NCBI GenBank assembly: GCA_041667145.1
Contig: JBAYFP010000003.1
Coordinates: 8,424-72,423, forward strand
Direction: 5' to 3'
Source of the DNA: Minisyncoccota bacterium
Lineage (GTDB): Bacteria > Patescibacteriota > Minisyncoccia > Phycocordibacterales > UBA9973
Length of the DNA: 64,000 bases
Under the pieces are notes generated by a model, which ran no database searches, was not told the origin of the DNA, and worked only from the letters and a program-made list of their open reading frames with translations. Numbering within the stretch: position 1 is the stretch's first letter; the number at the start of each line of letters is the position of its first letter. Below are positions 1 to 64,000 of this stretch, piece after piece. The position numbers were made by a program, and so were the translations under genes.

Positions 1-1076
1 AAGTCTAAAACTGGTTCAGTTATTATTTTATCGGATTTTTCTAAATCTACTGAAGCGAGAGCTAATTTATTTGCCGATGATGAATTATCTTTCGTTGATT
101 CTTGTATAACGGGAAGTATCGTCGTCAAACTATTTGCTTCGGGTAAACTCCCAATCACATTCGCAGATAAACCAGAAAAAACATTCCCAATTGCTAGACT
201 AGCACTTCGTATTCCACTCCCTATCGTCGCACCGACATTATACACACCATTTGCAATATATTTAGCAGTACTTTTTGTACTATTTATAACAAAATCAGCA
301 GAAGCCAAAACCGCTCCTTGCACTTTGTGAAAAGCGGTAAGTTTTTGTGGAGAAATACAAGTTTCTTGTGATGATTGTTCATCATTATTTTGAAGTTTAT
401 TTAAAGATGTTTTTATGTCAGAAATAATTCTATCTCCTTGATATTTTAAATAAACATCCGAAAAACTATGCCCATTCCCATCACTAGATTGAAGTGGTAT
501 GTGAATATTCGGCGGTAAAATTTTAATAAAACGTGCCACCATCGTCGCGATCACATTGTCTGTATCAGAAGTTAAATATTGTCCTCCTCCTGCTACACGG
601 TTCGCGGGACTTCCGACACCATAGACACCGATAGATTGGCTCGGAACTCCACCTTGTTGTGAAGCAATTTTATCGTAAAAATTATTTGCATAAAAGTTCC
701 CTTGAGAATGACCGAAAAGAAGAAGCTTTTGCGTTGTCACTTTTTGACTTGCATCATTTAGCATCTCAATAAGATCATAATCAGATTTTTCATCAAAAAG
801 CCCTTGCTGCACAGCATCAATTAAATCTTTCACACCAGAAAGATGGGTAGGATTGTAGAGATAATTTACTGTAATAGTTTCATTATTAAAATTCGGTGGT
901 AATTTATATTTTAAGGCAAATGCATTTAACTTTGCACCATTTTCGTCCGTGAATATACCATTTATAGTAGTAACCGTATAACCTTTCGAGGTGCATAATT
1001 CACTTGCCGAAACACTTTTAAAACAAATTAAAAATAGCAAAACCACAACAAGAATATAAGATATCCTTTTTTTCAT
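1..1076 (-). CDS. Secreted alpha/beta-hydrolase (class 2 lipase/esterase-like). 3' end runs off the window start.
   Basis: ATG at 1076..1074 on the minus strand. N-terminal signal peptide MKKRISYILVVVLLFLICF. Nucleophile-elbow motif LLLFGHSQGN (G-H-S-x-G), and a later VYGVGSPANRV segment resembles Bacillus LipA-type lipases. The ORF is open to position 1. Confidence 0.5.
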   Translation of the reverse strand, partial: MKKRISYILVVVLLFLICFKSVSASELCTSKGYTVTTINGIFTDENGAKLNAFALKYKLPPNFNNETITVNYLYNPTHLSGVKDLIDAVQQGLFDEKSDYDLIEMLNDASQKVTTQKLLLFGHSQGNFYANNFYDKIASQQGGVPSQSIGVYGVGSPANRVAGGGQYLTSDTDNVIATMVARFIKILPPNIHIPLQSSDGNGHSFSDVYLKYQGDRIISDIKTSLNKLQNNDEQSSQETCISPQKLTAFHKVQGAVLASADFVINSTKSTAKYIANGVYNVGATIGSGIRSASLAIGNVFSGLSANVIGSLPEANSLTTILPVIQESTKDNSSSANKLALASVDLEKSDKIITEPVLD

Positions 1077-1099
1077 ACAAATATTTAGTTAACTCTTAA

Positions 1100-1696
1100 T
1101 TAATCTGATAATAAACTAACATCAACATCACAACCTGATTGTAATTTAAAACTCCCTACATTCTTATCGAAGTTTATTTTTAAATCTTTTCTTTCTTTTG
1201 TATTGAGTTGCAAATTCTCAACAAAATTACGATATAATTCAATTTTTTGTAAGTCACCATCACCTTTTAAAACAATTCTCCCAATACAATCATAAGAACG
1301 TGATTCATTTTCTGCTACTGCTGTCGCTGTCTCTTTACTAATGTCTAATTGCCCTGTTTCAATCTGAAGTACCAACGCATACTGCAAAAGAACTGCGCGA
1401 GTTTTGGCAGAATTTGGATACTCCTTAAAAACCGCAAGCTCGACGTCATCACGAATGCCATTGTTGTTTGCATCTATCCCCTCTACAGTCTTGCCAGCTT
1501 CTTCTCCTGGGTCCGGTGGAAGATTCTTCCCTAACACATCATCCATAGTAAGTTTAGTATTATGAATTTTTTCTACTTGCGCATTTGTTTTTGCTTCACT
1601 ATTGCGATAGATCACACGTCCAATAATTAAAATTAAAAATAGTCCAAGTAAAATTAAAAAAGTAAATTTTAATATTTTCATTTTTTGCATTTCCAA
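1100..1696 (-). CDS. Hypothetical membrane-anchored protein (single N-terminal TM), co-directional with the downstream hydrolase.
   Basis: 198 aa ORF. Hydrophobic N-terminus KILKFTFLILLGLFLILIIG. No recognisable motifs. Confidence 0.4.
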   Translation of the reverse strand: MEMQKMKILKFTFLILLGLFLILIIGRVIYRNSEAKTNAQVEKIHNTKLTMDDVLGKNLPPDPGEEAGKTVEGIDANNNGIRDDVELAVFKEYPNSAKTRAVLLQYALVLQIETGQLDISKETATAVAENESRSYDCIGRIVLKGDGDLQKIELYRNFVENLQLNTKERKDLKINFDKNVGSFKLQSGCDVDVSLLSD

Positions 1697-1732
1697 ATTA
1701 TATTATTAAAATAAATTAATCAAAAGAAAAAG

Positions 1733-1802
1733 TGTGGAGAACCCTACAGACGTTGGACGTCTGGGACTTATCCACACTCCCAGACGTCCAACGTCTGGGA
1801 GA
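1733..1802. repeat. REP1 composite unit: outer stem tgtggaga/tccaca enclosing the palindrome cagacgttggacgtctg, followed by its inverted copy cagacgtccaacgtctg.
   Basis: Read directly from the sequence. About 94% identical to the unit at 2613..2682 in the same orientation. GC-rich in an AT-rich context. Confidence 0.85.
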
Positions 1803-1829
1803 AAAATTACTTGCAATTTTTTTATAATG

Positions 1830-2486
1830 TTAGACATCAATAGAAAAATCTTCTTTTAGAAAAATAGGAAATTGTTCTCTTTGTTCTCTAACTAAAGAAG
1901 CTACTTTTAAACATTCCTCTTTAAAATTTAAATTATCACCATAAAATTCAAGGAGGATAGCTGCTTCTTTTTTAGAAACTATCTTAAAATTCATTCTCTC
2001 ATATTCTTTATCACTAGATACAATCAGACAACTTTTCTCAGGTGGTATATCATGAATCATGTAATTGACATTTACATAAGGAAAAACCTTTAAAAAATAC
2101 TGTTCGTCACTTATCAAATTAGATTTAAATCTACCTTGGAATAGTGCCCCACTGCGATGATGTACTTCATTGAAGTATTTTGTATACCCACCCAACAATC
2201 TTTTTAGAAATTCAGAAATACCTCCATCTATCTCTTGTTTTAGAACAAAATGAAAATGATTTGGGTTAAAACAATAGCAAACAATAGAAACTAAAACGTT
2301 TTGCTCTCCCATACATACGATACCCGATTTATCCCTAATACTCCCTATTGGTTTAATTGTATTAAACTTCTTTACACTTAAAACAAAACGATCTATATCT
2401 TTTTTGGTTGTAAAAATGTCTCTTTTATCAACACCCCTATTAAAAATATGATAATACTGATCAGTTACGAGAGGATTTTTTCTCAT
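1830..2486 (-). CDS. IS200-like Y1 HuH transposase of the REP-associated (RAYT, COG1943-type) kind.
   Basis: 218 aa. Motifs YYHIFNRGVDKRDIF, the HuH motif NPNHFHFVL, and GYTKYFNEVHHRSGALFQGRFKS. These match the YHV-NRG...NHVHLL...Y--Y-N--H-R-GHLWQGRFKS pattern of PF01797/COG1943 proteins. Flanked on both sides by REP1 palindromes. Confidence 0.8.
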   Translation of the reverse strand: MRKNPLVTDQYYHIFNRGVDKRDIFTTKKDIDRFVLSVKKFNTIKPIGSIRDKSGIVCMGEQNVLVSIVCYCFNPNHFHFVLKQEIDGGISEFLKRLLGGYTKYFNEVHHRSGALFQGRFKSNLISDEQYFLKVFPYVNVNYMIHDIPPEKSCLIVSSDKEYERMNFKIVSKKEAAILLEFYGDNLNFKEECLKVASLVREQREQFPIFLKEDFSIDV

Positions 2487-2495
2487 AATAAATTA

Positions 2496-2527
2496 AGATT
2501 TCCAGACGTTGGACGTCTGGAAATCTT
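2496..2527. repeat. REP1 single extended palindrome agatttccagacgttggacgtctggaaatct, 10 nt upstream of the RAYT start.
   Basis: 31 nt near-perfect palindrome sharing the cagacgttggacgtctg core. Confidence 0.8.
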
Positions 2528-2612
2528 TTTAAAATATTTTAAATTAAATTATAAATGTAATTTAATTATTATCTCACAACACAAAAATTTTACCCTTCCT
2601 TCTGTGGATAAA

Positions 2613-2682
2613 CCTACAGACGTTGGACGTCTGGGACTTATCCACAACCCCAGACGTCCAACGTCTGGGAAAGAATAAAACA
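2613..2682. repeat. REP1 composite unit, second copy (direct repeat of 1733..1802).
   Basis: tgtggataaacctacagacgttggacgtctgggacttatccacaaccccagacgtccaacgtctggga. About 66 of 70 nt identical to copy 1. Confidence 0.85.
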
Positions 2683-2683
2683 A

Positions 2684-2718
2684 ACCAGCCCCAGACGTTT
2701 TACGTCTGGGGCTGGTTA
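2684..2718 (-). terminator. REP1-related 15 bp hairpin followed by a U-run on the minus strand. Likely the terminator of the surface-protein gene 2758..5046.
   Basis: aaccagccccagacg tttta cgtctggggctggtt. On the minus strand it is followed by tgttttattcttt. Confidence 0.6.
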
Positions 2719-2757
2719 AATTTACTTTTTAAAATTAAATTCTAAAAGATAAATTAT

Positions 2758-5046
2758 CTATTGAGCTTGAGAATTCATCATCTGTTTCGTCATAGGACCA
2801 ACAAGACCATCGGATACTAAACCATTAGCAGCTTGCCATTGTTTGATAACTGCGATCGTCTTTGGACCTAATTTGCCATCGAGAACCAAACCAAGATTTA
2901 GTTTAGCATTTAAGAATTTTTGTAATTCTATGACAGCAGCACCTTGACTTCCATTTTTCAAAACAGCCGTTCCAAAATTGTAAGTCGTAGGAGGTGTGAC
3001 GGTCGTCACATGATTCCCAACACAAGAAGCTCCCGTTGATGTACTGAAGCCAGTTGCTCTATTCCCACATCCTGGAATTTGAAGTGTCTCATTATTAACA
3101 CATGCTGCTCCAGTGGATGTATTAAACAAATTCCCTGCTGAACATCCTGGAGTTACAGCTGGTGGAACTACTGGAGTTGTATCTGGAGTTGTATCTGGAG
3201 TTGTATCTGGAGTTGTATCTGGAGTTGTAGTAACTGTAATAGGTTCATCTGAATCACTTGTAGTTTTACCAAGAGCAATGGTTATCATACCATCAGCTGC
3301 AGTAGTAAAGTATGTATTATTTGTATGTGTCGCAACTGGACTTGTAGAACCTGTTGAACCCCATGTACCTTTCTTTTGATAGGCTGTACCAAAATAAAGT
3401 TTATTCGCAGTATAAGTATTTGCAGTTGCTAAACTTAAAGTTCCTGCTGTTATGGTAAGGGTTCGACCTATAGCAAGACTAGTTGCTGTAGCAGCTTTTA
3501 TACCACTACCAGAAAGTCCTAGGTTACTATAAGTATTAGGAGTTCCAGCAAGAGCTGCATTTATTGTTTGCCCTGTCCCTCTGTAATTAACAGTGTTTCC
3601 TGCTGTTGAAACATTTAAGTTGGTAATTGCAGAAAGACCATCAATATTTAAAATACCAGTAGCACCGTTAACAAATCCAGTCCCTGCTCCAGATAAAGCT
3701 GTCGTAGCTGTAACCGTACCACTATTGTTTAATGTTCCAGCAATAGTAAGTAATGTTAATACTGTCAATGTACCAGAGTTAGAACATACTCCAGAAACAC
3801 TTACACTTGGAATGGCTAATGTTCCAGAGAGAGCACATGTCGCAGAAGAAAATGTGTGAACACCAGTAGTATTTGGAGTAGCAGTGAATGTACCAGTATT
3901 TGCTAAATTCCCTGCGAAAGTAATAGCAACAGCCACTGCTCCTTCAGTCCATGTACCAACATTTGATACATTTCCTGTAAAAGTTTTAAGACCTGTTGCG
4001 CTTAAAAAGTTTATTGTCGCTCCACTAGCAATTGTAGTGGTTCCTGTGACAGTTAAGACAGAATCAGCCGTAGCAAGAGTACCAGCAGCTACACTAAGGC
4101 CTCCAGCACCGATGTTTACAGTACTACCTGTTAAAGTTGTATTACTATTTAAAGTAACAAGACCTGTAAAAGTTTTAGTACCACTAGTGAATGATAATGT
4201 TCCTGTAGTAGCTACTGTAGTAGTACCAGTAACATTAAATGTATAAGTCGATGTGTCAAGGGTTCCAGTAGTTACAAGAAGATTTCCACCGATAGTAACA
4301 GTGCTACCAGTTGGAGTAACTGTATTTCCCGTACCAGCAATAGTAACATTGTTGTATGTAGTATAAGCACCCATTGCTTGTGCACCAGTTCCATTAAAAG
4401 TAATAGTACTACCAGTACCAGTAAATGTCCCACCAGCTGTAAAATCACCACCAACAGCAACAAGACTATTTGTAGCATTAAATACTGATGCTGCCCCAAG
4501 AGTCAAATTTGTACCAACATTGATATGACTAATACCCGTAGAAACTAATGAACTTTGAGCATTTGCAGCAAGAGTAATAGCAGCAGAAGTTGTTATCGTT
4601 CCAGTACTTATTGTAACTTGAGAAATTCTTGTTGCTGCCCCTCCTGTAATAGCTAAGTTTTGAGCCAATAATGTAGCATTACCAACAGCAAGAGTAGTTG
4701 TAGCAGAATCTCCTGTCGGAGTAGCAACGGTTACAGTTCCCGTGGCTGTAAGTGTAGTACTTGCTCCAGACATAGTAAGAGCTGTTGTTGAAACTCCATC
4801 GTTTATTGTAAGATTTACAATTGATGTTGCCACTGGAGTTGATGACAAAGTAACAAGGTGTCCTGAAGCAATAACTACAGAATCTCCAGTTTGAGGAGGA
4901 TTACCCCCTACCCAAGTAAGACCTGCATTCCAATCACCACCAGAAGCTGAAGTGACTGTTGCTGCTTCTGCTTTACCTGTAAACAAAGCTAAAGCAAAAA
5001 CAAACATTCCGACTGAAAGAAAAACATTTTTTAAATTAAACTTCAT
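2758..5046 (-). CDS. Large secreted Thr/Gly-rich (beta-helix-like) surface protein with a PDTT linker, Cys-motif repeats and a C-terminal PG_binding_1 peptidoglycan-binding domain.
   Basis: 762 aa. Signal peptide MKFNLKNVFLSVGMFVFALALFTGKAEA. Long T/G/S-rich repetitive region. Linker (PDTT)x4. Cys motifs P-G-C...TG..C repeated. The C-terminal segment GAAVIELQKFLN...DGKLGPKTIAVIKQWQAANGLVSDGLVGPMT matches the PG_binding_1 consensus. Confidence 0.7.
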   Translation of the reverse strand: MKFNLKNVFLSVGMFVFALALFTGKAEAATVTSASGGDWNAGLTWVGGNPPQTGDSVVIASGHLVTLSSTPVATSIVNLTINDGVSTTALTMSGASTTLTATGTVTVATPTGDSATTTLAVGNATLLAQNLAITGGAATRISQVTISTGTITTSAAITLAANAQSSLVSTGISHINVGTNLTLGAASVFNATNSLVAVGGDFTAGGTFTGTGSTITFNGTGAQAMGAYTTYNNVTIAGTGNTVTPTGSTVTIGGNLLVTTGTLDTSTYTFNVTGTTTVATTGTLSFTSGTKTFTGLVTLNSNTTLTGSTVNIGAGGLSVAAGTLATADSVLTVTGTTTIASGATINFLSATGLKTFTGNVSNVGTWTEGAVAVAITFAGNLANTGTFTATPNTTGVHTFSSATCALSGTLAIPSVSVSGVCSNSGTLTVLTLLTIAGTLNNSGTVTATTALSGAGTGFVNGATGILNIDGLSAITNLNVSTAGNTVNYRGTGQTINAALAGTPNTYSNLGLSGSGIKAATATSLAIGRTLTITAGTLSLATANTYTANKLYFGTAYQKKGTWGSTGSTSPVATHTNNTYFTTAADGMITIALGKTTSDSDEPITVTTTPDTTPDTTPDTTPDTTPVVPPAVTPGCSAGNLFNTSTGAACVNNETLQIPGCGNRATGFSTSTGASCVGNHVTTVTPPTTYNFGTAVLKNGSQGAAVIELQKFLNAKLNLGLVLDGKLGPKTIAVIKQWQAANGLVSDGLVGPMTKQMMNSQAQ
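3171..3230. repeat. 12 nt tandem repeat (ctggagttgtat) x5 encoding the (PDTT)n linker of the surface protein.
   Basis: Perfect tandem copies read directly from the sequence. Confidence 0.9.
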
Positions 5047-5224
5047 AATTTTTTTCCGTAAAAACGGATAATTAATAATAATTAATAATAATAATTTTTA
5101 AAGACAATAAACGTATCACCATCAAGACGACCTTCAATGGTAATTTATACATCTATTATAGAACTAAAACAATAAATATGATAACAAGTAAACTGTGGAT
5201 ATCTTTTTATATAAATAACCAAAC

Positions 5225-5254
5225 AAAAAACCACCCCCGTCGGGGTGGTTTTTT
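5225..5254 (-). terminator. Bidirectional intrinsic terminator hairpin ccaccccc-gtc-gggggtgg flanked by A and T runs. Terminates gene 5315..7516.
   Basis: aaaaaaccacccccgtcggggtggtttttt immediately downstream of the minus-strand gene end at 5315. Confidence 0.7.
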
Positions 5255-5314
5255 GAATACTTTTTAAGGCGTATTAACCATAACTAATCTTAAATCTTAG
5301 ATTCTAAACTCTAA

Positions 5315-7516
5315 TTAAAGAGCATAGTCACTTATTGCAGCTGCAGAAACAGGTGAGATAAAGTCAGTTAGATTAATTGTGTAGAACTTAGCAGCAGTAG
5401 CATCTGCTGGATCCCAGTTAATCGAACCAAGCTTTATTTGGTAGTAACCATCACCATCTGTACCTGTTGTATCAAGACTTAATGTAGCTGTCAAATGGAA
5501 ACGACGAGTAGCTCCTTCTTTAACCATAAAGTCGGTTGTACTATCGTCTGTTGTTGCTCCATCAGCTGTGAGAATAGATGTTGGGCCAACAGCATAGTTA
5601 GCCACTGCTTGATCTACTATAGAACCATTTTTAGCAATATAGTAAACAACACCTTGTCCTGCTCCAGTTGGCAAAGAAGCTATTGTAGTGTCAAATAATG
5701 CACTTTTATCAATATATACATCTTCACCGATAGCGGTAATATCAAAGTTGATAACCCCTGTATAAGAATCAGTCAATGTAGCAGTATCAGGAGATACCTG
5801 TCTTGTGCCAGTTGCAGATACTAAAGTAGCAACCATTCCCTTTGTATAGAATGTTTGGATATTACCAGTTGCAGAACCTGTTCTATCACCAGTAAGTACA
5901 GTATCACCACCTTCTGTTGTCTCAACAAGAACCTTTGTTACATCAGTAAGATCTGCACCCAAGAATGAGAGCTTCAAATTGTCTGCTTGGTCAAAGATAG
6001 CAGCACCTGAAGTTGTTGCAAGTGCTTTCATTGTTGCCTTAACTGTAAAGACTGTAGTCGTATCTTTCTCAAGAGTAAGACCAGAAATATCAGAGAAAAT
6101 AACTGTTCCAGCCGTTTCTTTATTAGCATAATCCCATGACGTTGAGGTTGATGGGTCTGAATCTGCTACGGCAATCGAATCTGTTCCTTTAAAGAGTTCC
6201 CAACTATTTACCATTTCAACCATACCATCAGAATCCCCGGTTGAAGTTGCAGCAAATCGAAGTTTTGTAATATCCATAGCACCACCTGTTGCCTTCAAAC
6301 TAAAGGTAAGCATTGGTACAACTGTTGTACCTGTTTCACTTAATGTGACAACTCCAGTTGTAGGATTACCTGATGCTGTAGCAAGTTTAAGTGCTAGGTC
6401 ACCTGAACTAACAACACTTGAGAAAGCAATTAATTCAGAAACAATAGTTGAATCTGTCAAAATGGCACCTGTCGCATCATTATAACGTACACTAACAGTA
6501 GCTACTGTCCAGTCTAAACCTGCACTATGTTGATCTGTTGAATCAATAGTACTATTAGCTGTTACTTCAACAACTAATGTTATTTTCTGACCAGCTTTTA
6601 CTATTACTCCTGAAAGTGGGATAGAACCACTGTATGTATTATTAGAGGTATCTCTTGTGAAGTTACTTGTAGAAAGTGATCCAACTTTAGTTGAACCCAT
6701 ATATATAGCAACATCACTCATATAACGATCTAATCGGTAAGAACCAGATCCACCATTCGCAGCATGTGTAAATTTAAGCTTTAAAGATGTAAGATTCAAA
6801 TCTGAACCATTATCAGCTTTAACCTCAAATGCGAGAACCTTTGCGGAATCACCTTCATTTACTTCCTCATCATTATAAACTGAAAGTTTTGTTAAAGCAG
6901 AAATATTTCCTGCTCCGCCAGTTACTGTTCCAGTTGTTGAATCACACTTTACGCCAGTTGTTGAACTGTATCCTACAGCTGATGTACAGCCTGCTGGATA
7001 AGTCGTAACTGTTGAACATGATAAACCTGTTGTTGTACTGTATCCTGCTGCTGATGTACAGCCTGCTGGATAATTACCAGTAACAGCACCATTACATGCC
7101 AAACCAGTTACTGAACTGAATCCTACGGTTGATGTACAACCTGGTAAGAAAGCACTAGCTGGAGCACCAGCATTGATTTGAGCGACAGCGGAAGCTCTGG
7201 ACATTGCGCCTAGAACACCGTCAGCTGCTAAACCTCTGGAACCCTGCCAAGCTTTAGCTTGAACTTCAGATAATGGTCCGAATTTTCCATCCTCAACTAA
7301 TTGAGCGGTGGTACTGTAACCATTAAGAAATCTCTGCCAAATTAATGCAGCTTGTCCTGAACTACCTGCGCGAACTGTAGCCGCATACTGAATATCAGCT
7401 GCTGTTACAATCGCTTGCTGAGCATTAGCTTTAGGTACAAGAGCGACAGCTCCTGCAACCAAAACTGCTACTAGCATAACTCCTAAAAGAAATTTTGATT
7501 TTAATAATTTACTCAT
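5315..7516 (-). CDS. Large secreted surface protein with an N-terminal PG_binding_1 domain and P-x-G-C-T-S...G-Y-S-x-T-T-G-x-x-C repeats.
   Basis: 733 aa. Signal peptide MSKLLKSKFLLGVMLVAVLVAGAVALVPKANA. QAALIWQRFLNG...DGKFGPLSEVQAKAWQGSRGLAADGVLG matches PG_binding_1. The Cys motif is repeated four times, then a long beta-rich region follows. Confidence 0.7.
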   Translation of the reverse strand: MSKLLKSKFLLGVMLVAVLVAGAVALVPKANAQQAIVTAADIQYAATVRAGSSGQAALIWQRFLNGYSTTAQLVEDGKFGPLSEVQAKAWQGSRGLAADGVLGAMSRASAVAQINAGAPASAFLPGCTSTVGFSSVTGLACNGAVTGNYPAGCTSAAGYSTTTGLSCSTVTTYPAGCTSAVGYSSTTGVKCDSTTGTVTGGAGNISALTKLSVYNDEEVNEGDSAKVLAFEVKADNGSDLNLTSLKLKFTHAANGGSGSYRLDRYMSDVAIYMGSTKVGSLSTSNFTRDTSNNTYSGSIPLSGVIVKAGQKITLVVEVTANSTIDSTDQHSAGLDWTVATVSVRYNDATGAILTDSTIVSELIAFSSVVSSGDLALKLATASGNPTTGVVTLSETGTTVVPMLTFSLKATGGAMDITKLRFAATSTGDSDGMVEMVNSWELFKGTDSIAVADSDPSTSTSWDYANKETAGTVIFSDISGLTLEKDTTTVFTVKATMKALATTSGAAIFDQADNLKLSFLGADLTDVTKVLVETTEGGDTVLTGDRTGSATGNIQTFYTKGMVATLVSATGTRQVSPDTATLTDSYTGVINFDITAIGEDVYIDKSALFDTTIASLPTGAGQGVVYYIAKNGSIVDQAVANYAVGPTSILTADGATTDDSTTDFMVKEGATRRFHLTATLSLDTTGTDGDGYYQIKLGSINWDPADATAAKFYTINLTDFISPVSAAAISDYAL

Positions 7517-8100
7517 AATTTTTTACTACGCCATTAATTAGTTTCGACAAAACTAAAAGCGTATTTTTCTATCATTATTTTTTTATTCACCTATAACTTT
7601 TAAAAATTAATAATGCGGTAAATAAATTTAATAATGAACAGATTTAAACTAAACGAAAACAAAACTATTTCAACAAATTTATTTCGTTAAAATATTCACT
7701 AAATCAGAAATATATTTCTCATTTAGTTATTTAGTTTTCAATGACCTTTCTTTTACCCATACAAATTTTTGACCTTTGATGGGCTTGCTCTCCTTCAAGA
7801 TTTTTTCGACGAAATCGTGAATGAAAACAAATAACATTTGCGAACACAGAACACACTTTACAGTGAGCAATCTGTGTACACCCAAACATTATAATATATA
7901 GCTCTAGGCTAGAGCAATAGACTATGTGGATAACCCCGAACAAAAGCCAAAGGCTTCGTACGAAGCAGGTTCCTTTTTGAGAGAAAACCTGTATAATCCA
8001 TACATCTATATTCTCATAATTTTAATCAAAAAGCAACCTAAATAGACCCTATAATTAAAGTAGACGTTTGACACTAGATAAAAGTACAAAAAATATCCAT

Positions 8101-8215
8101 AAAAATCACTAAATTAACTATCTTAAAAAGCATTGCGCAGGCGGGTAGCCGAGCATAGCAATTCGCCAACAGGCGAATATGCGTGGTTTTTAAAATAGAT
8201 AATTTAGTGATTTTT
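8101..8215. repeat. Hairpin element: about 22 nt AT-rich inverted arms (aaaaatcactaaattaactatctt / aagatagataatttagtgattttt) enclosing a GC-rich core with an internal hairpin attcgcc-aaca-ggcgaat.
   Basis: Read directly. The right arm overlaps the stop codon of gene 8204..9040. The core is followed by tggttttt on the plus strand. Confidence 0.6.
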
Positions 8216-9040
8216 CTGATTTAAAAAGTATTGACTCCAACGTTTCTCTCCAGTTTTCTTAAGGACATTGTCTTTTACCATGGAAACTAATTCACGTTGT
8301 AAAGTTTTCTCTCCGACTTCTTCATTGACACCTTGAAGTGCAACTGCTATGTCTCTTATACTCATTCCATCTGGCTTTTGTCCTAAAACTTTTATTATTG
8401 AATCCCTCCTCCCTTTCTTTATTAATCCCCTATCTTCGCTAAAGCTTCGAAGGGCAGATCCATGCTCAACTTTATTTAAAGCATTCATTAATGTACTTCC
8501 CTTTTGGACACCAATTCTAGTTGACTGTCCTTTATAAAGTGATGGGTTATGTCCTTTAGAAAAATCCTTTTCCTTATCAGACAAAGACACCTGAGGTGTC
8601 TCTAAAAATCCTTCAAGCCATAGATTGTTTCTGGAAGTAAATTCTTGAATAGATAGTTTCAACTCCTCAAACTCCTTTCTTAGGATATTGGAGTTCATTT
8701 CAGATATCATCCTAATGTCAAAAGAAATACTTAAAAAGGACAGGATTGAGACAATCTTTTCATTAAGTCCGTTAAGGTTTCCTCTCTGTCCTGAAGCTGT
8801 GTCTGATAAAATTTCTACACCCAATGTCCTTAATTTGAGACGAATGGGTTCGTCCTTTTCCATAGTGTCTGTGACCATGTAGAGAGCAGTAATAAGCTTA
8901 TTTATTTTAGTATAAGGTAAAGGGCTATACATATTGGGAGTGTCTATATCATATGAAGTCAAAGACCTTGATACAGTGTCTCTTATAGAACCTTTTGGAG
9001 AGTCTTTTAGGTTTTTATTTTCACCTAACATGCTGTCCAT
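8204..9040 (-). CDS. Hypothetical protein with a C-terminal winged-helix-like DNA-binding region.
   Basis: 278 aa. The C-terminal segment MSIRDIAVALQGVNEEVGEKTLQRELVSMVKDNVLKKTGEKRWSQY resembles the wHTH tails of Fic/DeoR-like proteins. No catalytic motif was recognised. Confidence 0.45.
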   Translation of the reverse strand: MDSMLGENKNLKDSPKGSIRDTVSRSLTSYDIDTPNMYSPLPYTKINKLITALYMVTDTMEKDEPIRLKLRTLGVEILSDTASGQRGNLNGLNEKIVSILSFLSISFDIRMISEMNSNILRKEFEELKLSIQEFTSRNNLWLEGFLETPQVSLSDKEKDFSKGHNPSLYKGQSTRIGVQKGSTLMNALNKVEHGSALRSFSEDRGLIKKGRRDSIIKVLGQKPDGMSIRDIAVALQGVNEEVGEKTLQRELVSMVKDNVLKKTGEKRWSQYFLNQKNH

Positions 9041-9080
9041 TATATATAGGACAAAAGAAAATGCAAGTCCATTTTAAAAG

Positions 9081-9230
9081 ATTTTCAGCAAGTGTAGCCT
9101 TTAAAATGCACACATAAAATAAAGCTTTATTTTTGCTCTGCTCGTCGTTCAAGAAAATAATAAATGGAATACCATTTTTATTTTCTAAACTCCTGCGCAA
9201 GGCATTTAAAATGCTACACTTGCTGAAAAT
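9081..9230. repeat. Approximately 29 nt inverted repeat (attttcagcaagtgtagcctttaaaatgc / gcatttaaaatgctacacttgctgaaaat) enclosing about 90 nt that contains two small hairpins. Candidate structured RNA or MITE-like element.
   Basis: Read directly. One or two mismatches over 29 nt. Lies in the divergent intergenic region between 9040 and ftsK. Confidence 0.5.
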
Positions 9231-9283
9231 ATCCACAATCAAAATCCCTTAAAAACATTAGCCTTGTTTTTCTTTAAAAATTT

Positions 9284-9357
9284 TTGATAAAGTATTATGT
9301 TTTTGGAGCTGGTCTGGGGCTCTGCCTCGAGGACCCGAGAAAAATATAAACTTTATC
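9284..9357. repeat. E-family element copy 1: GC-rich core gagctggtctggggctctgcctcgaggacccgag between locus-specific AT-rich inverted arms.
   Basis: The core differs by 1 nt in 35 from the copy at 42139..42173. The arms tgataaagtattatgtttttg / agaaaaatataaactttatca are imperfect inverted repeats. Confidence 0.7.
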
Positions 9358-9417
9358 AAAAATTTTTTATTATAAAGTGAATTTAACTTAAATGATAAAA
9401 AGTGATAAAATGAACAT

Positions 9418-11616
9418 ATGGCAAAAAATGACAAACAGAAAAAGCAAAAAGGTAATAATGGAAATAAAGAATTTTTTAACAAATTAAAAACTGAAACAAA
9501 GCACGGAATTTGGGCAATTCTTTTTTTTGTTTTAGCAATATTTTTTTTAATGTCAATGTTCTCTTCTGCAGGAAAAGCTGGCAATTTTGTTTATGACTTT
9601 TTAAATTATTTCCTTGGTATCGGATATATTCTTCTTCCTATCCTTTTCATACTACTTGGATCTTCTTTTCTGAAATCAGAAACTCCAAATATCGGATGGA
9701 CACGCTCCATAAGTGGAACGATGTTCCTACTCTCAAGTCTCGGCATGATAGATGTCGTTTCTTCAGAGCATGCGGGAGGATTCTTGGGAAGGATTTTATC
9801 GACTCCACTCGTCGCATTGTTCGACGTCTATGCTAGTATAATTTTCCTTGGAGCAATCTTGATCATCTCCATTCTTGTGATGTTTGATGCTAGACTCGAT
9901 CTCGGTCCATCTTTGAAAAAGATCTGGGGACTTCTCATGAAAAAAAAAGATTTGTCTCTCAATACATTAAATGAAAATGAAATAAAAGAGGTAGAAAAAT
10001 CTATGCCGGAGGAAGAGGAGGACACAAAAGAAAAAGTAAAAAAAGTTTTAGGAATAAATAAAAAAGAGGAAGAAGAGGAGGAAGAGATGCCGATTAGAAA
10101 AAGAAAAGGTGGACTCGTATCCACTTATGTCCCTCCCCCGCTCTCATTACTAGAAGAGGATCAGGGTAAACCAAATACGGGAGACATCAAAGCTAATGCG
10201 AATATCATCAAACGCACTCTCGCAAACTTTGGCATTGAAGTCGAGATGGACGAGATAACCATCGGGCCTACAGTGACACGTTACGCATTGAAACCAGCCG
10301 AGGGGGTGAAGCTCTCACGTATAGTAGGATTGCAAAATGACTTAGCACTATCTCTCGCAGCACATCCTATCCGTATCGAAGCTCCTATCCCCGGCAAGTC
10401 ACTCGTCGGTATTGAGATACCAAATAAATCGAAATCCATAGTCGGGCTAGCCACACTACTTGCAGATAGTAAGTTTCAAAATTCTTCAAAGCCTCTCACT
10501 GTGGCACTCGGTCGCGAAATTTCTGGTAAGGCACTTTTTGGAAACCTCGCAAAAATGCCACATTGCCTTGTGGCAGGTACGACTGGATCTGGAAAATCGG
10601 TGACAATACATTCTATGATCGCTTCCCTTCTCTACAGAAACGGACCAGACGATTTGAAGCTAATTTTGATAGATCCAAAACGTGTTGAGCTCACTCTTTA
10701 CAACAACATTCCTCACCTACTCACACCTGTAATAACTGAAGCTAAAAAAACAATCCTTGCCCTAAAATGGGCTGCTAGAGAAATGGATCGCCGTTATGAC
10801 ATATTAGAAGCAGAATCTGTACGAGACATTGAGTCTTATCACACCAACATATTTGGCAAAAATCCTAAAAAGACCAAAACCGACGATAATGGTGTAAAAA
10901 CTGAAGTAGATGCAGATCGTTTGCCATACATTGTCATTATAATAGACGAATTAGCAGATATTATGAGCTCTTACCCAAGAGAACTCGAATCCGCAATCGT
11001 CCGTCTCGCACAAATGTCTAGGGCTGTAGGCATACATTTGATTCTTTCTACTCAACGTCCAGAAGTGAATGTCATCACCGGGCTCATTAAGGCAAACATT
11101 CCTGCTCGTATCGCTTTAAAAGTATCTTCACAGATAGACTCACGTACAATCCTCGATGCTGGTGGAGCAGAAAAACTCTTAGGTGCTGGTGATATGCTTT
11201 ATTCCTCAGGAGAAGCTCAGCCAGAACGTTTACAAAGCGCATTCATATCGGAAACAGAAGTCAAAAAAGTTGTTAAATATTTAGTAGATGCATATAAAGA
11301 TGAAATATCCGATGAAATATCTCTAACGACAGGATCAATATCTGCTGATAAAAGCATTTTTGAAAGTACACTAGAAGATGAGGACAATGATGATGACGAT
11401 GAAATGTATGAGGAAGCTAGACTCTGTGTGATAGAGGCAGGAAAAGCATCAACTTCATATCTTCAAAGAAAATTAAAACTTGGCTATGCTCGTGCGGCTC
11501 GACTTATGGATAAACTCGAAGAGCGTGGAGTGATAAGTGCAGGTGATGGTGCCAAACCAAGAGAAGTATTAGAAAAAATTGAACATGATGAAAATGGAGA
11601 CAACCTGGTCCAGTAA
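9418..11616 (+). CDS. ftsK: DNA translocase FtsK/SpoIIIE.
   Basis: 732 aa. N-terminal TM segments. Walker A motif GTTGSGKSV. C-terminal winged-helix gamma-like domain ARLCVIEAGKASTSYLQRKLKLGYARAARLMDKLEERGVIS. Contains a poly-E low-complexity stretch. Confidence 0.9.
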   Translation: MAKNDKQKKQKGNNGNKEFFNKLKTETKHGIWAILFFVLAIFFLMSMFSSAGKAGNFVYDFLNYFLGIGYILLPILFILLGSSFLKSETPNIGWTRSISGTMFLLSSLGMIDVVSSEHAGGFLGRILSTPLVALFDVYASIIFLGAILIISILVMFDARLDLGPSLKKIWGLLMKKKDLSLNTLNENEIKEVEKSMPEEEEDTKEKVKKVLGINKKEEEEEEEMPIRKRKGGLVSTYVPPPLSLLEEDQGKPNTGDIKANANIIKRTLANFGIEVEMDEITIGPTVTRYALKPAEGVKLSRIVGLQNDLALSLAAHPIRIEAPIPGKSLVGIEIPNKSKSIVGLATLLADSKFQNSSKPLTVALGREISGKALFGNLAKMPHCLVAGTTGSGKSVTIHSMIASLLYRNGPDDLKLILIDPKRVELTLYNNIPHLLTPVITEAKKTILALKWAAREMDRRYDILEAESVRDIESYHTNIFGKNPKKTKTDDNGVKTEVDADRLPYIVIIIDELADIMSSYPRELESAIVRLAQMSRAVGIHLILSTQRPEVNVITGLIKANIPARIALKVSSQIDSRTILDAGGAEKLLGAGDMLYSSGEAQPERLQSAFISETEVKKVVKYLVDAYKDEISDEISLTTGSISADKSIFESTLEDEDNDDDDEMYEEARLCVIEAGKASTSYLQRKLKLGYARAARLMDKLEERGVISAGDGAKPREVLEKIEHDENGDNLVQ

Positions 11617-11944
11617 AAAAATATTAAAAATAGGAGCTTTATTGATTTTGTCGCTTTTTATTATTTTTTATGCTTTTTTTATATCAAGAGATTTGATTTT
11701 CGGTGTAAAAATAAAAAACGTAAATATAACAGATGGAGCTAAAATGACAAATAATGTCGTCCAAATAACAGGAAATGCTAAAAATGCTGTGAGTTTAACG
11801 TTAAATGACAGAGCCATATCAGTAGATCAACAAGGAAATTTCAACGAGACAATAGCCCTACTTTCAGGCTATAATATAGTGACCCTTTATGCTCGTGATG
11901 AGTTTGGGAATAGTGACGAAAAAGATTATAAATTAATGTATTAA
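11594..11944 (+). CDS. Hypothetical small membrane-anchored protein (start uncertain; overlaps the ftsK 3' end).
   Basis: The ORF 11579..11944 has an N-terminal TM segment IGALLILSLFIIFYAFFI followed by a beta-rich domain. No recognised motifs. Confidence 0.35.
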   Translation: METTWSSKKILKIGALLILSLFIIFYAFFISRDLIFGVKIKNVNITDGAKMTNNVVQITGNAKNAVSLTLNDRAISVDQQGNFNETIALLSGYNIVTLYARDEFGNSDEKDYKLMY

Positions 11945-11946
11945 TT

Positions 11947-12026
11947 AAATGATTCTTCTTTTTTAAAGGTCCTCGGTTCCCTGGGTCCCCTACCCCAGCC
12001 AGACCATTTAAAAAAGTAAAATCATT
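11947..12026. repeat. E-family element, diverged copy in the opposite orientation: core ggtcctcggttccctgggtcccctaccccagccagacc between arms aatgattcttcttttttaaa / tttaaaaaagtaaaatcatt.
   Basis: The core shares the ggtcctcg...ccccag.cagacc blocks with the reverse complement of the 9305..9338 core. The arms are about 18 of 20 complementary. Lies just upstream of recA. Confidence 0.55.
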
Positions 12027-12048
12027 CAATTAATAAAAAGCAAACAAT

Positions 12049-13089
12049 ATGCAAAAGAAAAAAGAGAAAAAGGAAGATAAGACAATGGGTGTATCAATGC
12101 TTGATGACACAATAAAAGCGATACAAGCAAAATTCGGAGAAGGATCTATCATGAAGCTTGGTGATTCACCAAAAGTAGATATAAATACAATACCGACGGG
12201 TTCCATCGGACTCGATATGGCACTCGGTGTCGGAGGTATACCTCGCGGAAGAATTATTGAGATATTTGGCCCCGAATCTTCTGGTAAGACTACCCTTTCC
12301 CTTCACATAGTGGCCGAAGCACAAAAGCTTGGAGGTGTCTGCGCATACATAGATGCTGAACATGCTATGGATCCAGAGTACACAAGAAAACTCGGAGTCA
12401 ACATCGATAATCTATTAATCTCTCAACCAGATACAGGTGAACAAGCACTTGAAATAGTAGAAAGTCTCGTGCGAACAGGGAAAATCGACGTCGTCGTCGT
12501 GGACTCTGTCGCTGCCCTCACCCCAAAAGATGAAATCGAGGGAGATATGGGAGCATATCATGTAGGTAAACAAGCCAGACTCATGTCCCAAGCACTTCGT
12601 AAACTCACAGCTATCGTTTCTAGAAGCAAAACCGTCGTTATTTTTATCAATCAAATAAGAATGCAAATAGGAGTGATGTTTGGCAACCCTGAAACAACTC
12701 CAGGAGGAAAAGCTCTCAAGTTCTACACTTCTGTCAGACTTGATATACGAAAAATAGCTCAAATTAAAAAAGGAGAAGATATCGTCGGAAGTCGTACACG
12801 CGTAAAAGTAGTCAAAAATAAAGTCGCTGCGCCTTTCAAACAAACAGAATTTGATATTATCTATAACGAAGGAATCTCAAAAGAAGGCGAAGTAATAGCC
12901 TTAGGAGAGAAATTTAAAATCGTAGAAAAGACTGGCAATTCATATTTTTATATGCCTGCCGGAGAAAAAGCTGAGAAAGTAAAGCTCGGTGTAGGTTATG
13001 ATTCTACACGTACGTTCTTAAAAGAAAATTACAAAATAGCAGAACAAATATTAAAAGAGATTCGTAAAAAGTTTTCAGAAGAAATCTAA
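12049..13089 (+). CDS. recA: Recombinase RecA.
   Basis: 346 aa. [25 protein letters not shown] (Walker A) and other typical RecA blocks. Confidence 0.95.
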
Positions 13090-13661
13090 ACTCTCTCTAC
13101 ATATTCTCCTGTTTCAGTATTTACACGGATAGTATCTCCCTCTTCTATAAACATCGGAGCATTTAATGTCGTGCCATTTTCTAAAGTAATCGTCTTGTTA
13201 CCACTCTTTGAGGTGTCTCCTCTTACCGCTGGAGGTGCTTCTTTTACTTTGAATTCCATTTTAATAGGTAAAGTTATTTTGATGATTTTTTCTTCATCTT
13301 CTTCATTACTCCAAACCAAAGCTATAACTATTCCATTTTCTTTAAAGAATTTACCAGCATCTCCAACAAGAGAGCTATCTAATTTAAATCTATTTTTTAA
13401 ATCATCTGGAGGACAAAACCAGTATTCTCCTTTATTATGATAAAGAAATTTTATTTCTCTTTTTTCTATATCCGCTTCATCAGCAGAATCAGAAACATGA
13501 AAGGTAGCAGCAATCGTTTTGCCTGAAATCAAGCTTTTCAACTTTACTTGGTTTTGTGGTTTTCTTTGCTGAGTTCTTGCTACATGTGAATCTATAACTT
13601 CACAAGGTTCATCACCATAGATAATAATCTTTTTTTCTCTAATTTCGTTATATTGAAGCAT
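13086..13661 (-). CDS. efp: Translation elongation factor P.
   Basis: 191 aa. EF-P-like N-terminus with three-domain architecture. The modification loop reads [10 protein letters not shown] rather than the canonical KPGKG. Confidence 0.8.
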
Positions 13662-13713
13662 GTTTTCTATACTATAGAAATAGTATTTCTAGTTAATTTT
13701 ATAATTAAACTAT

Positions 13714-13914
13714 TTATCTAGCTACAAAAGGTAGTAAACCTAAAAATCGAGCATTTTTGATAGCACTAGCTAAAGCGCGTTGATTCTTCATCGTCACACC
13801 TGTACGCTTGTGATTCATAATCTTCCCATTAGGATTTAAAAACTTTTTAAGGATATCTATGTCCTTGTAGTCTATGTATTTTATATTGTTCGCTGAAAAA
13901 TAATCTTGTTTCAT
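13714..13914 (-). CDS. rpsR: Ribosomal protein S18.
   Basis: 66 aa. [50 protein letters not shown]. Confidence 0.9.
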
Positions 13915-13926
13915 ATTTTTTTATAA

Positions 13927-14385
13927 TTAAAATGGTATATCTTCTGGATTAATGTCTTCTTCTGGATACTCTATGGTATCTATTTCTTCAGGACCTTTCG
14001 CATTTTGAGCTTTCCCTCCATCTACACTTTGTACACTAGGGCTCGAACCACCACTACTCTTTGGACCAAATTGCGTACGATCAGCTACTATTTCTGTGCG
14101 ATATTTCTTTTCTCCACTTGTTTTATCATCCCAACTCCTTGTCTGCATTCTACCTTCGACTAATATTGAACTCCCCTTTTTCATATATTGAGCGACTGTC
14201 TCTGCTTGTCGCCCAAATACTACAACATTGTGATAATCAGTAGATTCCTGACGTGCACCATTCTTATCTTTCCAGACACGATTTGTGGCAAGAGAGAAAG
14301 AACAAACTTTAATACCTGAAGGGAGAGAACGGATTTCTGGATCACGAGTAAGATTTCCTATTACAATTGCTTTATTTAAATACAT
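13927..14385 (-). CDS. ssb: Single-stranded DNA-binding protein.
   Basis: 152 aa. OB-fold N-terminus, Gly/Ser-rich linker and an acidic C-terminal tail ending in DIPF. Confidence 0.9.
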   Translation of the reverse strand: MYLNKAIVIGNLTRDPEIRSLPSGIKVCSFSLATNRVWKDKNGARQESTDYHNVVVFGRQAETVAQYMKKGSSILVEGRMQTRSWDDKTSGEKKYRTEIVADRTQFGPKSSGGSSPSVQSVDGGKAQNAKGPEEIDTIEYPEEDINPEDIPF

Positions 14386-14412
14386 AATTTTATTTTTTGT
14401 ATTAATTAATAA

Positions 14413-14901
14413 TTAAACTGCAACCATCGCATCTATCTCTTTATCTATCTCCTCTTTATCGATAGGTAGAGAAGTCTCATTTTCACCTTCTTTTTTAGGA
14501 CTTGATACTTTCTTTCTAGAATCTTTATGAATAAATCTCTTTGCGGCAATAGTATTCTCTTTGACAGTCTTCAAGATCAAAAATCTGATAAAGTTTGGAT
14601 CAAGATCCAACTTTTTCTTCAATTCTAAAACTTTCTCAGGATTCATCTCAAATTTGACCCAACCAAAATAAGCTGAATCAAATTTACTTCGAACGTTTTG
14701 AACAACCTTGGACATCGTATAAGCAAGAGAGATCATTCTTGGCATCTCGTCTGAAATGATTTCCCCACCTAAACTAACAACAAGATCCTTCAAACTACTA
14801 TATACACCTGGCATACTTTCCTCTCCTAATGTAGGTACTAAAAGATAACCAACCTCATAAACACGAGAATTTATCTCTACATCTTCATTATTATTTTCCA
14901 T
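14413..14901 (-). CDS. rpsF: Ribosomal protein S6 with a C-terminal extension.
   Basis: 162 aa. YEVGYLLVP...RMISLAYTM resembles S6. Gene order rpsF-ssb-rpsR is conserved. Confidence 0.8.
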   Translation of the reverse strand: MENNNEDVEINSRVYEVGYLLVPTLGEESMPGVYSSLKDLVVSLGGEIISDEMPRMISLAYTMSKVVQNVRSKFDSAYFGWVKFEMNPEKVLELKKKLDLDPNFIRFLILKTVKENTIAAKRFIHKDSRKKVSSPKKEGENETSLPIDKEEIDKEIDAMVAV

Positions 14902-14933
14902 TTAGCTATAAATTTTAAATTATTTTTAATAAA

Positions 14934-15007
14934 TCTCACTTCGGACCTTCACCCCGCCATCGGCGAGGGTTTGTGTTCCGACTATAAGGCCGGAACAAAT
15001 GAGACTC
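14934..15007. repeat. Intergenic GC-rich palindromic element (imperfect inverted ends tctcacttcggacc / ggccggaacaaatgagactc around a GC-rich centre).
   Basis: Read directly. Located between rpsF and tatD. Confidence 0.5.
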
Positions 15008-15029
15008 AAATATACTAGCAATATTAAAC

Positions 15030-15965
15030 CTAAATGTCAAAAAGCTTTCTAGCATTATTTACGATCGTTTTTGCCACTTCTTCTAGAGAAAGACCCTTTA
15101 TCTCCGCAATTCTTTTAACTATCTCTTTAACATAAACAGGCTCATTACGTTTTCCACGATAAGGAATCGGTGCCATATATGGTGAATCTGTATCAGCCAA
15201 TATCATTTCTAGGGAAATATTTTTTATTATTCCCTCATAATCACAATTCCTTCCATTTTTTCTTTTTGGATAAGTGATGGCACCAGTAAAAGAAATCATA
15301 AAACCAAAGGATATAAAATCTTTCGCATTTTCTAAACTGCCTTCAAAAAAATGTATAACACCTTTAACTTTTGCATGTTTCTTTAAAATTTTTAATAAAT
15401 CATCATATGCATTTCTTTTTTCATCTTCATAATTATTCCTAACATGAATCATCAAAGGCTTACCTACCTCATTTGCCAACTTGATTTGTTCAATTAGAGC
15501 TTTCTCTTGCTTTTCTATCGAATTTTCGTCCAAATGAAAATAATCAAGGCCACACTCACCTATAGCTACGACTTTCGGATCTTTCGCAAGTTCTAAATAA
15601 ATTTTTTTATCAAAAATCTCTCCACGGGAAGTAAACCCGGTAGTGAATGTTGGCGATGCACTTTTAGTGCGTGGCGAAGCCACATCGCCAACATCTACTA
15701 ACCGGGTAAATTCTTTTTCTATTACACCCAATTCTTCATCATCATGAAAAGATTTATCTGTATGTATAGGATGTAATCCAATAATTGCAAAAACACCTTC
15801 ATCGTATCTATGAGCCAACTTGATCGCTTCACGCGAAGTATCAATCTGCGTTCCTACATTAAAAAACCAAGTATCATTATCTAACGCTCTACGAACGACG
15901 GCATCATGGTCTTCTTCAAAAACCTTAAAATTAACATGAGCATGTATATCTATATATTTTGGCAT
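15030..15965 (-). CDS. tatD: TatD-family metal-dependent hydrolase with an in-frame insertion.
   Basis: 311 aa. IDIHAHVNF...GLHPIH motifs. About 25 aa longer than is typical, because of the inserted segment VGDVASPRTKSASPTFTTGFTSRG. Confidence 0.8.
   Translation of the reverse strand: MPKYIDIHAHVNFKVFEEDHDAVVRRALDNDTWFFNVGTQIDTSREAIKLAHRYDEGVFAIIGLHPIHTDKSFHDDEELGVIEKEFTRLVDVGDVASPRTKSASPTFTTGFTSRGEIFDKKIYLELAKDPKVVAIGECGLDYFHLDENSIEKQEKALIEQIKLANEVGKPLMIHVRNNYEDEKRNAYDDLLKILKKHAKVKGVIHFFEGSLENAKDFISFGFMISFTGAITYPKRKNGRNCDYEGIIKNISLEMILADTDSPYMAPIPYRGKRNEPVYVKEIVKRIAEIKGLSLEEVAKTIVNNARKLFDI
15634..15708. repeat. In-frame palindromic insertion within tatD (cccggtagtgaatgttggcgatg ... catcgccaacatctactaaccggg, with nested hairpins gcact-ttt-agtgc and gtggc-gaa-gccac).
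   Basis: A 75 nt near-perfect palindrome lying entirely inside the coding sequence. Its translation is the extra peptide noted for tatD. Confidence 0.7.
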
Positions 15966-15974
15966 GTTATTTAT

Positions 15975-16583
15975 TTACTGAATGGAATTCATTATCGCTC
16001 TTCTGAACCTTTCAAGGTCTATCTCATTTGAAACAAGCTTTTGTCTTAACATTCTGCTAATCTCTATCTGTAAACCTTTACCGCTATTCCCTTTATTACA
16101 TATATTTTCTATACTAACACCCTTGAGAGTCGAATCAGCATCAGCAATTTCTACAGGGAAATCTACATTTAATAATTGCTGTTTTACCTTTAAAATGAGT
16201 TCCTTATCCAATCCCCCTAAGGTGATCTTCTCAACATCATTTCCCTTCATTCCATGAATAGTAATAACTCTATCAACACTTTTAGCTAATTCTAAAGCTT
16301 GTGGTTCATCAAATGAATTACTACTTATATGCATAAGAAAATTATTAGAACCTTTTTTACCTACGAAAGAATAAAAAGAATATTCATTACCAGCTAAATA
16401 ATGTACAATCTCTGTCGTGCCCGGCTCGATCTTTCCTCCATGAGGAGCAAAGAAAGCAATCTGTGAATCACGTTTTTCTATTTGAATATCAAAATCTTCA
16501 CCTTGGATTTCTGACTTTACCAAGTCTGCGAAAGAATTATAGGACATTCTTTCATTTTCTTTGTTTGGAAATTCTTCAACCAT
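15975..16583 (-). CDS. Poly-gamma-glutamate hydrolase-like zinc peptidase (PF05908-like).
   Basis: 202 aa. FFAPHGGKIEPGTTEIV and ITIHGMKG resemble the H-G-G-x-I-E-x-G-T...HG metal-binding pattern of PghP/YjqB-type proteins. Confidence 0.5.
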   Translation of the reverse strand: MVEEFPNKENERMSYNSFADLVKSEIQGEDFDIQIEKRDSQIAFFAPHGGKIEPGTTEIVHYLAGNEYSFYSFVGKKGSNNFLMHISSNSFDEPQALELAKSVDRVITIHGMKGNDVEKITLGGLDKELILKVKQQLLNVDFPVEIADADSTLKGVSIENICNKGNSGKGLQIEISRMLRQKLVSNEIDLERFRRAIMNSIQ

Positions 16584-16601
16584 AATAAATTAGTTAATAT
16601 T

Positions 16602-18086
16602 TTATTCCCTCCTCAAAAACAACGGCTTCTCTGGCTTTTTGTTTTCCCTGATCAACTCCTGAATTTTTTGTGATGTCTCTGGGAGAGCTGGTTCTATAGC
16701 CAATGCTGCCTTATATAAATGTAGTAATAAATAATGTACATCTTTTTCTGCCTCTTCTTTATTTATTTTAATTTTTTTAAATGGCTCATTTTTTTGGATA
16801 TACTCATCTAAGCTACCTAAACAACTCCAAATCCAATTTATAAATTTATGAATATCATAATTTTCAAGATCCTCCCTTTTTTCTTCAAAATATTTGATAT
16901 TTAACTCATCTTTATTTAATTTCACTCCATAGTTTACTGCCATAGTCATTATTCTCGAAACTAAATTGCCTAACCCGTTTGCAAGCCCTGAATTATAAGC
17001 ATCTTTAAATCTCTCTATAGTAAATGGGCTATCTTCAAAGCTACTTATTTCTCTCAAAAGAAAATATCGCAAAGCATCAATCCCATATTCATTCACAATA
17101 TCTCTCGGATCAACTCCATTACCTAATGATTTAGACATTCTGACTCCACCCTCGCCCGTGATAAAACCATCCACAATTACTTGATGAGAATTTGGTAATC
17201 CCGCAGCCATAAGCATAGCTTGCCACATAGCCCCCTGAAAACGAGTATTATCTTTGCCACAGTATTGTGTAGGAGTACCATCTACCCAGAATTTTTCGAA
17301 TTGTTCTTTATTTTCGGGCCAACCAAGTGTAGAGATATAATTTACTAATGCATCAAACCAAACATACATGACTTGGTCAGAATCACCTGGTACTTCTATC
17401 CCCCAAGGCATTTTTGATTTTAATCTTGAAATAGAAAAATCTTGTGAACCATTCTTAACAAAAGTTTTTATTTCATTAAAACGGAAATCTGGTATTATAA
17501 AATTTGGATTTTTTTCATAAAAATGGAGAAGTTTATCAGCAAATGCACTATATTTGAAAAAATAATTCTCTTCGTTGATTATAGAAACTTTTACGCCTCT
17601 ATGTTCTTTGCATTCATCATTTTCTAATTCAGAATCGGTCTTTTCACTTTCACACCCGATACAATATTTTGATTCATAATTTTTTTTATATATAAAACCA
17701 TTTTTCGCGACAAGTTCCCAAAAATATTGCGCAGATTCAACATGATGTTTGTCTGTAGTGCGAACGAAGTGTATATCTTCTGTAACTCCAAACATTTTTA
17801 TCTGATCCCTAAATGTCTCAAAAGCTTCATTCACAAAACTTTGAACTTCTTTTCCTTTTTCTTTTGCCTTTTCATAAATTTTCATTCCATGCTCGTCAGT
17901 ACCAGTATTAAAATATACATCAAATTGAGCAAGCTTTTTATAACGAGCGATCGTATCTGCCCTGACAAGCTCAAGTGCATGCCCCATGTGAAGAGGTGCA
18001 TTCACATAAGGTAGTGTCGTTGTTAAATAAAAACTATTTTTTTTCATTTTTTTCTCTAGCAAAAGTTTTATGTTTTTCAAGGTCAC
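16602..18086 (-). CDS. metG: Methionyl-tRNA synthetase (short form).
   Basis: 494 aa. HIGH motif present as HMGH. KMSKS motif present as RMSKSLGN. Zinc-knuckle Cys cluster CIGCESE...DECKEH. Confidence 0.9.
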   Translation of the reverse strand: MTLKNIKLLLEKKMKKNSFYLTTTLPYVNAPLHMGHALELVRADTIARYKKLAQFDVYFNTGTDEHGMKIYEKAKEKGKEVQSFVNEAFETFRDQIKMFGVTEDIHFVRTTDKHHVESAQYFWELVAKNGFIYKKNYESKYCIGCESEKTDSELENDECKEHRGVKVSIINEENYFFKYSAFADKLLHFYEKNPNFIIPDFRFNEIKTFVKNGSQDFSISRLKSKMPWGIEVPGDSDQVMYVWFDALVNYISTLGWPENKEQFEKFWVDGTPTQYCGKDNTRFQGAMWQAMLMAAGLPNSHQVIVDGFITGEGGVRMSKSLGNGVDPRDIVNEYGIDALRYFLLREISSFEDSPFTIERFKDAYNSGLANGLGNLVSRIMTMAVNYGVKLNKDELNIKYFEEKREDLENYDIHKFINWIWSCLGSLDEYIQKNEPFKKIKINKEEAEKDVHYLLLHLYKAALAIEPALPETSQKIQELIRENKKPEKPLFLRRE

Positions 18087-19152
18087 TTAATAATTCCATC
18101 AAAAAGACAGACACAGGAATGGCTAAAACTAAACCCCAAAAACTACCTAATTCAAAACCGACGACTGCAGCAATGATCACCACAAGTGGAGAAAGACCAA
18201 CTACGCTCTTTATAATAAGAGGAGAAAATAGAAAAACTTCAAATTGATGAAGGATGGTATAAGCTCCAGCAACCATAAGTGCACTTCCTATTCCTCCCGA
18301 AAGAAAAGAAAAGGAAACAGCAGGAATAAGTGCAACCAAAATACCGTAAGGAACAAGCTCCATTATTCCAGCGATAATAGCCAAAAGAAGAGCATATTGA
18401 ATACCCATAATAGACAACATAAGGTAAGTCAGAATGGTTATGAGTACACCAAGAAGCATCTGCCCCTTCATCCATAATGCTATCTTCCTTCGAGAACGCT
18501 CCCATAAATCTACTGCATATTCCTCATACTCTATAGGTAAAATAATTCTCAAAAAATTCTCTATACCTTTCTCTTGGATCGAAAGATAAAAAGAAATTAA
18601 AACAATAAGCACAACGTTAAAAATACTTCCGAAAGCGACAGAAAGTACTTGGAAGAATCCACCAGAAAGATTGGTGATAAATGCTCTTGAAGTATCAAGC
18701 AATGTGGTAAGAGACAAACTATGAGAAAGATTGCTAACGATATCTTTGGCTCCAGCAAATGCGTCATTCTTGAAATAATTTATTATAGAAGAATCTGGAG
18801 CATAGGCAGACAAAAAAACAGAAAAGTTATAAATTTCAGTTATTAAGAGTGGAACGAAAAGATAAAATAAAAATGCTAAGAAAAGAATCGCCGAAGCATA
18901 CATTATAACTACTGCTAAAATACGATTGACTTTTATCTTTCTAAAATGTGGAACTCCTGACTCTACAAAAGAAGCTATAATAATAGCTGTCAAAAGAACA
19001 AGGAATAAATCCCTCAAGAACCAAATCAAGAAAAATGCAAGCGCAACTAAAAAGAAACGAATTATCGTCCCAGTATTTATTGAAATAGAAGTAATATTAT
19101 TCTTCTCAAACATATCATTATAGTACCATAAAATATTAAATTTTAAAAACAC
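18034..19152 (-). CDS. AI-2E family (UPF0118/PF01594) transporter/permease.
   Basis: 372 aa polytopic membrane protein with typical AI-2E blocks LLLAIIAGIMELVPYG and LAIPVSVFL. Overlaps the metG start by about 50 nt. Confidence 0.65.
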   Translation of the reverse strand: MFLKFNILWYYNDMFEKNNITSISINTGTIIRFFLVALAFFLIWFLRDLFLVLLTAIIIASFVESGVPHFRKIKVNRILAVVIMYASAILFLAFLFYLFVPLLITEIYNFSVFLSAYAPDSSIINYFKNDAFAGAKDIVSNLSHSLSLTTLLDTSRAFITNLSGGFFQVLSVAFGSIFNVVLIVLISFYLSIQEKGIENFLRIILPIEYEEYAVDLWERSRRKIALWMKGQMLLGVLITILTYLMLSIMGIQYALLLAIIAGIMELVPYGILVALIPAVSFSFLSGGIGSALMVAGAYTILHQFEVFLFSPLIIKSVVGLSPLVVIIAAVVGFELGSFWGLVLAIPVSVFLMELLSDLEKHKTFAREKNEKK

Positions 19153-20421
19153 CTAAAATTTCAATACCTTAGAAAATTTTGTTTTATCTTTAAATGGCCC
19201 AATAAGAGCTAAGTTGAGTTTATCATCTTTAAATATATTTTTAGCTAAAATCTGTATTTCTAACGCTGTAACTTTCCTAATCTCGTCTGATTTTTGTTCT
19301 ATCTCCTTTATTTCACGCTTTAAAAGTTCTTGCATCCCATAAAAGCTAGCAATATCATCACTGGACTCTAAAGAGAGCTTCATATTACCTATCAAAAATT
19401 CTTTTACTTTATTTAATTCTTCTTTAGAAATTTTTTGTTCCTTTAATTTTTTACACTCCTCTAAAACTGCTTCTATGACCTCATAAATCCTCTTATTATC
19501 CACCCCCGCCGAAACTTGGAAAAAACCATGATCTGTATAAGCATCGTTATATGCACGTACATAATATCCGACACCCATTTCTTCGCGTAATTTCTGGAAA
19601 AGTCTTGAACTCATTCCTCCACCTAGGACTCCCGCCAATACGGAAAGTACTGCATTTTTCTTATAAAATAAATCATAACTTCGTAAACCTAAAACAAAGT
19701 GTGTCTGATCTGTTTTTTTAAATTTTACCAAAATTCCTGGCTTTGTCTGAGTTTCTTTTACTTTTAATTTTAAAGATTTTTTACCATGTGAAATTTTACC
19801 AAAAATTTTTGTCACTTCTTTCGATACCTCACGCTCATTCACCTTCCCTGCCACTACTATAGTCGTCGCCTCCGGTAAATAATGCGCTTTTTTATAATTT
19901 ATAAAATCACTACGCTTCATATTTAAAATATTTTTTTTATCTCCTGCTATGTTCCACCCTGCTGGTTGGTCACCATACAAAAGCTCCATTATCAAATCTT
20001 GAACATGCCTATTTGGCATATCTTCATACATATTTATCTCTTCGACAATGACACCCTTTTCTTTCTGCATTTCTACTTCTGGGAAAGTTGAATTCAAATA
20101 AATATCTGAGACAACATCAAAAATTTGTCTGAAATGCCTAGCATCTGATTTAGCATAATATCCTGTATATTCCTGCGCTGTGAAAGCATTATATTGGGAA
20201 CCTAAAGCATCTAATTCCTTTGAAATATCTATGGCCTTAGGTCTTTTGATAGTCCCTTTGAAACACATATGTTCTAAAAAGTGTGAAATGCCATTAATTT
20301 CTTTCCTTTCGTATTTAGACCCTGCTTCTACCAATACCAAAACAGTCACCGTCGGGTTATCTTTCATTGGAACAGTAATCACTCGCAAACCATTATGTAG
20401 AATTTTCTTAGAAAACTTCAT
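19153..20421 (-). CDS. M16-family zinc peptidase (pitrilysin/insulinase-like).
   Basis: 422 aa. Inverted zinc motif HFLEHMCFKGT (HxxEH). Confidence 0.85.
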   Translation of the reverse strand: MKFSKKILHNGLRVITVPMKDNPTVTVLVLVEAGSKYERKEINGISHFLEHMCFKGTIKRPKAIDISKELDALGSQYNAFTAQEYTGYYAKSDARHFRQIFDVVSDIYLNSTFPEVEMQKEKGVIVEEINMYEDMPNRHVQDLIMELLYGDQPAGWNIAGDKKNILNMKRSDFINYKKAHYLPEATTIVVAGKVNEREVSKEVTKIFGKISHGKKSLKLKVKETQTKPGILVKFKKTDQTHFVLGLRSYDLFYKKNAVLSVLAGVLGGGMSSRLFQKLREEMGVGYYVRAYNDAYTDHGFFQVSAGVDNKRIYEVIEAVLEECKKLKEQKISKEELNKVKEFLIGNMKLSLESSDDIASFYGMQELLKREIKEIEQKSDEIRKVTALEIQILAKNIFKDDKLNLALIGPFKDKTKFSKVLKF

Positions 20422-20432
20422 TTAAATTTTAA

Positions 20433-21647
20433 TTATATTTTATCCTCTATATATTTTTTTAATCCAGAAACTTTTACCCTCTCCTGCTCTCCTCCATCCC
20501 TATCTCTCACAGTCACTGCATCATCAGTCAATGTATCAAAATCCACCACTATACAGAATGGTGTTCCTATCTCATCTTGTCTTCTATATCGTTTACCTAT
20601 GTTGCCATTATCATCCCACATCACTCTACCAAATTCTGCTTTAAGCGGTGCAAAAACTTTTGTATTTGCATATTCTACGAGTTCCGGTTTATTTTTAAGT
20701 AGAGGAGATACAGCACAAATAACTGGCGCTATACTAGGCTTAAACTTTAAATATGATCTTACTTCTCCATCTTTTTCTTCCTCCATATATGCTGAGACAA
20801 GTAAAGACAAAAGAGCTCGATCGACTCCTATCGATGGTTCTATGACATGTGGTGTCATTTTTTCTGCAAGATCTTCATCTATATATTCTAGTTTATGATT
20901 TTTTAAATCAAAATCTGTTCTATAAGCTAAACCAAGAAGTTCTTTTTTACCAAAAGGAAAATCAAATTCAAAATCAATCGTTCTCTCTGAATAATGAGCC
21001 CTATCTTGACCTCCCACTTCAAGTTCATGGACTTTCGTCATATCGACTCCAATCTCTTCAAGCCAATCGATCATCTCCCCTCTCCAATATTCAAAATACT
21101 TTTCCCAATCAGTCGAACGAACAAAATACTCTATCTCCATTTGTTCAAATTCACGAACTCGAAAAATGAAATCTCTCGGCGCTATCTCATTTCTAAATGC
21201 TTTGCCTATTTGTGCCATTCCAAAAGGAAGTTTTGGATGAAAAGCATCTACTGTATTTTTAAAATTAACAAACATTCCTTGAGCTGTCTCTGGTCGAAGA
21301 TATGAAACAGCCGCTTCTTCTCCTGCTCCCACCTGTGTCTTAAACATCACATTAAATTGTTTACCGTCCTCCGTCGGATCTGAAAAACCTGCCACGTGCC
21401 CAGAAGCTTCCCATGCTTTTGCATTCATCAAAATAGCCGCATCGAGCCCATACATATCTCGCCTACTATCTACAAATTTCTTCCACCAACTCTGCTTGAT
21501 ATTATTTTTTAAAGCTACTCCAAAATGACCATAGTCAAACGTCCCAGCTAGGCCTCCATATATCTCCGAGCCTTGAAATATAAAACCTCGTCTCTTGCAA
21601 AGTGAAACTATCTTTTCCATTAAATCATTATCTTTTTTTTCTTGCAT
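20433..21647 (-). CDS. glyQS: Glycyl-tRNA synthetase, alpha2 dimeric type (compact).
   Basis: 404 aa. N-terminus MEKIVSLCKRRGFIFQGSEIYGGLAGTFDYGHFGVALKNNIKQSWW matches glyQS-type GlyRS. Confidence 0.85.
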   Translation of the reverse strand: MQEKKDNDLMEKIVSLCKRRGFIFQGSEIYGGLAGTFDYGHFGVALKNNIKQSWWKKFVDSRRDMYGLDAAILMNAKAWEASGHVAGFSDPTEDGKQFNVMFKTQVGAGEEAAVSYLRPETAQGMFVNFKNTVDAFHPKLPFGMAQIGKAFRNEIAPRDFIFRVREFEQMEIEYFVRSTDWEKYFEYWRGEMIDWLEEIGVDMTKVHELEVGGQDRAHYSERTIDFEFDFPFGKKELLGLAYRTDFDLKNHKLEYIDEDLAEKMTPHVIEPSIGVDRALLSLLVSAYMEEEKDGEVRSYLKFKPSIAPVICAVSPLLKNKPELVEYANTKVFAPLKAEFGRVMWDDNGNIGKRYRRQDEIGTPFCIVVDFDTLTDDAVTVRDRDGGEQERVKVSGLKKYIEDKI

Positions 21648-21670
21648 TTTTTTATCTTTATTTTATTAAA

Positions 21671-23602
21671 CTATTCAACTACCCTACTACCATTAAATGT
21701 AAAACCTGGATCATTCAAAAGGCGAGTACTCAATGATGCTTTATTGACTCTCACATCTACATTAGCAAAATCATCATGCCCGGTCAAAGTCGTATCATTA
21801 ATGATTGTCGGCTCTGTACCAACTTGAGAAAGTGAAGGCGTCAATTCTACTTGGAAAGAAATCTCTCTCCCCTCTTCAGTAATACCTGTACCCTTTGGTA
21901 TCCCTCCAACATTCCAAACTATTTCTTTTGTAGAAGCATTATAGGTCAAATCTTCAGTAGCAGGAATAAAAGGCCCAACAAATCTTACCCATGGTGGAAG
22001 AGTCGAGCGTACCTGCGTATTAGAAATATTATTTGCCGTATTAGAAAGAGACCAAACTACCGTATAAGTCGTTTTTTGTTCTACCTTAGGAGGAATCGGC
22101 CCACTATTTGTAAAAGCTCCAGAATAAAAAAGTGCCTTACTAGAAAGACCAACATCAGAAATAATTCTTATCACCTTCGATTCAGTACTACTCAAATCAG
22201 TAGTGACACCAGCACTCTGTGATTGCTCTCCTGTCACAGAGACATCTATATTTATGGTCGGTGAAGAAACGATACCACTCGAAGCCGAAAAGAGCGAGAG
22301 AGGAGAGAAGGAAAAAGAAACTGCCCCAGAATCTCCTGGATCTACTGAAGTAAATTTACTTTGTGAATTCTTATCCCAAACTATTACATCCTGTGTCGAA
22401 TCATAAAAACCCTGCCCCACTGATATAGTTTTACGATTTATTGAATTACCAGAAATTTTTGCACGAATAGATAAATTATTTATCTTTGTTTCTAGGTTAT
22501 TTGTCCATTGTATTTGTCCTTGAATAGAAGTCTTAGTATCTATGGCATATTCTCTCTGATATACACCATTTATAAGTAGCCTTGCATCAATCGAAGACTT
22601 TTTTACTAAAACGATGTGTTCTAGAGAATTAAAAACAACAGCGATTAAGGATTTATCTGTCGGCGACTGCGAACCACTCCAGACACGAAATACTTTTTCC
22701 TCTCCATCAAATACGTCAACCATTTTGCCTAAAATAGAGATACTGCGTTCTGCCCCTGGAGACAAATCTCCCAAGTTCCAAATATTATTACCCAAGGATG
22801 GCGAGGGTGTTGATTTCACAAATTGGAAACCAATGGGGTAATCAACCTTGAGAAGCATCTTTGAAACCGATTTCGTCGCGTTAAGTGTCGCTTTCACATT
22901 GAGAGTGATGTCTTGATTAGAACTCACTTCCGTAGGTGCATCAACAGAAAGATTGATAGGTGTAGAACTTATAGAAATATCAAATAATTTATCTTTCACA
23001 AAAATAGCATTTGAACCTTCAACTCTATACTCAATAGAAACTTTTATCTGGCGAGTACTTCCCTGTTCTCCAAACAGTATAAATTTCACATTCTCATTTT
23101 TTATTCCCCCAGCTGGAATCGTCCCTAACGATATACGCAAGTGCTCATTGTCTTGTGACAAACTAGCCTGTGAACTTTTCGGATATTCCACCAAAAGGTC
23201 GACAAGTTGTAATGGAGAGCTATTTCTATTTACCACTTCTAACAAAAGAGGATATTCTTCTCCCCCAGCGGTGAAAGCATTACTCAATATAGAAATATCA
23301 ATATTGTCATTGGAAACGCTATTACTATTACCAAAAAACATATAAGCTGCATAGCCAATAGATAATACAAAAAAGATTATCGAAAATATAAAGAATTTTT
23401 TAAACATAGATGTCTTCATAAAAAACTTCTCTCTCAAATCAGACCTGACTTCTTCTTTCTTCTGCCAAGAATCCATCACCTCTCTTTTTTGGAAATGCGG
23501 AAAACTATCACGATGCTCTATTTTTACTTGATAGTCTTTACTAAAAAGCTTACTTTTTAATTCTTCTATCTTATTTAATTTATCTCCATCTTGAAGCGAC
23601 AT
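21671..23602 (-). CDS. Hypothetical large membrane-anchored extracytoplasmic protein.
   Basis: 643 aa. One TM segment near residue 80 (FFIFSIIFFVLSIGYAAYMFF), followed by a beta-rich domain. No recognised motif. Confidence 0.45.
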   Translation of the reverse strand: MSLQDGDKLNKIEELKSKLFSKDYQVKIEHRDSFPHFQKREVMDSWQKKEEVRSDLREKFFMKTSMFKKFFIFSIIFFVLSIGYAAYMFFGNSNSVSNDNIDISILSNAFTAGGEEYPLLLEVVNRNSSPLQLVDLLVEYPKSSQASLSQDNEHLRISLGTIPAGGIKNENVKFILFGEQGSTRQIKVSIEYRVEGSNAIFVKDKLFDISISSTPINLSVDAPTEVSSNQDITLNVKATLNATKSVSKMLLKVDYPIGFQFVKSTPSPSLGNNIWNLGDLSPGAERSISILGKMVDVFDGEEKVFRVWSGSQSPTDKSLIAVVFNSLEHIVLVKKSSIDARLLINGVYQREYAIDTKTSIQGQIQWTNNLETKINNLSIRAKISGNSINRKTISVGQGFYDSTQDVIVWDKNSQSKFTSVDPGDSGAVSFSFSPLSLFSASSGIVSSPTINIDVSVTGEQSQSAGVTTDLSSTESKVIRIISDVGLSSKALFYSGAFTNSGPIPPKVEQKTTYTVVWSLSNTANNISNTQVRSTLPPWVRFVGPFIPATEDLTYNASTKEIVWNVGGIPKGTGITEEGREISFQVELTPSLSQVGTEPTIINDTTLTGHDDFANVDVRVNKASLSTRLLNDPGFTFNGSRVVE

Positions 23603-23657
23603 TTATTAATTATACCACCCCGAACAAGATTTAGAAATCTCTTAAGGGACAGGTATT

Positions 23658-24236
23658 CTACAAGTGTGTCTCTTTAAGAGCTTTATTTATTTGATATAAT
23701 ATTTTAGTTCTATTTTCTGATGCTTTAAATACTAAATCTTCCTCAAATGGTGACCTAATAAAATCTTTCAAAACCTCATTTCCTCCTATATATCCTAGAT
23801 TATTTAAAATACGTAAAACGATAATAACCTCAATATTTCGCAATTCATCTTTAGTTTCAGATTTTTCTAAAATAAATAATCCATTCAATAAATCATTAAA
23901 TAAAACTTCGTTTGGGTCTTCTCCGGCAAGTAAACGTTTCAAAAGTTTAGAAATATTTACAAAAACTTTAAAAACTTCTGGGTTAGATAAATTCTCCAGT
24001 TTATTTGTTTTAGCTACATTTGTAATTCGCCAAAAATCTTTCCCTTTTACTAAATCAATCTTGAGATATGCAAAGTCTTGCAAAACGAAACGCAACTTCG
24101 AGGATATTTTTCTCACACCCTGCGCGCTTGCATATATCATTCCTAAGTCACGGGTAAAAATGGAGTAATACTTCCCCGTCTCTCCAAAGTGCCCACTTCC
24201 TAATATTATTCCTTCTGTGTGGTGTATATGATGCAT
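23658..24236 (-). CDS. recO: DNA repair protein RecO (short form).
   Basis: 192 aa. N-terminal OB-like EGIILGSGHFGETGKYYSIFTRDLGMIYASAQGVRK matches the RecO N-terminus. Linkage to glyQS is conserved in many bacteria. Confidence 0.6.
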   Translation of the reverse strand: MHHIHHTEGIILGSGHFGETGKYYSIFTRDLGMIYASAQGVRKISSKLRFVLQDFAYLKIDLVKGKDFWRITNVAKTNKLENLSNPEVFKVFVNISKLLKRLLAGEDPNEVLFNDLLNGLFILEKSETKDELRNIEVIIVLRILNNLGYIGGNEVLKDFIRSPFEEDLVFKASENRTKILYQINKALKETHL

Positions 24237-24874
24237 TAGAATTCTTCTTCTTTATTTTCTTCAAAATTTTTAAAAATTATATTATGTTCTTTTAAAACCA
24301 AAGATGGCATCTCATGATTAGCTCCAAAAGAAATAAGCATCCCATCATGAATTGGAAAACAAATTTTAGGTTTTACATCTAGGGCATAGCTGATTGAATC
24401 TTTTACATTCGCCCATGGACCAGCCACAGGTAAAGCCAAAATTTCAACAGGTTTATTTGGATTATAAAAAGCATCTCCTGGATAAAATAATCTTTTACCT
24501 ATAAAATATGCAGTATTTTGTACTATAAAAATGTCCCCAAAAATTTCTTCATGTTTACAATCATGTGCTTCTATCTCTACACCAAAAAAATCTTTCGGAT
24601 CTTTATACTTTAAGATTTCATACTTAATACCAACTCCATCCAACAACTTTCCGACCCCTTCATTTGTAATTATTTTAATATTGGGATTATTTTTTATAAT
24701 TTCCTTTAAAGACTCAATATGTATGTGATCCCTGTGTTCATGAGTGATAATTATTAAATCAATATTAAATTCCTTCTCCTGCTCTCCAACAGTCCAAGAA
24801 CCTGGATCAGTCATAATCCTTTTTCCATTTTCCTCTATAACTAAACAACAATGTCCAAGTTTTTTGATTTTCAC
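24236..24874 (-). CDS. MBL-fold metallo-hydrolase.
   Basis: 212 aa. HEHRDHIH (HxHxDH) motif. Confidence 0.75.
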   Translation of the reverse strand: MKIKKLGHCCLVIEENGKRIMTDPGSWTVGEQEKEFNIDLIIITHEHRDHIHIESLKEIIKNNPNIKIITNEGVGKLLDGVGIKYEILKYKDPKDFFGVEIEAHDCKHEEIFGDIFIVQNTAYFIGKRLFYPGDAFYNPNKPVEILALPVAGPWANVKDSISYALDVKPKICFPIHDGMLISFGANHEMPSLVLKEHNIIFKNFEENKEEEF

Positions 24875-24881
24875 AAAATTT

Positions 24882-25292
24882 TTAACCTCTCGTTTTATTA
24901 AAAATTTCTATACCATCTAAAATCCACTCAGCACGTAAATTTGTAAATTTCTTTAATTCGTCCAAGGAAAACCAACCGGCATTCATTATCTCATCTGCAG
25001 GTATTTTTAATTCTCCACCTATAATTTCGGCATAAAATAAATGTGCTACCGGTCTGGTAATATCTTTATGAAATATTCCAATCTCTTTAATAAGAGAAAC
25101 ATCAAAACCGGATTCTTCTTTCGCTTCCTTAACTGCCGTCTGTTCTATATTGTCTCCTTTGTCAACCTTCCCCGCTGGCCAATTCCAAAGACCTTTTTTG
25201 GGACCCCTACCCTCTTGGACAAGTAAAAATTTGTTATCTTTAAATAATAAAACCCCAGCAACAACTTCAATTTTTTCAGTTTCTTTTTCCAT
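24882..25292 (-). CDS. NUDIX hydrolase.
   Basis: 136 aa. Nudix box GKVDKGDNIEQTAVKEAKEESG. Confidence 0.8.
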   Translation of the reverse strand: MEKETEKIEVVAGVLLFKDNKFLLVQEGRGPKKGLWNWPAGKVDKGDNIEQTAVKEAKEESGFDVSLIKEIGIFHKDITRPVAHLFYAEIIGGELKIPADEIMNAGWFSLDELKKFTNLRAEWILDGIEIFNKTRG

Positions 25293-25312
25293 CTCTAAAT
25301 TATACTACATTT

Positions 25313-28300
25313 TTACTTTTCAATCTTTACTTTAAACAGCAAAGTGTCAATTTTAATCTCCTCCCCATTATTTTCCTCAAATTTTATCTTTGAAGCTAGG
25401 ATTATTTTCAACAAATCTTCTTCAAATTTTTGAATTAATTTTTTACCCTCGTCATTGGTCTCAACAGTGAGAGAAATAACATCACTAGGAGTGAGCCCCA
25501 TCTTCTTGCGCATGTCTTGTATTGCTCGCACAAATTCTCGATAATCTCCTTCTTGTTTTAACTCTCCTGTGATATTCATATCAAGCAATACTTCAACTTC
25601 AAGATTCTTATTTTCTTTTACTTCTTTCACATTAAGCTCATCCTTAATTAATTCAATATATTCACCACCTAAATTACAATCCTTCACTTCAAGTGAAGCT
25701 AAAGGCTGGCGAACTTTTAATCCTGCCTTTTGTCGAGCCTCGAGGCCTAAAGTCACGATCTTTCTGACAGTTTCCATATGTTCCAGTACCCCCTCCTTCT
25801 TCCTCCCCCTATATAGGGGGAGGCTAGGTAGGGGTATAAATCCAAATATCTTTGAAACCTTTACCTCTGGCCACTCTGTTAAATGCACACTTTCTTCATC
25901 TTCTTCGCTCCTTAATTTCAACCAAATATCTTCCGCAGTAAATGGTACAAACGGCGCCATTATTTTTGTAAGAGTTTTTAATACAAAATACAAAGTTATC
26001 TTTGCTTTTTCAGCATCACCAATCTCCAAATCTATAGCTCCTTTTATTCTTTCCCTTGAACGACGTAAGTACCAAGTAGAGAGGTCACCAATAAAATCAC
26101 GAATAGCCCTAGTTGGTTCAAGTAATTTATAGTCATCAAGGTGTTTAGTAACAAGATCTATCAACTCATCCAATTTAGCTAAAATCCATTGATCTAAAAT
26201 ATCATCTGATTTTCTAGGTCCTAAAATTTCTAAATGAGGATCTCTATATAACTCATAAAATGCTAAAACATTATACAATAATCCAAAAACCTGACGATGA
26301 AGTTCGAGTACTGTTTTTTCATCAAAATTCTTTGATTCACCCGGCTGATTTACAGAATACATCCAAAGACGCAATGTATCTGCCCCATATTTATCCATTG
26401 CTTCCCATGGGTCAACAATATTACCAAGAGACTTCGACATCTTCTTACCTTTTGCATCAAGTAAATGTCCTAAACAAATAACATTCTTAAAAGCTTTACC
26501 ACGACCCATCAATACACCAATAGCATGTAAAGTATAAAACCATCCACGAGTCTGATCTATGGCTTCAGAAATAAAATCAGCAGGATATCCAGGACCATCA
26601 ACCCATTCTTTATTTTCAAAAGGATAATGATCTTGTGAAAAAGGCATAGTTCCAGAATCTAGCCAAACATCCATAACTTCTTTTGTGCGTATTAAATTTC
26701 CACCACATTTACAAACAAGTTCTACTTCATCGATAAAAGGCCTATGTAAATCAAGTTCATAATTTTCATTATGAGGAAGCGGGACAAAATCAAAATTTTT
26801 AATTTGTGCGTTAGCCAAATCACTATCTTTATCGCATAATGTTTCTTCTTTATTTAAACCTTTCACCATTGAAAATAGCGCCCAAGCAGTATCTTCATGT
26901 GTCACAATCAAAATATTTTTATTTTCATATTTTTGATCCACTTCATAAATAAATTTACCTACCCTTTTTTTTACATCAAGTAAAGCCTCTCCTTTTGGAC
27001 AAGCTCCGTCATATCTTTCTAATTTGTGCTCTATAAAATAATCATCAATGTCTTTCATCGAACTAGAAGCAAAAATACCATCATTTATTTCCACTAATCG
27101 TGAATCATTTTTTATATCTTTTACTTGGAAATTTATTCCTTCAGCAACAATCTTCGCTGTTTCTTGTGTACGTAAAAAAGGTGAAGCAAAAATCAAATCA
27201 ATTTTCTTATCTATTAAAAGTTTGACAGCTTCTTTAACCTGTTTATTACCTTTTTCAGTAAGATGATGAGTATTATTTGGGTTACTTGAAACTACATTAA
27301 GAGCATTATTTTCGGCCTCTCCGTGCCTCATCACGAAATATTTATTGCCAGATTTTTTTGTCTTTTCTTTTATTTCTTCTACACCCCCAATCACATCAAT
27401 CTTTTTACATGAATCACAAATCCAAACTGGAAGCGGGGTCCCCCAATAACGTTCACGAGATATAGCCCAATCTTTTATATCTTTAAGCCATTCACCAAAA
27501 CGCCCATCACGTATATGTGAAGGTTCCCAATTTATATCTTTATTTTCCTCAATCATTTTGTTCTTAATTTTCGGATCAGACATTCTGATATACCAAGAAT
27601 CACGGGCATAATAAATAAGTGCAGTATGGCAACGCCAACAGTGAGGATAAGAGTGCTCATATTTTTCTTTTTTTAACAAAAGATTTTTATGGGCAAGATC
27701 TTTTATAATATCAACAGCGACTTCTTCATCTCTAACAAATCTATCTTCTAAAAATTCAGTTCCCTTTAAAAATTTACCATCAAGACCAACAAGGTGATGT
27801 TTTGGTAGCCCAATTTCATTGCCTAATACAAAGTCATCCTGACCATACATCACTGCGGTGTGCACTACACCTGTTCCATCTTCAGTTGTCACAAAATCTG
27901 CGTTGTAAACTTTATAAGCCTTTTCTAATTTTGGTTTTTCACTTTCAGAAATTGTATTTTGCAAAAATGGATAAAGTGATTCATATTGTAAACCAATTAA
28001 ATCTTTACCTTTTATTTCATCATGAATAATCTCAATATTCTGACCTTCAAAAACATTTTTTATTCTATCTTTTGCAAGAATGTAAAGTCCAGAAACACCA
28101 ACGACTCTTAATGCCACATAAGAAATATCTTTCCCCACGGCTAAAGCGACATTCCCTGGAAGTGTCCACGGTGTTGTGGTCCAAGCCAAGATATAAGCAC
28201 TCTCTTTTATTATCATACCCTTCCCAAAAGATTGACCGGGCTTGAGGTGAAATTTTACTGTTACTGACAAATCTTTTACATTTTCATACCCTTGGGCTAA

Positions 28301-28879
28301 TTCATGAGAAGACAAACCTGTACCACATCTAGGACACCATGGTACAACTTTATAATCCTTGTAGAGTAAATTTTGCTCATTAACTTTCTTCAAAATACTC
28401 CATACAGACTCCATGTAAGTATTATGATATGTGACATATGCATTTTCTTGATCAACAAAGTAGCCCATTCTCTCAGTAAATTTACTCCAATCATCCGTAT
28501 ACTGCCAGACACTTTCTTTACACTGTTGGTTGAATTTTACAATTCCATATTTTTCAATTGCAATTTTTGAATCTAAATTTAATTTTTTTTCTACTTGAAG
28601 TTCTACTGGTAATCCATGAGTATCCCACCCACCTTTACGACGCACATGAAAACCCTGCATAGTCTTATATCTAGGAATAGCATCTTTAAATGCCCTAGCC
28701 TCTAAGTGATGAATACCTGGTTTGCCATTAGCAGTAGGAGGTCCTTCGTAAAAAATAAATTCTTTCTTCCCTTCTGTTTGAGTTAGAGATTTTTGAAAAG
28801 TTTTATTTTCTTTCCAAAACTCTAAAATACGCTCTTCTCTAAGTGCTGTTTCTGATTTTACGTTTTTTTCTTTTTCCAT
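25313..28879 (-). CDS. ileS: Isoleucyl-tRNA synthetase carrying an internal histidine-phosphatase (PGAM-like) domain.
   Basis: HIGH motif present as PGIHHLE. KMSKS motif present as KMSKSLGN. The likely start is the ATG at 28879, because the T-box terminator U-run lies between 28879 and the TTG at 28912 used by the ORF track. About 190 aa containing FVMRHGE, SPFLRTQETA and ILIVTHED are inserted between WICDSC and DLHRPFIDE. Confidence 0.9.
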   Translation of the reverse strand: MEKEKNVKSETALREERILEFWKENKTFQKSLTQTEGKKEFIFYEGPPTANGKPGIHHLEARAFKDAIPRYKTMQGFHVRRKGGWDTHGLPVELQVEKKLNLDSKIAIEKYGIVKFNQQCKESVWQYTDDWSKFTERMGYFVDQENAYVTYHNTYMESVWSILKKVNEQNLLYKDYKVVPWCPRCGTGLSSHELAQGYENVKDLSVTVKFHLKPGQSFGKGMIIKESAYILAWTTTPWTLPGNVALAVGKDISYVALRVVGVSGLYILAKDRIKNVFEGQNIEIIHDEIKGKDLIGLQYESLYPFLQNTISESEKPKLEKAYKVYNADFVTTEDGTGVVHTAVMYGQDDFVLGNEIGLPKHHLVGLDGKFLKGTEFLEDRFVRDEEVAVDIIKDLAHKNLLLKKEKYEHSYPHCWRCHTALIYYARDSWYIRMSDPKIKNKMIEENKDINWEPSHIRDGRFGEWLKDIKDWAISRERYWGTPLPVWICDSCKKIDVIGGVEEIKEKTKKSGNKYFVMRHGEAENNALNVVSSNPNNTHHLTEKGNKQVKEAVKLLIDKKIDLIFASPFLRTQETAKIVAEGINFQVKDIKNDSRLVEINDGIFASSSMKDIDDYFIEHKLERYDGACPKGEALLDVKKRVGKFIYEVDQKYENKNILIVTHEDTAWALFSMVKGLNKEETLCDKDSDLANAQIKNFDFVPLPHNENYELDLHRPFIDEVELVCKCGGNLIRTKEVMDVWLDSGTMPFSQDHYPFENKEWVDGPGYPADFISEAIDQTRGWFYTLHAIGVLMGRGKAFKNVICLGHLLDAKGKKMSKSLGNIVDPWEAMDKYGADTLRLWMYSVNQPGESKNFDEKTVLELHRQVFGLLYNVLAFYELYRDPHLEILGPRKSDDILDQWILAKLDELIDLVTKHLDDYKLLEPTRAIRDFIGDLSTWYLRRSRERIKGAIDLEIGDAEKAKITLYFVLKTLTKIMAPFVPFTAEDIWLKLRSEEDEESVHLTEWPEVKVSKIFGFIPLPSLPLYRGRKKEGVLEHMETVRKIVTLGLEARQKAGLKVRQPLASLEVKDCNLGGEYIELIKDELNVKEVKENKNLEVEVLLDMNITGELKQEGDYREFVRAIQDMRKKMGLTPSDVISLTVETNDEGKKLIQKFEEDLLKIILASKIKFEENNGEEIKIDTLLFKVKIEK
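25789..25843. repeat. P-family nested GC-rich palindrome inserted in-frame in ileS (ccccctccttcttcctccccctatatagggggaggctaggtaggggtataaatcc).
   Basis: Inner palindrome cctccccct-atat-agggggagg and outer palindrome cccctcc...ggtagggg. Translates on the minus strand as GFIPLPSLPLYRGRKKEG. About 85% identical to 39592..39645. Confidence 0.8.
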
Positions 28880-29075
28880 ATATAAATTAAAAAACTCGTC
28901 CACGTACAACAATTAATAATTGCTATACAAGGACGAGTTTCTTCTCGTGGTACCACCTTGGTTACTTCTCATTACCGCTATAACGGGCTTACCCGTCGGG
29001 TTCTACTTAATTTCCTCCCGAAGCTCAGAGGTGATAACCTCCTCAATGCCTATAAATAAAGTATAGCATAAAATT
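28880..29075 (-). promoter_or_regulatory. T-box riboswitch leader upstream of ileS (putative Ile specifier; terminator/antiterminator).
   Basis: The minus strand reads AACCAAGGTGGTACCACGAG, which matches the T-box consensus AGGGUGGNACCGCG at 12 of 14 positions. A downstream helix CTCGTCC...GGACGAG plus UUUUUU ends 12 nt before the ATG. An upstream hairpin GAGG-AGGTTATCA-CCTC contains AUC. Confidence 0.65.
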
Positions 29076-29084
29076 TAAATTTTT

Positions 29085-30833
29085 CTACACCACCTCTTGC
29101 TGATAACATTTCTCACAATAGATCAAAAAGTTCTCTGATAGATCAAAAACAGTCTCCATATCTTTTTTACATTTTCCACATACTGCTCTATATTTCTTAC
29201 CTTCTTTAACGAAAGAAAGTCTATTTTCTATTCGTAATAACGGATGTGTATCTGGAAGAGGTAAATTCATTCTTCGATAAAACTCAAGCTCAGAACTAGC
29301 TACTCTAAAGGGCCTCCCACTTTTCACGCAAAGTATCGCTTTATTTAAAATATCATCTGGTATTTCTTGAATAGTTTTAGGTAAATCAGAGTATTTTACA
29401 ACCTCAATATTACCGACATTTGTTTCTGGCTCTTTCGCAATATAACCACCAAGCTTCAATATCTCTTCATCACTAAGTGGAAAAGAAATCTGGGCTAAAG
29501 AAAAATTATAGGCTTGGGCTGAAAATTCTAAGCCCAATCCATCTCCATATTCTCCCCTATTAAGCATGTCAGTTTTTATCTCATCAACTATTCTAAAATA
29601 TTCCTCTTCAGAATATTGTTTATTTAAAACACAATAAGATTTATTCTGAAGTCCAAAACACATGAAACAATTATTTAAGTTTTTTGAATTAAAAATAAAT
29701 TCACAATCTGTACAAAATTTTGATGACACAGAAAATTTCACCCTACTAGACTGTGAACCGACATTAATATTCATATAAACCTGACTTGAATTACCGCCAG
29801 AGAAAAGAAAGTCCATAGAATCTTTATGAGACATGGCTCCGTCTCCATGTCTAACGTTTTCAGAATTATTCGCATCTATCACATCATACAAATTTCTCGA
29901 ATTCTTTATATTCACACCAAAAACATTACTAGAAGCGACATTTCTAGATCCGTTTATTGGGAGTCTTTTAACTAACTCCCAAAATTTTTCTTGGTAACTT
30001 AATATTTTATCTAAAGTAAGTGGGTAAACTGTATTTAAAAAATTTTCATATTCATCTTTAGAGTATTGTTCATTAAAAACACAATACTTAGCATTACGTA
30101 AATTCACACAGCCAAAACAATTCATACAATTCCGACAATCAAATAATAACATGCTATCTGCGCAACTATTTGAGAAATAAATAAAAGAAGATTTATATAG
30201 ATGATCTGAAAATAAAGCCTCGTAAACAAATTCTGAATCAGTGACTACTTTAGAATCCATTATGTTTCTACTCTTCATTAACATATTTGAATACCATGCA
30301 TCTTCGACATCATAACAAGCCATAACATAATACCCATTCTTTAAATTACGTCCTCCATTTGAATAATCACTATTTACAGAAGATGGATCACGATTTAAAA
30401 AAGACGGCATTGGAAATTTCTTGCGAATTGAAGACAAAACCCTCATCGGGTCGTCGCCTTCTTTATACTTAATTCCAAAAGAAAAAGGATCAAACTCTTC
30501 ACCAATAAAATATTGATAATCGTACACAGGGAATGGACACTCTTCCGGGAATATAGATATCATCATTTCACTATGTCCAGGTGCATCACATTCACGTTTA
30601 AAAAGGCGAGAAAAATTCATGTGTACAAGACGTCGCATTCTTCTACATGTAGGACAAAAATTCGGTGGCGGAACATTAAACATTTTTAAAAATTTAATAT
30701 CTCCTTCTTCAATTTCAAAATCCCCTTCACAATAGGGATGTAAGCCTGACCATTTACATGTTCGCCCATGAGGAATCAGAGAGTCTATTATTTCTTTTAT
30801 TGCACTATCAAATTTTGGCGTTTTATTTGTCAT
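29085..30833 (-). CDS. Hypothetical Cys-rich protein with tandem C-x2-C...N-C-x2-C-F-G-C...Y-C-V-x-N-x-Q-Y-S-x-[DE]-E-Y modules and terminal zinc-ribbon-like CxxC pairs.
   Basis: 582 aa. Two homologous about 60 aa modules (LLFDCRNCMNCFGCVNLRNAKYCVFNEQYSKDEY and FIFNSKNLNNCFMCFGLQNKSYCVLNKQYSEEEY). N-terminal CKWSGLHPYC...CPTC and C-terminal CGKCKK...CEKC. Lies in the argS-ileS operon. Confidence 0.5.
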   Translation of the reverse strand: MTNKTPKFDSAIKEIIDSLIPHGRTCKWSGLHPYCEGDFEIEEGDIKFLKMFNVPPPNFCPTCRRMRRLVHMNFSRLFKRECDAPGHSEMMISIFPEECPFPVYDYQYFIGEEFDPFSFGIKYKEGDDPMRVLSSIRKKFPMPSFLNRDPSSVNSDYSNGGRNLKNGYYVMACYDVEDAWYSNMLMKSRNIMDSKVVTDSEFVYEALFSDHLYKSSFIYFSNSCADSMLLFDCRNCMNCFGCVNLRNAKYCVFNEQYSKDEYENFLNTVYPLTLDKILSYQEKFWELVKRLPINGSRNVASSNVFGVNIKNSRNLYDVIDANNSENVRHGDGAMSHKDSMDFLFSGGNSSQVYMNINVGSQSSRVKFSVSSKFCTDCEFIFNSKNLNNCFMCFGLQNKSYCVLNKQYSEEEYFRIVDEIKTDMLNRGEYGDGLGLEFSAQAYNFSLAQISFPLSDEEILKLGGYIAKEPETNVGNIEVVKYSDLPKTIQEIPDDILNKAILCVKSGRPFRVASSELEFYRRMNLPLPDTHPLLRIENRLSFVKEGKKYRAVCGKCKKDMETVFDLSENFLIYCEKCYQQEVV

Positions 30834-30842
30834 TTTTTATTC

Positions 30843-32603
30843 TTACATCCTTTCTGGAGCTTTGATACCGAGAAGATACAAACCGTTTTTCATAACGAGA
30901 GAAAAGGCTAAGGTTAAAGCCACTCGATAGGATGATTCTTCATCATTTTTATCGATTATTTTTGTATTTCCATAATAAGTATTGAAAGCACGAGCAATTT
31001 CAATCAAATAATTTGCAATATGATGTGGTTCAAATTCCTTTGTGCTTCGTTCTACAATTTCAGGGAATCTATATAAAAGTTTTTCTACTTCGGATATACA
31101 AAGGTCGAACCTTAAAAACCCCGGCAAAATATTTTCTGCCTTTGCTTTTTCTAAAATAGAATTTGCTCGAGCATATGAATATTGTAAATATGGGCCAGAA
31201 TCCCCCTCAAAAGAAATAGACTTCTCAAAATCATAAACAATATCTCCTCCAATGTTTTGTTTCAAGATAGAATATTTAAGCGCGCTTACCCCCACATCTT
31301 TACTTATTTGTTTTTTCTCTTCTTCAGTAAAATCCCTATCTTTTATCTTCTCTGAAATTTCTGCACAAGATTCTCGAATTAATGATTCTCCAGTTATTAC
31401 ATTTCCTTTTCTAGAAGACATCTTCCCTGTCGAAAGGCGCATCATGCCATGAATAATATGCTTCATTTTATGAGCTATCTCAGGATTCATTATTTCAAGC
31501 GCTTTACTGACTACTTTCATATACTCTTCTTGTTCATGCGCAGTCACTACTACAGATAGATCTAAGTTTTTTTCCTTTTCAAATTTCATCTCCGTAAGTC
31601 CAAGCTCTTTCGTCTCATAAGTAGGCAATCCTTGAGAATTCACAAAAACTCGGGTATGAAGTTTTGGGTCATATTTTTCACCATGAAAAACTATTGCTCC
31701 ATCACTTTTTTCAAAAATTTTATTTTCTGAAACTATTTTTAGCCCAATAGGAGCCACGACACTTTCAAAGAAATAATAATTAAAGCTTGTGCCTAGTGTC
31801 TTATAGATCTCTTCAAACGCTTCGAGTGTAATTATTTTCCCCCAATCATAAATTTCATTTATTTTTTTATCACTCTTATCATAAACTTTTCTATTTATTT
31901 CATCAATTTCTTTTTTTGCCTGCTCATCAGCCTCATAGACATCATTTCCTTTTACATAAAGCTCTCCGATATATTGCGCTTTTTCTGTCACAGATTTATT
32001 TTCATCTGGCATTCCAAACTTCAAAAGTCCATAAATTGCTTTTGCCACATGTGGGCCCACATCACCTTGATAATTTGCACGAATCGTTTTAGCCCCAGAA
32101 AACTCTACGATACGAGAGATAGATTCACCTATAGCGTTACTCATCAAATGACCGATATGAAAAGGTTTAAAAGGGTTCGGTTGTGTATATTCCACCATTA
32201 ATTTTTTTCCTTCAAAAATATTGTTGTGTCCAAAATTTTTATTCTCTAAAACTTCTTTCACACTATCTACAAAAAAAGTCTTATTTAAATAAAAATTTAT
32301 AAAGCCAGCACCGGCAACCTGAATTTCGGAAATTAGACCCCCTCCAACCTCCCCCTTCGCAGGGGGAGAGCTTAAATCCCTTAATTCTTTGACTATCTTA
32401 TTTGCTAATTCTTTTGGGTTCGTTTTTAATTCCTTCGCTAAAGTCATAGCAACATTTGTAGAATAATCTCCCATCTTCAAATCTGCTGGATGCTCTAAAG
32501 AAATATCTTCAATTTCTATATTGAGATTTTTAAGAGCATTTTTTATTAAATTTTTTAAATTATGTTGCATTTTTTTATGTAATGTTCTGGTAAAGAATTT
32601 CAA
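30843..32603 (-). CDS. argS: Arginyl-tRNA synthetase.
   Basis: 586 aa. HIGH motif present as HIGH. DALR anticodon-binding C-terminus. Typical N-terminal Arg_tRNA_synt_N segment. Confidence 0.9.
   Translation of the reverse strand: MKFFTRTLHKKMQHNLKNLIKNALKNLNIEIEDISLEHPADLKMGDYSTNVAMTLAKELKTNPKELANKIVKELRDLSSPPAKGEVGGGLISEIQVAGAGFINFYLNKTFFVDSVKEVLENKNFGHNNIFEGKKLMVEYTQPNPFKPFHIGHLMSNAIGESISRIVEFSGAKTIRANYQGDVGPHVAKAIYGLLKFGMPDENKSVTEKAQYIGELYVKGNDVYEADEQAKKEIDEINRKVYDKSDKKINEIYDWGKIITLEAFEEIYKTLGTSFNYYFFESVVAPIGLKIVSENKIFEKSDGAIVFHGEKYDPKLHTRVFVNSQGLPTYETKELGLTEMKFEKEKNLDLSVVVTAHEQEEYMKVVSKALEIMNPEIAHKMKHIIHGMMRLSTGKMSSRKGNVITGESLIRESCAEISEKIKDRDFTEEEKKQISKDVGVSALKYSILKQNIGGDIVYDFEKSISFEGDSGPYLQYSYARANSILEKAKAENILPGFLRFDLCISEVEKLLYRFPEIVERSTKEFEPHHIANYLIEIARAFNTYYGNTKIIDKNDEESSYRVALTLAFSLVMKNGLYLLGIKAPERM
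32337..32380. repeat. P-family palindrome inserted in-frame in argS (ccccctccaacctcccccttcgcagggggagagcttaaatccc).
   Basis: Same 5' half and inner palindrome cctccccct-tcgc-agggggag as the ileS and rnhA copies. Translates as SSPPAKGEVGGG. Confidence 0.75.
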
Positions 32604-32670
32604 GAGTCGTGGGTCCCCTGCCCTTATGACTCCGAGGGCGAAGGCTCAGAAATTTTTTATCAGAACATTA
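32580..32670. repeat. E-family-like hairpin element: arms taatgttctggtaaagaatttc / gaaattttttatcagaacatta around GC-rich core aagagtcgtgggtcccctgcccttatgactccgagggcgaaggctcag.
   Basis: About 20 of 22 nt of the arms are complementary. The core shares tgggtcccctRccc with 11947..12026. Lies between the dut stop and the argS start. Confidence 0.55.
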
Positions 32671-32678
32671 TATATCAT

Positions 32679-33128
32679 TTATTTATGTCCTGTACTTCCT
32701 TCACGTCCATCACCACGGATAGTCTCTGAAAGTTCTCCTACTTCAAGAATATCACAATGTTCAAATTTTTGTATTAGCATTTGCGCAATTTTATGGCCTT
32801 TTTCTAGCACCACCTTTTTATCCCCAGTATTTAATAAATTCATTATTATCTCACCTCTATAACTAGAGTCTATGACCCCACCCATGATTTTAAGACCCAA
32901 ATTGAAGGAAATCCCTGATTTGTCCCAAATTAATCCTACATAGCCTTCCGGTATCTCTACAGCTATTCCAGTAGGCACACGTTCTTGTTTACCAGGTAAA
33001 AATACGACATCCTGCAAAGCATAAAAATCCATCCCTGCATCCCCTGGATGTCCATGTGTCGGTATTTTTGCATCCTTATTTAACTTTTTAACTTTGAATT
33101 GCATATTTATTTGATTTAACAAAATCAC
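32679..33128 (-). CDS. dut: dUTP diphosphatase (start possibly at the internal Met at 33104).
   Basis: GDAGMDF, GVIDSSYRGE and RG..GEGSTG motifs. Confidence 0.9.
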   Translation of the reverse strand: MILLNQINMQFKVKKLNKDAKIPTHGHPGDAGMDFYALQDVVFLPGKQERVPTGIAVEIPEGYVGLIWDKSGISFNLGLKIMGGVIDSSYRGEIIMNLLNTGDKKVVLEKGHKIAQMLIQKFEHCDILEVGELSETIRGDGREGSTGHK

Positions 33129-33818
33129 CTACTTGGTTAAAACCTTTTTAACTTCTTCATAAACTTTATTATGAATATTTTCACGTGTATCTAAAACACC
33201 ATTTTTTAAGCAATCTATTTTTACCCAATTTTTCTGTGTCTTCGCAAGCCATAAAGCACTTTTTATAGAATTCTTTTTAAAATTAAGATCCACTTCATGA
33301 ACATCTTTTTTATTCCCTGCATAAGCTCTAACTGCCTTTTTATTTCTCTCTTTTATTAATCTCTCGACTATATTGAGAGGTAAAGAAAGATAAACAGTAA
33401 TATCAGGTCTTGGAATTTTAAAAACTTTATACTCCATCTCATCTAACCATCTTAAAAAATCAGTTCTTTTTTTAACACTTTTAATCTTTCCTCCTTGGTG
33501 TATCTGATTTGCGCTTACATATCTATCAAGAATAACAATATACCCTTCATTTAAAAACCTCTTTATTTGTTCTGAAGATTCCCATCTATCAGCAGCATAA
33601 AGCACAGAAACGATCTTTGGGTGAACTTTCACAAAATTGTAATATTGCTCGGTCAGGCAGTGTCCAATAAAACCACCGAAAAAATTATTGTAATGTGGAA
33701 AATGTATAGTTTTAATTTTAAAACCTAATTTTTTTAATCTTTTAGCTAAAAGATTTATTTGAGTAGTTTTCCCACTACCATCCGTCGCGTCTATAACTAT
33801 AAGTTTACCTTTTGCCAT
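33129..33818 (-). CDS. tmk: Thymidylate kinase.
   Basis: 229 aa. P-loop IVIDATDGSGKTTQ. DRY motif DRYVSAN. Confidence 0.85.
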   Translation of the reverse strand: MAKGKLIVIDATDGSGKTTQINLLAKRLKKLGFKIKTIHFPHYNNFFGGFIGHCLTEQYYNFVKVHPKIVSVLYAADRWESSEQIKRFLNEGYIVILDRYVSANQIHQGGKIKSVKKRTDFLRWLDEMEYKVFKIPRPDITVYLSLPLNIVERLIKERNKKAVRAYAGNKKDVHEVDLNFKKNSIKSALWLAKTQKNWVKIDCLKNGVLDTRENIHNKVYEEVKKVLTK

Positions 33819-33857
33819 ATAGAAAATATAGCAGAAAAAAGATCAAAATGAAAATTA

Positions 33858-34664
33858 TTATGAATCAAATTCTTTTTTTCTGTATAAATTTGCAATATCT
33901 TCCTCTGTGCCATTTTTAAGTGTTATAGAAATCCATAAATCATAAGGTAAGTAACCAGTTTTCTTATTAATTGAATTAGCTGTACATTCTTTTACTAATT
34001 TCACTATTTTATGAATATCAATGAACTCTGGTACTTTAAATAATTGGTTCACTTCTATAAAAAGTTTTTTGCTTTCTGGAAATTTTTTCTCAAATTTTGA
34101 AAAATACTTCATATAGTGATCAGTTGGAAGTGAAATAGTTCCATATTTATTTACAACATTCCTTGTCCAAAGTTGGTGCCCAGCAAAAATTTCATGGAGT
34201 GCTTCACAAAAACCATCATATTTATCTGCCCAGTCTACCACCATAGATTCAAGAGAATTTTTATTCACTGCTTCATCAAGTAATATTTTATAAACATAAC
34301 CATCTACATTAGAAGGAAATCTTTTTACTAACTCTTTAACTGCTTCTTTCTCTAGGTCATCTAATTTATGAATTTGTTCTTCTGTCATTGTATCTTTATT
34401 CCCTGCTTGAATATCTCCTATAATCATTTCCGCATCATCATGGACCAAAGCTGAAATATAAGCTTTTTTTTCATCAAACTTATCTCCAAATACTTTTTTC
34501 ACCAGAGGAGAAATTTCTTTTACAATCCATGCTACTCTTCTTGAATGAATCCATAAATCAGTCCTATACCACATTACATCATATAAACTATATCTAGTTA
34601 TATTTCGTAAATTATCTTCACGACCAATAAATTTATCTAAATCATTAATAATAATTTCACTCAT
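33858..34664 (-). CDS. HD-domain phosphohydrolase (YfbR-like 5'-deoxynucleotidase-like).
   Basis: 268 aa. HSRRVAWIV...LVHDDAEMIIGD (H...HD...D). Confidence 0.6.
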   Translation of the reverse strand: MSEIIINDLDKFIGREDNLRNITRYSLYDVMWYRTDLWIHSRRVAWIVKEISPLVKKVFGDKFDEKKAYISALVHDDAEMIIGDIQAGNKDTMTEEQIHKLDDLEKEAVKELVKRFPSNVDGYVYKILLDEAVNKNSLESMVVDWADKYDGFCEALHEIFAGHQLWTRNVVNKYGTISLPTDHYMKYFSKFEKKFPESKKLFIEVNQLFKVPEFIDIHKIVKLVKECTANSINKKTGYLPYDLWISITLKNGTEEDIANLYRKKEFDS

Positions 34665-34667
34665 AAT

Positions 34668-35132
34668 TTATTTTTCTCCTAACTCATTTAAGACTTCAGT
34701 TGCATAAAATAAAATATTTGGGCGTAAGTTCATGGTTTTTAATTCTTCTTTAGTCACCCAACGAGTTTCTGCACGTTCATGCTCATTTTTTGATCCAGAA
34801 ATAATGTTTGATTGAGATGTAGCAAAATATATAAGTACCACGTGTTGATGGGTATCATTTACATGGTGAGTAGCGAGATAACGAGGAGCTATGAGATGTT
34901 CATAATCAAATTCATTCTCAATTGCGGGTTTAGAACCAACTATTTTTATATCAAGCCCAACTTCTTCTTTCACTTCTCTCACCGCCGCTTGCAATGGATT
35001 CTCATCAAGCTCGATGTGCCCACCGACAGAAAGCCAAAGATTATGCTTTTCATGAAAACGAAGAAGCACTTTATCTTTATGGACAATAAATACTTCTACA
35101 CAATAATCAATTTTCTCGTGAATATGTGGCAT
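34668..35132 (-). CDS. NUDIX hydrolase.
   Basis: 154 aa. Nudix box GGHIELDENPLQAAVREVKEEVG. Confidence 0.75.
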   Translation of the reverse strand: MPHIHEKIDYCVEVFIVHKDKVLLRFHEKHNLWLSVGGHIELDENPLQAAVREVKEEVGLDIKIVGSKPAIENEFDYEHLIAPRYLATHHVNDTHQHVVLIYFATSQSNIISGSKNEHERAETRWVTKEELKTMNLRPNILFYATEVLNELGEK

Positions 35133-36308
35133 TTAATTCTTTTTTAGAATTTTATGAATTTTCCTAGCTATCAAAATCATATCCTTTTCTTTTTTGCCAC
35201 GAGTAGTCTCCGCGCAAGTACCCAGGCGAATACCAGATGGATCCATCACACTGCGTGTATCTCCAGGAATAGTATTCATATTTACAATAATATTCTCTTT
35301 TTCTAACCTTTCCCCTGCTTCTTTCCCAGAAATACCAACACCATTCATCCACGTATCCATAAGAATCAAATGAGAATCCGTGCCGCCAGAAATAATATGC
35401 CAGCCGAGTTTTTGTAATTCATTAGCTAAAGTTTTTGCATTTTTTACAACTTGTTTTGCATATTTTTTGAAGCTTGGAGTCATTGCTTCTTTTAAAGCAA
35501 TAGCTACAGCAGCAATATTATTTTCGTGTGGTCCACCAAAAAGTCCAGGAATAACCATCTTATCTAATTTTTTATCAAAACCTCTTTCATCTTTTTTTAC
35601 AAATAAGATAGCTTGTCTGGGGCCACGAAGGCTCTTGTGTGTCGTCGTCATGACGCTATCTGCATAAGGAAAAGGCGAAGGATAAACTCCTCCTGCAATG
35701 AGTCCAGCAAAGTGAGACATATCTACATGTAAAATCGCTCCACATGCATCAGCAATCTCTCTAAATTTTTTAAAATCAACAAATCTAGGATAAGCAGTAA
35801 AGCCTGCAACAATAATATCCGGTTTTTCGGCTATTGCTATTTCTTTTAATTTTTTGTAATCAATAACTTCACTCTTTGCATCAAGTTCAAATTGAAGTGG
35901 CTTCCAGAGTTTACCTGTCATTGAAAGAGGATGACCATGAGTCAAATGTCCACCAGAAGTTAATTTCATCCCCATAATTTTTCCACCTAATGGGACTAGA
36001 GCAGAATACAAAGCAAAGTTTGCTGGAGAACCCGAAAGAAGCTGCACATTCACATGCCATTCTTCAGGTTTTAATTTAAAAAGTTTTAAGGCACGCTCTT
36101 TACAAAGATTTTCTACTTTATCAATAACAGTATTTCCACCATAATATCGTTTTCCAGGATATCCCTCAGCATACTTATTTGTAAGTTTTGAACCTAATGC
36201 TTTTAAAATATCATTCGAAACATAATTTTCTGAAGCTATTAAATTAATAACGCTTTTTTGTCTTTTTTCCTCTTCTTTTATTAATCTTTCTACTTGTTTA
36301 TCTTGCAT
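35133..36308 (-). CDS. glyA: Serine hydroxymethyltransferase.
   Basis: 391 aa. LIASENYVS and TTTHKSLRGPR (PLP lysine). Confidence 0.9.
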   Translation of the reverse strand: MQDKQVERLIKEEEKRQKSVINLIASENYVSNDILKALGSKLTNKYAEGYPGKRYYGGNTVIDKVENLCKERALKLFKLKPEEWHVNVQLLSGSPANFALYSALVPLGGKIMGMKLTSGGHLTHGHPLSMTGKLWKPLQFELDAKSEVIDYKKLKEIAIAEKPDIIVAGFTAYPRFVDFKKFREIADACGAILHVDMSHFAGLIAGGVYPSPFPYADSVMTTTHKSLRGPRQAILFVKKDERGFDKKLDKMVIPGLFGGPHENNIAAVAIALKEAMTPSFKKYAKQVVKNAKTLANELQKLGWHIISGGTDSHLILMDTWMNGVGISGKEAGERLEKENIIVNMNTIPGDTRSVMDPSGIRLGTCAETTRGKKEKDMILIARKIHKILKKN

Positions 36309-37156
36309 GTTTTTATTGTATCACATCTCATAATTATTGTGCCTAGCTGGTCAGTTCTCAAAGTTTTTATATTAAATGAAGATAAAATATCTAATATTTC
36401 CTTATGTGGATGACCATACTTATTATCTTTACCATCTGAGATAAATGCATACTCCGGAGAAACAGCCTTCAAAAACTCTGTAGATGTAGAAGTCCGCGAA
36501 CCGTGATGTCCTACCTTCAGAATAGTACTTTGCAATTTTTCTTTTGAATTTTCTTGAAGAATTATTTTTTCTGTTTTTATCGTTGCGTCTCCTGTAAGTA
36601 CTATCGAAGTCTCGCCATAAGAAAGTCGCGCTACAGTAGATCCTTCGTTCGTCGCCCAAGAAGAAACGTCTCTATCTGGGAATAAAATATTTACCACTAC
36701 TCCACCACCAATATCGAGCTTCATCCCCCTTTTTACTAAGATGTCAGGGATATTATTTTTCTTAATCTCATCTTTCAAATTTTGATATGTTTTAGAATCA
36801 GTCAATGTACCTGACTCAAACATTTTACCTACCTTATAAATTTTTAAAACATCTAAAAACCCAGCGATATGGTCTGCATCTGGATTGGTAATAATGAATG
36901 CATCTATTGTTCTATCAAAAGGAGACATCACTTTAGAAAGTTGACTTAAAATCTTTTTCGGTGGTCCACCATCCACTAATATTTGTATACCTGTCGGAGA
37001 CTCAATAAATAAAGCATCACCTTGACCGACATCTAACATTGCAAAAGTAAAACCTCTATGAGAACTCTGCCAATCAAAATAAAAAATAAAAATATTCGTC
37101 ATCAAAAGCAAACAAACAAGAATAAACAACCAGTATTTTTTGCAATTCTCAAACAT
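36290..37156 (-). CDS. comEC: ComEC-type metallo-beta-lactamase domain protein (C-terminal part of a split ComEC).
   Basis: 288 aa. N-terminal TM segment. MLDVGQGDALFIESPTGIQILVDGG and NPDADHIAGF match the ComEC lactamase-B domain. Confidence 0.7.
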   Translation of the reverse strand: MFENCKKYWLFILVCLLLMTNIFIFYFDWQSSHRGFTFAMLDVGQGDALFIESPTGIQILVDGGPPKKILSQLSKVMSPFDRTIDAFIITNPDADHIAGFLDVLKIYKVGKMFESGTLTDSKTYQNLKDEIKKNNIPDILVKRGMKLDIGGGVVVNILFPDRDVSSWATNEGSTVARLSYGETSIVLTGDATIKTEKIILQENSKEKLQSTILKVGHHGSRTSTSTEFLKAVSPEYAFISDGKDNKYGHPHKEILDILSSFNIKTLRTDQLGTIIMRCDTIKTCKINK

Positions 37157-37222
37157 ATTTTAATATTAACATGGAGAAATAAACATCTTCATATTAATTT
37201 CATTAAAATTGTGTCATAATTC

Positions 37223-37822
37223 ATGTATATGAAAACATTCACACAAAAAAGTTTTAATATAGATGAACTAAAAGGTATATCAACTAAAAATATAGAAGAA
37301 CATTTGAAACTTTATGCAGGATATGTAAATCAAACAAATCTTGTACTTGAAAAAATAAATGAACTATCTGAAAATGCTGAAACAAATATGGGTATTTTAA
37401 GTGGACTACAAAGAAGGTTTAGTTTTGAATATAATGGCATGCGAAACCATGAAATCTATTTTGAATCGCTTTCAGGTAAAGCAAATACCCTAGAAGGGGG
37501 CAGTAAATTAAGAGAAGCCATAACAGCAGAATGGGGTTCGTTTGAAAAATGGCTCGCATTGTTTAAAGCTATCGCCACGACGAGAGGTGTCGGCTGGGCA
37601 ATACTTTATTTTGATAAAAAAGAGAATAGATTATTAAATGCTTGGGTTGATGAACAACATTTAGGTCAGCTCCAAGACTGTACACCTATCATAGCTCTCG
37701 ACATGTGGGAACATGCTTATCTCTTTGACTATATACCAGCAGATAAGAAAAAATATATTGAAGCTTTTTTTGAAAATATTAACTGGGAAGTAATTGAAGA
37801 AAATTTTAAAAAGGCTCAATAA
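37223..37822 (+). CDS. sodA: Fe/Mn superoxide dismutase.
   Basis: 199 aa. DMWEHAY signature and N-terminal metal-ligand His residues. Confidence 0.9.
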   Translation: MYMKTFTQKSFNIDELKGISTKNIEEHLKLYAGYVNQTNLVLEKINELSENAETNMGILSGLQRRFSFEYNGMRNHEIYFESLSGKANTLEGGSKLREAITAEWGSFEKWLALFKAIATTRGVGWAILYFDKKENRLLNAWVDEQHLGQLQDCTPIIALDMWEHAYLFDYIPADKKKYIEAFFENINWEVIEENFKKAQ

Positions 37823-39302
37823 AGAAACCTTTAATGCTTTTCCAAAAAAGAAAATAAATAAAATACATATAAATTAGTATTGTTAAAATAAGTGGAAAGT
37901 TGGGTATGGTTAACGAGGCAAAAGAGATATTTGCAAAGAAACTTATAATAGAAAGCTCATAATGAAGAAAGAGATATGAAATATACCCAAAAGGAACAGA
38001 AAGCATATACCAAATAATCCCCGTAAAACCAGTTAAAAATCCCAAAATCATAGTAAAAGGAATAAAAGGCAAAATTAAAATATTTGCAGGCAATGCTACA
38101 AGAGAAAGATTCCCCATCTTATATAAAATAAATGGCAAAACAAATATATAACAAGCACATGTCACTGACACAATATCTCGTAACCCAAAACGAGAAGTGG
38201 CCCACAAAAAATATTTCTCAATCCTAGGTGTATAAAATATCACAGCTACAGTCGCTATAAAAGAAAGCTGAAAAGAGACGTCATAACGAAGAATAAAAGG
38301 ATTTATTAAAATCATAGACACGCCAGCGAGCATGAGCGCCCGAGAGACATCATAATTTCTCCCTATAAGACGAGCTGTGAGTGCAAGAGTCGCCATTATC
38401 CCCGCTCGCACAGCGGTAGAAGAACCACCGGTCATTATTATAAAAAGTAAAATGGAAAATATTCCAGCTCCTATCCCAATATTTTTAGGAAAGGAAGAAA
38501 AAAGTTTCATTATCCATTCAGCTACAATCGTCACATTATATCCAGAAAGCGCGACGATGTGTATCGTACCAGTATCTACAAAACTCTTTCTTAGAGAAGC
38601 ATCAAAGGCAGATTTCTCTCCTAGAATAAGACCACTCATGAGTAGCGACTCTGGTTCCCTAATTACCAAATTCATCTTTTCTAAAAATTTTTCTTTAATA
38701 TAAAAAAGTGAACTTTTTACTAAATTCCCATTCCCGCTAGAGAGAACCTCAATCTTAGGATATGTCATCACATAAAATACTCCATCTTTTCTTAGATAAT
38801 TCACATAATCAAATTCTTTTCCTTGATCAGTAACAAAATTCTCCGGTTTCTTCAAAATTCCTTCAAAATTTATTTCATCACCATATTTAAATTCCTGATC
38901 TAAATTGGTAGATATCAGTATTTGCGTTTTATCTTTACCACCTAAAACTTTAACAATTAATTTTTGATTATTTACTCCGATACTTGGTTCATCTACTACA
39001 ATTCCAGAAAGTTTTATTTTATTAGATTCCCAGCCTAAAGCTGGTCCGTCTTGGGCGAAAAAAATATTATCTAGAGAAACATCAACTATACTAAATCTAA
39101 AAATACCTAGAGAAAACAATAATACAAAAATGGAAACTAAAATACCAAATTTATTTTTAGATATAAATACAAAAAATACTAATAAAGCAAAAGAAACTAT
39201 TCCTATAAAGACAACTGAAAATAAGTTCACAAAAACAAAAGAGCGCAATAGCACTCCTAAAACAAAACCAAAACAAGATACATAAAAAATTTTACCTTGC
39301 AT
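37806..39302 (-). CDS. comEC: ComEC/Rec2 N-terminal OB (DUF4131) plus membrane competence domain (N-terminal part of a split ComEC).
   Basis: 498 aa polytopic protein. FVDTGTIHIVALSGYNV competence-domain signature. Confidence 0.75.
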   Translation of the reverse strand: MQGKIFYVSCFGFVLGVLLRSFVFVNLFSVVFIGIVSFALLVFFVFISKNKFGILVSIFVLLFSLGIFRFSIVDVSLDNIFFAQDGPALGWESNKIKLSGIVVDEPSIGVNNQKLIVKVLGGKDKTQILISTNLDQEFKYGDEINFEGILKKPENFVTDQGKEFDYVNYLRKDGVFYVMTYPKIEVLSSGNGNLVKSSLFYIKEKFLEKMNLVIREPESLLMSGLILGEKSAFDASLRKSFVDTGTIHIVALSGYNVTIVAEWIMKLFSSFPKNIGIGAGIFSILLFIIMTGGSSTAVRAGIMATLALTARLIGRNYDVSRALMLAGVSMILINPFILRYDVSFQLSFIATVAVIFYTPRIEKYFLWATSRFGLRDIVSVTCACYIFVLPFILYKMGNLSLVALPANILILPFIPFTMILGFLTGFTGIIWYMLSVPFGYISYLFLHYELSIISFFANISFASLTIPNFPLILTILIYMYFIYFLFWKSIKGFFIEPF

Positions 39303-39322
39303 CTAAAAATTTAAATAAAAAA

Positions 39323-39832
39323 TTATTTTCCGTTTTTAAGTCTTATTTCATTACCATCTGCAAAATTTGTAGCTATTTCATCTGCGCGTTCATTCCATTT
39401 ATTACCATTGTGTCCTTCTACATAAATCCATTTAATCTTAAATAATTTAGTAAGTTCATAAAGTTCTTCCCATAGTTCTTTGTTTAAAACAGGTTTTTTG
39501 GCAGCATTTCTCCAGTTATTTTTCTGCCAATTAAAAATCCATTCTGTAATTCCCAAAATAACGTATTTTGAATCAGAAAAAACCTCAAATACCCCCTCCT
39601 TACTCCTCCCCCTACCGTAGGGGGAGGCTGGGTGGGGGTAAATACCACTATTTTTCATATACTTGAGAGCCTCTATAGGTGCAGTGAGTTCCATTTGATT
39701 ATTTGTAGCATGTTTAGAAGCCCCACCAATTTCAAAAACTTTTTTACCGTCAATTATGATGGCTCCCCATCCGGCTGGCCCTGGGTTCCCCCTCGCCGCC
39801 CCATCTGTATAAATTATTATTTTTGATTTCAT
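39323..39832 (-). CDS. rnhA: Ribonuclease HI with an in-frame insertion.
   Basis: 169 aa. IYTDGAARGNPGPAGWGA, NQMELTA and EGHNGNKWNERADE. Extra segment GIYPHPASPYGRGRSKEG encoded by a P-family palindrome. Confidence 0.85.
   Translation of the reverse strand: MKSKIIIYTDGAARGNPGPAGWGAIIIDGKKVFEIGGASKHATNNQMELTAPIEALKYMKNSGIYPHPASPYGRGRSKEGVFEVFSDSKYVILGITEWIFNWQKNNWRNAAKKPVLNKELWEELYELTKLFKIKWIYVEGHNGNKWNERADEIATNFADGNEIRLKNGK
39592..39645. repeat. P-family nested palindrome inserted in-frame in rnhA (ccccctccttactcctccccctaccgtagggggaggctgggtgggggtaaatacc).
   Basis: About 85% identical to the ileS copy. Same orientation and same reading frame relative to the host gene. Confidence 0.8.
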
Positions 39833-39866
39833 ATTTAAATTATACCAAAATATTTAACTATAAACC

Positions 39867-39906
39867 AATGTCAAAACTCTTAGCGATAGCAGAGACTTTT
39901 GACATT
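39867..39906 (+). promoter_or_regulatory. Palindromic operator-like site aatgtcaaaactct-N10-agagacttttgacatt upstream of the wHTH/Cas2-like gene.
   Basis: 14 bp inverted repeat with 13 of 14 complementary, located 20 to 60 nt upstream of the ATG at 39927. Confidence 0.5.
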
Positions 39907-39926
39907 AATTAATATATAATAATATT

Positions 39927-40409
39927 ATGACATTAGTTTACGAAATGCTTAAAGCAATAAGTGAAACTTCCCTCTCCTATAAAGGAACCCAAGTAAACAT
40001 TTTTGGGATACCAAAATTAAAAAATAGATCTTACAAATCTATCCGTTCTATGGTGTCTTATGTGAAAAAGAATAATTTAATAGTACAAAATGATAAAGGT
40101 TGGCATCTTTCCCCCGCTGGGAAAAAGTATATGAAAAGAAAAGAAGTTTCATTGAAACAGTTTGAAAATGAGTTCACAAAAGAAGCACCTAAAAATTTAA
40201 TAGTCATGTTTGATATTTCAGAAAAACAAAAAGCGGAACGAGAATGGTTTCGCTGGCATCTAAAAAAGTTTAACTATGAAATGATTCAGAGAAGTGTCTG
40301 GGTCGGACCATCACCTCTACCGAAGGAATTTATGAACTATATAGAAAAAATAAAATTAAAAGATTCTATAAAAACCTTTAAACTTGCTAAGTCATATAAA
40401 ATTTCTTAA
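39927..40409 (+). CDS. Orphan protein with an N-terminal wHTH-like region and a C-terminal Cas2-like (VapD/Cas2 fold) domain.
   Basis: 160 aa. The C-terminal NLIVMFDISEKQKAEREWFRWHLKKFNYEMIQRSVWV aligns with the Cas2 pattern hhhhYDIS...RRK...L..YG.RVQ.SVF. The N-terminal 85 aa have a helix-turn-wing-like composition. No cas genes or CRISPR array are nearby. Confidence 0.45.
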   Translation: MTLVYEMLKAISETSLSYKGTQVNIFGIPKLKNRSYKSIRSMVSYVKKNNLIVQNDKGWHLSPAGKKYMKRKEVSLKQFENEFTKEAPKNLIVMFDISEKQKAEREWFRWHLKKFNYEMIQRSVWVGPSPLPKEFMNYIEKIKLKDSIKTFKLAKSYKIS

Positions 40410-40415
40410 CAAATT

Positions 40416-42080
40416 TTAAAATATATCCTCTACTCTTAAACGTAATTCTTCTCTCCCTCTAAATCTAGATAAATCAAAGGTGGCTAAAAGATTTATTTTT
40501 TTATCGACAACCAAAGGTACGTCAAAAGAATCGCTGTTTGAAAAAAAGGATACACCTTTTATTTTATTTTTATTCTGTTCATTACTCTTGTCAGAAAAAG
40601 TAATCTCTAAATGTTCTCCTGAACCATTTTTCCCAAATTTCTTAATATTTTCTATTTTTACATTTTCAAAAAGAAAAATCGGCTTAGGGTTCCCAAGACC
40701 GAAAGGAGCGAGCTTCTCTATTTCTCGCCAATTTTTCATATTTACAATACTCAAATCTGATTTAACATCATAAATTATTTCATTTTCTATTTTATCTCGC
40801 TTCACCTTGTGAAAAGAAACAGAGAGAGCTTCTTCTAAAAAATGAACCTTATCTCCAGAAACTGTAAAACCTCCAGCAAACTCATGCCCACCAAATTCTG
40901 TGAAAAATTCACTGGTCTCGGTCATCAATTCTACAAGAGAAACTGATCCATCAGAACGACATGAACCTTTGATTAAATCATTCTCATCTTTTCCCCAAAC
41001 AAAAACAGGTCTTTTGTGTTCTTCGACTATCTTGCCGGCTACTATTCCCAAGACTCCTACACGCCACAATGGATTACCGATGACTATCACTTCTCGCATC
41101 TCTCTTTTTTCAAATTTTTTATTTACTTCACGCATGATACTTGTAACCATAGTTTTCCTATCGTCATTTATTTTTGATAAATGATTTGCAATAGTTCCAG
41201 CTTCTATCTCGTCCGATGTAGAGAGAAGTTCATATGCTCTCCTTGGATCATCCATTCGTGAAGCAGCATTTAATCTAGGTGCAATCATAAAGCCAACATC
41301 ATCTTCAGTCAGATATTTTTGATCAATATTCATTTTTGCGAGAAGTTTCTGTAAACCAGGGCGTGGAGATTTTCTCAAAACTTTCATACCAAAATATGCA
41401 ATAGCTCTATTCTCACCCAAAAGAGGCACAAGGTCAGAAAGAGTAGCGAGCCCTGCCATATCTAACAACCACTTTTCGTAACCTTCTTTTATCTTATAAA
41501 ACTCACCATATTTTTTTATAAAACCTTGTACAAATTTAAAAACTACGCCTGCTCCACACAACATTTTATCTGGGTACTTATCTACTTTTGGATTTAAAAT
41601 AGCAAAAGCTTTTGGCAAAACAGCATGGGGTAAATGGTGATCAGTAACAATAACATCCATACCTCCTACTTCTGCTTGAGCTATTTCAGATACTGCTGTA
41701 ATGCCTAAATCAACAGTAATCAAAAGCTTCACTCCTTTTGAGACAAATTGTTCTATGGCAGAAAGATTGAGGCCATAACCCTCAGAATTTCTCCCTGGAA
41801 TATAAACTTCATATTCTTTAAAACCTATTTTTTTAAACAAATCTTCTAAAATAACAGCTCCGGGAATACCATCACAATCATAATCAGCATAGATAACAAT
41901 CTTTTCTTTAGCTTCTATCGTCTCAAAAAGCTTCACACATGCCTTTTCCATGTCTTTCATTTCAAATGGATCATGTAGATCTCGTTCATAATCTGGGTTT
42001 AAAAAAATCTCTGCTTCTTTTTCAGTTTTTATCCCTCTCTTTTCCAAAATTGCTCTCAGTAATTCATGATATCTTTGCAT
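40416..42080 (-). CDS. recJ: Single-stranded-DNA-specific exonuclease RecJ.
   Basis: 554 aa. DHH motifs YADYDCDG and VTDHHLP, plus a DHHA1 region. Confidence 0.85.
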   Translation of the reverse strand: MQRYHELLRAILEKRGIKTEKEAEIFLNPDYERDLHDPFEMKDMEKACVKLFETIEAKEKIVIYADYDCDGIPGAVILEDLFKKIGFKEYEVYIPGRNSEGYGLNLSAIEQFVSKGVKLLITVDLGITAVSEIAQAEVGGMDVIVTDHHLPHAVLPKAFAILNPKVDKYPDKMLCGAGVVFKFVQGFIKKYGEFYKIKEGYEKWLLDMAGLATLSDLVPLLGENRAIAYFGMKVLRKSPRPGLQKLLAKMNIDQKYLTEDDVGFMIAPRLNAASRMDDPRRAYELLSTSDEIEAGTIANHLSKINDDRKTMVTSIMREVNKKFEKREMREVIVIGNPLWRVGVLGIVAGKIVEEHKRPVFVWGKDENDLIKGSCRSDGSVSLVELMTETSEFFTEFGGHEFAGGFTVSGDKVHFLEEALSVSFHKVKRDKIENEIIYDVKSDLSIVNMKNWREIEKLAPFGLGNPKPIFLFENVKIENIKKFGKNGSGEHLEITFSDKSNEQNKNKIKGVSFFSNSDSFDVPLVVDKKINLLATFDLSRFRGREELRLRVEDIF

Positions 42081-42115
42081 AAGTTGAATTTTAACATAAA
42101 TAACATATAATAAAT

Positions 42116-42196
42116 AAAGTTAAGCAAATTAAAGTTTTCGAGCTGGTCTGGGGCTCTGCCTTGAGGACCCGAGAAAACTTTAATTTGCTTAACTTT
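42116..42196. repeat. E-family element copy 2: a perfect 23 bp AT-rich inverted repeat (aaagttaagcaaattaaagtttt / aaaactttaatttgcttaacttt) enclosing the core cgagctggtctggggctctgccttgaggacccgag.
   Basis: The core is 34 of 35 nt identical to 9305..9338. The arms are unrelated to the arms at the other loci. The element ends 3 nt before the hit start codon. Confidence 0.75.
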
Positions 42197-42198
42197 AT

Positions 42199-42591
42199 AT
42201 GCAAAACTGCATTTTTTGTAAAATAATAAAAGGAGAAATACCATGCGACAAAATATATGAAGATGAGAAATACTTATCTTTTTTGGATATTGAACCCGTA
42301 TCAGCAGGGCATATTTTAGTAATACCTAAAGAACATATCGTCTGGATGCAAGAAGTAGATGATGAAACGATATCAGGAATTTTTAAATTATGTAAAAAAT
42401 TAATGCTCGCAATTAAAAAAGGCGTCGACTGTGATTATGTACAGCTCGCTATCAGTGGTAAAGATATTCCTCATTTCCATATACACCTCATCCCACGCTA
42501 TTTCAACGACGGCCTTAGTGAATGGCCAACTATAGAATATAAAGACGGGGAATCGAAAGAAATAATAAACAAAATTATTTCAGCGCTTTAA
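42199..42591 (+). CDS. HIT-family (histidine triad) hydrolase.
   Basis: 130 aa. HFHIHLIP (HxHxHxx). Confidence 0.85.
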   Translation: MQNCIFCKIIKGEIPCDKIYEDEKYLSFLDIEPVSAGHILVIPKEHIVWMQEVDDETISGIFKLCKKLMLAIKKGVDCDYVQLAISGKDIPHFHIHLIPRYFNDGLSEWPTIEYKDGESKEIINKIISAL

Positions 42592-43711
42592 TAGCTGGCA
42601 AGGTACCATTCGCAAGAAAGTCTAGCGCCGCCCCACCCCCAGTAGAGACAAAAGTAAACTTGTCCCCTAATTTTAATTTAGAAATAACTTCTCCTGTATC
42701 TCCCCCACCTACGATAGAGATAGCTTTCGTTTCAGTAATAGCTTGAATAATTTCCTCTGTAGCTTTATCGAAACCACTACTTGATTTTCCAAGCGGTCCA
42801 TTCCATAAAATCATCTTGGATTTTTTAATCTTCTTCTCTAAATTCTTTATTGTCTCTGGACCTATGTCTACTATTTCCTCTTGCTCTCCAACTTTATCAA
42901 ATGAAATTACAGACTCTTTCACATTCGCAAGAACGAGAAGATCGCTTGGTAAAATTATTTTTGGATTTTTGACGATAGAAGGTAAACCATATTTTTTATT
43001 TTCAACCAAAGAGGTACCAACTTCATATCCCTTTTCTTTAAGAATTTGACTAACGAGAGCTCCTCCGATAAATAGATCATCTACTGTCTTCAAAAAACGT
43101 TTTATAATAGGGAGTTTTGTCTCAAATTTTGCTCCACCTAAAATTAAAAGAAATGGATGTTTGGCTTTTTTTAATACAAGCGATAAATATTTAACTTCTT
43201 TGAGAAATTGAAACCCTGCGTAGCTTGGTAAGTATTTAGGTACACCAACTATCGAAGCATGTTCTCTATGTGCATCTGGAAAAGCATCAATAACATAGAT
43301 ATCTCCAAGTTTAGCTAATTTTTTGGCGAAACTCGGATCATTTTTTTCTTCTCCTGGTTCAAAACGTAGATTCTCAACTAAAAGAACCTCTCCCTTTTTT
43401 AAAGATCTAGCCATATTTTCTGTCTCAACACCAATACAACTATCAGCAAATTTAATTTTTCTTTTTAATAACTCTTCTAAAACAGGAACCAACGGTTTTT
43501 CTGTAAAATTCATATCCCTTTTCCCTCCGGGCCTACCTTGATGAGTTAAAATGACAAGTGGACCTTTTTTTATTAGAAACTTAATAGTAGGCAACAATAC
43601 TTCAATTCTTTTTGAATCAATGACTTTCCCATCCTTTATAGGCACATCGAAACCAGCACGTAAAAGTATCACTTTATCTTTAAAACTTTTTATTTGTTTG
43701 ATGCTTCGCAT
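42575..43711 (-). CDS. pgk: Phosphoglycerate kinase.
   Basis: 378 aa. LLRAGFDVP and GGGAALDFL motifs. Confidence 0.9.
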   Translation of the reverse strand: MRSIKQIKSFKDKVILLRAGFDVPIKDGKVIDSKRIEVLLPTIKFLIKKGPLVILTHQGRPGGKRDMNFTEKPLVPVLEELLKRKIKFADSCIGVETENMARSLKKGEVLLVENLRFEPGEEKNDPSFAKKLAKLGDIYVIDAFPDAHREHASIVGVPKYLPSYAGFQFLKEVKYLSLVLKKAKHPFLLILGGAKFETKLPIIKRFLKTVDDLFIGGALVSQILKEKGYEVGTSLVENKKYGLPSIVKNPKIILPSDLLVLANVKESVISFDKVGEQEEIVDIGPETIKNLEKKIKKSKMILWNGPLGKSSSGFDKATEEIIQAITETKAISIVGGGDTGEVISKLKLGDKFTFVSTGGGAALDFLANGTLPAIKALK

Positions 43712-44451
43712 AACTTTACAATTTTAGAAAATTTTTCTCCATCTAAATTAGCCCTACCAACCAAAAAACCATCTGCGTTACCATCCTTAATAAAATCTAT
43801 AGTATTTTTCTCATCAACTGACCCACCATAAATTATTTTAATATCTGATGCTTCCTTTACACCAAATTTATCACTCAAAATTTTCTTAATAAAAATATTC
43901 ATCTCAAGGAATTCTAATGGGCTAGCTGGGTGAGCTCCATTACCTATAGCCCAGATGGGCTCGTAAGCAATGATAACTTTTGAAATAGAATTTTTTGAGA
44001 CTCCATTTAAGCATTCTTCTATTTGTGTTTTTATGAAATTTAAATACTCGTGATTTTCGTCCCGAATACTCTCCCCTACGCAAAGTATAGGAGAAAGGCC
44101 TGCCTTAAGTGATGCTTTTATCTTTTTATTTATATCAACATTACTTTCTCCCATTGCACGTCGCTCTGAATGACCAACTATCACATAGCGCACTCCAAGA
44201 TTATAAATCATATCTCCAGACACCTCCCCTGTATATGCTCCACTATCCTCCCAAAAAAGATCTTGCGCACCTAAAGATATTTTTCTTGTCTCTTTTTTTA
44301 ATTTTTCTAAATATATGAAAGGCGGACAGATTATAATTTCTGTCTTTTTGACACCTAATATGGATTTCGCTACATTACTAAGTAATTTTTCCGCTTCTTT
44401 TAGAGACTCAGGATTCATCTTCCAATTTCCTATAACTATCTTTTTAGACAT
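43690..44451 (-). CDS. tpiA: Triosephosphate isomerase.
   Basis: 253 aa. IGNWKMN, GHSERR and AYEPIWAIGNG. Confidence 0.9.
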   Translation of the reverse strand: MSKKIVIGNWKMNPESLKEAEKLLSNVAKSILGVKKTEIIICPPFIYLEKLKKETRKISLGAQDLFWEDSGAYTGEVSGDMIYNLGVRYVIVGHSERRAMGESNVDINKKIKASLKAGLSPILCVGESIRDENHEYLNFIKTQIEECLNGVSKNSISKVIIAYEPIWAIGNGAHPASPLEFLEMNIFIKKILSDKFGVKEASDIKIIYGGSVDEKNTIDFIKDGNADGFLVGRANLDGEKFSKIVKLCEASNK

Positions 44452-44477
44452 AAAAATATTGTATCACATTATTACTC

Positions 44478-46280
44478 TCATTGTGTTTCTCCCCAACCTT
44501 GCACATTCCATGCCCCTGATGGACCACCTACAAAATTTTGATTAATCAATCCACTATCATAAATAAGATCAGAATCATTACCTAGATCTATGCCATACCC
44601 AGTAAGTTGTCTTGCTTTAGCTTTACTTCGTACATCGATTATCCCATTTGCAGCATATAAAATGACAGCTTCTACCTTACTACTCAATGTAATAGCATCA
44701 TCACCATTACAGCTCGGATCAAAAGGACAATTACTAGTAGTTAAAGCTAGAACGTAACTTTTAGAATTTCCAGAAGTAAATTCTGCATCATTACTAATAG
44801 TAATATTACCATCGACGATTATAGCCACACTTGCACCTCCATATGAATCTGATGGTTTTACTATAGCCCTATGATCCACACGAAGGTTCCCAGTAATCCA
44901 AAGTGTGCCAGTAAGCGTAAGAATATCTTTATCATCTAAATGAAAATTGCCATTAATTTTTTTAGGACCTAGAGTTACTCCATGACCACCAGGTATATAA
45001 TCACCATTTATAATTCCACCCGCCAAAGCATCATCCTTCCAATCTTGTATATTTTGGTCTGAGATAGGCATAGCGATAGAAACTGGATCAGCTAAAGATG
45101 TATTACAAGCTCCATTATTAGTTCCAGTATTATTACTTCCAATTTGGCAATAATTCGTTCCAACAATAGAAGAATTTTTTACTGTATGAGCATAAGCATT
45201 CCCAGTGCTATTTTGTCCAATATCAATATTATCAATCGAACCAACTAACCCTTGTAAATAAATCCTAAAAAACAAATCTGCATTTGATGGAGAAACTTCA
45301 CTCCAACCATGATCATGATGATGGTGGTCATGAGAATAACTTCCAATCAGAGCAAAACCATCCGTATAAGAAGTATTGGCACCTATAGTGTAATAATTAT
45401 TATGATCATTATTACTTTCAATAACCAACCAATAACTCTGACCACTAATAAGATTCGGAATGGAGTCAAATGTCACTGTCACCCAACCATACGAAGTAGA
45501 AACCAGAGAAGCAGACAATGTCCCGCGTGCTAAATAGTCTCTCACATCATCTGGCTCACTACTCATATCGTGGGCAATATAAACTGTCGCGTTAGATGGA
45601 TGTCCCACCTTTTTTATATAAATTTCTGCTTTATTTAGAGGTCCAGTGTTATCAACAATAAAACTTTGGGCAATATCTGCGCTAGAATCATGTTGACCAA
45701 AAGATAAATTATATGCTGGGGTGCCAGAACCATTTTCTTGATCAGCCTCCAATGCTGAGCTATTAGCTGATGTGACACTACCTGTGACATCAGCATTACC
45801 CGTCCCAATTACAGGACCATTAGAATAAATACTGCCATCTATAAATGATTTATCTCCCATACGAAAACCCCATTCACCAGCTTGGATACCATAACTAAAA
45901 GAAAGCCCATCGCCAATACTTAAAGACAAGGCATTTTTTCTCTGATAACTCAAAACATCTCCCATAGAAATGATATTCTTTAAACCAAAACTAGTATCTG
46001 TAATATTTGTAACCACAGAATTTCCATTAAGATTTAATGTCTCACTACTAGATATCGCCATATTCTTTCTTATACGATATATCGCATCTTCGCTTCCTGA
46101 TTCAGATAAAAAATATGACTTCTTTGAATTCAAACTCATATTGGCATCTTTAAATTCACTTACTGTCGGTGAAACAAGACCTGAAATTATTGCCAGAGAA
46201 ATAAAAAGAAAAAAAACAATAGATACAAGCATCGCTGCTCCGGATTGATTATTTATTTTTCTTTTCTTTTCTTTTTGCAT
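44478..46280 (-). CDS. Large PilX-like minor pilin / candidate pilus tip-associated protein.
   Basis: 600 aa. The N-terminus QSGAAMLVSIVFFLFISLAIISGL resembles the PilX N-terminal domain. His-rich patch HDHHHHDHGW. It is the last gene of the pilus operon. Confidence 0.5.
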   Translation of the reverse strand: MQKEKKRKINNQSGAAMLVSIVFFLFISLAIISGLVSPTVSEFKDANMSLNSKKSYFLSESGSEDAIYRIRKNMAISSSETLNLNGNSVVTNITDTSFGLKNIISMGDVLSYQRKNALSLSIGDGLSFSYGIQAGEWGFRMGDKSFIDGSIYSNGPVIGTGNADVTGSVTSANSSALEADQENGSGTPAYNLSFGQHDSSADIAQSFIVDNTGPLNKAEIYIKKVGHPSNATVYIAHDMSSEPDDVRDYLARGTLSASLVSTSYGWVTVTFDSIPNLISGQSYWLVIESNNDHNNYYTIGANTSYTDGFALIGSYSHDHHHHDHGWSEVSPSNADLFFRIYLQGLVGSIDNIDIGQNSTGNAYAHTVKNSSIVGTNYCQIGSNNTGTNNGACNTSLADPVSIAMPISDQNIQDWKDDALAGGIINGDYIPGGHGVTLGPKKINGNFHLDDKDILTLTGTLWITGNLRVDHRAIVKPSDSYGGASVAIIVDGNITISNDAEFTSGNSKSYVLALTTSNCPFDPSCNGDDAITLSSKVEAVILYAANGIIDVRSKAKARQLTGYGIDLGNDSDLIYDSGLINQNFVGGPSGAWNVQGWGETQ

Positions 46281-46321
46281 TTTTTCTTTTTAACTTTCTA
46301 CTTTATAAACTTTATAACTAC

Positions 46322-46825
46322 TCAATAATTTCCACGAAGTACAACCGTATCATAAAAATCTTCCGTACGACTTTGTGAATCACGATTGGACTTAACAGTT
46401 AAAAATACTTTTACAGCTTTACCTTTTGTTGTATCTATTTGGGTAAAAATAATATCTGTCACGATTATATTGGATGTGTTTAAATTTGCTGTAAATATAT
46501 TATTTTCCAAAAATCTAATATCTGAACCAGAAAGCGAAAATTCTACTGTCTTTTCGTCCCCCGTACTATCTTTTGTATCAAGTGTTAAATCATTTGTATT
46601 TATAAAATTTATATCGGATGCTTGTCTTATTTCTCGAGAAATTCTTTCCATTACATTTCCACCCTGCATTAGATCCGCTTGAATCACCGTTTCTTTATAA
46701 GCTTTTGTCATAGTGATCAATGAATCAATCACTGCAATAGAAATAATAGCAAAAAGGGCAATATAAAAAAGTGTTTCTAGTAATGCATAACCTTTATTCG
46801 TTTTTTTTATACTGAAAATTTTCAT
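46322..46825 (-). CDS. Prepilin-type pseudopilin / minor pilin.
   Basis: 167 aa. KGYALLETLFYIALFAIISIAV is a class III signal-peptide-like N-terminus. Confidence 0.55.
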   Translation of the reverse strand: MKIFSIKKTNKGYALLETLFYIALFAIISIAVIDSLITMTKAYKETVIQADLMQGGNVMERISREIRQASDINFINTNDLTLDTKDSTGDEKTVEFSLSGSDIRFLENNIFTANLNTSNIIVTDIIFTQIDTTKGKAVKVFLTVKSNRDSQSRTEDFYDTVVLRGNY

Positions 46826-47292
46826 GAAAAAATATCTGTTATATAAAATTGCAATGTCTTTACTACTGTCGCGCCTCCCTCAGGCCAAGATACTGTCACT
46901 GTAACTAATTTTGTTCCTGAATCAGGAGTGCCACCAAGACTGACGATTTTCGAAGTATCGTCTCTATTAACATTCGTTATGTTAACCGTACGTGTAAAAA
47001 TCCCAATTGTGGAAGAAGTAGACGATAAAGTCCAAATTTTATTAACACTATCAAAAGTCGGATAGTAAGTGCCATTAGAAATATTACTCCAAGCATTATC
47101 ACGAACGACTCGAACGACTTCAGCTCCTTCTTCTAATAAAAAAGATGTCTGATAAATGTGTAAAGACTGACGAGAGATAGAAATAGCTTTTTGTGTGACA
47201 AACATCGCAGCCAGCATAGAAACGACAATAATAGAAATACCTACTAATATTTCAACAGTCATAAAACCTCCATTTTTTCTAAAATTTGTCAT
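46822..47292 (-). CDS. Prepilin-type pseudopilin / minor pilin.
   Basis: 156 aa. GGFMTVEILVGISIIVVSMLAA N-terminus. Confidence 0.55.
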   Translation of the reverse strand: MTNFRKNGGFMTVEILVGISIIVVSMLAAMFVTQKAISISRQSLHIYQTSFLLEEGAEVVRVVRDNAWSNISNGTYYPTFDSVNKIWTLSSTSSTIGIFTRTVNITNVNRDDTSKIVSLGGTPDSGTKLVTVTVSWPEGGATVVKTLQFYITDIFS

Positions 47293-47295
47293 TTT

Positions 47296-47769
47296 TTAAT
47301 TTACACTAACTGTCCCCGTTGGAGAAATCGTTATAATTTTAGAGTAAGAAGACGTAGATATTGTAACTGTATTTACGCCAGAATTACTCGGTGTCCCCGA
47401 GGGACGATTAAAATAAATATCTCCAGATGTCCCACTTACACCATTGATTGTAACATTTGAAATAACGGCAGGTGAAGTTATATTTGTTGTTTTATTATCA
47501 ACTGCATTAGACGAAAAAACTTTACCCTTAAAAAGAATCATTTTATCAGATTGAAAATGTACACCATACTCTGAAGAATTTACCGAAGCCAAGCTTTGAG
47601 CTTGCGCAGTATGAAGTACAGAAGTGATATCACCTACTGTATTTTTAAGTATTTGATTTTCTTTCATTTTTGAAAATTGTGGTAATACAACCGCAACTAA
47701 AATACCAATAATAGCGACAACCATCAGCATTTCAATCATCGTTATTCCTTTTTTATAAAAATTTTGCAT
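47296..47769 (-). CDS. Type IV pilin (candidate major pilin).
   Basis: 157 aa. KKGITMIEMLMVVAIIGILVAVVLP resembles the G/FTLIEL prepilin methylation motif. Confidence 0.65.
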   Translation of the reverse strand: MQNFYKKGITMIEMLMVVAIIGILVAVVLPQFSKMKENQILKNTVGDITSVLHTAQAQSLASVNSSEYGVHFQSDKMILFKGKVFSSNAVDNKTTNITSPAVISNVTINGVSGTSGDIYFNRPSGTPSNSGVNTVTISTSSYSKIITISPTGTVSVN

Positions 47770-49004
47770 TATTTTATATTATCCATTACTGAATACAAAG
47801 GTGAAATCATAGAAATAGCAAAAAATCCGACAGCAGCACCGATAAATACCATGAGCACCGGCTCAATAATCGTGGAAAGGTTTTTTGTTTTATTTTCTAT
47901 TTCTTCTTCATAAAAAAGAGCTACTTGAAGCAACATATCAGATAGTTTCCCCGTCTCCTCTCCGACCTCTATCATCTCCGACATCATTATCGGGTAAAGA
48001 TATGGATTTTCTGAAAAAGCTTTAGAAAAAAGCGCACCTTTTTGTATATCTTCCTTAGCCTGCATCAAAACTTTTTTATAATAAATATTCTGCACGACAT
48101 CTCCTGTTATCTCTATCGCTCGAATTATGGAAACTCCTGACAATAATAAAGAAGACATGGTGCGTGTAGTGCGAGCAGTGTTTAATTCTTTAGATAATTT
48201 ACCAATAATCGGCAACCTTATAACTATAAAATCAATATACTTCTTCATAAAAGGAGCCCGAAATAAATAAATAAAACCGACAACAAACCCTATTATCAAG
48301 CCAAAAGACAAAATCAAATATTGGGAAAAGAAAGTACCCAAAGCAATTATGAATTCTGTCGAGGCTGGAAGTTTCGTCCCGAGTTCTTTAAAAGTCCCTG
48401 CAAGCGTCGGCACGACAAATGCAAACATCAAAATACCTATTATGACCATGGCGCAAAGTATCACTCCTGGATACATGAGTGCCCCTTTTACTTTTTTAGT
48501 TATTGAATGAGCTTTTTCTAAATTCATACCGACTTCAGACAATGCACCAGCAAAATTGCCTGATTCCTCACCTGCTTTTGTCATCGATATAAAAAGATTA
48601 GAAAAAGTTTTTGGGAATTTTGCTAAACCTGAAGAAAGTGTTCCACCCGTATCTATCTCGTTGCTCAATGATGTTAAAATATTACTAAATGCAGGATTTT
48701 TGGTTTGTTTTTTAAGAACTGATAATGCTCTTGAAAGAGAAAGCCCCGCTCGAAGCATTCCGCCTAAATTTTTAGTAAAAAGAATTTGTTCTTCAATTTT
48801 TACTTTCGAAAAAATACGAGCAAAAATCAATGAAAAATCAAGCGAAGTAATTTTTTTCTCTTTTATGGATCTAGGAATGTTTCCCTTGGATCTTAATTCA
48901 CGAGAAAGTGAAAAACGATCGACTGCCTCCATCGTGCCTTCAAAAATTTCTCCCGTCTTCAATTTTGCCTTATAAGAGAAGAGCATATTATTCTGATACA
49001 ACAC
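47769..49004 (-). CDS. pilC: Type IV pilus / T2SS platform protein PilC (GspF family).
   Basis: 411 aa. Duplicated T2SSF domains with three TM segments. Confidence 0.85.
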   Translation of the reverse strand: MLYQNNMLFSYKAKLKTGEIFEGTMEAVDRFSLSRELRSKGNIPRSIKEKKITSLDFSLIFARIFSKVKIEEQILFTKNLGGMLRAGLSLSRALSVLKKQTKNPAFSNILTSLSNEIDTGGTLSSGLAKFPKTFSNLFISMTKAGEESGNFAGALSEVGMNLEKAHSITKKVKGALMYPGVILCAMVIIGILMFAFVVPTLAGTFKELGTKLPASTEFIIALGTFFSQYLILSFGLIIGFVVGFIYLFRAPFMKKYIDFIVIRLPIIGKLSKELNTARTTRTMSSLLLSGVSIIRAIEITGDVVQNIYYKKVLMQAKEDIQKGALFSKAFSENPYLYPIMMSEMIEVGEETGKLSDMLLQVALFYEEEIENKTKNLSTIIEPVLMVFIGAAVGFFAISMISPLYSVMDNIK

Positions 49005-50763
49005 GAAATACTTCTTCCAAACTCGTATTCCCTAAAACTGCTTGAAAAACACCATCCTCGAGAATCGTCATCATCCCCTCCTTTTTCGCTTGCACCTCTA
49101 TTTCATCTTGAGAACTTCCACGAATAATCATTTCTTTTATAGAAGCCGTCACTTTTAACACTTCATGTATTCCAATACGACTTGCATACCCATCTACTGA
49201 TTCAGCATTCTTCACTGGTTTATAAAATGGAACTGTCGCCCACGTATCTTTTGGTCCTATGACTTTTTCATTTTTTAATAATAAAAGCATACGATCGAGA
49301 TCAATGAGTTTCGCTAAATTTTTCAACTCATCTGTTGATAAAAAATATTTCTCTTTATTCGATACAAGCTTTCGCACTAATCTCTGCGCAATGATAGTTT
49401 TTACTGTCGAAATTATCAAAAATGGCAACACTCCCATATCTATCAATCTTGGGATAGCCCCTGAAGCGGAATTGGTATGTATCGTAGACAATACAAGATG
49501 TCCTGTAAGAGAAGCATTCACTGCGAGCCCTGCTGTCTCTCCATCACGGATCTCTCCGACCATGATGATATCGGGGTCTTGACGCAAAAGAGAACGAAGT
49601 CCATTTGCAAAGGTAAGTCCGATTTCTGGTTTTACTTGAGTTTGGTTCACACGTGGCATTTGATACTCTATCGGATCTTCTACTGTAGAAATATTTACTT
49701 CTGGTCTATTTAGAATTTCAAGAAGAGTATAAAGCGTCGTCGTCTTTCCGCTTCCTGTAGGCCCTGTGGCGAGCACCATACCTATCCTTTGTTTCATAGA
49801 ATCATGAATGCGTTCGAGTCCTTCGCCATGGAAACCAAGTGTCTCGAGAGAATATCCATGCGCCCCTTCTTTTAAGATTCTTATTACTGTCTTTTCACCA
49901 TAAAAAGTCGGAAGAGTAGAAACACGGAAGGAAACCCTTTCTCCATTTTGTTCGATTTTAAATCTGCCGTCTTGAGGCAATCTTTTTTCATCCAATTTTA
50001 AATTCGCCAGCACTTTTATACGAGTTGTTATACCCGGGCCCGCTCCTCTCTCTAGTATCATGGCATCATGTAAAATACCATCGATCCTGTATCTGACAGT
50101 CAATTCATTTTCTCCTGGTTCAATATGAATATCGGAAGCATTTTGCAAGATGGCATGAAAGATTAAAGAGTCTACAATTTTTACCACTGGTAAATCTTCA
50201 GCCAATTCTTTTAGTTCTTCGCCAGTTTTTTCTAAATTTTCTTCACTCTCACCAATCGGAACAGATTTCTTTAAATCATCTTTCAATGAGACAGCTTCCT
50301 TTTGAATAAAATTACTAAAATCAGCTTGCAAACTTTTTCTGTATTGTACAAGAGCTGATTTTATTGAGACACTGTCTGTAAGTCTAGAAAGAATTTTTTC
50401 TCCTGCACGTTTTTTAATAAAATCGATCATCGGAAGATCATCGACATCGAGCATCGCTATTTCAAGCCCTGTATCACTTTTTTTATAAGCAATAATATTA
50501 TGATTTCTAGCTATCGGTTCAGGAATGAGAGAGAGCACAGAAAGATCAATCTTTTTATTAACTAAACTGACAAAAGGTATTCCTAAAACAAATGCTTCCA
50601 TCCTTTTCAAATCAGTTTCAGATATTTTCCCATTTGATAATAAAATATCACCAAGTTTTTGTTTTTTTGTTTCTGCTTCTTTTACTAAACCATCGATATC
50701 AGAACGCGAAACAAGTCCAGATTCTAAAATAACTTTTTTAAATTGCTCCTCATCGATTACCAT
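48988..50763 (-). CDS. pilB: Type IV pilus assembly ATPase PilB (GspE family).
   Basis: 591 aa. Walker A VLATGPTGSGKTTTLYTLL. Asp and His boxes. N-terminal T2SSE_N domain. Confidence 0.9.
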   Translation of the reverse strand: MVIDEEQFKKVILESGLVSRSDIDGLVKEAETKKQKLGDILLSNGKISETDLKRMEAFVLGIPFVSLVNKKIDLSVLSLIPEPIARNHNIIAYKKSDTGLEIAMLDVDDLPMIDFIKKRAGEKILSRLTDSVSIKSALVQYRKSLQADFSNFIQKEAVSLKDDLKKSVPIGESEENLEKTGEELKELAEDLPVVKIVDSLIFHAILQNASDIHIEPGENELTVRYRIDGILHDAMILERGAGPGITTRIKVLANLKLDEKRLPQDGRFKIEQNGERVSFRVSTLPTFYGEKTVIRILKEGAHGYSLETLGFHGEGLERIHDSMKQRIGMVLATGPTGSGKTTTLYTLLEILNRPEVNISTVEDPIEYQMPRVNQTQVKPEIGLTFANGLRSLLRQDPDIIMVGEIRDGETAGLAVNASLTGHLVLSTIHTNSASGAIPRLIDMGVLPFLIISTVKTIIAQRLVRKLVSNKEKYFLSTDELKNLAKLIDLDRMLLLLKNEKVIGPKDTWATVPFYKPVKNAESVDGYASRIGIHEVLKVTASIKEMIIRGSSQDEIEVQAKKEGMMTILEDGVFQAVLGNTSLEEVFRVVSE

Positions 50764-50777
50764 AACTCCATTATATC

Positions 50778-50805
50778 AAAAAATCCCCCACATGGGGGAT
50801 TTTTT
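50778..50805. terminator. Bidirectional hairpin aaaaaatccccca-cat-gggggatttttt.
   Basis: Perfect 11 bp stem flanked by A and T runs, between pilB and the upstream 840 aa gene. Confidence 0.55.
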
Positions 50806-50824
50806 GATAAATAAATTTTTATTT

Positions 50825-53347
50825 TTACCACTCTAAAAGAACATACCCAGATTTACCATTAGCACCAGTTCCAGCATGAATACCACCAGAAGCACCGACA
50901 CCAAAACCACTACCATTAGTACCAGAGAAAAAAGTCAAACCACCTTTACCAACAACTTCACCTGTAGAACTTGTGCCAGAAATTCCATCTGTACCAGATT
51001 CACCGTCAATTCCATCAACACCAGAAGTGACAGAACCACCAGAACCACCAGAACCAGGAGCAGGGGGATTATTGCCACCTGTCCCCCCAGCCGTACCACC
51101 AGAACCACCTAAGGCAAATACACTCGTTGAAGAATTAGTTACATACACTCCAGCCTTCACTCCAGAATAACCATTCCTTGTAGCAAGACCACCAGAACCA
51201 CCACCACCACTATATATTTGAATCCAATCACCTTCCGTCACAGTAATTTCTCTCTTAAAAATAAATCCACCACCACCACCACCACCACCGGGACCACCGT
51301 TAAATGAACCACTACCAGCATAACCACCACCACCACCACCACCACCACCGGCGACTGCAGTAACCCAAATTTTTGTTACACCGTTGGGTACAATCCATTT
51401 AATGGGCACAGCATAATCTAAAGAACCTTTATAATACAATCTCCCACTTGGTGTCGCTGCTGTCTTTTGTATTGTATCATCAGGAAACTTAAAACCAGAA
51501 AAAGATTTAACATTACCAGTAGCGTCTATTATCATCCTAAGAGAATTAGACATGTTCCCTCCTGTATAAAATCTTATATCACCTTCAGGAGTTAAACTAC
51601 TATTATTATATGCAACAATATTTAATCCCCCTGCGCCACTTGCGTCAAGTAATGCCCCATTTGGAATAGCTATATCACCATTACTGCCAGAAACAAATCC
51701 AGAAGAAAATACATCTAACTGTACAGTAGCTTTATCTGATTCACTTATAATTTGGTTCATAACATTGGGTCCTGTATTTTTGTTTCGAACCGATAATCCA
51801 CCTGTCGTATTTATTTTACCGTTTACTTCCAACTTAGCATTTGGTGCTGTTGTTCCTGTTCCAATCCCAACATTTCCCCCATTAAACAATATATCACCTA
51901 CGTTTGGTATATTATTTTTCGCATTAACATTAACAATTCCAATAACTGTCCCATCAGAACCTGTACAATTGCCAACACTATTATTCGTACATATAGCGCC
52001 ATAAGAATAAATACTATCATTAGCGGCTATACTTTGCGCTCCTAATGCATAATAAGCATTATTTGCCCCAGTTCCACTTCCAGAAGAACCACCAGCAACA
52101 AATAATTTGCTTAGTGGAGCCGTTGTCCCAATTCCAACATTACCTGAACCTTTTATAACTAAAGCGTCACTCGTTATACCACTTGCAAAATTATTAGATG
52201 TTCCAAAATGTAATTCAGAGCCACTTGCTGTCGGCAACATTGCTATTTTTGCTATTGGTGTAGAATTTAATGAATATCTAAATGAAATAGTTGAATAATT
52301 ATTAATAGTACCTCCAGAAATTTTTAATATTCCAGAATTCACAGTATTACCTAAAAACGAGGTCTCTCCGCTCGTATCAGTAAGCTCTAATTTCGCAGTT
52401 GGATTAGTATTTCCTATCCCCACATCCCCACCAGCATTGTAATAAATATTCGTCCCATTCGTCGTCCATTGACTAGCTACTACTGCACTTGGCGTGACCC
52501 ACGTCGGCACACCAGCACCATTTGATTGCAATACCTGACCTGCAGTACCAGCCAAACCACCTGGCATAAGTGCACCAGAGAATTTAATATTTCCAACAAC
52601 ATCTAATTTTTCTGCAGGCTCTATTGTCCCAATACCAAAATTCGCACCATTATTAATATAACTTTTTATACCTACCCCTCCTAAAAAATTATTATTAGGA
52701 CCTGTAGTGTTACCTGTACCAAAAATCGCCAAGCCCAACCCGGACTTTCGGATATACATATTCTGCCCAACAGTATCAGAAAAAACTAAATTAGGAGACA
52801 AAACACTAGAAGCTGTATTGTTCTTTAAAATAAAGGCAGCTGTATAATCACTACTTATAGATTTAATAGTACCTAAAGCATCCACATTTCCATTGACATA
52901 CAATTTTGCTGTACCTGCATCATTTGCACCAATAGCCACACCGCCATTATTTGCAGTATATCCCCCAGGATAAATTGCTAAGTCTCCATTCCAAGCACCC
53001 ATATCAACAATTCCAGGAGTATCTCCTGTTCTTTCTAGTCGCAACTGTACACCCAAGTTTTCAGCCGATACATGTAATTTTGCTGCGGGGATTGTTGCTG
53101 TTACTTCACCAGTTCCAATACCAACCTTCCCGTCAAAAACCGCAGTTGTAAAAGATTTAAAACCATTGACAGCAAAAGCACCATCTTTTTGTTGGGGAAC
53201 AGTACCTGCATTTATTGGAGGATTAATATCACCTCCAGTTGGAGATGTGAGTGGAGCACTGTAACCTGCAGCAAAAATTTGTATTGATAAAGCAAACAAT
53301 GCCAACACTAGAACTGATTTTAAAATTACTTTTATTTTTTGACTCAT
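50825..53347 (-). CDS. Large secreted protein with tail-fibre-like G-x-V-G-I-G-T-x-x-P-x-A-K-L-x-V repeats and a Gly-rich C-terminal domain.
   Basis: 840 aa. Signal peptide. At least five copies of G[ND][VF]GIGT..P.AKL[EHD][VL]. C-terminal poly-Gly blocks (GGGGGGGGYAGSGSFNGGPGGGGGGGG) ending in YVLLEW. Lies immediately upstream of pilB in the same orientation. Confidence 0.5.
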   Translation of the reverse strand: MSQKIKVILKSVLVLALFALSIQIFAAGYSAPLTSPTGGDINPPINAGTVPQQKDGAFAVNGFKSFTTAVFDGKVGIGTGEVTATIPAAKLHVSAENLGVQLRLERTGDTPGIVDMGAWNGDLAIYPGGYTANNGGVAIGANDAGTAKLYVNGNVDALGTIKSISSDYTAAFILKNNTASSVLSPNLVFSDTVGQNMYIRKSGLGLAIFGTGNTTGPNNNFLGGVGIKSYINNGANFGIGTIEPAEKLDVVGNIKFSGALMPGGLAGTAGQVLQSNGAGVPTWVTPSAVVASQWTTNGTNIYYNAGGDVGIGNTNPTAKLELTDTSGETSFLGNTVNSGILKISGGTINNYSTISFRYSLNSTPIAKIAMLPTASGSELHFGTSNNFASGITSDALVIKGSGNVGIGTTAPLSKLFVAGGSSGSGTGANNAYYALGAQSIAANDSIYSYGAICTNNSVGNCTGSDGTVIGIVNVNAKNNIPNVGDILFNGGNVGIGTGTTAPNAKLEVNGKINTTGGLSVRNKNTGPNVMNQIISESDKATVQLDVFSSGFVSGSNGDIAIPNGALLDASGAGGLNIVAYNNSSLTPEGDIRFYTGGNMSNSLRMIIDATGNVKSFSGFKFPDDTIQKTAATPSGRLYYKGSLDYAVPIKWIVPNGVTKIWVTAVAGGGGGGGGGYAGSGSFNGGPGGGGGGGGFIFKREITVTEGDWIQIYSGGGGSGGLATRNGYSGVKAGVYVTNSSTSVFALGGSGGTAGGTGGNNPPAPGSGGSGGSVTSGVDGIDGESGTDGISGTSSTGEVVGKGGLTFFSGTNGSGFGVGASGGIHAGTGANGKSGYVLLEW

Positions 53348-53393
53348 AATTTTTAATTAATTAATAAATTTATCTAATAATTATACTACTTTT

Positions 53394-54347
53394 TTAATGT
53401 TCTATATATGTTGGAATTTTAGTATCAACAGGGTCTGGTATTGGGATAATACACTCTTCCGGTTTTGGATCAGCATCACAATATTCTGGTGGTTTTCGCA
53501 AGAGGAAAACTGGATCTGCATTAATAATTTTACTATTTAAATTATCAAAACAATGTAAATCGTATTTTACTGGACTCTCGCTAACAGGGACAATAACTAT
53601 TTTAGAAGAGGAACTACCCAACGCAGGAGCATCCTCTACATCTCCATCCCAAGAAATATCACTAGAAGTATTTGAAGCTTTACAATCAGTCAATTTACTA
53701 CTTGTCATTGAACTCCAACTAAGTTTATTTTTATATAAAGGAGGGTAAGAGTAAGTAACTGGTGCTGAATTAAAATTAATCATTGAGGTACCAGCAATTT
53801 TCATCACAACTTTACTAAAATCAATCCATCCGACAATATCAGGACCACCCCAAGCATAGCTATCCGCTGTTTGATTTAATTTAACTCCATAATTTGCTCC
53901 ACTTAAACTAACCCACCCATCCCATCCACCAGTAGCAGTCGTTGGCAATAAAGCACCAGAACATCCAGATGCAAATACTGAACAAAATCTTGCCCAACCG
54001 ACGAGATTATTACCCTCTTTTCGTGCAGAACATATACCTGAAGGACAACCAGTGAGTTCATTACTATTGAAACTCAACCAGCCATAATTAGAAGACCACG
54101 CATAACCAGAAACATCCCCAGATAGATCAATATTTACACCATAATCTGCAATACCACAATTCCCAGTAGAAACACAATTATTAAAAGAAAGCCAACCCAT
54201 ACCACCCCCCTCACTATCAGCTGACCACCCATATCCTGAAACATTTTGTAAAACACTTGAATCTACTGGATGGTTAAAACCAAAATAAACAGAAAAAATC
54301 AAAATCGTAACACTCACTATAAGAAAATTTTTAAAATTATTTTTCAT
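53394..54347 (-). CDS. Secreted repeat protein (G-Y-x-W-S...G-W-L-S-F-N repeats).
   Basis: 317 aa. Signal peptide. Repeated GYGWSADSEGGGMGWLSFNN, GYAWSSNYGWLSFNS, GWARF and GWIDF. Cys pairs. Confidence 0.4.
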   Translation of the reverse strand: MKNNFKNFLIVSVTILIFSVYFGFNHPVDSSVLQNVSGYGWSADSEGGGMGWLSFNNCVSTGNCGIADYGVNIDLSGDVSGYAWSSNYGWLSFNSNELTGCPSGICSARKEGNNLVGWARFCSVFASGCSGALLPTTATGGWDGWVSLSGANYGVKLNQTADSYAWGGPDIVGWIDFSKVVMKIAGTSMINFNSAPVTYSYPPLYKNKLSWSSMTSSKLTDCKASNTSSDISWDGDVEDAPALGSSSSKIVIVPVSESPVKYDLHCFDNLNSKIINADPVFLLRKPPEYCDADPKPEECIIPIPDPVDTKIPTYIEH

Positions 54348-54353
54348 AAACTT

Positions 54354-54782
54354 CTATGGTTTAAAATTATTTAATGAATTTAATATATCATTTTGATTTA
54401 TGTCTGGTGCTTTAAAAGAATTTAAGTCGTTCATTACTTCTGCTTCAGTTTTTGGCTTAGTTTGAGTTTTTGATTTTACACCAACATTCGAAGAGTTATC
54501 GTCTACTGTACCGGTAGTTGTAGAAAGAACAGTCGGAGCCTTAAATGAATTTAGTTCTTTTGTTACTTCCGTTTCAGTTTTCACATTGGCTGGATCTAAC
54601 TTAAAACTATTAAGTTCAGTCATCACTGCTTCTTGGCGCAACTGCTCAGCAGTTTTTTGCTCAGCTGTCCTCTCTTCCGTATTCTTCGTAAGATTTTGAT
54701 TTTCAATATATAAGTAAACACCGACAGCACAGGAGATAACTACCAAAAACAAAACTAGTAAAATAATATTTTTCCTAGACAT
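54354..54782 (-). CDS. Small membrane-anchored protein with four [ED]LNSFKAP repeats.
   Basis: 142 aa. N-terminal TM segment. ELNSFKLDP, ELNSFKAPT, DLNSFKAPD and LNNFKP. Confidence 0.35.
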   Translation of the reverse strand: MSRKNIILLVLFLVVISCAVGVYLYIENQNLTKNTEERTAEQKTAEQLRQEAVMTELNSFKLDPANVKTETEVTKELNSFKAPTVLSTTTGTVDDNSSNVGVKSKTQTKPKTEAEVMNDLNSFKAPDINQNDILNSLNNFKP

Positions 54783-54849
54783 ATCATTTATTATACAACA
54801 TTAAAATATATAAAGGAAAGAAATAGAAGATGTGGATAAGTAAAAAGTA

Positions 54850-54878
54850 TTGCAAAAAAAGACAATAAGTGCTATATT
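54850..54878 (+). promoter_or_regulatory. Sigma70-like promoter (TTGCAA-17 nt-TATATT) upstream of nusA.
   Basis: Near-consensus -35 and -10 hexamers with a 17 nt spacer. Confidence 0.5.
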
Positions 54879-54888
54879 GTCAATATAT

Positions 54889-54916
54889 GAGTCCTGTCGC
54901 AACAGGGCTTTTTTAT
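54889..54916 (+). terminator. Leader hairpin (gtcctg-tcgcaa-cagggc) followed by a U-run, about 10 nt downstream of the predicted promoter. Candidate nusA leader attenuator.
   Basis: 6 bp stem followed by ttttttatt. Confidence 0.4.
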
Positions 54917-54950
54917 TAAAATAATGAGCAAAGCGAATATATTTTAAAAA

Positions 54951-55010
54951 CCCTGTTAAATAGCTTTTGTTTAACAAAAGCTAAAATTTAAAAAATTTTA
55001 TTTAACAGGG
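54951..55010 (+). promoter_or_regulatory. Nested hairpin in the nusA leader (ccctgttaaata ... tatttaacaggg enclosing agcttttgtt-taa-caaaagct).
   Basis: 12 bp outer stem and 9 bp inner stem, read directly from the sequence. Confidence 0.4.
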
Positions 55011-55052
55011 TAAAGATTTTTATACTCACTATATGTTCGTTAAAAATCATTT

Positions 55053-56213
55053 ATGTTAGACATAAAAACATTCAAATCGGCTTTAGAGCAACTTGAAGAA
55101 GAGAAGAAAATTCCAAAAGAAAAAATATTAGACGCCATAGAGCAGGCCATGGCTGCTGCCTATAAAAAAGATTACGGCAAAAAAGGACAAATCATCCGAG
55201 CTAAATTTGATTTGGAAACTGGTAAAACAGATTTTTTTCAAATAAAAATAGTAGTCGATGACACTATTGCAAAAGTAGTTGATGAAAAAGAGGATGACAA
55301 GGAATATTCAGTAAAAGATGAAGCCGATGAACGTGTACGTTTCAATGGAGAACATCATATAATGCTCGAAGATGCGAAAAAAATAAAAAAGAATGTAGAA
55401 CTCAATGATGAAGTTGTCTTCCCTCTCGAGTCAAAAGAAGACTATGGACGTATCGCAGCTCAGACGGCCAAACAAGTCATCATTCAAAGAATTCGTGAAG
55501 CAGAAAGGACATCTATCATAGATGAATATGGCACAAAAGAAGGAGAAATAGTTACAGGTATCGTTCAAAAAATAGAAAGAGGCAATGTATATGTAGACTT
55601 CAATCGCGCAACGGGAATATTACCAGCTGAAGAACAAATCCCTGGAGAATTTTTCCAGAGAGGTCAACGTGTACGGGCTTATTTATATTCAGTAGAAGAT
55701 ACTCAAAGAGGCATCAATCTTCGCCTTTCTCGCAGTCATCCTAAGTTTATCGAAAAACTTTTTGCTATTGAAGCTCCAGAAATAGAAAATGGAACAGTAG
55801 AAATAAAATCTATCGCGAGAGAGGCTGGTGCCCGTTCAAAAATAGCAGTACATTCAAATGATGAACACATTGACCCTGTCGGTTCATGCGTCGGACAGAA
55901 AGGAACTCGTGTAAATACTATTACTCAAGAGCTTCTAGGAGAAAAAATAGACATCATCCCTTGGTCTGAAGACCCAAAAGAATTTGTCTCAAATTCTATC
56001 TCACCAGCCAAAGTGCTTTCAATAGAAATAGATGAAAAGGAACATAAAGCTGTAATAGAAGTCGCAGATGATCAACTTTCTCTAGCTATCGGAAAAGGTG
56101 GACAAAATGTACGTCTCGCAGCTAAGCTCACTGGGTGGAGAATAGATATCAAAGGCAATGGCAAAGAAGTCGCCACTACTGACGGAGAAAAAGTAGAAGT
56201 CAAAGAGGACTAA
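55053..56213 (+). CDS. nusA: Transcription termination/antitermination factor NusA.
   Basis: 386 aa. N-terminal domain, S1 domain (GEIVTGIVQKIERGNVYVDF) and two KH domains. Confidence 0.9.
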   Translation: MLDIKTFKSALEQLEEEKKIPKEKILDAIEQAMAAAYKKDYGKKGQIIRAKFDLETGKTDFFQIKIVVDDTIAKVVDEKEDDKEYSVKDEADERVRFNGEHHIMLEDAKKIKKNVELNDEVVFPLESKEDYGRIAAQTAKQVIIQRIREAERTSIIDEYGTKEGEIVTGIVQKIERGNVYVDFNRATGILPAEEQIPGEFFQRGQRVRAYLYSVEDTQRGINLRLSRSHPKFIEKLFAIEAPEIENGTVEIKSIAREAGARSKIAVHSNDEHIDPVGSCVGQKGTRVNTITQELLGEKIDIIPWSEDPKEFVSNSISPAKVLSIEIDEKEHKAVIEVADDQLSLAIGKGGQNVRLAAKLTGWRIDIKGNGKEVATTDGEKVEVKED

Positions 56214-56260
56214 AAACTGCAAAAATCGTTTTTATGAATTTTTTTGCATAAAAACAAAAA

Positions 56261-56355
56261 GGAGATACTTTTAAAGGGGTTTCGAGCGCGACGGCGCGAG
56301 AATTTCAGGATTTTTTAAGCTTCAAAAAATCCGTACCGGCTAAAAGTATCTCTTT
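56261..56355. other. Structured element between convergent nusA and hppA: inverted repeat gagatactttta / taaaagtatctc enclosing a GC-rich segment and the hairpin ggatttttt-aagcttc-aaaaaatcc.
   Basis: Read directly. Plausibly a bidirectional terminator complex or small RNA. Confidence 0.4.
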
Positions 56356-56368
56356 TTGTTTTTTTAAA

Positions 56369-58399
56369 CTACATGAACAAAGCTACTAGTGCGAGAGAAA
56401 GAGTTCCTAGCAATTTTACCAACACGTGTAGAGAAGGACCAGATGTATCTTTGAATGGATCACCGACAGTATCTCCTGTGACAGCTGCTTTATGAGCTTC
56501 ACTACCCTTTCCGCCTAGATTCCCCATTTCAATATATTTTTTAGCATTGTCCCAAGCTCCACCAGCATTGTTCATAAGAGTAGCAAGGAGAATACCAGCG
56601 ATAGTACCTACCATGATGAGTCCCGCCTCTGCTTCTGCTTTCATAAATACTCCGACGAGTATAGGCACAGCAACAGCGAGTACTCCTGGTAAAATCATTT
56701 CTCTTAAGGCTGCTTTAGTGGTGATATCTACGCATGCTGCGTAATCAGGTTTACTCGTTCCTGCCATTATTCCTGAATCAGCTTTAAATTGACGTCGAAC
56801 TTCTTCAACAATTTTTCCTGCTGCTTTTCCTACGGCCATCATTGTAAGACCAGAGAAAAAGAAAACTAACATTGCTCCTATCAATGCAGCAACGAAAACT
56901 TCTACTTTTGCTAAGTCTACAGTAGCAATTCCTGCCTCTTGTAAAAATGCTGAGAAAAGTAAAAAGGCTGCAAGTGCTGCACTACCCATGGCATATCCTT
57001 TAGTCAAAGCCTTTGTAGTATTTCCTGCAGAATCAAGTTTGTCTGTCCTTTGTCTTACTGCTTCTGACGCACCAGACATTTCAACTATTCCACCTGCATT
57101 ATCTGTGATTGGTCCAAATGTATCCATGGCAAGAACATATGCAGCAGTAGCTAACATTCCCATAGTAGCGACAGCTGTACCATAAAGTCCTCCTGAAGCA
57201 AAACCTGTCATCGCTCCTAATTTAAATGAACAGAGAAGGGCTGCAGAAATAGTGACGACAGTTGCTGCTGTACATTCAAAGCCTACAGAAAGTCCTGCGA
57301 TAATATTCGTAGCATGCCCAGTCTTAGAAGCGTTTGCAATGGACTGCACAGGTCTGTATTTGTGTTCTGTATAATATTGAGTGATAAATACAAAGGCAAT
57401 ACTTGCGACGATACCTACCAACCCTGCGTAAAAGAATAATACATTACCTAACATATCCATCGTGACGAAATAGAAAGCGACAGTAGCCAAAGCACAAGTG
57501 ACAAAATATCCTTTATTTAAAGCTTTCAATGGCTCATCTTCCTCTTTTGCCTTAGCAAACATTACTCCGATAATAGCCGCAAGTAATCCAAAACCTCTGA
57601 TAACTAATGGGAAAATAATACCGTTAATTCCAAAATGAGGGAAAAGAGCAACACCTAAAATCATTGCTCCGATATTTTCTGCTGCAGTTGATTCAAAAAG
57701 ATCTGCTCCACGGCCTGCGCAATCTCCGACATTGTCTCCGACTAAGTCAGCAATAACGGCTGGATTTCTTGCATCGTCTTCAGGAATTCCTGCTTCAACT
57801 TTACCGACTAAATCTGCTCCGACATCTGCTGCCTTTGTGTAAATTCCTCCTCCGAGCTGAGCAAAAAGTGCCACCAAGCTAGCTCCAAAACCGAAACCGA
57901 CGAGTAAGGCTGGAATTTGTATTGCTGTATATCCCAATAATCCATAAATATAATAAAGTCCTGTGATACCTATCAAACTCAAAGCAACTATAGTAATTCC
58001 AGAAACTGCTCCGGCTCTTAAAGCAATAGTCAATGCTTTACTCAAGCTCGTTTGTGCCGCAGAAGCCGTTCTGATGTTTGACCTGACAGAGATCCACATA
58101 CCGACAAGACCAGAAAGTCCTGAGAGGGCAGCACCTAAAAGAAAAGCGAGTCCGACTTGAAGACCTGCCTCAGGTTTTCCATTTAAAGCATAAACTCCGT
58201 AAAGTAATAATGCTAAACAAACAGCCATAATGCCAATGGTCTTATATTGTCTTTTTAAAAACGCATTTGCACCCTTTTTGATAGCTTCATAAATTTCCTG
58301 CATTTTTAATGTACCCATATCTTGTTTTTTAATCCAATAAACGAGATATCCGGCAAAAAGTAAAGCAAGAAGAGATATAATAAATGAAGTTAATAACAT
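56369..58399 (-). CDS. hppA: Membrane-bound proton/sodium-translocating pyrophosphatase.
   Basis: 676 aa. Signature GGIYTKAADVGADLVGKVE. 15 to 16 TM segments. Confidence 0.95.
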   Translation of the reverse strand: MLLTSFIISLLALLFAGYLVYWIKKQDMGTLKMQEIYEAIKKGANAFLKRQYKTIGIMAVCLALLLYGVYALNGKPEAGLQVGLAFLLGAALSGLSGLVGMWISVRSNIRTASAAQTSLSKALTIALRAGAVSGITIVALSLIGITGLYYIYGLLGYTAIQIPALLVGFGFGASLVALFAQLGGGIYTKAADVGADLVGKVEAGIPEDDARNPAVIADLVGDNVGDCAGRGADLFESTAAENIGAMILGVALFPHFGINGIIFPLVIRGFGLLAAIIGVMFAKAKEEDEPLKALNKGYFVTCALATVAFYFVTMDMLGNVLFFYAGLVGIVASIAFVFITQYYTEHKYRPVQSIANASKTGHATNIIAGLSVGFECTAATVVTISAALLCSFKLGAMTGFASGGLYGTAVATMGMLATAAYVLAMDTFGPITDNAGGIVEMSGASEAVRQRTDKLDSAGNTTKALTKGYAMGSAALAAFLLFSAFLQEAGIATVDLAKVEVFVAALIGAMLVFFFSGLTMMAVGKAAGKIVEEVRRQFKADSGIMAGTSKPDYAACVDITTKAALREMILPGVLAVAVPILVGVFMKAEAEAGLIMVGTIAGILLATLMNNAGGAWDNAKKYIEMGNLGGKGSEAHKAAVTGDTVGDPFKDTSGPSLHVLVKLLGTLSLALVALFM

Positions 58400-58620
58400 A
58401 AATTTTTAATAAATTAACCCGACGCTAAAAAGCGGGGTAAGCTAATAATAAATAATAAAAAAAATTATAGATCTTCGACTTTCTATAATTAATTAACCAG
58501 AAATAACTATAACTGAATATCTGCCAAAAAGCAAACAAAAATAGGTTGATTTTCATTAATTTGGTATAATAGAGTTAGGTCAAATTATTAGTTAATAAAA
58601 AAATTAAAATATAAAAAATT

Positions 58621-59319
58621 ATGAAAAAATACATAAACCTGTTTATTATAAGCGCATTAGTATTCTCGCTCTTTGGCCCCCTTAAGATGGTCCAAGCAGT
58701 TGAAGATTCAAATGAGGCAGATAAGAATCTAGGGCAAGAAGTAAAAACTTTAGAACAAGACTTTAAAGAGAAAAAGGATGAGGTCAAAAATGAATTAAAA
58801 GATAAAATAGAAAAAATAAGAGAAGATGCAAATACTTTGAGAGAGGAGGCAAAAAGTAAAATGGAGGTATTAAAAGAAAATTTGAAAAAACAAAAAGATC
58901 AAGTTAAAGCAAAGGTCGCAGAACTCCGAATCACCGGCCGCGAAAAAGCTTTAGAAAGATTTGATAACAAAATAAAAGAGTTAGAAGATTTAAAACAAAA
59001 AGTTGGTAATCAAATCATTAAATTAAAAGCAAAAGGAATAGATACAACTGGAGCAGAAAGTTTAGTTACCATTATTGAAGCAAAATTAGCTACAATAAAA
59101 GCAAAAATAGCAGAAGCTAATACATTGTTGGCGCAATCCACAAACCAACTTTCAGCAGAAAATAAGGCTAAATTACAAACTCTCACTAAAGATACACAAA
59201 CCCTAATCCAAGAAGTACACAAAGCTTTAAACGATGCAGTCAAATCATTAAAGGATGCAGTAAAAGCAAAAAATGCTACCACTGAAAAAGCTTCCACAGA
59301 GACAGAGAATAATCAATAA
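58621..59319 (+). CDS. Secreted K/E-rich coiled-coil protein.
   Basis: 232 aa. Signal peptide MKKYINLFIISALVFSLFGPLKMVQA. Heptad-like K/E/L-rich sequence throughout. Confidence 0.5.
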   Translation: MKKYINLFIISALVFSLFGPLKMVQAVEDSNEADKNLGQEVKTLEQDFKEKKDEVKNELKDKIEKIREDANTLREEAKSKMEVLKENLKKQKDQVKAKVAELRITGREKALERFDNKIKELEDLKQKVGNQIIKLKAKGIDTTGAESLVTIIEAKLATIKAKIAEANTLLAQSTNQLSAENKAKLQTLTKDTQTLIQEVHKALNDAVKSLKDAVKAKNATTEKASTETENNQ

Positions 59320-59345
59320 ATTATAAATTTAAATAAAATAATCTT

Positions 59346-59579
59346 ATGGAAACAGAAAAAAAATCAAATGGAGCATTACTTGGATCAATAGTCATCATCG
59401 TCCTCCTTATCATTGGTGGTATATACATCTGGCAATCTAAAGTACAGAAAGCTTTGGAGCAAAAGAAAACGGAAGCTGGAATGGTGACGCCTGAAGACGC
59501 AAATGCATTAGATGCACTTGACCAAGACATAAATGCAACAGATCCTAATGTAGGAGTAGATGCAAGTACTATAAATTAA
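59346..59579 (+). CDS. Small single-TM protein.
   Basis: 77 aa. TM segment GALLGSIVIIVLLIIGGIYIW. Confidence 0.35.
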   Translation: METEKKSNGALLGSIVIIVLLIIGGIYIWQSKVQKALEQKKTEAGMVTPEDANALDALDQDINATDPNVGVDASTIN

Positions 59580-59586
59580 AAATAAT

Positions 59587-59687
59587 AAAAATGTAAAGAA
59601 ACACTTTTTCATGGCTCGCACTCGAACCTGAATATGGTTTACGAATGTAATATTGCGTATGCCAAAAAAAGTGTTTCTTTACATTTT
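59587..59687. repeat. Hairpin element with a perfect 22 bp AT-rich inverted repeat (aaaatgtaaagaaacacttttt / aaaaagtgtttctttacatttt) around a 57 nt GC-richer core.
   Basis: Read directly. Same architecture as the E-family elements. Located downstream of 59346..59579 and upstream of tig. Confidence 0.6.
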
Positions 59688-59768
59688 TTACGGAAGTTAT
59701 TAAAAAGCATCTGCTTCGTGTTTTTTTATTATCTTTGCATTTTTTTTAAAAAAATATAGTATATTTAT

Positions 59769-60857
59769 ATGTCTAAAATAAACGTAAAAAAATTACCAAA
59801 AAGTGAAGTAGAAATCGAAGGAGAGATAGAAGCTGATGTTTTTGAGGCCTATTTCAGTAAGGCTGTAAAAAAAATAGGAGAAAACTTGGAAATGGATGGT
59901 TTCCGAAAAGGAAAAGTCCCTGAAAATATTTTACTTTCTAAGATACCCGAAGCACAAATATTAGGAGAAATGGCAGAGCTTGCACTCAGTGAACATTACC
60001 CACAAATTTTAAAAGATGAAAAGATTGATGCCATCAGCCAACCAGAAATTTCTATCACCAAACTCGCTCGTAAAAATCCTCTAGGATTTAAAATAAAAAC
60101 AGCAACGATGCCTGAGATGGATCTTCCTGATTATAAACAAATCGCTAAAAAAGTTGTTTCAGAAATAAAAGACGAAGAAAAAAACGTAGAACCCACCGAG
60201 AAAGAAGTAGAAGACACTATCATGGACATCAGAAAATCACGTGCTCCTAAAATACATATGGCAAATGAAGCTGAACACATACACAAGGAAGGTGAAAAAC
60301 ATGAGCACGAAGAAAAAAAAGAGATAAAAGAAGAAGAACTACCACCATTTAATGATGAATTCGTACAAGCATTAGGACCCTTCAAAAATATAGAGGATTT
60401 TAAAGAAAAATTAAAACAAAATATAAAATTAGAAAAAGAAAATCAGTTAAAAGAAAAAACCCGACTAAAAATCGTAGAAAAAATAATCGACGACTTGAAA
60501 GTTGAAATGCCAGAAATCCTAATAGAAGTAGAATTAAACAAAATTTTATATAGAATGGAATCTGACATCACTCAAATGGGTCTAAAATTCGAGGACTATT
60601 TGAAACATTTAAGCAAGACAGTTGAGGATTTGAGAAAAGAATTCAGAGTCGATGCAGAAAAGAAAGCAAAACTTGGTTTAATCTTAAATAAAATAGCTGA
60701 ATTAGAAAAAATTACTGCCGACCCTGAACAAGTAGCCAATGAAGTAGCAAAAATACTCGAACATTACAAAGATACTGATGCTGAACGCGCCACAATACAC
60801 GCTGAAAATGTTTTAACTAATGAAAAGGTGTTTCAGTTTTTGGAAGAACAGAAATAG
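59769..60857 (+). CDS. tig: Trigger factor (short form).
   Basis: 362 aa. N-terminal ribosome-binding signature DGFRKGKVP. Conserved tig-clpP neighbourhood. Confidence 0.85.
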   Translation: MSKINVKKLPKSEVEIEGEIEADVFEAYFSKAVKKIGENLEMDGFRKGKVPENILLSKIPEAQILGEMAELALSEHYPQILKDEKIDAISQPEISITKLARKNPLGFKIKTATMPEMDLPDYKQIAKKVVSEIKDEEKNVEPTEKEVEDTIMDIRKSRAPKIHMANEAEHIHKEGEKHEHEEKKEIKEEELPPFNDEFVQALGPFKNIEDFKEKLKQNIKLEKENQLKEKTRLKIVEKIIDDLKVEMPEILIEVELNKILYRMESDITQMGLKFEDYLKHLSKTVEDLRKEFRVDAEKKAKLGLILNKIAELEKITADPEQVANEVAKILEHYKDTDAERATIHAENVLTNEKVFQFLEEQK

Positions 60858-60862
60858 AATTT

Positions 60863-61126
60863 CTATTCTCCTTTTAATCCTTTACTAAAGGTATCAGGTT
60901 GCTTCCAGCCTCTATGACTAAAATCAAATATTTTATCGACTTCTTCCTTCGACAAACCTTTCTCTTTTGCTATTCTTATGATATCAGAACAAGTACTAAC
61001 ATGTGGTGCTTCTTTAGAATCAAAAAGAAGATCAAAAATCTTTTTAAATTCTTTAATAGTTTCCTCTCTCTCCTCAGACATGATCTTATTAGGTATGTTT
61101 TCCATAGTAATATATCTTAACGCCAT
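60863..61126 (-). CDS. Hypothetical small protein.
   Basis: 87 aa ORF between tig and the RAYT unit. No motifs. Confidence 0.3.
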   Translation of the reverse strand: MALRYITMENIPNKIMSEEREETIKEFKKIFDLLFDSKEAPHVSTCSDIIRIAKEKGLSKEEVDKIFDFSHRGWKQPDTFSKGLKGE

Positions 61127-61210
61127 TAGCGAAATTATTTTATAATACCTTAATACTACCCCCCCCCGACATATTTTGTCAAATATTTGTATTAATCCAG
61201 CCCACTACTT

Positions 61211-61914
61211 AAACACTTGGACATCGGATGTCCAAGTGTTTAATTTTCTAATTCTTTTAACATTTCTTTTCTTAATTCCATATCTTCCAACGATGAAGAG
61301 ACAAAGTCCTCGTACTCTTTTTTATTTCTAAACTGTTCTAGCACAATATTTGTATTACAAAATTTATTATTTAACGTTTCATCTAAAAATTCATTCAAAC
61401 TTGATTTACTCAACTTAGACATCGGATGTCCAAGTTTGTTATTTCCATTAATATAAGCGCTAAGGTGAAGCAAATATTCATTTGAATCAATATGTTTTGA
61501 TTTAAATTTACCTTGGAAAAGAACACCGCTACGTTTATGCCTATTATTAAAATATTTTGTATACCCATTCCCCAACCTCTGCATAAATTTCTCAACCCCT
61601 TTCTCTTGAAGAGGAGTAATTAAAAAATGAAAGTGATTAGGGTTCATACAATAAGCAATAAATTGTACAAGCGGTTTCTTTTTTTTATTAGCTTCGCCAA
61701 ACTTTTTCTTAAAAGAAAATTCATAAACACTACCGATTGGCTCTGTTTGATTAAAATCAAATATACTTTCACAAAAACGAAATAAATCCTTTTCATCAAC
61801 AAAAATATTCCTCTTATCTGTTCCACGATTATAAATATGATAATACTCATTAATTGCAAAAGAATGTTTTCTCATACTCAAACTATATCACTTGGACATC
61901 GGATGTCCAAGTGG
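61211..61914 (-). mobile_element. REP-RAYT-REP unit B, inserted between tig and clpP. Its cognate palindrome family REP2 (ttggacatcggatgtccaa) is distinct from REP1.
   Basis: Palindromes at 61211..61241 (overlapping the stop codon), 61412..61436 (inside the coding sequence) and 61889..61914 (8 nt upstream of the start and 37 nt upstream of clpP). Confidence 0.7.
61240..61881 (-). CDS. IS200-like Y1 HuH transposase of the RAYT type, paralog of 1830..2486.
   Basis: 213 aa. [15 protein letters not shown], the HuH motif NPNHFHFLI, and [23 protein letters not shown]. About 40% identical to RAYT A across the conserved blocks. Confidence 0.8.
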
Positions 61915-61950
61915 CTTGATTCACTCATAAAACAGGTATATTATAGACAC

Positions 61951-62550
61951 ATGTTAATACCAACAGTAATAGAAAAATCACAATTTGGAGAAAGAGCTTA
62001 TGATATATACTCCCGTCTTTTAAGAGAGAGAATAGTTTTCTTGGCTGGCCCTATCGATGACAACGTCGCAAATATCGTCATTGCACAGCTTTTATTTTTA
62101 GAATCAGAAGATTCAAAAAAAGATATCTCACTCTATATCAACTCCCCTGGCGGATCTGTGACTTCAACTTTAGCAATAGTAGACACCATGAACCATGTTC
62201 GCCCAGATATTTCTACTTTTTGTGTGGGAATAGCGGCATCCGGTGCAGCTATTATACTTTCTGCAGGTAAAAAAGGTAAAAGATTTATTTTGCCAAATGC
62301 AGAAATAATGATTCATCAGCCACTCGGTGGTGTAGAGGGACAAGCTACAGATATCGCTATCACTGCTAAACACATTTTGAAAACGAGAGACAATTTAAAT
62401 AAAATTTTAGCCAAAAATACAGGCAAACCTCTAACTCAAATAGAAAAAGATGTGGAAAGAGATTTCTTCATGGATGCAGAAGAGGCCAAGAAATATGGCA
62501 TTATCGATGAAATAGTCACCAAATCAAAAGCCCCTACTCCAAAATCATAA
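61951..62550 (+). CDS. clpP: ATP-dependent Clp protease proteolytic subunit.
   Basis: [29 protein letters not shown] plus catalytic Ser (GIAASGAA), His and Asp context. The start is taken at the ATG at 61951, because the upstream extension in the ORF track covers a REP2 palindrome. Confidence 0.9.
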
Positions 62551-62798
62551 GTTTCTCAAAAAACACAAAAACTGACTAATTATCAACATATAGACAAAAT
62601 ATGTTTAATTTGTTATATTACATATGTTGAATTTTACAAATTTATTTTCACTTAGTTTATAAGAATATCCTATATATGTTGTTGAGAGATAAAATTTTAG
62701 AGAAAAATTCCCCATGTTTTAAAGGAATCAATCATATCTTTTGCCTAAGAGCAAAACTGCAGATATAGTGGCTTGTTTTTATAAGCTGAAATAAGCTT

Positions 62799-64000
62799 AT
62801 GAGCACATTAATAATAATTCTAATCGGAGTCGGTGTACTCCTTTTGGGTGTAGGAATCGGATATTATCTCCGAGTTATCGTCGCGTTAGGAAAAAGAAAA
62901 TCTATAGAAATTGACATCAAACAAATGATGGTCGGTGCCAAAGAAGAGGCACAAAAAATAACAGATGAAGCCAAAAATAAAGTAGAAAAGAGGCTTACAG
63001 AGTTAAAGGAAGAAGAAAAGAAGAGAGAGCAAGAATATAAAGAGACAGAAAAAAGACTTATCAAAAAAGATGAGTTTTTAGACATTCGACAAGTCGAAAT
63101 AAATAAAGAAGCTGAAAATATCAAATTAAAAGTAGAAGAAGTAAAAAAAATTCAAGAAAAAATATCAGGAATCGAAACAGAAAAAAGAGCCGAACTTGAA
63201 AAAGTATCAAAACTCACAGAAGAAGAAGCAAAAGAAGTATTGATGAGAGATATCGAGAAAAAATATGAAGAAGATATCTTAATCAGAATCCAAAAACTTG
63301 AAAATAGTAATGAAGAAAAGTTGGACAGAAGAGCAAAAGATATCTTGGCTACATCCATCCAACGTCTTGCTTCAAGTACTGCCTCTGAATTGATGACGAC
63401 TATCGTCAGTATCCCAAATAACGAAATAAAAGGTAAAGTTATCGGAAAAGAAGGCCGAAATATAAGAGCTTTTGAGAGGGCTTCAGGAGTAGAGCTCATT
63501 GTGGATGATACTCCAGGATCTATCATCATTTCATCTTTCGACCCTATCAGACGACAAGTAGCTCGTTTAGCTCTTGAAAATTTAATCTTAGATGGACGCA
63601 TCCAGCCAGCCAAAATTGAAGAACTAGTAGAAAAAGCTAAAGAGGATATAAATAAAATCATAAAAGAAAAAGGTGAACAAGCAGTGTATGAATGTGGAAT
63701 ATTTAATTTTGATCCACGCATTGTCGCTATCATAGGACGATTATATTTCCGTACAAGTTATGGGCAAAATGTTCTTCAACATTCTATAGAGATGGCACAT
63801 ATCGCTGGAATGATTGCTGAAGAACTCGGAGCAGATGTAGCCATCGCTAAAGCAGGTGCATTAGTACATGATATAGGAAAAGCACTCGATCATGAAGTAC
63901 AAGGTACTCATATAGAGATAGGTATGAGAATATTACAGAAATTCGGTGCGGACGAGCGTATTATAACTGCGATGAAGTCACATCATGAAGATCATCCTTA
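62799..64000 (+). CDS. rny: Ribonuclease Y, 3' truncated at the window end.
   Basis: N-terminal TM segment, K/E-rich coiled coil, KH domain (GKVIGKEGRNIRAFE) and HD domain (HSIEMAHIAGMIAEELG...LVHDIGKA). The ORF is open to position 64000. Confidence 0.85.
   Translation, partial: MSTLIIILIGVGVLLLGVGIGYYLRVIVALGKRKSIEIDIKQMMVGAKEEAQKITDEAKNKVEKRLTELKEEEKKREQEYKETEKRLIKKDEFLDIRQVEINKEAENIKLKVEEVKKIQEKISGIETEKRAELEKVSKLTEEEAKEVLMRDIEKKYEEDILIRIQKLENSNEEKLDRRAKDILATSIQRLASSTASELMTTIVSIPNNEIKGKVIGKEGRNIRAFERASGVELIVDDTPGSIIISSFDPIRRQVARLALENLILDGRIQPAKIEELVEKAKEDINKIIKEKGEQAVYECGIFNFDPRIVAIIGRLYFRTSYGQNVLQHSIEMAHIAGMIAEELGADVAIAKAGALVHDIGKALDHEVQGTHIEIGMRILQKFGADERIITAMKSHHEDHP

What the first reader, a model, noticed from the sequence alone, without database searches (positions are those of the whole stretch)
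50825..54782. Type IV pilus operon preceded by three repeat-rich secreted proteins, including a tail-fibre-like Gly-rich 840 aa protein
Upstream of pilB, in the same orientation, lie three genes. First, a small protein with four [ED]LNSFKAP repeats. Second, a protein with GYxWS...GWLSFN repeats. Third, an 840 aa protein with at least five G-x-V-G-I-G-T-x-x-P-x-A-K-L-x-V repeats, of the kind seen in phage tail-fibre-like proteins, and a poly-Gly C-terminal domain. The operon continues with pilB, pilC, pilin and two pseudopilin genes, and a 600 aa PilX-like protein with a His-rich patch. The combination suggests a pilus-associated adhesin or host-attachment module, which is relevant for an episymbiotic lifestyle.
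Basis: partly seen in the sequence, partly recalled or inferred. Interest (0 to 1): 0.5.

Follow-up and report, generated by a model that had tools for sequence, protein, structure and literature searches.

The report
Surface-fibre gene cassette beside pilus operon
Three genes of an ultrasmall (CPR/Paceibacterota) bacterium form a conserved, fast-evolving cassette for a phage-tail-fibre-like surface fibre plus two unknown membrane partners. It sits next to a type IV pilus operon but is probably transcribed separately, so it is a likely host-attachment device and not part of the pilus.

Summary
All three genes, their repeats, the Gly-rich end and the downstream pilB-pilC-pilin-PilX-like genes are where stated.

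- **The 840-aa protein is a mosaic fibre.** It has a Sec signal peptide, then a CPR-specific N-terminal motif. Its stalk family matches, among solved structures, only Bdellovibrio MAT trimeric fibres (plus one S74-chaperone chain matched through other family members). Its Gly-rich tip belongs to the family of the cyanophage Pam3 tail fibre.
- **The 317-aa protein founds an unannotated family.** At least 456 species-level genomes encode it. In 42 of 53 genomes it lies within two genes of a fibre gene carrying the same N-terminal motif, often with a small membrane protein bearing short repeats. Together they form a conserved three-gene cassette.
- **The cassette is not one operon with the pilus genes.** A strong hairpin-plus-T-run and a TGnTATAAT box exactly 6 nt before the pilB ATG separate them, and both signals recur in relatives.
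- **The two modules separate in evolution.** One close relative lacks the pilus operon at this site; other genomes lack the fibre. Pilus linkage is enriched (16 of 79 loci) but not obligatory.

Best reading: an autonomous surface-fibre adhesin system that may cooperate with the pilus.

The parts
54790..54795 (-). TATAAT box 7 nt before the p142 ATG; probable leaderless-type promoter that starts the cassette
   Evidence: Sequence read. TATAAT-to-start distance peaks sharply at 6 nt: 5 of 55 window genes (one more, p142, at 7 nt), and 34 of 1039 genes in 80 related loci against a background of about 2-3 per position.
54354..54782 (-). p142: small bitopic membrane protein. N-terminal helix, then a Thr/Asn/Lys/Glu-rich region with four [ED]LNSFK(A)P short repeats
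   Evidence: Homologues with the same build (ELESFKIP, EILESLTAP, VLDSLTS) lie directly upstream of p317-family genes in related loci. No curated family: all Pfam and NCBIfam hits are far below cut-off.
53394..54347 (-). p317: founder of an unannotated CPR family. N-terminal helix (res 1-25, 54273-54347); beta-hairpin domain with four GYAWS..GWISF repeats (res 36-182, 53802-54242); Ig-like domain (res 190-284, 53496-53780); conserved extreme C-terminal tail P-x-[YF]-x-E-x (res 306-317, 53397-53432)
   Evidence: No Pfam, NCBIfam or PHROG hit. 712 homologues. 456 confirmed loci in species-representative genomes. AF2 model pLDDT 83.6. Only generic Ig-like structural matches. No PDB sequence relative. 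Tail motif statistics.
53270..53347 (-). p840 signal peptide (res 1-26)
   Evidence: Read from the sequence: positive n-region, hydrophobic core, IFA|AG. The same N-terminus is conserved in fibres at the same position in other genomes.
53159..53269 (-). p840 N-terminal motif (res 27-63): A-W-T-x-P-T-x-x-P-P-x-x-N-x-x-x-P-I-N-x-G-x-x-x-Q-x-K-x-G. Shared by a CPR family of fibre-like proteins of very different length
   Evidence: P, N, Q, K and G are invariant in 23 aligned copies. Proteins with this motif cluster at +1, +2 and -1 of p317-family genes.
51488..53158 (-). p840 stalk (res 64-620) with five GxVGIGTxxPxxKLxV units and the conserved module KLFVAGG...YALGAQSIAANDSIYSYGAIC
   Evidence: p840 alone matches Bdellovibrio Bd2133 (8OND) at E 7.5e-6. 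The family profile matches five Bdellovibrio MAT fibre structures, best E 9.6e-30.
50828..51487 (-). p840 tip (res 621-840): Gly-rich domain of the Gly_rich_2 / phage tail-fibre type
   Evidence: PF21722 at 19.0 bits, below the 24.3 cut-off. 41 of 42 nearest relatives pass PF21722. The tip alone hits phrog_863 (4.8e-8) and phrog_6202 tail fiber (8.6e-7). The tip-family profile hits the cyanophage Pam3 tail fibre 7YPX/7YFW at 8.8e-19.
50774..50809 (-). Intrinsic-terminator-like hairpin after p840: 17-bp perfect arms, 2-nt gap, A-run before and T-run after
   Evidence: dG -26.2 kcal/mol, z -5.03, 0 of 200 shuffles as stable; I5. Equivalent hairpins precede pilB in L001, L002, L004, L012, L013, L016, L033, L056 and L068.
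50770..50778 (-). TGATATAAT (extended -10), 6 nt before the pilB ATG; probable leaderless pilB promoter
   Evidence: A TATAAT-type box lies 6-8 nt before the pilB start in nine related loci, preceded by TGn in most.
48988..50763 (-). pilB: type IV pilus assembly ATPase
   Evidence: T2SSE 1.8e-117 and MshEN 9.8e-10. TIGR02538 493 bits, below its 675.65 equivalog cut-off.
47769..49004 (-). pilC: platform protein; overlaps pilB by 17 nt
   Evidence: T2SSF 1.3e-53; PilC and GspF models.
46322..47769 (-). Three pilin / minor-pilin genes (47296-47769, 46822-47292, 46322-46825), tightly packed
   Evidence: N_methyl / TIGR02532 match for the first above cut-off; N_methyl for the third below cut-off; for the second only a weak PilV hit and the sequence itself. 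Cleavage motifs G|ITMIE, G|FMTVE and G|YALLE are read.
44478..46280 (-). p600: PilX/GspK-like large minor pilin with a lectin-like middle domain and a His patch (45309-45332). The likelier pilus-tip adhesin
   Evidence: Hydrophobic N-terminus without Glu5. choice_anch_R 27.6 bits against a cut-off of 30. Lectin_like weak. Conserved at the end of the pilin cluster in relatives.

Best explanation
**What it is.** The three genes are a self-contained cassette for a cell-surface fibre. They are not the first genes of the pilus operon.

**p840 (inferred from homology).** It is exported through Sec and forms a trimeric mosaic fibre of the kind described for Bdellovibrio MAT proteins and phage tail fibres. 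Its parts are:
- a lineage-specific N-terminal motif at the cell-proximal end;
- a stalk of GNVGIGTxxPxxKLxV units;
- a swappable distal tip, here a Gly-rich domain of the same family as the cyanophage Pam3 tail fibre, which binds something on the host cell.

**p317 and p142 (inferred only from gene neighbourhood).** Both are membrane-anchored with their bulk outside the cell. p317 carries GW-type repeats, an Ig-like domain and a conserved C-terminal tail; p142 carries short linear repeats. I take them to be the dedicated partners that hold or assemble fibres of this N-terminal type on the envelope.

**Transcription (predicted from sequence).** The cassette is transcribed from its own TATAAT box and ends at a strong terminator. 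pilB-pilC-pilins-p600 start from their own leaderless promoter.

**Relation to the pilus.** The two modules are neighbours more often than chance allows and may act in sequence, with the fibre recognising the host and the pilus pulling. Either module can also exist without the other.
For: **Fibre identity.**
- p840 matches 8OND Bd2133 at E 7.5e-6.
- The stalk-family profile hits five Bdellovibrio MAT structures, from 9.6e-30 to 6e-8. The only other hit is the MYRF S74-chaperone chain 7DC3.
- The tip belongs to the Gly_rich_2 / tail-fibre / Pam3 family.
- A signal peptide is present.

**Mosaicism at one chromosomal position.**
- Fibres of 509, 539, 635, 760, 761, 840, 1060 and 2061 aa share the N-terminus.
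- Their tips differ: Gly_rich_2, YadA_head plus Peptidase_S74, or no known domain.

**Fast evolution.** nusA is 82-91% and pilB 76-86% identical between these genomes. p142 is 25-63%, p317 37-50% and p840 26-48%, the last two over partial lengths.

**Cassette partnership.**
- In 79 species-level loci, N-motif genes sit at +1 (30%), +2 (26%) or -1 (17%) of the p317-family gene. Beyond four genes the rate is 1.2%.
- 42 of 53 complete neighbourhoods have one.
- A small helix-plus-repeats protein lies just upstream in about 25-30 loci by loose criteria (31 small same-strand helix-bearing ORFs, a few of which are N-motif proteins) and in 11 of 53 by a strict pattern.
- In the distant locus L066 the trio occurs in a different order (small, fibre, p317).

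**Separate transcription.** Hairpin and promoter; genome-wide peak of TATAAT at 6 nt.

**Separability.**
- L011 is a close relative (nusA 89%) and has the cassette followed by TIM, with no pilus genes.
- L039, L048 and L060 are similar.
- L024, L068 and L015 have the p317 gene directly before pilB with no fibre.
- IS200-like or Por_Secre_tail genes are inserted between fibre and pilB in L001 and L004-6.

**Not viral.** No p317 relative and no match to the one N-motif DNA pattern tested in IMG/VR. The flanking genes are housekeeping genes.
Against: - No experiment or transcript data are available. The terminator and promoter are predictions, and read-through into pilB is possible, because GGAG lies 6 nt before the pilB ATG.
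- Trimer formation and surface display are inferred from homology only. The monomer AF2 model of p840 is poor (pLDDT 52).
- The partner role of p317 and p142 rests on gene neighbourhood alone. Sampled from the fibre side, only 6 of 17 N-motif genes have a p317-family gene within two genes, and 9 of 17 anywhere in the locus. Many fibres are therefore encoded away from any p317 gene.
- The conserved p317 C-terminal tail does not correlate with having a fibre neighbour (p = 0.74).
- The ligand of the tip is unknown.
- The p840 tip itself scores below Pfam's cut-off for Gly_rich_2.
Confidence: 0.6

Rival explanations
1. One reading: all nine genes form one operon, and the three upstream proteins are pilus-associated adhesins or accessory parts displayed on or by the type IV pilus.
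For: - Same strand and close spacing, with 61 nt between p840 and pilB.
- pilB lies downstream on the same strand in 15 of 42 species loci with enough sequence, and in 11 of 15 loci that share the nusA context.
- In L066 the trio directly follows the pilin genes.
- GGAG before the pilB ATG would suit translation from a read-through transcript.
Against: - A conserved strong hairpin with T-run, plus TGnTATAAT 6 nt before pilB.
- Other genes are inserted between the two modules in relatives.
- A close relative has the cassette without pilus genes.
- None of the three proteins has a prepilin signal.
- Only 5 of 25 p317 loci with eight genes on each side, and 1 of 17 fibre-centred loci, have pilB or pilC nearby.
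Confidence: 0.12
2. p317 and p142 are not fibre partners. They are lineage-specific envelope components of the pilus machine, for example standing in for the missing PilMNOPQ parts, and the fibre genes merely insert next to them.
For: - The p317-family gene lies directly upstream of pilB, with no fibre between, in L024, L068 and L015.
- When pilB is in the locus it is usually 1-4 genes downstream of p317.
- No PilM/N/O/Q or PilD gene is seen in the window.
Against: - Most p317-family loci have no pilus gene nearby (63 of 79).
- 42 of 53 have an N-motif fibre gene within two genes.
- The family has many copies outside any pilus context.
Confidence: 0.13
3. p840 and its relatives are structural envelope proteins (an S-layer-like or wall-associated coat) and do not bind the host. 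The tail-fibre resemblance reflects only a shared fibrous fold.
For: - CPR cells have unusual envelopes.
- N-motif proteins occur in tandem arrays, some with collagen-like G-x-y tracts (L070).
- No ligand is known.
Against: - The tips are swapped between close relatives, and the proteins evolve much faster than their neighbours. This is the pattern of receptor-binding proteins.
- The closest characterised relatives are prey- or host-binding fibres.
Confidence: 0.1
4. The 840-aa gene is a remnant of a prophage or a tailocin tail fibre.
For: PHROG tail-fibre hits and the Pam3 tail-fibre match for the tip.
Against: - No other phage gene is nearby; the flanks are nusA, the pilus genes, TIM and PGK.
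- The same chromosomal position is occupied in many species.
- The protein has a Sec signal peptide.
- No match to the tested N-motif DNA pattern and no p317 relative in viral contigs.
Confidence: 0.03

Closest known systems
Bdellovibrio bacteriovorus MAT (mosaic adhesive trimer) fibre proteins, e.g. Bd2133 (PDB 8OND); Caulton et al. 2024, PMC10769870
   Same: - Long secreted proteins with a conserved cell-proximal N-terminus, a stalk of the same repeat (sequence match) and interchangeable C-terminal tips, some ending in the S74 chaperone.
- Used by a bacterium that lives on other bacteria.
- The paper itself raises a possible interplay with type IV pili.
   Different: - The N-terminal motif here is a CPR-specific one. 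It was found in 13 of the 120 best p840 relatives and in none of the five relatives that their sources name as Bacteroidota.
- The tip is a Gly-rich phage-type domain, which the parts of the paper read here do not list among MAT tips.
- The fibre genes come with two conserved partner genes, p317 and p142. No partner or anchor is known for Bdellovibrio MATs.
- Whether the Bdellovibrio N-terminal domain is related could not be tested.
Phage tail fibres with the glycine-rich domain (Pfam PF21722 Gly_rich_2; cyanophage Pam3 tail fibre, PDB 7YPX/7YFW; PHROG 6202 and 863)
   Same: The C-terminal 200 residues belong to the same sequence family, and the domain sits at the C-terminal end of the protein.
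   Different: - This is a cellular gene with a Sec signal peptide, in a housekeeping neighbourhood.
- The N-terminal attachment part is unrelated to phage baseplate-binding domains.
- The direct Pfam score is below cut-off (19.0 against 24.3 bits).
Type IV pilus tip adhesins and large minor pilins (PilY1/PilC, PilX/GspK type) and the type IV pili used for host binding by Saccharibacteria (PMC11623550)
   Same: - Encoded next to pilB, pilC and pilin genes in an organism of the same superphylum.
- A plausible role in attachment to a host cell.
   Different: - The three cassette proteins lack prepilin signals and have their own predicted promoter and terminator.
- In this locus the protein that fits the minor-pilin adhesin class is the 600-aa protein at 44478-46280, not the three upstream proteins.
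Aromatic-repeat wall- or glycan-binding modules (choline/cell-wall binding repeats, Listeria GW modules)
   Same: p317 has short Gly-Trp/Tyr-rich beta-hairpin repeats in an extracellular domain of a membrane-anchored protein.
   Different: No sequence or structural match to these families. The resemblance is in flavour only and comes from my own knowledge, not from a test.

Membership tests
MAT-type / tail-fibre-like trimeric fibre | Stalk built from the repeat seen in solved MAT fibre beta-helix regions | tested here: met
   p840 alone matches 8OND at E 7.5e-6, with aligned GNVGIGTTAPxxKLxV units. The family profile matches 8OND at 9.6e-30 and also 8OML, 8OL4, 8OJN and 8ON4.
MAT-type / tail-fibre-like trimeric fibre | Mosaic build: conserved N-terminus, variable C-terminal tip | tested here: met
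   Fibres at the same position share the N-terminus but carry Gly_rich_2, YadA_head plus Peptidase_S74, or an unknown tip.
MAT-type / tail-fibre-like trimeric fibre | Homotrimeric fibre displayed on the cell surface | not testable with these tools
   Only monomer prediction is available, and it gave pLDDT 52. The signal peptide supports export.
MAT-type / tail-fibre-like trimeric fibre | The invariant N-terminal domain of the Bdellovibrio MAT proteins | not tested
p840 carries a different-looking, CPR-restricted motif.
Pfam PF21722 Gly_rich_2 (phage tail-fibre glycine-rich domain) | Score above the curated Pfam cut-off | tested here: inconclusive
   - Direct score 19.0 bits against a cut-off of 24.3 (E 1.6e-3).
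- 41 of 42 nearest relatives pass, best 2.9e-41.
- The family profile that includes p840 hits the Pam3 fibre at 8.8e-19.
Peptidase_S74 (intramolecular chaperone) tail-fibre subclass | C-terminal S74 chaperone domain | tested here: not met
   No PF13884 hit in p840. The domain is present in the positional counterparts in L001 and L007.
Same operon as the type IV pilus genes | No terminator or promoter between p840 and pilB; tight coupling conserved | tested here: not met
   - Hairpin dG -26.2 kcal/mol, z -5.0, with a T-run.
- TGATATAAT 6 nt before the ATG, conserved in relatives.
- Gene insertions, and loss of the whole pilus block in relatives.
- Prediction only; no transcript data.
Type IV pilin / minor pilin (for p142, p317, p840) | Short charged leader, G|F/M-x-x-x-E cleavage motif, then a hydrophobic helix | tested here: not met
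   No N_methyl / TIGR02532 hit for the three proteins. In all three the hydrophobic segment comes before any candidate cleavage site, not after it.
Type IVa pilus system (downstream genes) | PilB ATPase, PilC platform, prepilin-type pilins | tested here: met
   - T2SSE 392.6 bits, T2SSF 180.7 bits and N_methyl 25.9 bits, all above their Pfam cut-offs.
- NCBIfam equivalog cut-offs for PilB and PilC are not reached, so these are divergent members.
- PilD, PilT and PilM are not in the window.
Diversity-generating retroelement target | Template/variable repeat pair and a reverse transcriptase nearby | tested here: not met
   No repeat of the cassette or pilus region (44478-54782) elsewhere in the window apart from poly-Gly codons and the p142 repeats.

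The most novel reading that the evidence does not exclude
p317 and p142 could be the long-sought type of cell-surface docking or assembly platform for MAT/tail-fibre-like adhesive fibres. p317 would hold the conserved fibre N-termini and p142 would supply short linear motifs. In Paceibacteria this platform would be genetically coupled to the type IV pilus, giving a two-step capture device in which interchangeable fibres recognise the host and the pilus then retracts. That would give the first identified anchor for this class of bacterial fibres, and a sequence handle (the swappable tips) for predicting the hosts of uncultured CPR bacteria.
Probability: 0.25. Interest if true: 0.75.

Novelty: new variant of a known kind. 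Interest (0 to 1): 0.55.

Why it matters
- **Host attachment in CPR bacteria.** These bacteria make up a large share of bacterial diversity and live attached to other microbes. Apart from type IV pili in a few cultured Saccharibacteria, the molecules that pick and hold the host are unknown.
- **A concrete candidate.** This is a fibre family related to the prey-recognition fibres of Bdellovibrio, with phage-type interchangeable tips. It evolves several times faster than its neighbours.
- **Two unannotated partner families.** The p317 family alone is found in at least 456 species-level genomes. They are testable candidates for the fibre's anchor, which the Bdellovibrio paper says is still unidentified in that organism.
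- **Possible host prediction.** The tips could become markers for host range in metagenomes.
- **Transcription signals.** Genes of this lineage often start 6 nt after a TATAAT box, which helps to draw transcription units in CPR genomes.

Tried and rejected
- **Full-length AF2 model of p840 (alignment A3).** Mean pLDDT 52, so it was not used for fold search.
- **Word-indexed homologue search with the Gly-rich tip.** It was swamped by poly-Gly words and gave only 2 hits. The exhaustive representative search was used instead.
- **Riboswitch or other RNA element.** Nothing reached threshold in Rfam. The only sub-threshold hits lie on the terminator hairpin.
- **tRNA genes in 44-64 kb.** None found.
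- **DGR-type diversification of the tip.** No template repeat found.
- **Prophage origin.** Rejected on context and on the absence of p317 relatives and of the tested N-motif pattern from viral contigs.
- **Lipoprotein reading of p142 (VISC).** The Cys is not conserved in homologues.
- **Prepilin reading of the N-motif (G|FTEP in some homologues).** The hydrophobic segment precedes the site, so this is an ordinary signal peptide.
- **p317 C-terminal tail as a marker of fibre partnership.** No correlation (p = 0.74).
- **Profile-based locus scan with the short N-motif alignment.** It was replaced by a degenerate DNA pattern.
- **Literature.** Searches found no description of this cassette in CPR.

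Full report
**Source and layout**

The 840-aa and 317-aa proteins are identical to hypothetical proteins WCS86_01975 and WCS86_01980 of a Candidatus Paceibacterota MAG, on a contig of 97,953 bp. The window has about 34% G+C.

On the minus strand the genes run in this order:
- p142 (54354-54782)
- p317 (53394-54347)
- p840 (50825-53347)
- pilB, pilC and three pilin-type genes
- a 600-aa protein
- TIM and PGK

nusA is divergent on the other side. The rest of the window is housekeeping: RecA, EF-P, FtsK, aminoacyl-tRNA synthetases and RecJ. No further pilus genes and no phage genes are present.

**Check of the observation**

- p142 has four LN[SN]FK units.
- p317 has four aromatic GY(A/G)WS...GW(L/I)xF repeats.
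- p840 has five GxVGIGTxxPxxKLxV units, and a C-terminal 200 residues that are one-third glycine, with G9 and G8 runs.
- PilB, PilC and the first pilin are supported by Pfam above cut-off. The other two pilin-type proteins rest on weaker hits and on their G|x-x-x-x-E N-termini.
- The 600-aa protein has a pilin-like hydrophobic N-terminus without Glu5 and the patch HDHHHHDH.

p840 has a classical signal peptide. p142 and p317 have one N-terminal helix that looks like a membrane anchor.

**What p840 is**

Searched alone against PDB sequences, its best hit is Bd2133 of Bdellovibrio (8OND, E 7.5e-6), aligned on the GNVGIGTTAPxAKLxV units.

A profile of p840 and 59 relatives hits five Bdellovibrio fibre structures: 8OND at 9.6e-30, then 8OML, 8OL4, 8OJN and 8ON4. 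The only other hit is the S74 chaperone of MYRF, contributed by relatives that end in that domain.

These Bdellovibrio proteins are the MAT family. According to the paper they are surface-displayed trimeric fibres with an invariant N-terminal domain, a meandering beta-helix stalk and interchangeable adhesive tips, and they are used to recognise prey (PMC10769870).

The p840 tip (residues 611-840) has the following support:
- It found 118 relatives in an exhaustive search of 1.84 billion representatives, many carrying the domain at their very C-terminus.
- 41 of 42 of them are Pfam Gly_rich_2.
- The tip alone hits PHROG tail-fibre families.
- The tip-family profile matches the solved tail fibre of cyanophage Pam3 at E 8.8e-19.
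- p840's own Pfam score is just under the cut-off, so I file the tip as a divergent member on transitive evidence.

The monomer AF2 model is poor. This is expected for an obligate oligomer, but it proves nothing.

**The N-terminus and mosaicism**

After the signal peptide comes a motif (A-W-T-x-P-T-x-x-P-P-x-x-N-x-x-x-P-I-N-x-G-x-x-x-Q-x-K-x-G) with invariant P, N, Q, K and G.

It heads proteins from about 150 to more than 2000 residues in CPR genomes. Some stand in tandem arrays, and some are followed by collagen-like tracts. Only 13 of the 120 best p840 relatives have it. None of the five relatives that their sources name as Bacteroidota does, although they share the stalk repeat.

At the same chromosomal position in related genomes the fibre is 509, 539, 635, 760, 761, 1060 or 2061 aa. 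It ends in Gly_rich_2, in YadA_head plus Peptidase_S74, or in no known domain.

Between these genomes, identities to the window are:

| Protein | Identity |
|---|---|
| nusA | 82-91% |
| pilB | 76-86% |
| p142 | 25-63% |
| p317 | 37-50% |
| p840 | 26-48%, over parts only |

This is the pattern of receptor-binding proteins.

**The unexpected part: a three-gene cassette**

p317 has no Pfam, NCBIfam, PHROG or PDB relative. It nevertheless has 712 homologues and 456 confirmed loci in species-representative genomes. Most of the 80 best loci carry Patescibacteria/Parcubacteria-type names; the rest are labelled only 'bacterium' or 'uncultured bacterium'.

Its AF2 model (pLDDT 83.6) shows four parts:
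- an N-terminal helix;
- a 150-residue beta-hairpin domain built from the GW-type repeats;
- an Ig-like domain;
- a disordered tail ending in the conserved P-x-[YF]-x-E-x.

Structure searches return only generic Ig-like hits.

In 79 species-level loci, genes with the fibre N-motif lie at +1 (30%), +2 (26%) or -1 (17%) of the p317-family gene. Beyond four genes the rate is 1.2%. Of 53 complete neighbourhoods, 42 have one.

A small protein built like p142 lies just upstream in many loci. It has an N-terminal helix followed by 2-4 short repeats such as ELESFKIP, EILDSLS, VLDSLTS or EEILESLTAP.

In the distant locus L066 the trio appears in another order (small, fibre, p317).

Sampled from the fibre side in metagenomes, 6 of 17 N-motif genes with enough flank have a p317-family gene within two genes, and 9 of 17 have one within the locus. 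So p317 nearly always has a fibre neighbour, but many fibre genes lie elsewhere. That fits one platform serving several fibres. It is also the main weakness of the partner idea, which rests on neighbourhood alone.

**Relation to the pilus operon**

Between the p840 stop and the pilB ATG (61 nt) lie two signals:
- a hairpin with 17-bp perfect arms, an A-run before and a T-run after (dG -26.2 kcal/mol, z -5.0);
- immediately after it, TGATATAAT, ending 6 nt before the ATG.

The same pair of signals precedes pilB in L001, L002, L004, L012, L013, L016, L033, L056 and L068. L073 has the TATAAT box alone.

TATAAT 6 nt before a start codon is a lineage-wide signal. It occurs at 5 of 55 genes in the window and 34 of 1039 genes in the 80 loci, against about 2-3 per position elsewhere. 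Shine-Dalgarno motifs are rare. p142 has the same box at 7 nt. I therefore predict two transcription units:
- p142-p317-p840, with a 6-nt and a 46-nt gap, the latter holding another TATAAT;
- pilB to p600, whose genes overlap or nearly touch.

The modules also separate in evolution:
- L011 (nusA 89% identical) has the cassette followed by TIM, with no pilus genes.
- L039, L048 and L060 are similar.
- L024, L068 and L015 have the p317 gene directly before pilB, without a fibre.
- L001 and L004-6 have IS200-like or Por_Secre_tail genes inserted between fibre and pilB.

Even so, pilB is present in 16 of 79 p317 loci, almost always 1-6 genes downstream on the same strand, and in 5 of 25 loci with eight genes on each side. 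L066, and probably L033 and L014, show linkage outside the shared nusA-TIM block. By my own rough estimate, a random gene in a genome of about 800 genes would have pilB this close in a few per cent of cases. The linkage is therefore enriched, but much of it may be inherited synteny. From the fibre side only 1 of 17 loci has pilB or pilC.

**Mechanism proposed, with status of each step**

| Step | Status |
|---|---|
| Export of p840 by Sec | Inferred from the signal peptide |
| Trimeric fibre with a distal binding tip | Inferred from homology to MAT fibres and the Pam3 fibre |
| Host recognition | Inferred from tip swapping, fast evolution and the lifestyle of cultured CPR bacteria (abstracts) |
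| Anchoring or assembly by p317 and p142 | Inferred from conserved neighbourhood only |
| Separate transcription from the pilus genes | Predicted from conserved sequence signals |
| Cooperation with the pilus | Possible, unproven |

The 600-aa PilX-like protein, with its lectin-like middle domain, is the natural candidate for a pilus-borne adhesin.

**Novelty and score**

Tail-fibre-like adhesive fibres in bacteria are known, and type IV pili in CPR bacteria are known. Three things are new here:
- the CPR-specific form of the fibre, combining the N-motif with a phage Gly-rich tip;
- the conserved cassette with two unannotated partner families;
- the clear separation from the pilus operon.

I found no description of it in the searchable literature, which is limited evidence. 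I rate it a new variant of a known kind, with interest 0.55.

Noticed in passing
window 25313-28912 (-): A 1199-aa class I aminoacyl-tRNA synthetase (tRNA-synt_1, Anticodon_1, DUF5915) carries a histidine-phosphatase domain (His_Phos_1, E 8e-27) at residues 526-690, in the middle of the enzyme.
   Followed up: no
window-wide, e.g. 23603-23614, 25293-25304, 39833-39844, 39915-39926, 50764-50775, 54783-54795: TATAAT lies exactly 6 nt (once 7 nt) before the start codon of six of 55 genes. The same sharp peak at 6 nt appears in 80 related CPR loci (34 of 1039 genes). Shine-Dalgarno motifs are rare. This suggests widespread leaderless transcripts in this lineage.
   Followed up: partly
window 53397-53432 (-) and the 120 family members in alignment A1: The p317 family ends in a conserved extreme C-terminal tail P-x-[YF]-x-E-x (P in 75, Y/F in 75 and E in 85 of 120 members), with no membrane segment after it. 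Its function is unknown, and it does not correlate with having a fibre neighbour.
   Followed up: partly
window 2758-5046 and 5315-7516 (-): Two large proteins (762 and 733 aa) whose only known domain is a peptidoglycan-binding PG_binding_1 domain. A similar 678-aa protein follows the fibre gene in locus L007.
   Followed up: no
window 61240-61881 (-) and 1830-2486 (-); L001 15587-16420; L004 13387-14070: IS200-like (Y1_Tnp) genes occur twice in the window. In relatives they sit between the fibre gene and pilB, and the stretch between the insert and pilB holds long perfect hairpins.
   Followed up: no
window 44452-44477 (-), upstream of the TIM gene: GTGATACAAT lies 6 nt before the TIM ATG (an extended -10-like box). 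The pilus operon therefore probably ends at p600, and TIM-PGK are a separate unit.
   Followed up: no
window 56369-58399 (-): The H+-pyrophosphatase is only 49% identical to that of relatives whose adjacent nusA is 82-91% identical. This suggests replacement by a different type or a horizontal transfer.
   Followed up: no
L070 433-2704 and L039 11176-14487: Tandem arrays of three N-motif genes. The L070 copies continue into collagen-like G-x-y tracts (GPTGPQGPVGPTGATGATGP), which fits trimeric fibres.
   Followed up: no
window 54889-54910 (+), in the nusA / p142 intergenic region: A terminator-like hairpin with a T-run on the plus strand lies about 140 nt upstream of nusA, with no plus-strand gene before it. 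No Rfam family and no tRNA is found there.
   Followed up: partly
window 21671-23602 (-): A 643-aa protein with only a weak DUF11 match and a TATAAT box 6 nt before its ATG. It may be another surface protein.
   Followed up: no

Follow-up and report, generated by a model that had tools for sequence, protein, structure and literature searches.

The present study asks what lies between tig and clpP in a Candidatus Paceibacterota MAG (contig of 97,953 bp), where a transposase-like gene is accompanied by several copies of one short palindrome, and how that gene and its palindrome are related. The stretch analyzed, called the window here, is 64,000 nt long, and a first-pass annotation had read the interval as a REP-RAYT-REP unit inserted between the two genes. 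With the palindrome core defined as the 19-mer TTGGACATCGGATGTCCAA and up to 3 mismatches allowed, a search of the 64-kb window recovered three copies inside 700 nt (two exact, one with 1 mismatch), which are those previously proposed, the in-gene copy included, and no fourth; the chance expectation from shuffled sequence was 0.01. The upstream palindrome, CACTTGGACATCGGATGTCCAAGTG, occupies 61889-61913 (12+1+12 by palindrome scan, core 61892-61910), 13 nt from the transposase ATG at 61875 and 37 nt from the clpP ATG at 61951, the latter being the distance first reported. The downstream palindrome, TTAAACACTTGGACATCGGATGTCCAAGTGTTTAA (61209-61243, core 61217-61235), is a perfect 17+1+17 in the same scan; the transposase stop codon (61240-61242, minus strand) falls within it, and on the plus strand it is followed by TTTTCTAATT, a terminator-like arrangement. 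The internal palindrome, AACTTAGACATCGGATGTCCAAGTT (61412-61436, core 61415-61433), is in frame, supplies the codons for LGHPMSKL at aa 148-155 of the transposase, and has one A.C mismatch, which is synonymous (TCC>TCT). Folded as single-stranded DNA, the downstream, upstream and internal copies gave -15.5, -11.0 and -5.0 kcal/mol, respectively, with z-scores of -10.4, -7.1 and -2.7. An Rfam scan of 59500-62700 returned no relevant match.

The gene, which we call RAYT-B (61240-61875, minus strand, 211 aa plus stop), encodes a Y1 (HUH / single-tyrosine) transposase-like protein with a match to Pfam Y1_Tnp (PF01797; 36.1 bits against a cutoff of 23, E 7.9e-9). The existence of the gene had been correctly noted but not its length, given as 213 aa from TTG 61881; the start is most likely ATG 61875 (MRK..., 211 aa), because the public record has 211 aa and this N-terminus agrees with all homologs. 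In an alignment of 22 sequences, with homologs 38-85% identical, the HUH residues H81 and H83 and the tyrosine Y141 are invariant, the former in the motif N80-H81-F-H83. The motif set reads NHFH, FQ and YINGNN. It departs from the class 2 Tyr motif Y---NP, the P position being N or D in the B clade, and the curated RAYT equivalog model NF047646 was not reached (26.7 bits, cutoff 80). An AlphaFold model (pLDDT 82.9, pTM 0.81) found as its top PDB fold match in Foldseek 4ER8_A, the E. coli TnpA_REP with REP hairpin (E 6.6e-5, prob 1.0), followed by 2A6M and 2XO6, of the IS608 and ISDra2 transposases. A PDB search by sequence profile yielded no entry, the link to TnpA_REP coming from the fold search only, and TnpA_REP and RAYT-B are 11% identical in sequence. 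Homologs amounted to 2,440 matches and, where sources give organism names, these are Patescibacteria group or unclassified "bacterium" only. There is one B-type gene in the window; the paralog at 1833-2486 is 38% identical to it and has its own, different palindrome set, which bears out the earlier statement that RAYT-B is flanked by a palindrome type distinct from that of its paralog. Canonical REPs bear a 5' GT[AG]G tetranucleotide at the hairpin foot, according to Quentin, Siguier, Chandler & Fichant 2018 (PMC6006769), whereas the palindromes here have a foot (A/C)ACTTGG...CCAAGT(G/T) with neither GTAG nor GTGG. The original RAYT/REP label can thus be retained as to the Y1 superfamily and not as to canonical RAYT, given the failure against the curated model and the missing GT[AG]G tag (PMC6006769). 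By these comparisons the RAYT-B family appears as a large, Patescibacteria-only Y1 lineage, REPtron-like and outside canonical RAYT/REP, and we consider it highly probable that the tig-clpP unit is REPtron-like and belongs to such a lineage, one of HUH/Y1 transposases that act on single-stranded DNA and are specific to Patescibacteria (CPR). By analogy with TnpA_REP and IS608 TnpA, RAYT-B would bind the hairpin formed by its cognate palindrome in single-stranded DNA, and would cut and rejoin DNA beside it.

The comparative pattern holds more of interest than one would have guessed from this locus. Homologs were drawn from 80 metagenome loci, several long-contig loci and 19-mer loci from species-representative genomes, and the palindrome scan covered 93 distinct homologous genes. 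The dominant palindrome of the gene flanked at least one side of 85 of the 93 genes, with the same core on both sides in 51; across homolog loci the upstream copy lay a median of 16 nt from the ATG and the downstream copy started a median of 3 nt past the stop. At least one perfect internal palindrome was present in 64 of the 93, and a 15-nt core was common to internal and flanking copy in 63 of those 64. There were 57 distinct cores among the 93 genes, and within a locus one core was common to all copies. Internal copies fell into two clusters, here called slots, at aa 54-70 and aa 146-164, and the encoded peptides fit the pattern (Q/K/R)LGxxx(S/T/A)K(L/S); codon phase was identical in 80/82 of these copies, and with one phase at two positions we rejected the possibility that they are independent recent insertions. 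Slot 2, the site of the window's internal copy, is perfect in the orthologs L121, L124, L125 and L128. Among five orthologs (70-82% aa identity), no stretch of the gene diverges less than the eight palindrome codons of this slot, with a nucleotide difference of 0.05 versus a gene mean of 0.246, and 0.16-0.20 for the HUH motif, and all synonymous sites in the slot are fixed except the central base. That base flips between C and G (CCG/CGG), exchanging Pro and Arg, with GHPMS in 32 and GHRMS in 27 of the best 120 of 2,440 homologs. The fixed synonymous sites together with a flip that changes the amino acid therefore indicate constraint acting on DNA. Slot 1 holds a second in-frame palindrome in many homologs (it is occupied in 39 homolog genes) and looks decayed in the window (61678-61707, minus strand, aa 57-66), where we infer a relic of a former palindrome; no other stretch diverges as much among close orthologs (0.40). 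In the structural model, slot 1 falls in a low-confidence coil that precedes the HUH strand, and slot 2 comes just after the Tyr helix. The internal copy is thus a family-wide, phase-conserved feature; its presence and its peptide had been rightly recorded at first, and only its treatment as incidental has to be given up. A TTGG foot was found in 193 of 213 palindrome copies, and further in come 4–5 variable base pairs, which close a loop of 1, 3 or 5 nt (an example of a different hairpin tip is GGAGGCGAAGCCTCC). The palindrome has conserved outer feet, (A)CTTGG...CCAAG(T), around a variable tip of 11-13 nt, and besides its upstream position it lies just after or over the stop and, in frame inside the gene, at one or two slots that are ancient and fall in peripheral loops of the model.

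It had been suggested that transposase and REP form co-evolving pairs. That RAYT-B has a palindrome type of its own holds, but the tracking implied does not, since genes that are 83% identical carry different cores. A core was shared in 11 of 24 gene pairs at ≥70% identity, and the GGACATC core was found with proteins only 33-36% mutually identical. The core seems to follow transposase phylogeny only loosely, and the simple reading in which enzyme and palindrome co-evolve was rejected because core does not track protein identity. The same observation argues against tip-specific recognition and is neutral as to whether the enzyme makes the swaps. Alignments of close pairs showed concerted replacement of the hairpin tip across all copies of a locus. 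L008 and L164 have 83% aa identity and long identical DNA stretches in nucleotide alignment, and the interval of 11 nt from CTTGG to CCAAG is wholly different (CGCTTCGGGCG versus AAGCTCAGCTT) in the upstream copy and in both slots, with identical flanks. Between L139 and L140 only the 5-nt loop was swapped, in concert in copies of opposite orientation, and between L161 and L178 one compensated stem pair was changed in all copies. From these pairs it follows that, in every copy belonging to a locus, some process rewrites the hairpin tip and stops at the feet; such a process would keep the copies identical while replacing exactly what lies between the feet.

The likeliest agent of these swaps would be the transposase itself, cutting at both feet, to which we give somewhat less than an even chance. 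To our knowledge, cutting within a base-paired stem, as would be needed at the feet, is not how characterised Y1 enzymes cut. The main alternative, possible and on balance doubtful, is an explanation by the host: replication template switching between quasi-palindromes, or other host recombination, would homogenise the copies through microhomology of the feet, with no part for the transposase in tip swaps and with the internal copies as tolerated passengers in permissive loops. Such an origin fits swaps that have 5-10 identical nt to either side, copies oriented without rule (upstream versus downstream, 28 inverted and 22 same), a nearly 1:1 P/R flip and a core uncoupled from protein phylogeny, but gives no account of the same four copy positions in nearly every family gene, of the single core per locus, or of the entry of copies into many unrelated ORFs. 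Rather unlikely, in our estimation, is a reading in which the mobile or convertible unit is the 11-13-nt tip, with the Y1 enzyme cutting both feet and swapping tips among foot-bearing sites. If true, targets of tip swapping would include two loops of the enzyme's own coding sequence, such that two surface peptides would be rewritten, and if those peptides touch the hairpin, the specificity of substrate and enzyme would be coupled through one piece of DNA.

The setting of the REPtron-like unit speaks to how it arrived. Its left neighbour is tig (trigger factor; 59769-60857, plus strand, Pfam Trigger_N and Trigger_C) and its right neighbour clpP (61951-62550, plus strand, Pfam CLP_protease, E 2e-82), within a backbone of H+-PPase, two small ORFs, tig, clpP and RNase Y that is common to relatives. 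The tig-clpP adjacency is interrupted in the window, as had been claimed; the spacer is 54 nt in L125, 76 nt in L211 and 189 nt in L212, and contains a 163-aa ORF in L213, a Y1_Tnp gene with a CmpB-like gene and small ORFs in L208 and L210, and a Y1_Tnp gene with a CmpB-like gene on the P0142 contig, where the Y1 gene is known from its Pfam match and gene order only. The Tig proteins of L208, L210 and the P0142 contig are 80-84% identical to that of the window. The Y1 gene that L208 and L210 have there is another paralog: it lies on the forward strand, shares 40-45% identity with RAYT-B and comes with its own palindrome, TTCCCGAGGATAACCCTCGGGAA. A reversed RAYT-B unit occupies the spacer in the window and in L128, whose RAYT is 82% identical to the window's although its Tig is only 45% identical. 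Elsewhere, RAYT-B orthologs lie in the prfA-ftsE interval (L121, L124) and beside nusA (L125). With a variable tig-clpP spacer and orthologs at other loci, the window arrangement is therefore derived, and the fixed ancestral order that the first-pass annotation had set against its own reading was not seen. The tig-clpP spacer appears from these comparisons to be a recurrent landing or exchange site, and the window unit would have landed in this repeatedly occupied spacer directly upstream of clpP's own promoter. The sequence CCAAGACTTG in the empty spacer of L125 was considered as an excision footprint or target, but L211 and L212 do not conserve it, and the idea was dropped. Also in the spacer is an 87-aa ORF (60863-61126, minus strand; an 80-aa hypothetical protein in the public annotation) that had been named alongside the unit. 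It is an orphan: it has no Pfam or NCBIfam match, its sole match among 5.8 billion protein clusters is itself, it resembles nothing at any homolog locus compared, and it is absent from the tig-RAYT-clpP locus of L128. This ORF probably lies outside the element and is not regarded as part of the unit.

Two promoter-like sites lie at the upstream palindrome. For the transposase, TGGACA-16-TG-TATAGT at 61882-61909 (minus strand, 6 nt to the ATG) agrees with 10/12 consensus positions, and its -35, TGGACA, sits inside the upstream palindrome. In a position matrix of 59 homolog loci, TATAAT falls at -12..-7 and the TTGG foot at -36..-33, which is the -35 position. These patterns point to a putative transposase promoter that is leaderless in geometry, and the location of the upstream palindrome within it suggests autoregulation, in which the foot of the upstream copy would double as the -35 element and act via binding or hairpin extrusion. 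For clpP, TTGATT-17-TATTAT at 61916-61944 (plus strand, 6 nt to the ATG) agrees with 9/12 consensus positions, and the upstream palindrome ends 2 nt before its -35. The corresponding site in L125 is TTGAAA-17-TATACT-6-ATG, L211 has the same -35/-10 geometry, and L212 and L213 retain the -10 hexamer 6 nt before the clpP ATG; L128 gave no clean fit to the geometry, and overall a -10 hexamer at 6 nt from the ATG was present in 5/6 genomes examined. It is most likely that clpP keeps its own, apparently leaderless, promoter-like site, and transcription would therefore start next to the element, as one half of the earlier proposal held, and not within it, as the other half did. Regulation of clpP is probably unaffected in kind, with a strong hairpin now 2 nt upstream of its promoter-like site.

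The palindrome is also dispersed in other genomes, which bears on the second part of the objection raised beforehand, that no copies might exist elsewhere. An exact scan for the 19-mer with one genome per species gave at least 119 stretches, and the records listed are CPR MAGs of many group labels, bar one Bdellovibrionales and some named only "bacterium". In approximately 100 of the 119 stretches listed, a Y1 homolog was absent from the 8-kb stretch. At least 10 copies are spread over 4 contigs of JACOYO01, and LBYO01 carries at least 5, while DAIEQH01, the closest relative genome by Tig identity (84%), has one copy before a cut-off RAYT-B-like gene and a doublet in ligA on another contig. 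Near homolog genes there were 5 extra exact copies in 359 kb, i.e. about 1 per 70 kb. The window's remaining 63 kb held no solo copy outside the unit, where about 1 would be expected at homolog-locus density, and at so low a density this lack is therefore uninformative. Among listed matches with enough flank, 37 of 89 solo copies (42%) lay deep inside long ORFs, versus 69% of random positions, and across the matches listed the copies within ORFs were at varied positions and used all three frames; all frames of the 19-mer are free of stop codons. Five scanned ORFs carrying it are bona fide UvrA, LigA, RecG, GltX and GatB. By eye, the same ORF set includes a second uvrA, ligA and gltX and two ComEC-like ORFs. 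Of 107 solo copies listed, 54 had at least 3 extra flanking base pairs (expected 1.6%) and 31 had a second copy within 100 nt, and among the listed matches the flanks were often variable yet complementary. No exact copy of the 19-mer was found in IMG/VR viral contigs, and thus there is no sign of a phage vehicle. Sparse solo copies elsewhere in the genome, many of them in frame in housekeeping genes, would make up the fourth kind of position of the palindrome.

Two further alternatives bear on this distribution. One is an ordinary autonomous IS of the IS200/IS605 type, in which the whole unit would be mobile, with the outer palindromes as the hairpins of its left and right ends, and solo palindromes would be footprints or unrelated. 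IS608 and ISDra2 TnpA share with RAYT-B the HUH/Y1 fold, to which the model is also similar, and hairpins adjoining the gene, and their single-strand "peel and paste" chemistry may be a model for how the RAYT-B unit works; orthologs at different loci and the recurrence of Y1 units in the tig-clpP spacer would be in keeping with an IS as well. We nonetheless consider this improbable. The ends are identical perfect palindromes and not the distinct imperfect ends of such an IS; the protein, of 211 aa, is longer and shows no Y---Q, the motif of subclass 1.1 (PMC6006769 Table 1); no tnpB is a neighbour in the window or on the long contigs of orthologs; the element is low-copy, with a single B-type gene in the window and a paralog only 38% identical; and hairpins occur solo, without a Y1 gene within 8 kb at most of the listed sites (about 100/119), some in frame in housekeeping genes. 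The other alternative gives the palindrome a function in the host, for instance as terminator, regulator site or DNA-uptake sequence, and makes its link to Y1 secondary. It could draw on the overlap of the upstream copy with a promoter-like site, the terminator-like downstream copy on the plus strand, the identical 19-mer in MAGs of many CPR group labels among the matches listed and the ComEC-like ORFs seen by eye, but is very improbable in view of 57 locus-specific cores each matching the flanks and internal slots of its own Y1 gene, of the 42% of listed solo copies inside long ORFs at varied positions in all three frames, and of a density as low as about 1 per 70 kb.

Returning to the preferred reading of a CPR-specific REPtron-like unit, several parts of it have precedents. 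REPs inside RAYT genes and inside other genes are already known. Symmetrical "double-foot" REPs and RAYT genes flanked by REPs (REPtrons) have been described (PMC6006769). The E. coli REPtron (4ER8), the best structural match of the RAYT-B model, is likewise a Y1/HUH gene whose flanking palindrome is found dispersed in genomes as well; it has a GTAG tag, whereas RAYT-B palindromes are untagged and perfect with a loop of 1-5 nt, their copies are few (about 1 per 70 kb) and many are intragenic, and the hosts are CPR and not Proteobacteria. The closest likeness for the internal copies is subclass 2.4 (Bertels group 4; PMC6006769), in which cognate REPs are inserted in frame within tnpA_REP genes, the REPs are double-foot and the HuH motif is NH[IFV]H, all as in RAYT-B. 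The same text gives subclass 2.4 the motifs WQ and YIxNNP where RAYT-B has FQ and YINGNN, a foot GT[AG]G/C[TC]AC that RAYT-B palindromes lack, and a REP generally between HuH and Y, whereas the two fixed slots of RAYT-B, in one phase, lie outside that interval, at aa 54-70 before the HuH strand and at aa 146-164 after the Tyr helix. Concerted tip swapping is not mentioned for subclass 2.4 in the part of PMC6006769 available. By the motifs of Table 1 only, the set NHFH and FQ would be nearest to subclass 2.1 / TIRYT (NH[YF]H, FQ; PMC6006769; Di Nocera 2013, PMC3733652), to which YIHLNP in the L208/L210 paralog and a length of about 210-250 aa also correspond; subclass 2.1 is reported to be without REPs and to have a C-terminal HTH, while the CPR genes have palindromes at both ends and inside. 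In-frame repeats in functional genes are known from Rickettsia palindromic elements and intragenic REPs (Ogata 2000; Di Nocera et al. 2013, PMC3733652), and the latter hit the same gene classes as the 19-mer, i.e. uvrA, DNA ligase and tRNA synthetases; REPs inside "target palindromes" (PMC3733652) resemble the complementary flanks of solo copies here. The repeats in that study have GTAG or CGTC tags, the CGTC repeats lack a linked transposase and RPE-1 is longer, in contrast to the untagged 19-25-nt palindrome linked to a Y1 gene. A literature search found no description of a REP/RAYT system in Patescibacteria/CPR, an absence that is not proof, and none of two phase-fixed internal slots outside the HuH-Y interval, of untagged perfect palindromes with TTGG/CCAA feet, of a foot serving as a -35 element or of cassette-like concerted tip swaps. 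The tig-clpP feature is real, and as judged from sequence it would work like the canonical RAYT/REP families without being a member of them.

How RAYT-type enzymes move or maintain REPs is still not understood, and for activity of this type the literature searched cited nothing beyond cleavage in vitro, shown for the E. coli enzyme. The RAYT-B family offers a natural experiment on this question, with dozens of locus-specific palindromes, and the sharp boundaries of swaps at TTGG/CCAA together with fixed-phase copies in the family's own genes point to possible sites of cutting and joining. For the organisms themselves, the finding means that CPR bacteria, despite very small genomes, tolerate an in-frame palindromic repeat in essential genes (uvrA, ligA, recG, gltX, gatB), and such in-frame palindromes may account for some of the unexplained insertions in CPR proteins.

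The 19-mer that forms the core of the unit B palindrome was found in frame within housekeeping genes at several of the comparison loci, namely gltX (L013, L022), ligA (L016, L092), and uvrA (L027, L032), and REPs in other phyla have been reported in the same gene classes as this CPR 19-mer (PMC3733652). The GltX orthologs carried it at an identical protein site, as a single copy in one and, in the other, as a doublet read in different frames. Both LigA orthologs had a doublet at one common site, and the UvrA proteins of L027 and L032 had the 19-mer at different sites.

In the closest relatives (L208, 1893-2601; L210, 5305-6014), the spacer between tig and clpP was occupied by a Y1 paralog of the YIHLNP type that differs from RAYT-B, the Y1 gene of unit B in the window. 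This paralog had its own palindrome, TTCCCGAGG(A/G)TAACCCTCGGGAA, with one copy upstream of the gene and another within the 3′ part of the coding sequence, the internal copy in L210 encoding FPEDNPRE. At a further Y1 homolog locus, L205, a nested palindrome, ACTTAGAAAC[GGGGTTTCGAAACCCC]GTTTCTAAGT, in which one palindrome is situated within the loop of another, was present on either side of the Y1 gene, suggesting insertion into hairpin loops. Upstream of the RAYT-B orthologs in L121 and L124 (approximately 5960-6000), the palindrome ended 15 nt before the ATG and the preceding RF-1 gene ended only 7 nt before it, so that the palindrome forms part of the release-factor gene, at the 3′ end of its coding region.

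At 1747-2716 the window contains unit A, a second, paralogous Y1 gene (1833-2486, minus strand) that is 38% identical to unit B and has a palindrome of its own type, CAGACGTTGGACGTCTG. Copies of this palindrome were arranged as REPIN-like inverted doublets at 1747-1797 and 2617-2667 (dG -25.4 for a doublet folded as DNA) and as a single copy at 2503-2519, 16 nt upstream of the unit A ATG, with a variant hairpin at 2686-2716 after the gene of 762 aa. No internal copy was present in the unit A gene, and there were no further copies in the remainder of the 64-kb window.

Around tig and unit B, the interval between a 77-aa ORF and tig contained a long hairpin (59587-59688; RNA dG -38.4, z -6.9), whose stem spans 23 bp and whose interior is itself structured; it is not a tRNA and matched no Rfam family. 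The spacer from the 87-aa ORF to the downstream palindrome of unit B included a run of eight C (accccccccga, 61160-61170). At the start of clpP, a -10-like hexamer was positioned exactly 6 nt before the ATG in five of six genomes examined (61939-61953 in the window, and relatives), the exception being L128, which does not fit cleanly. A Shine-Dalgarno sequence was not evident and, together with the hexamer spacing, this suggests that the lineage has leaderless mRNAs.
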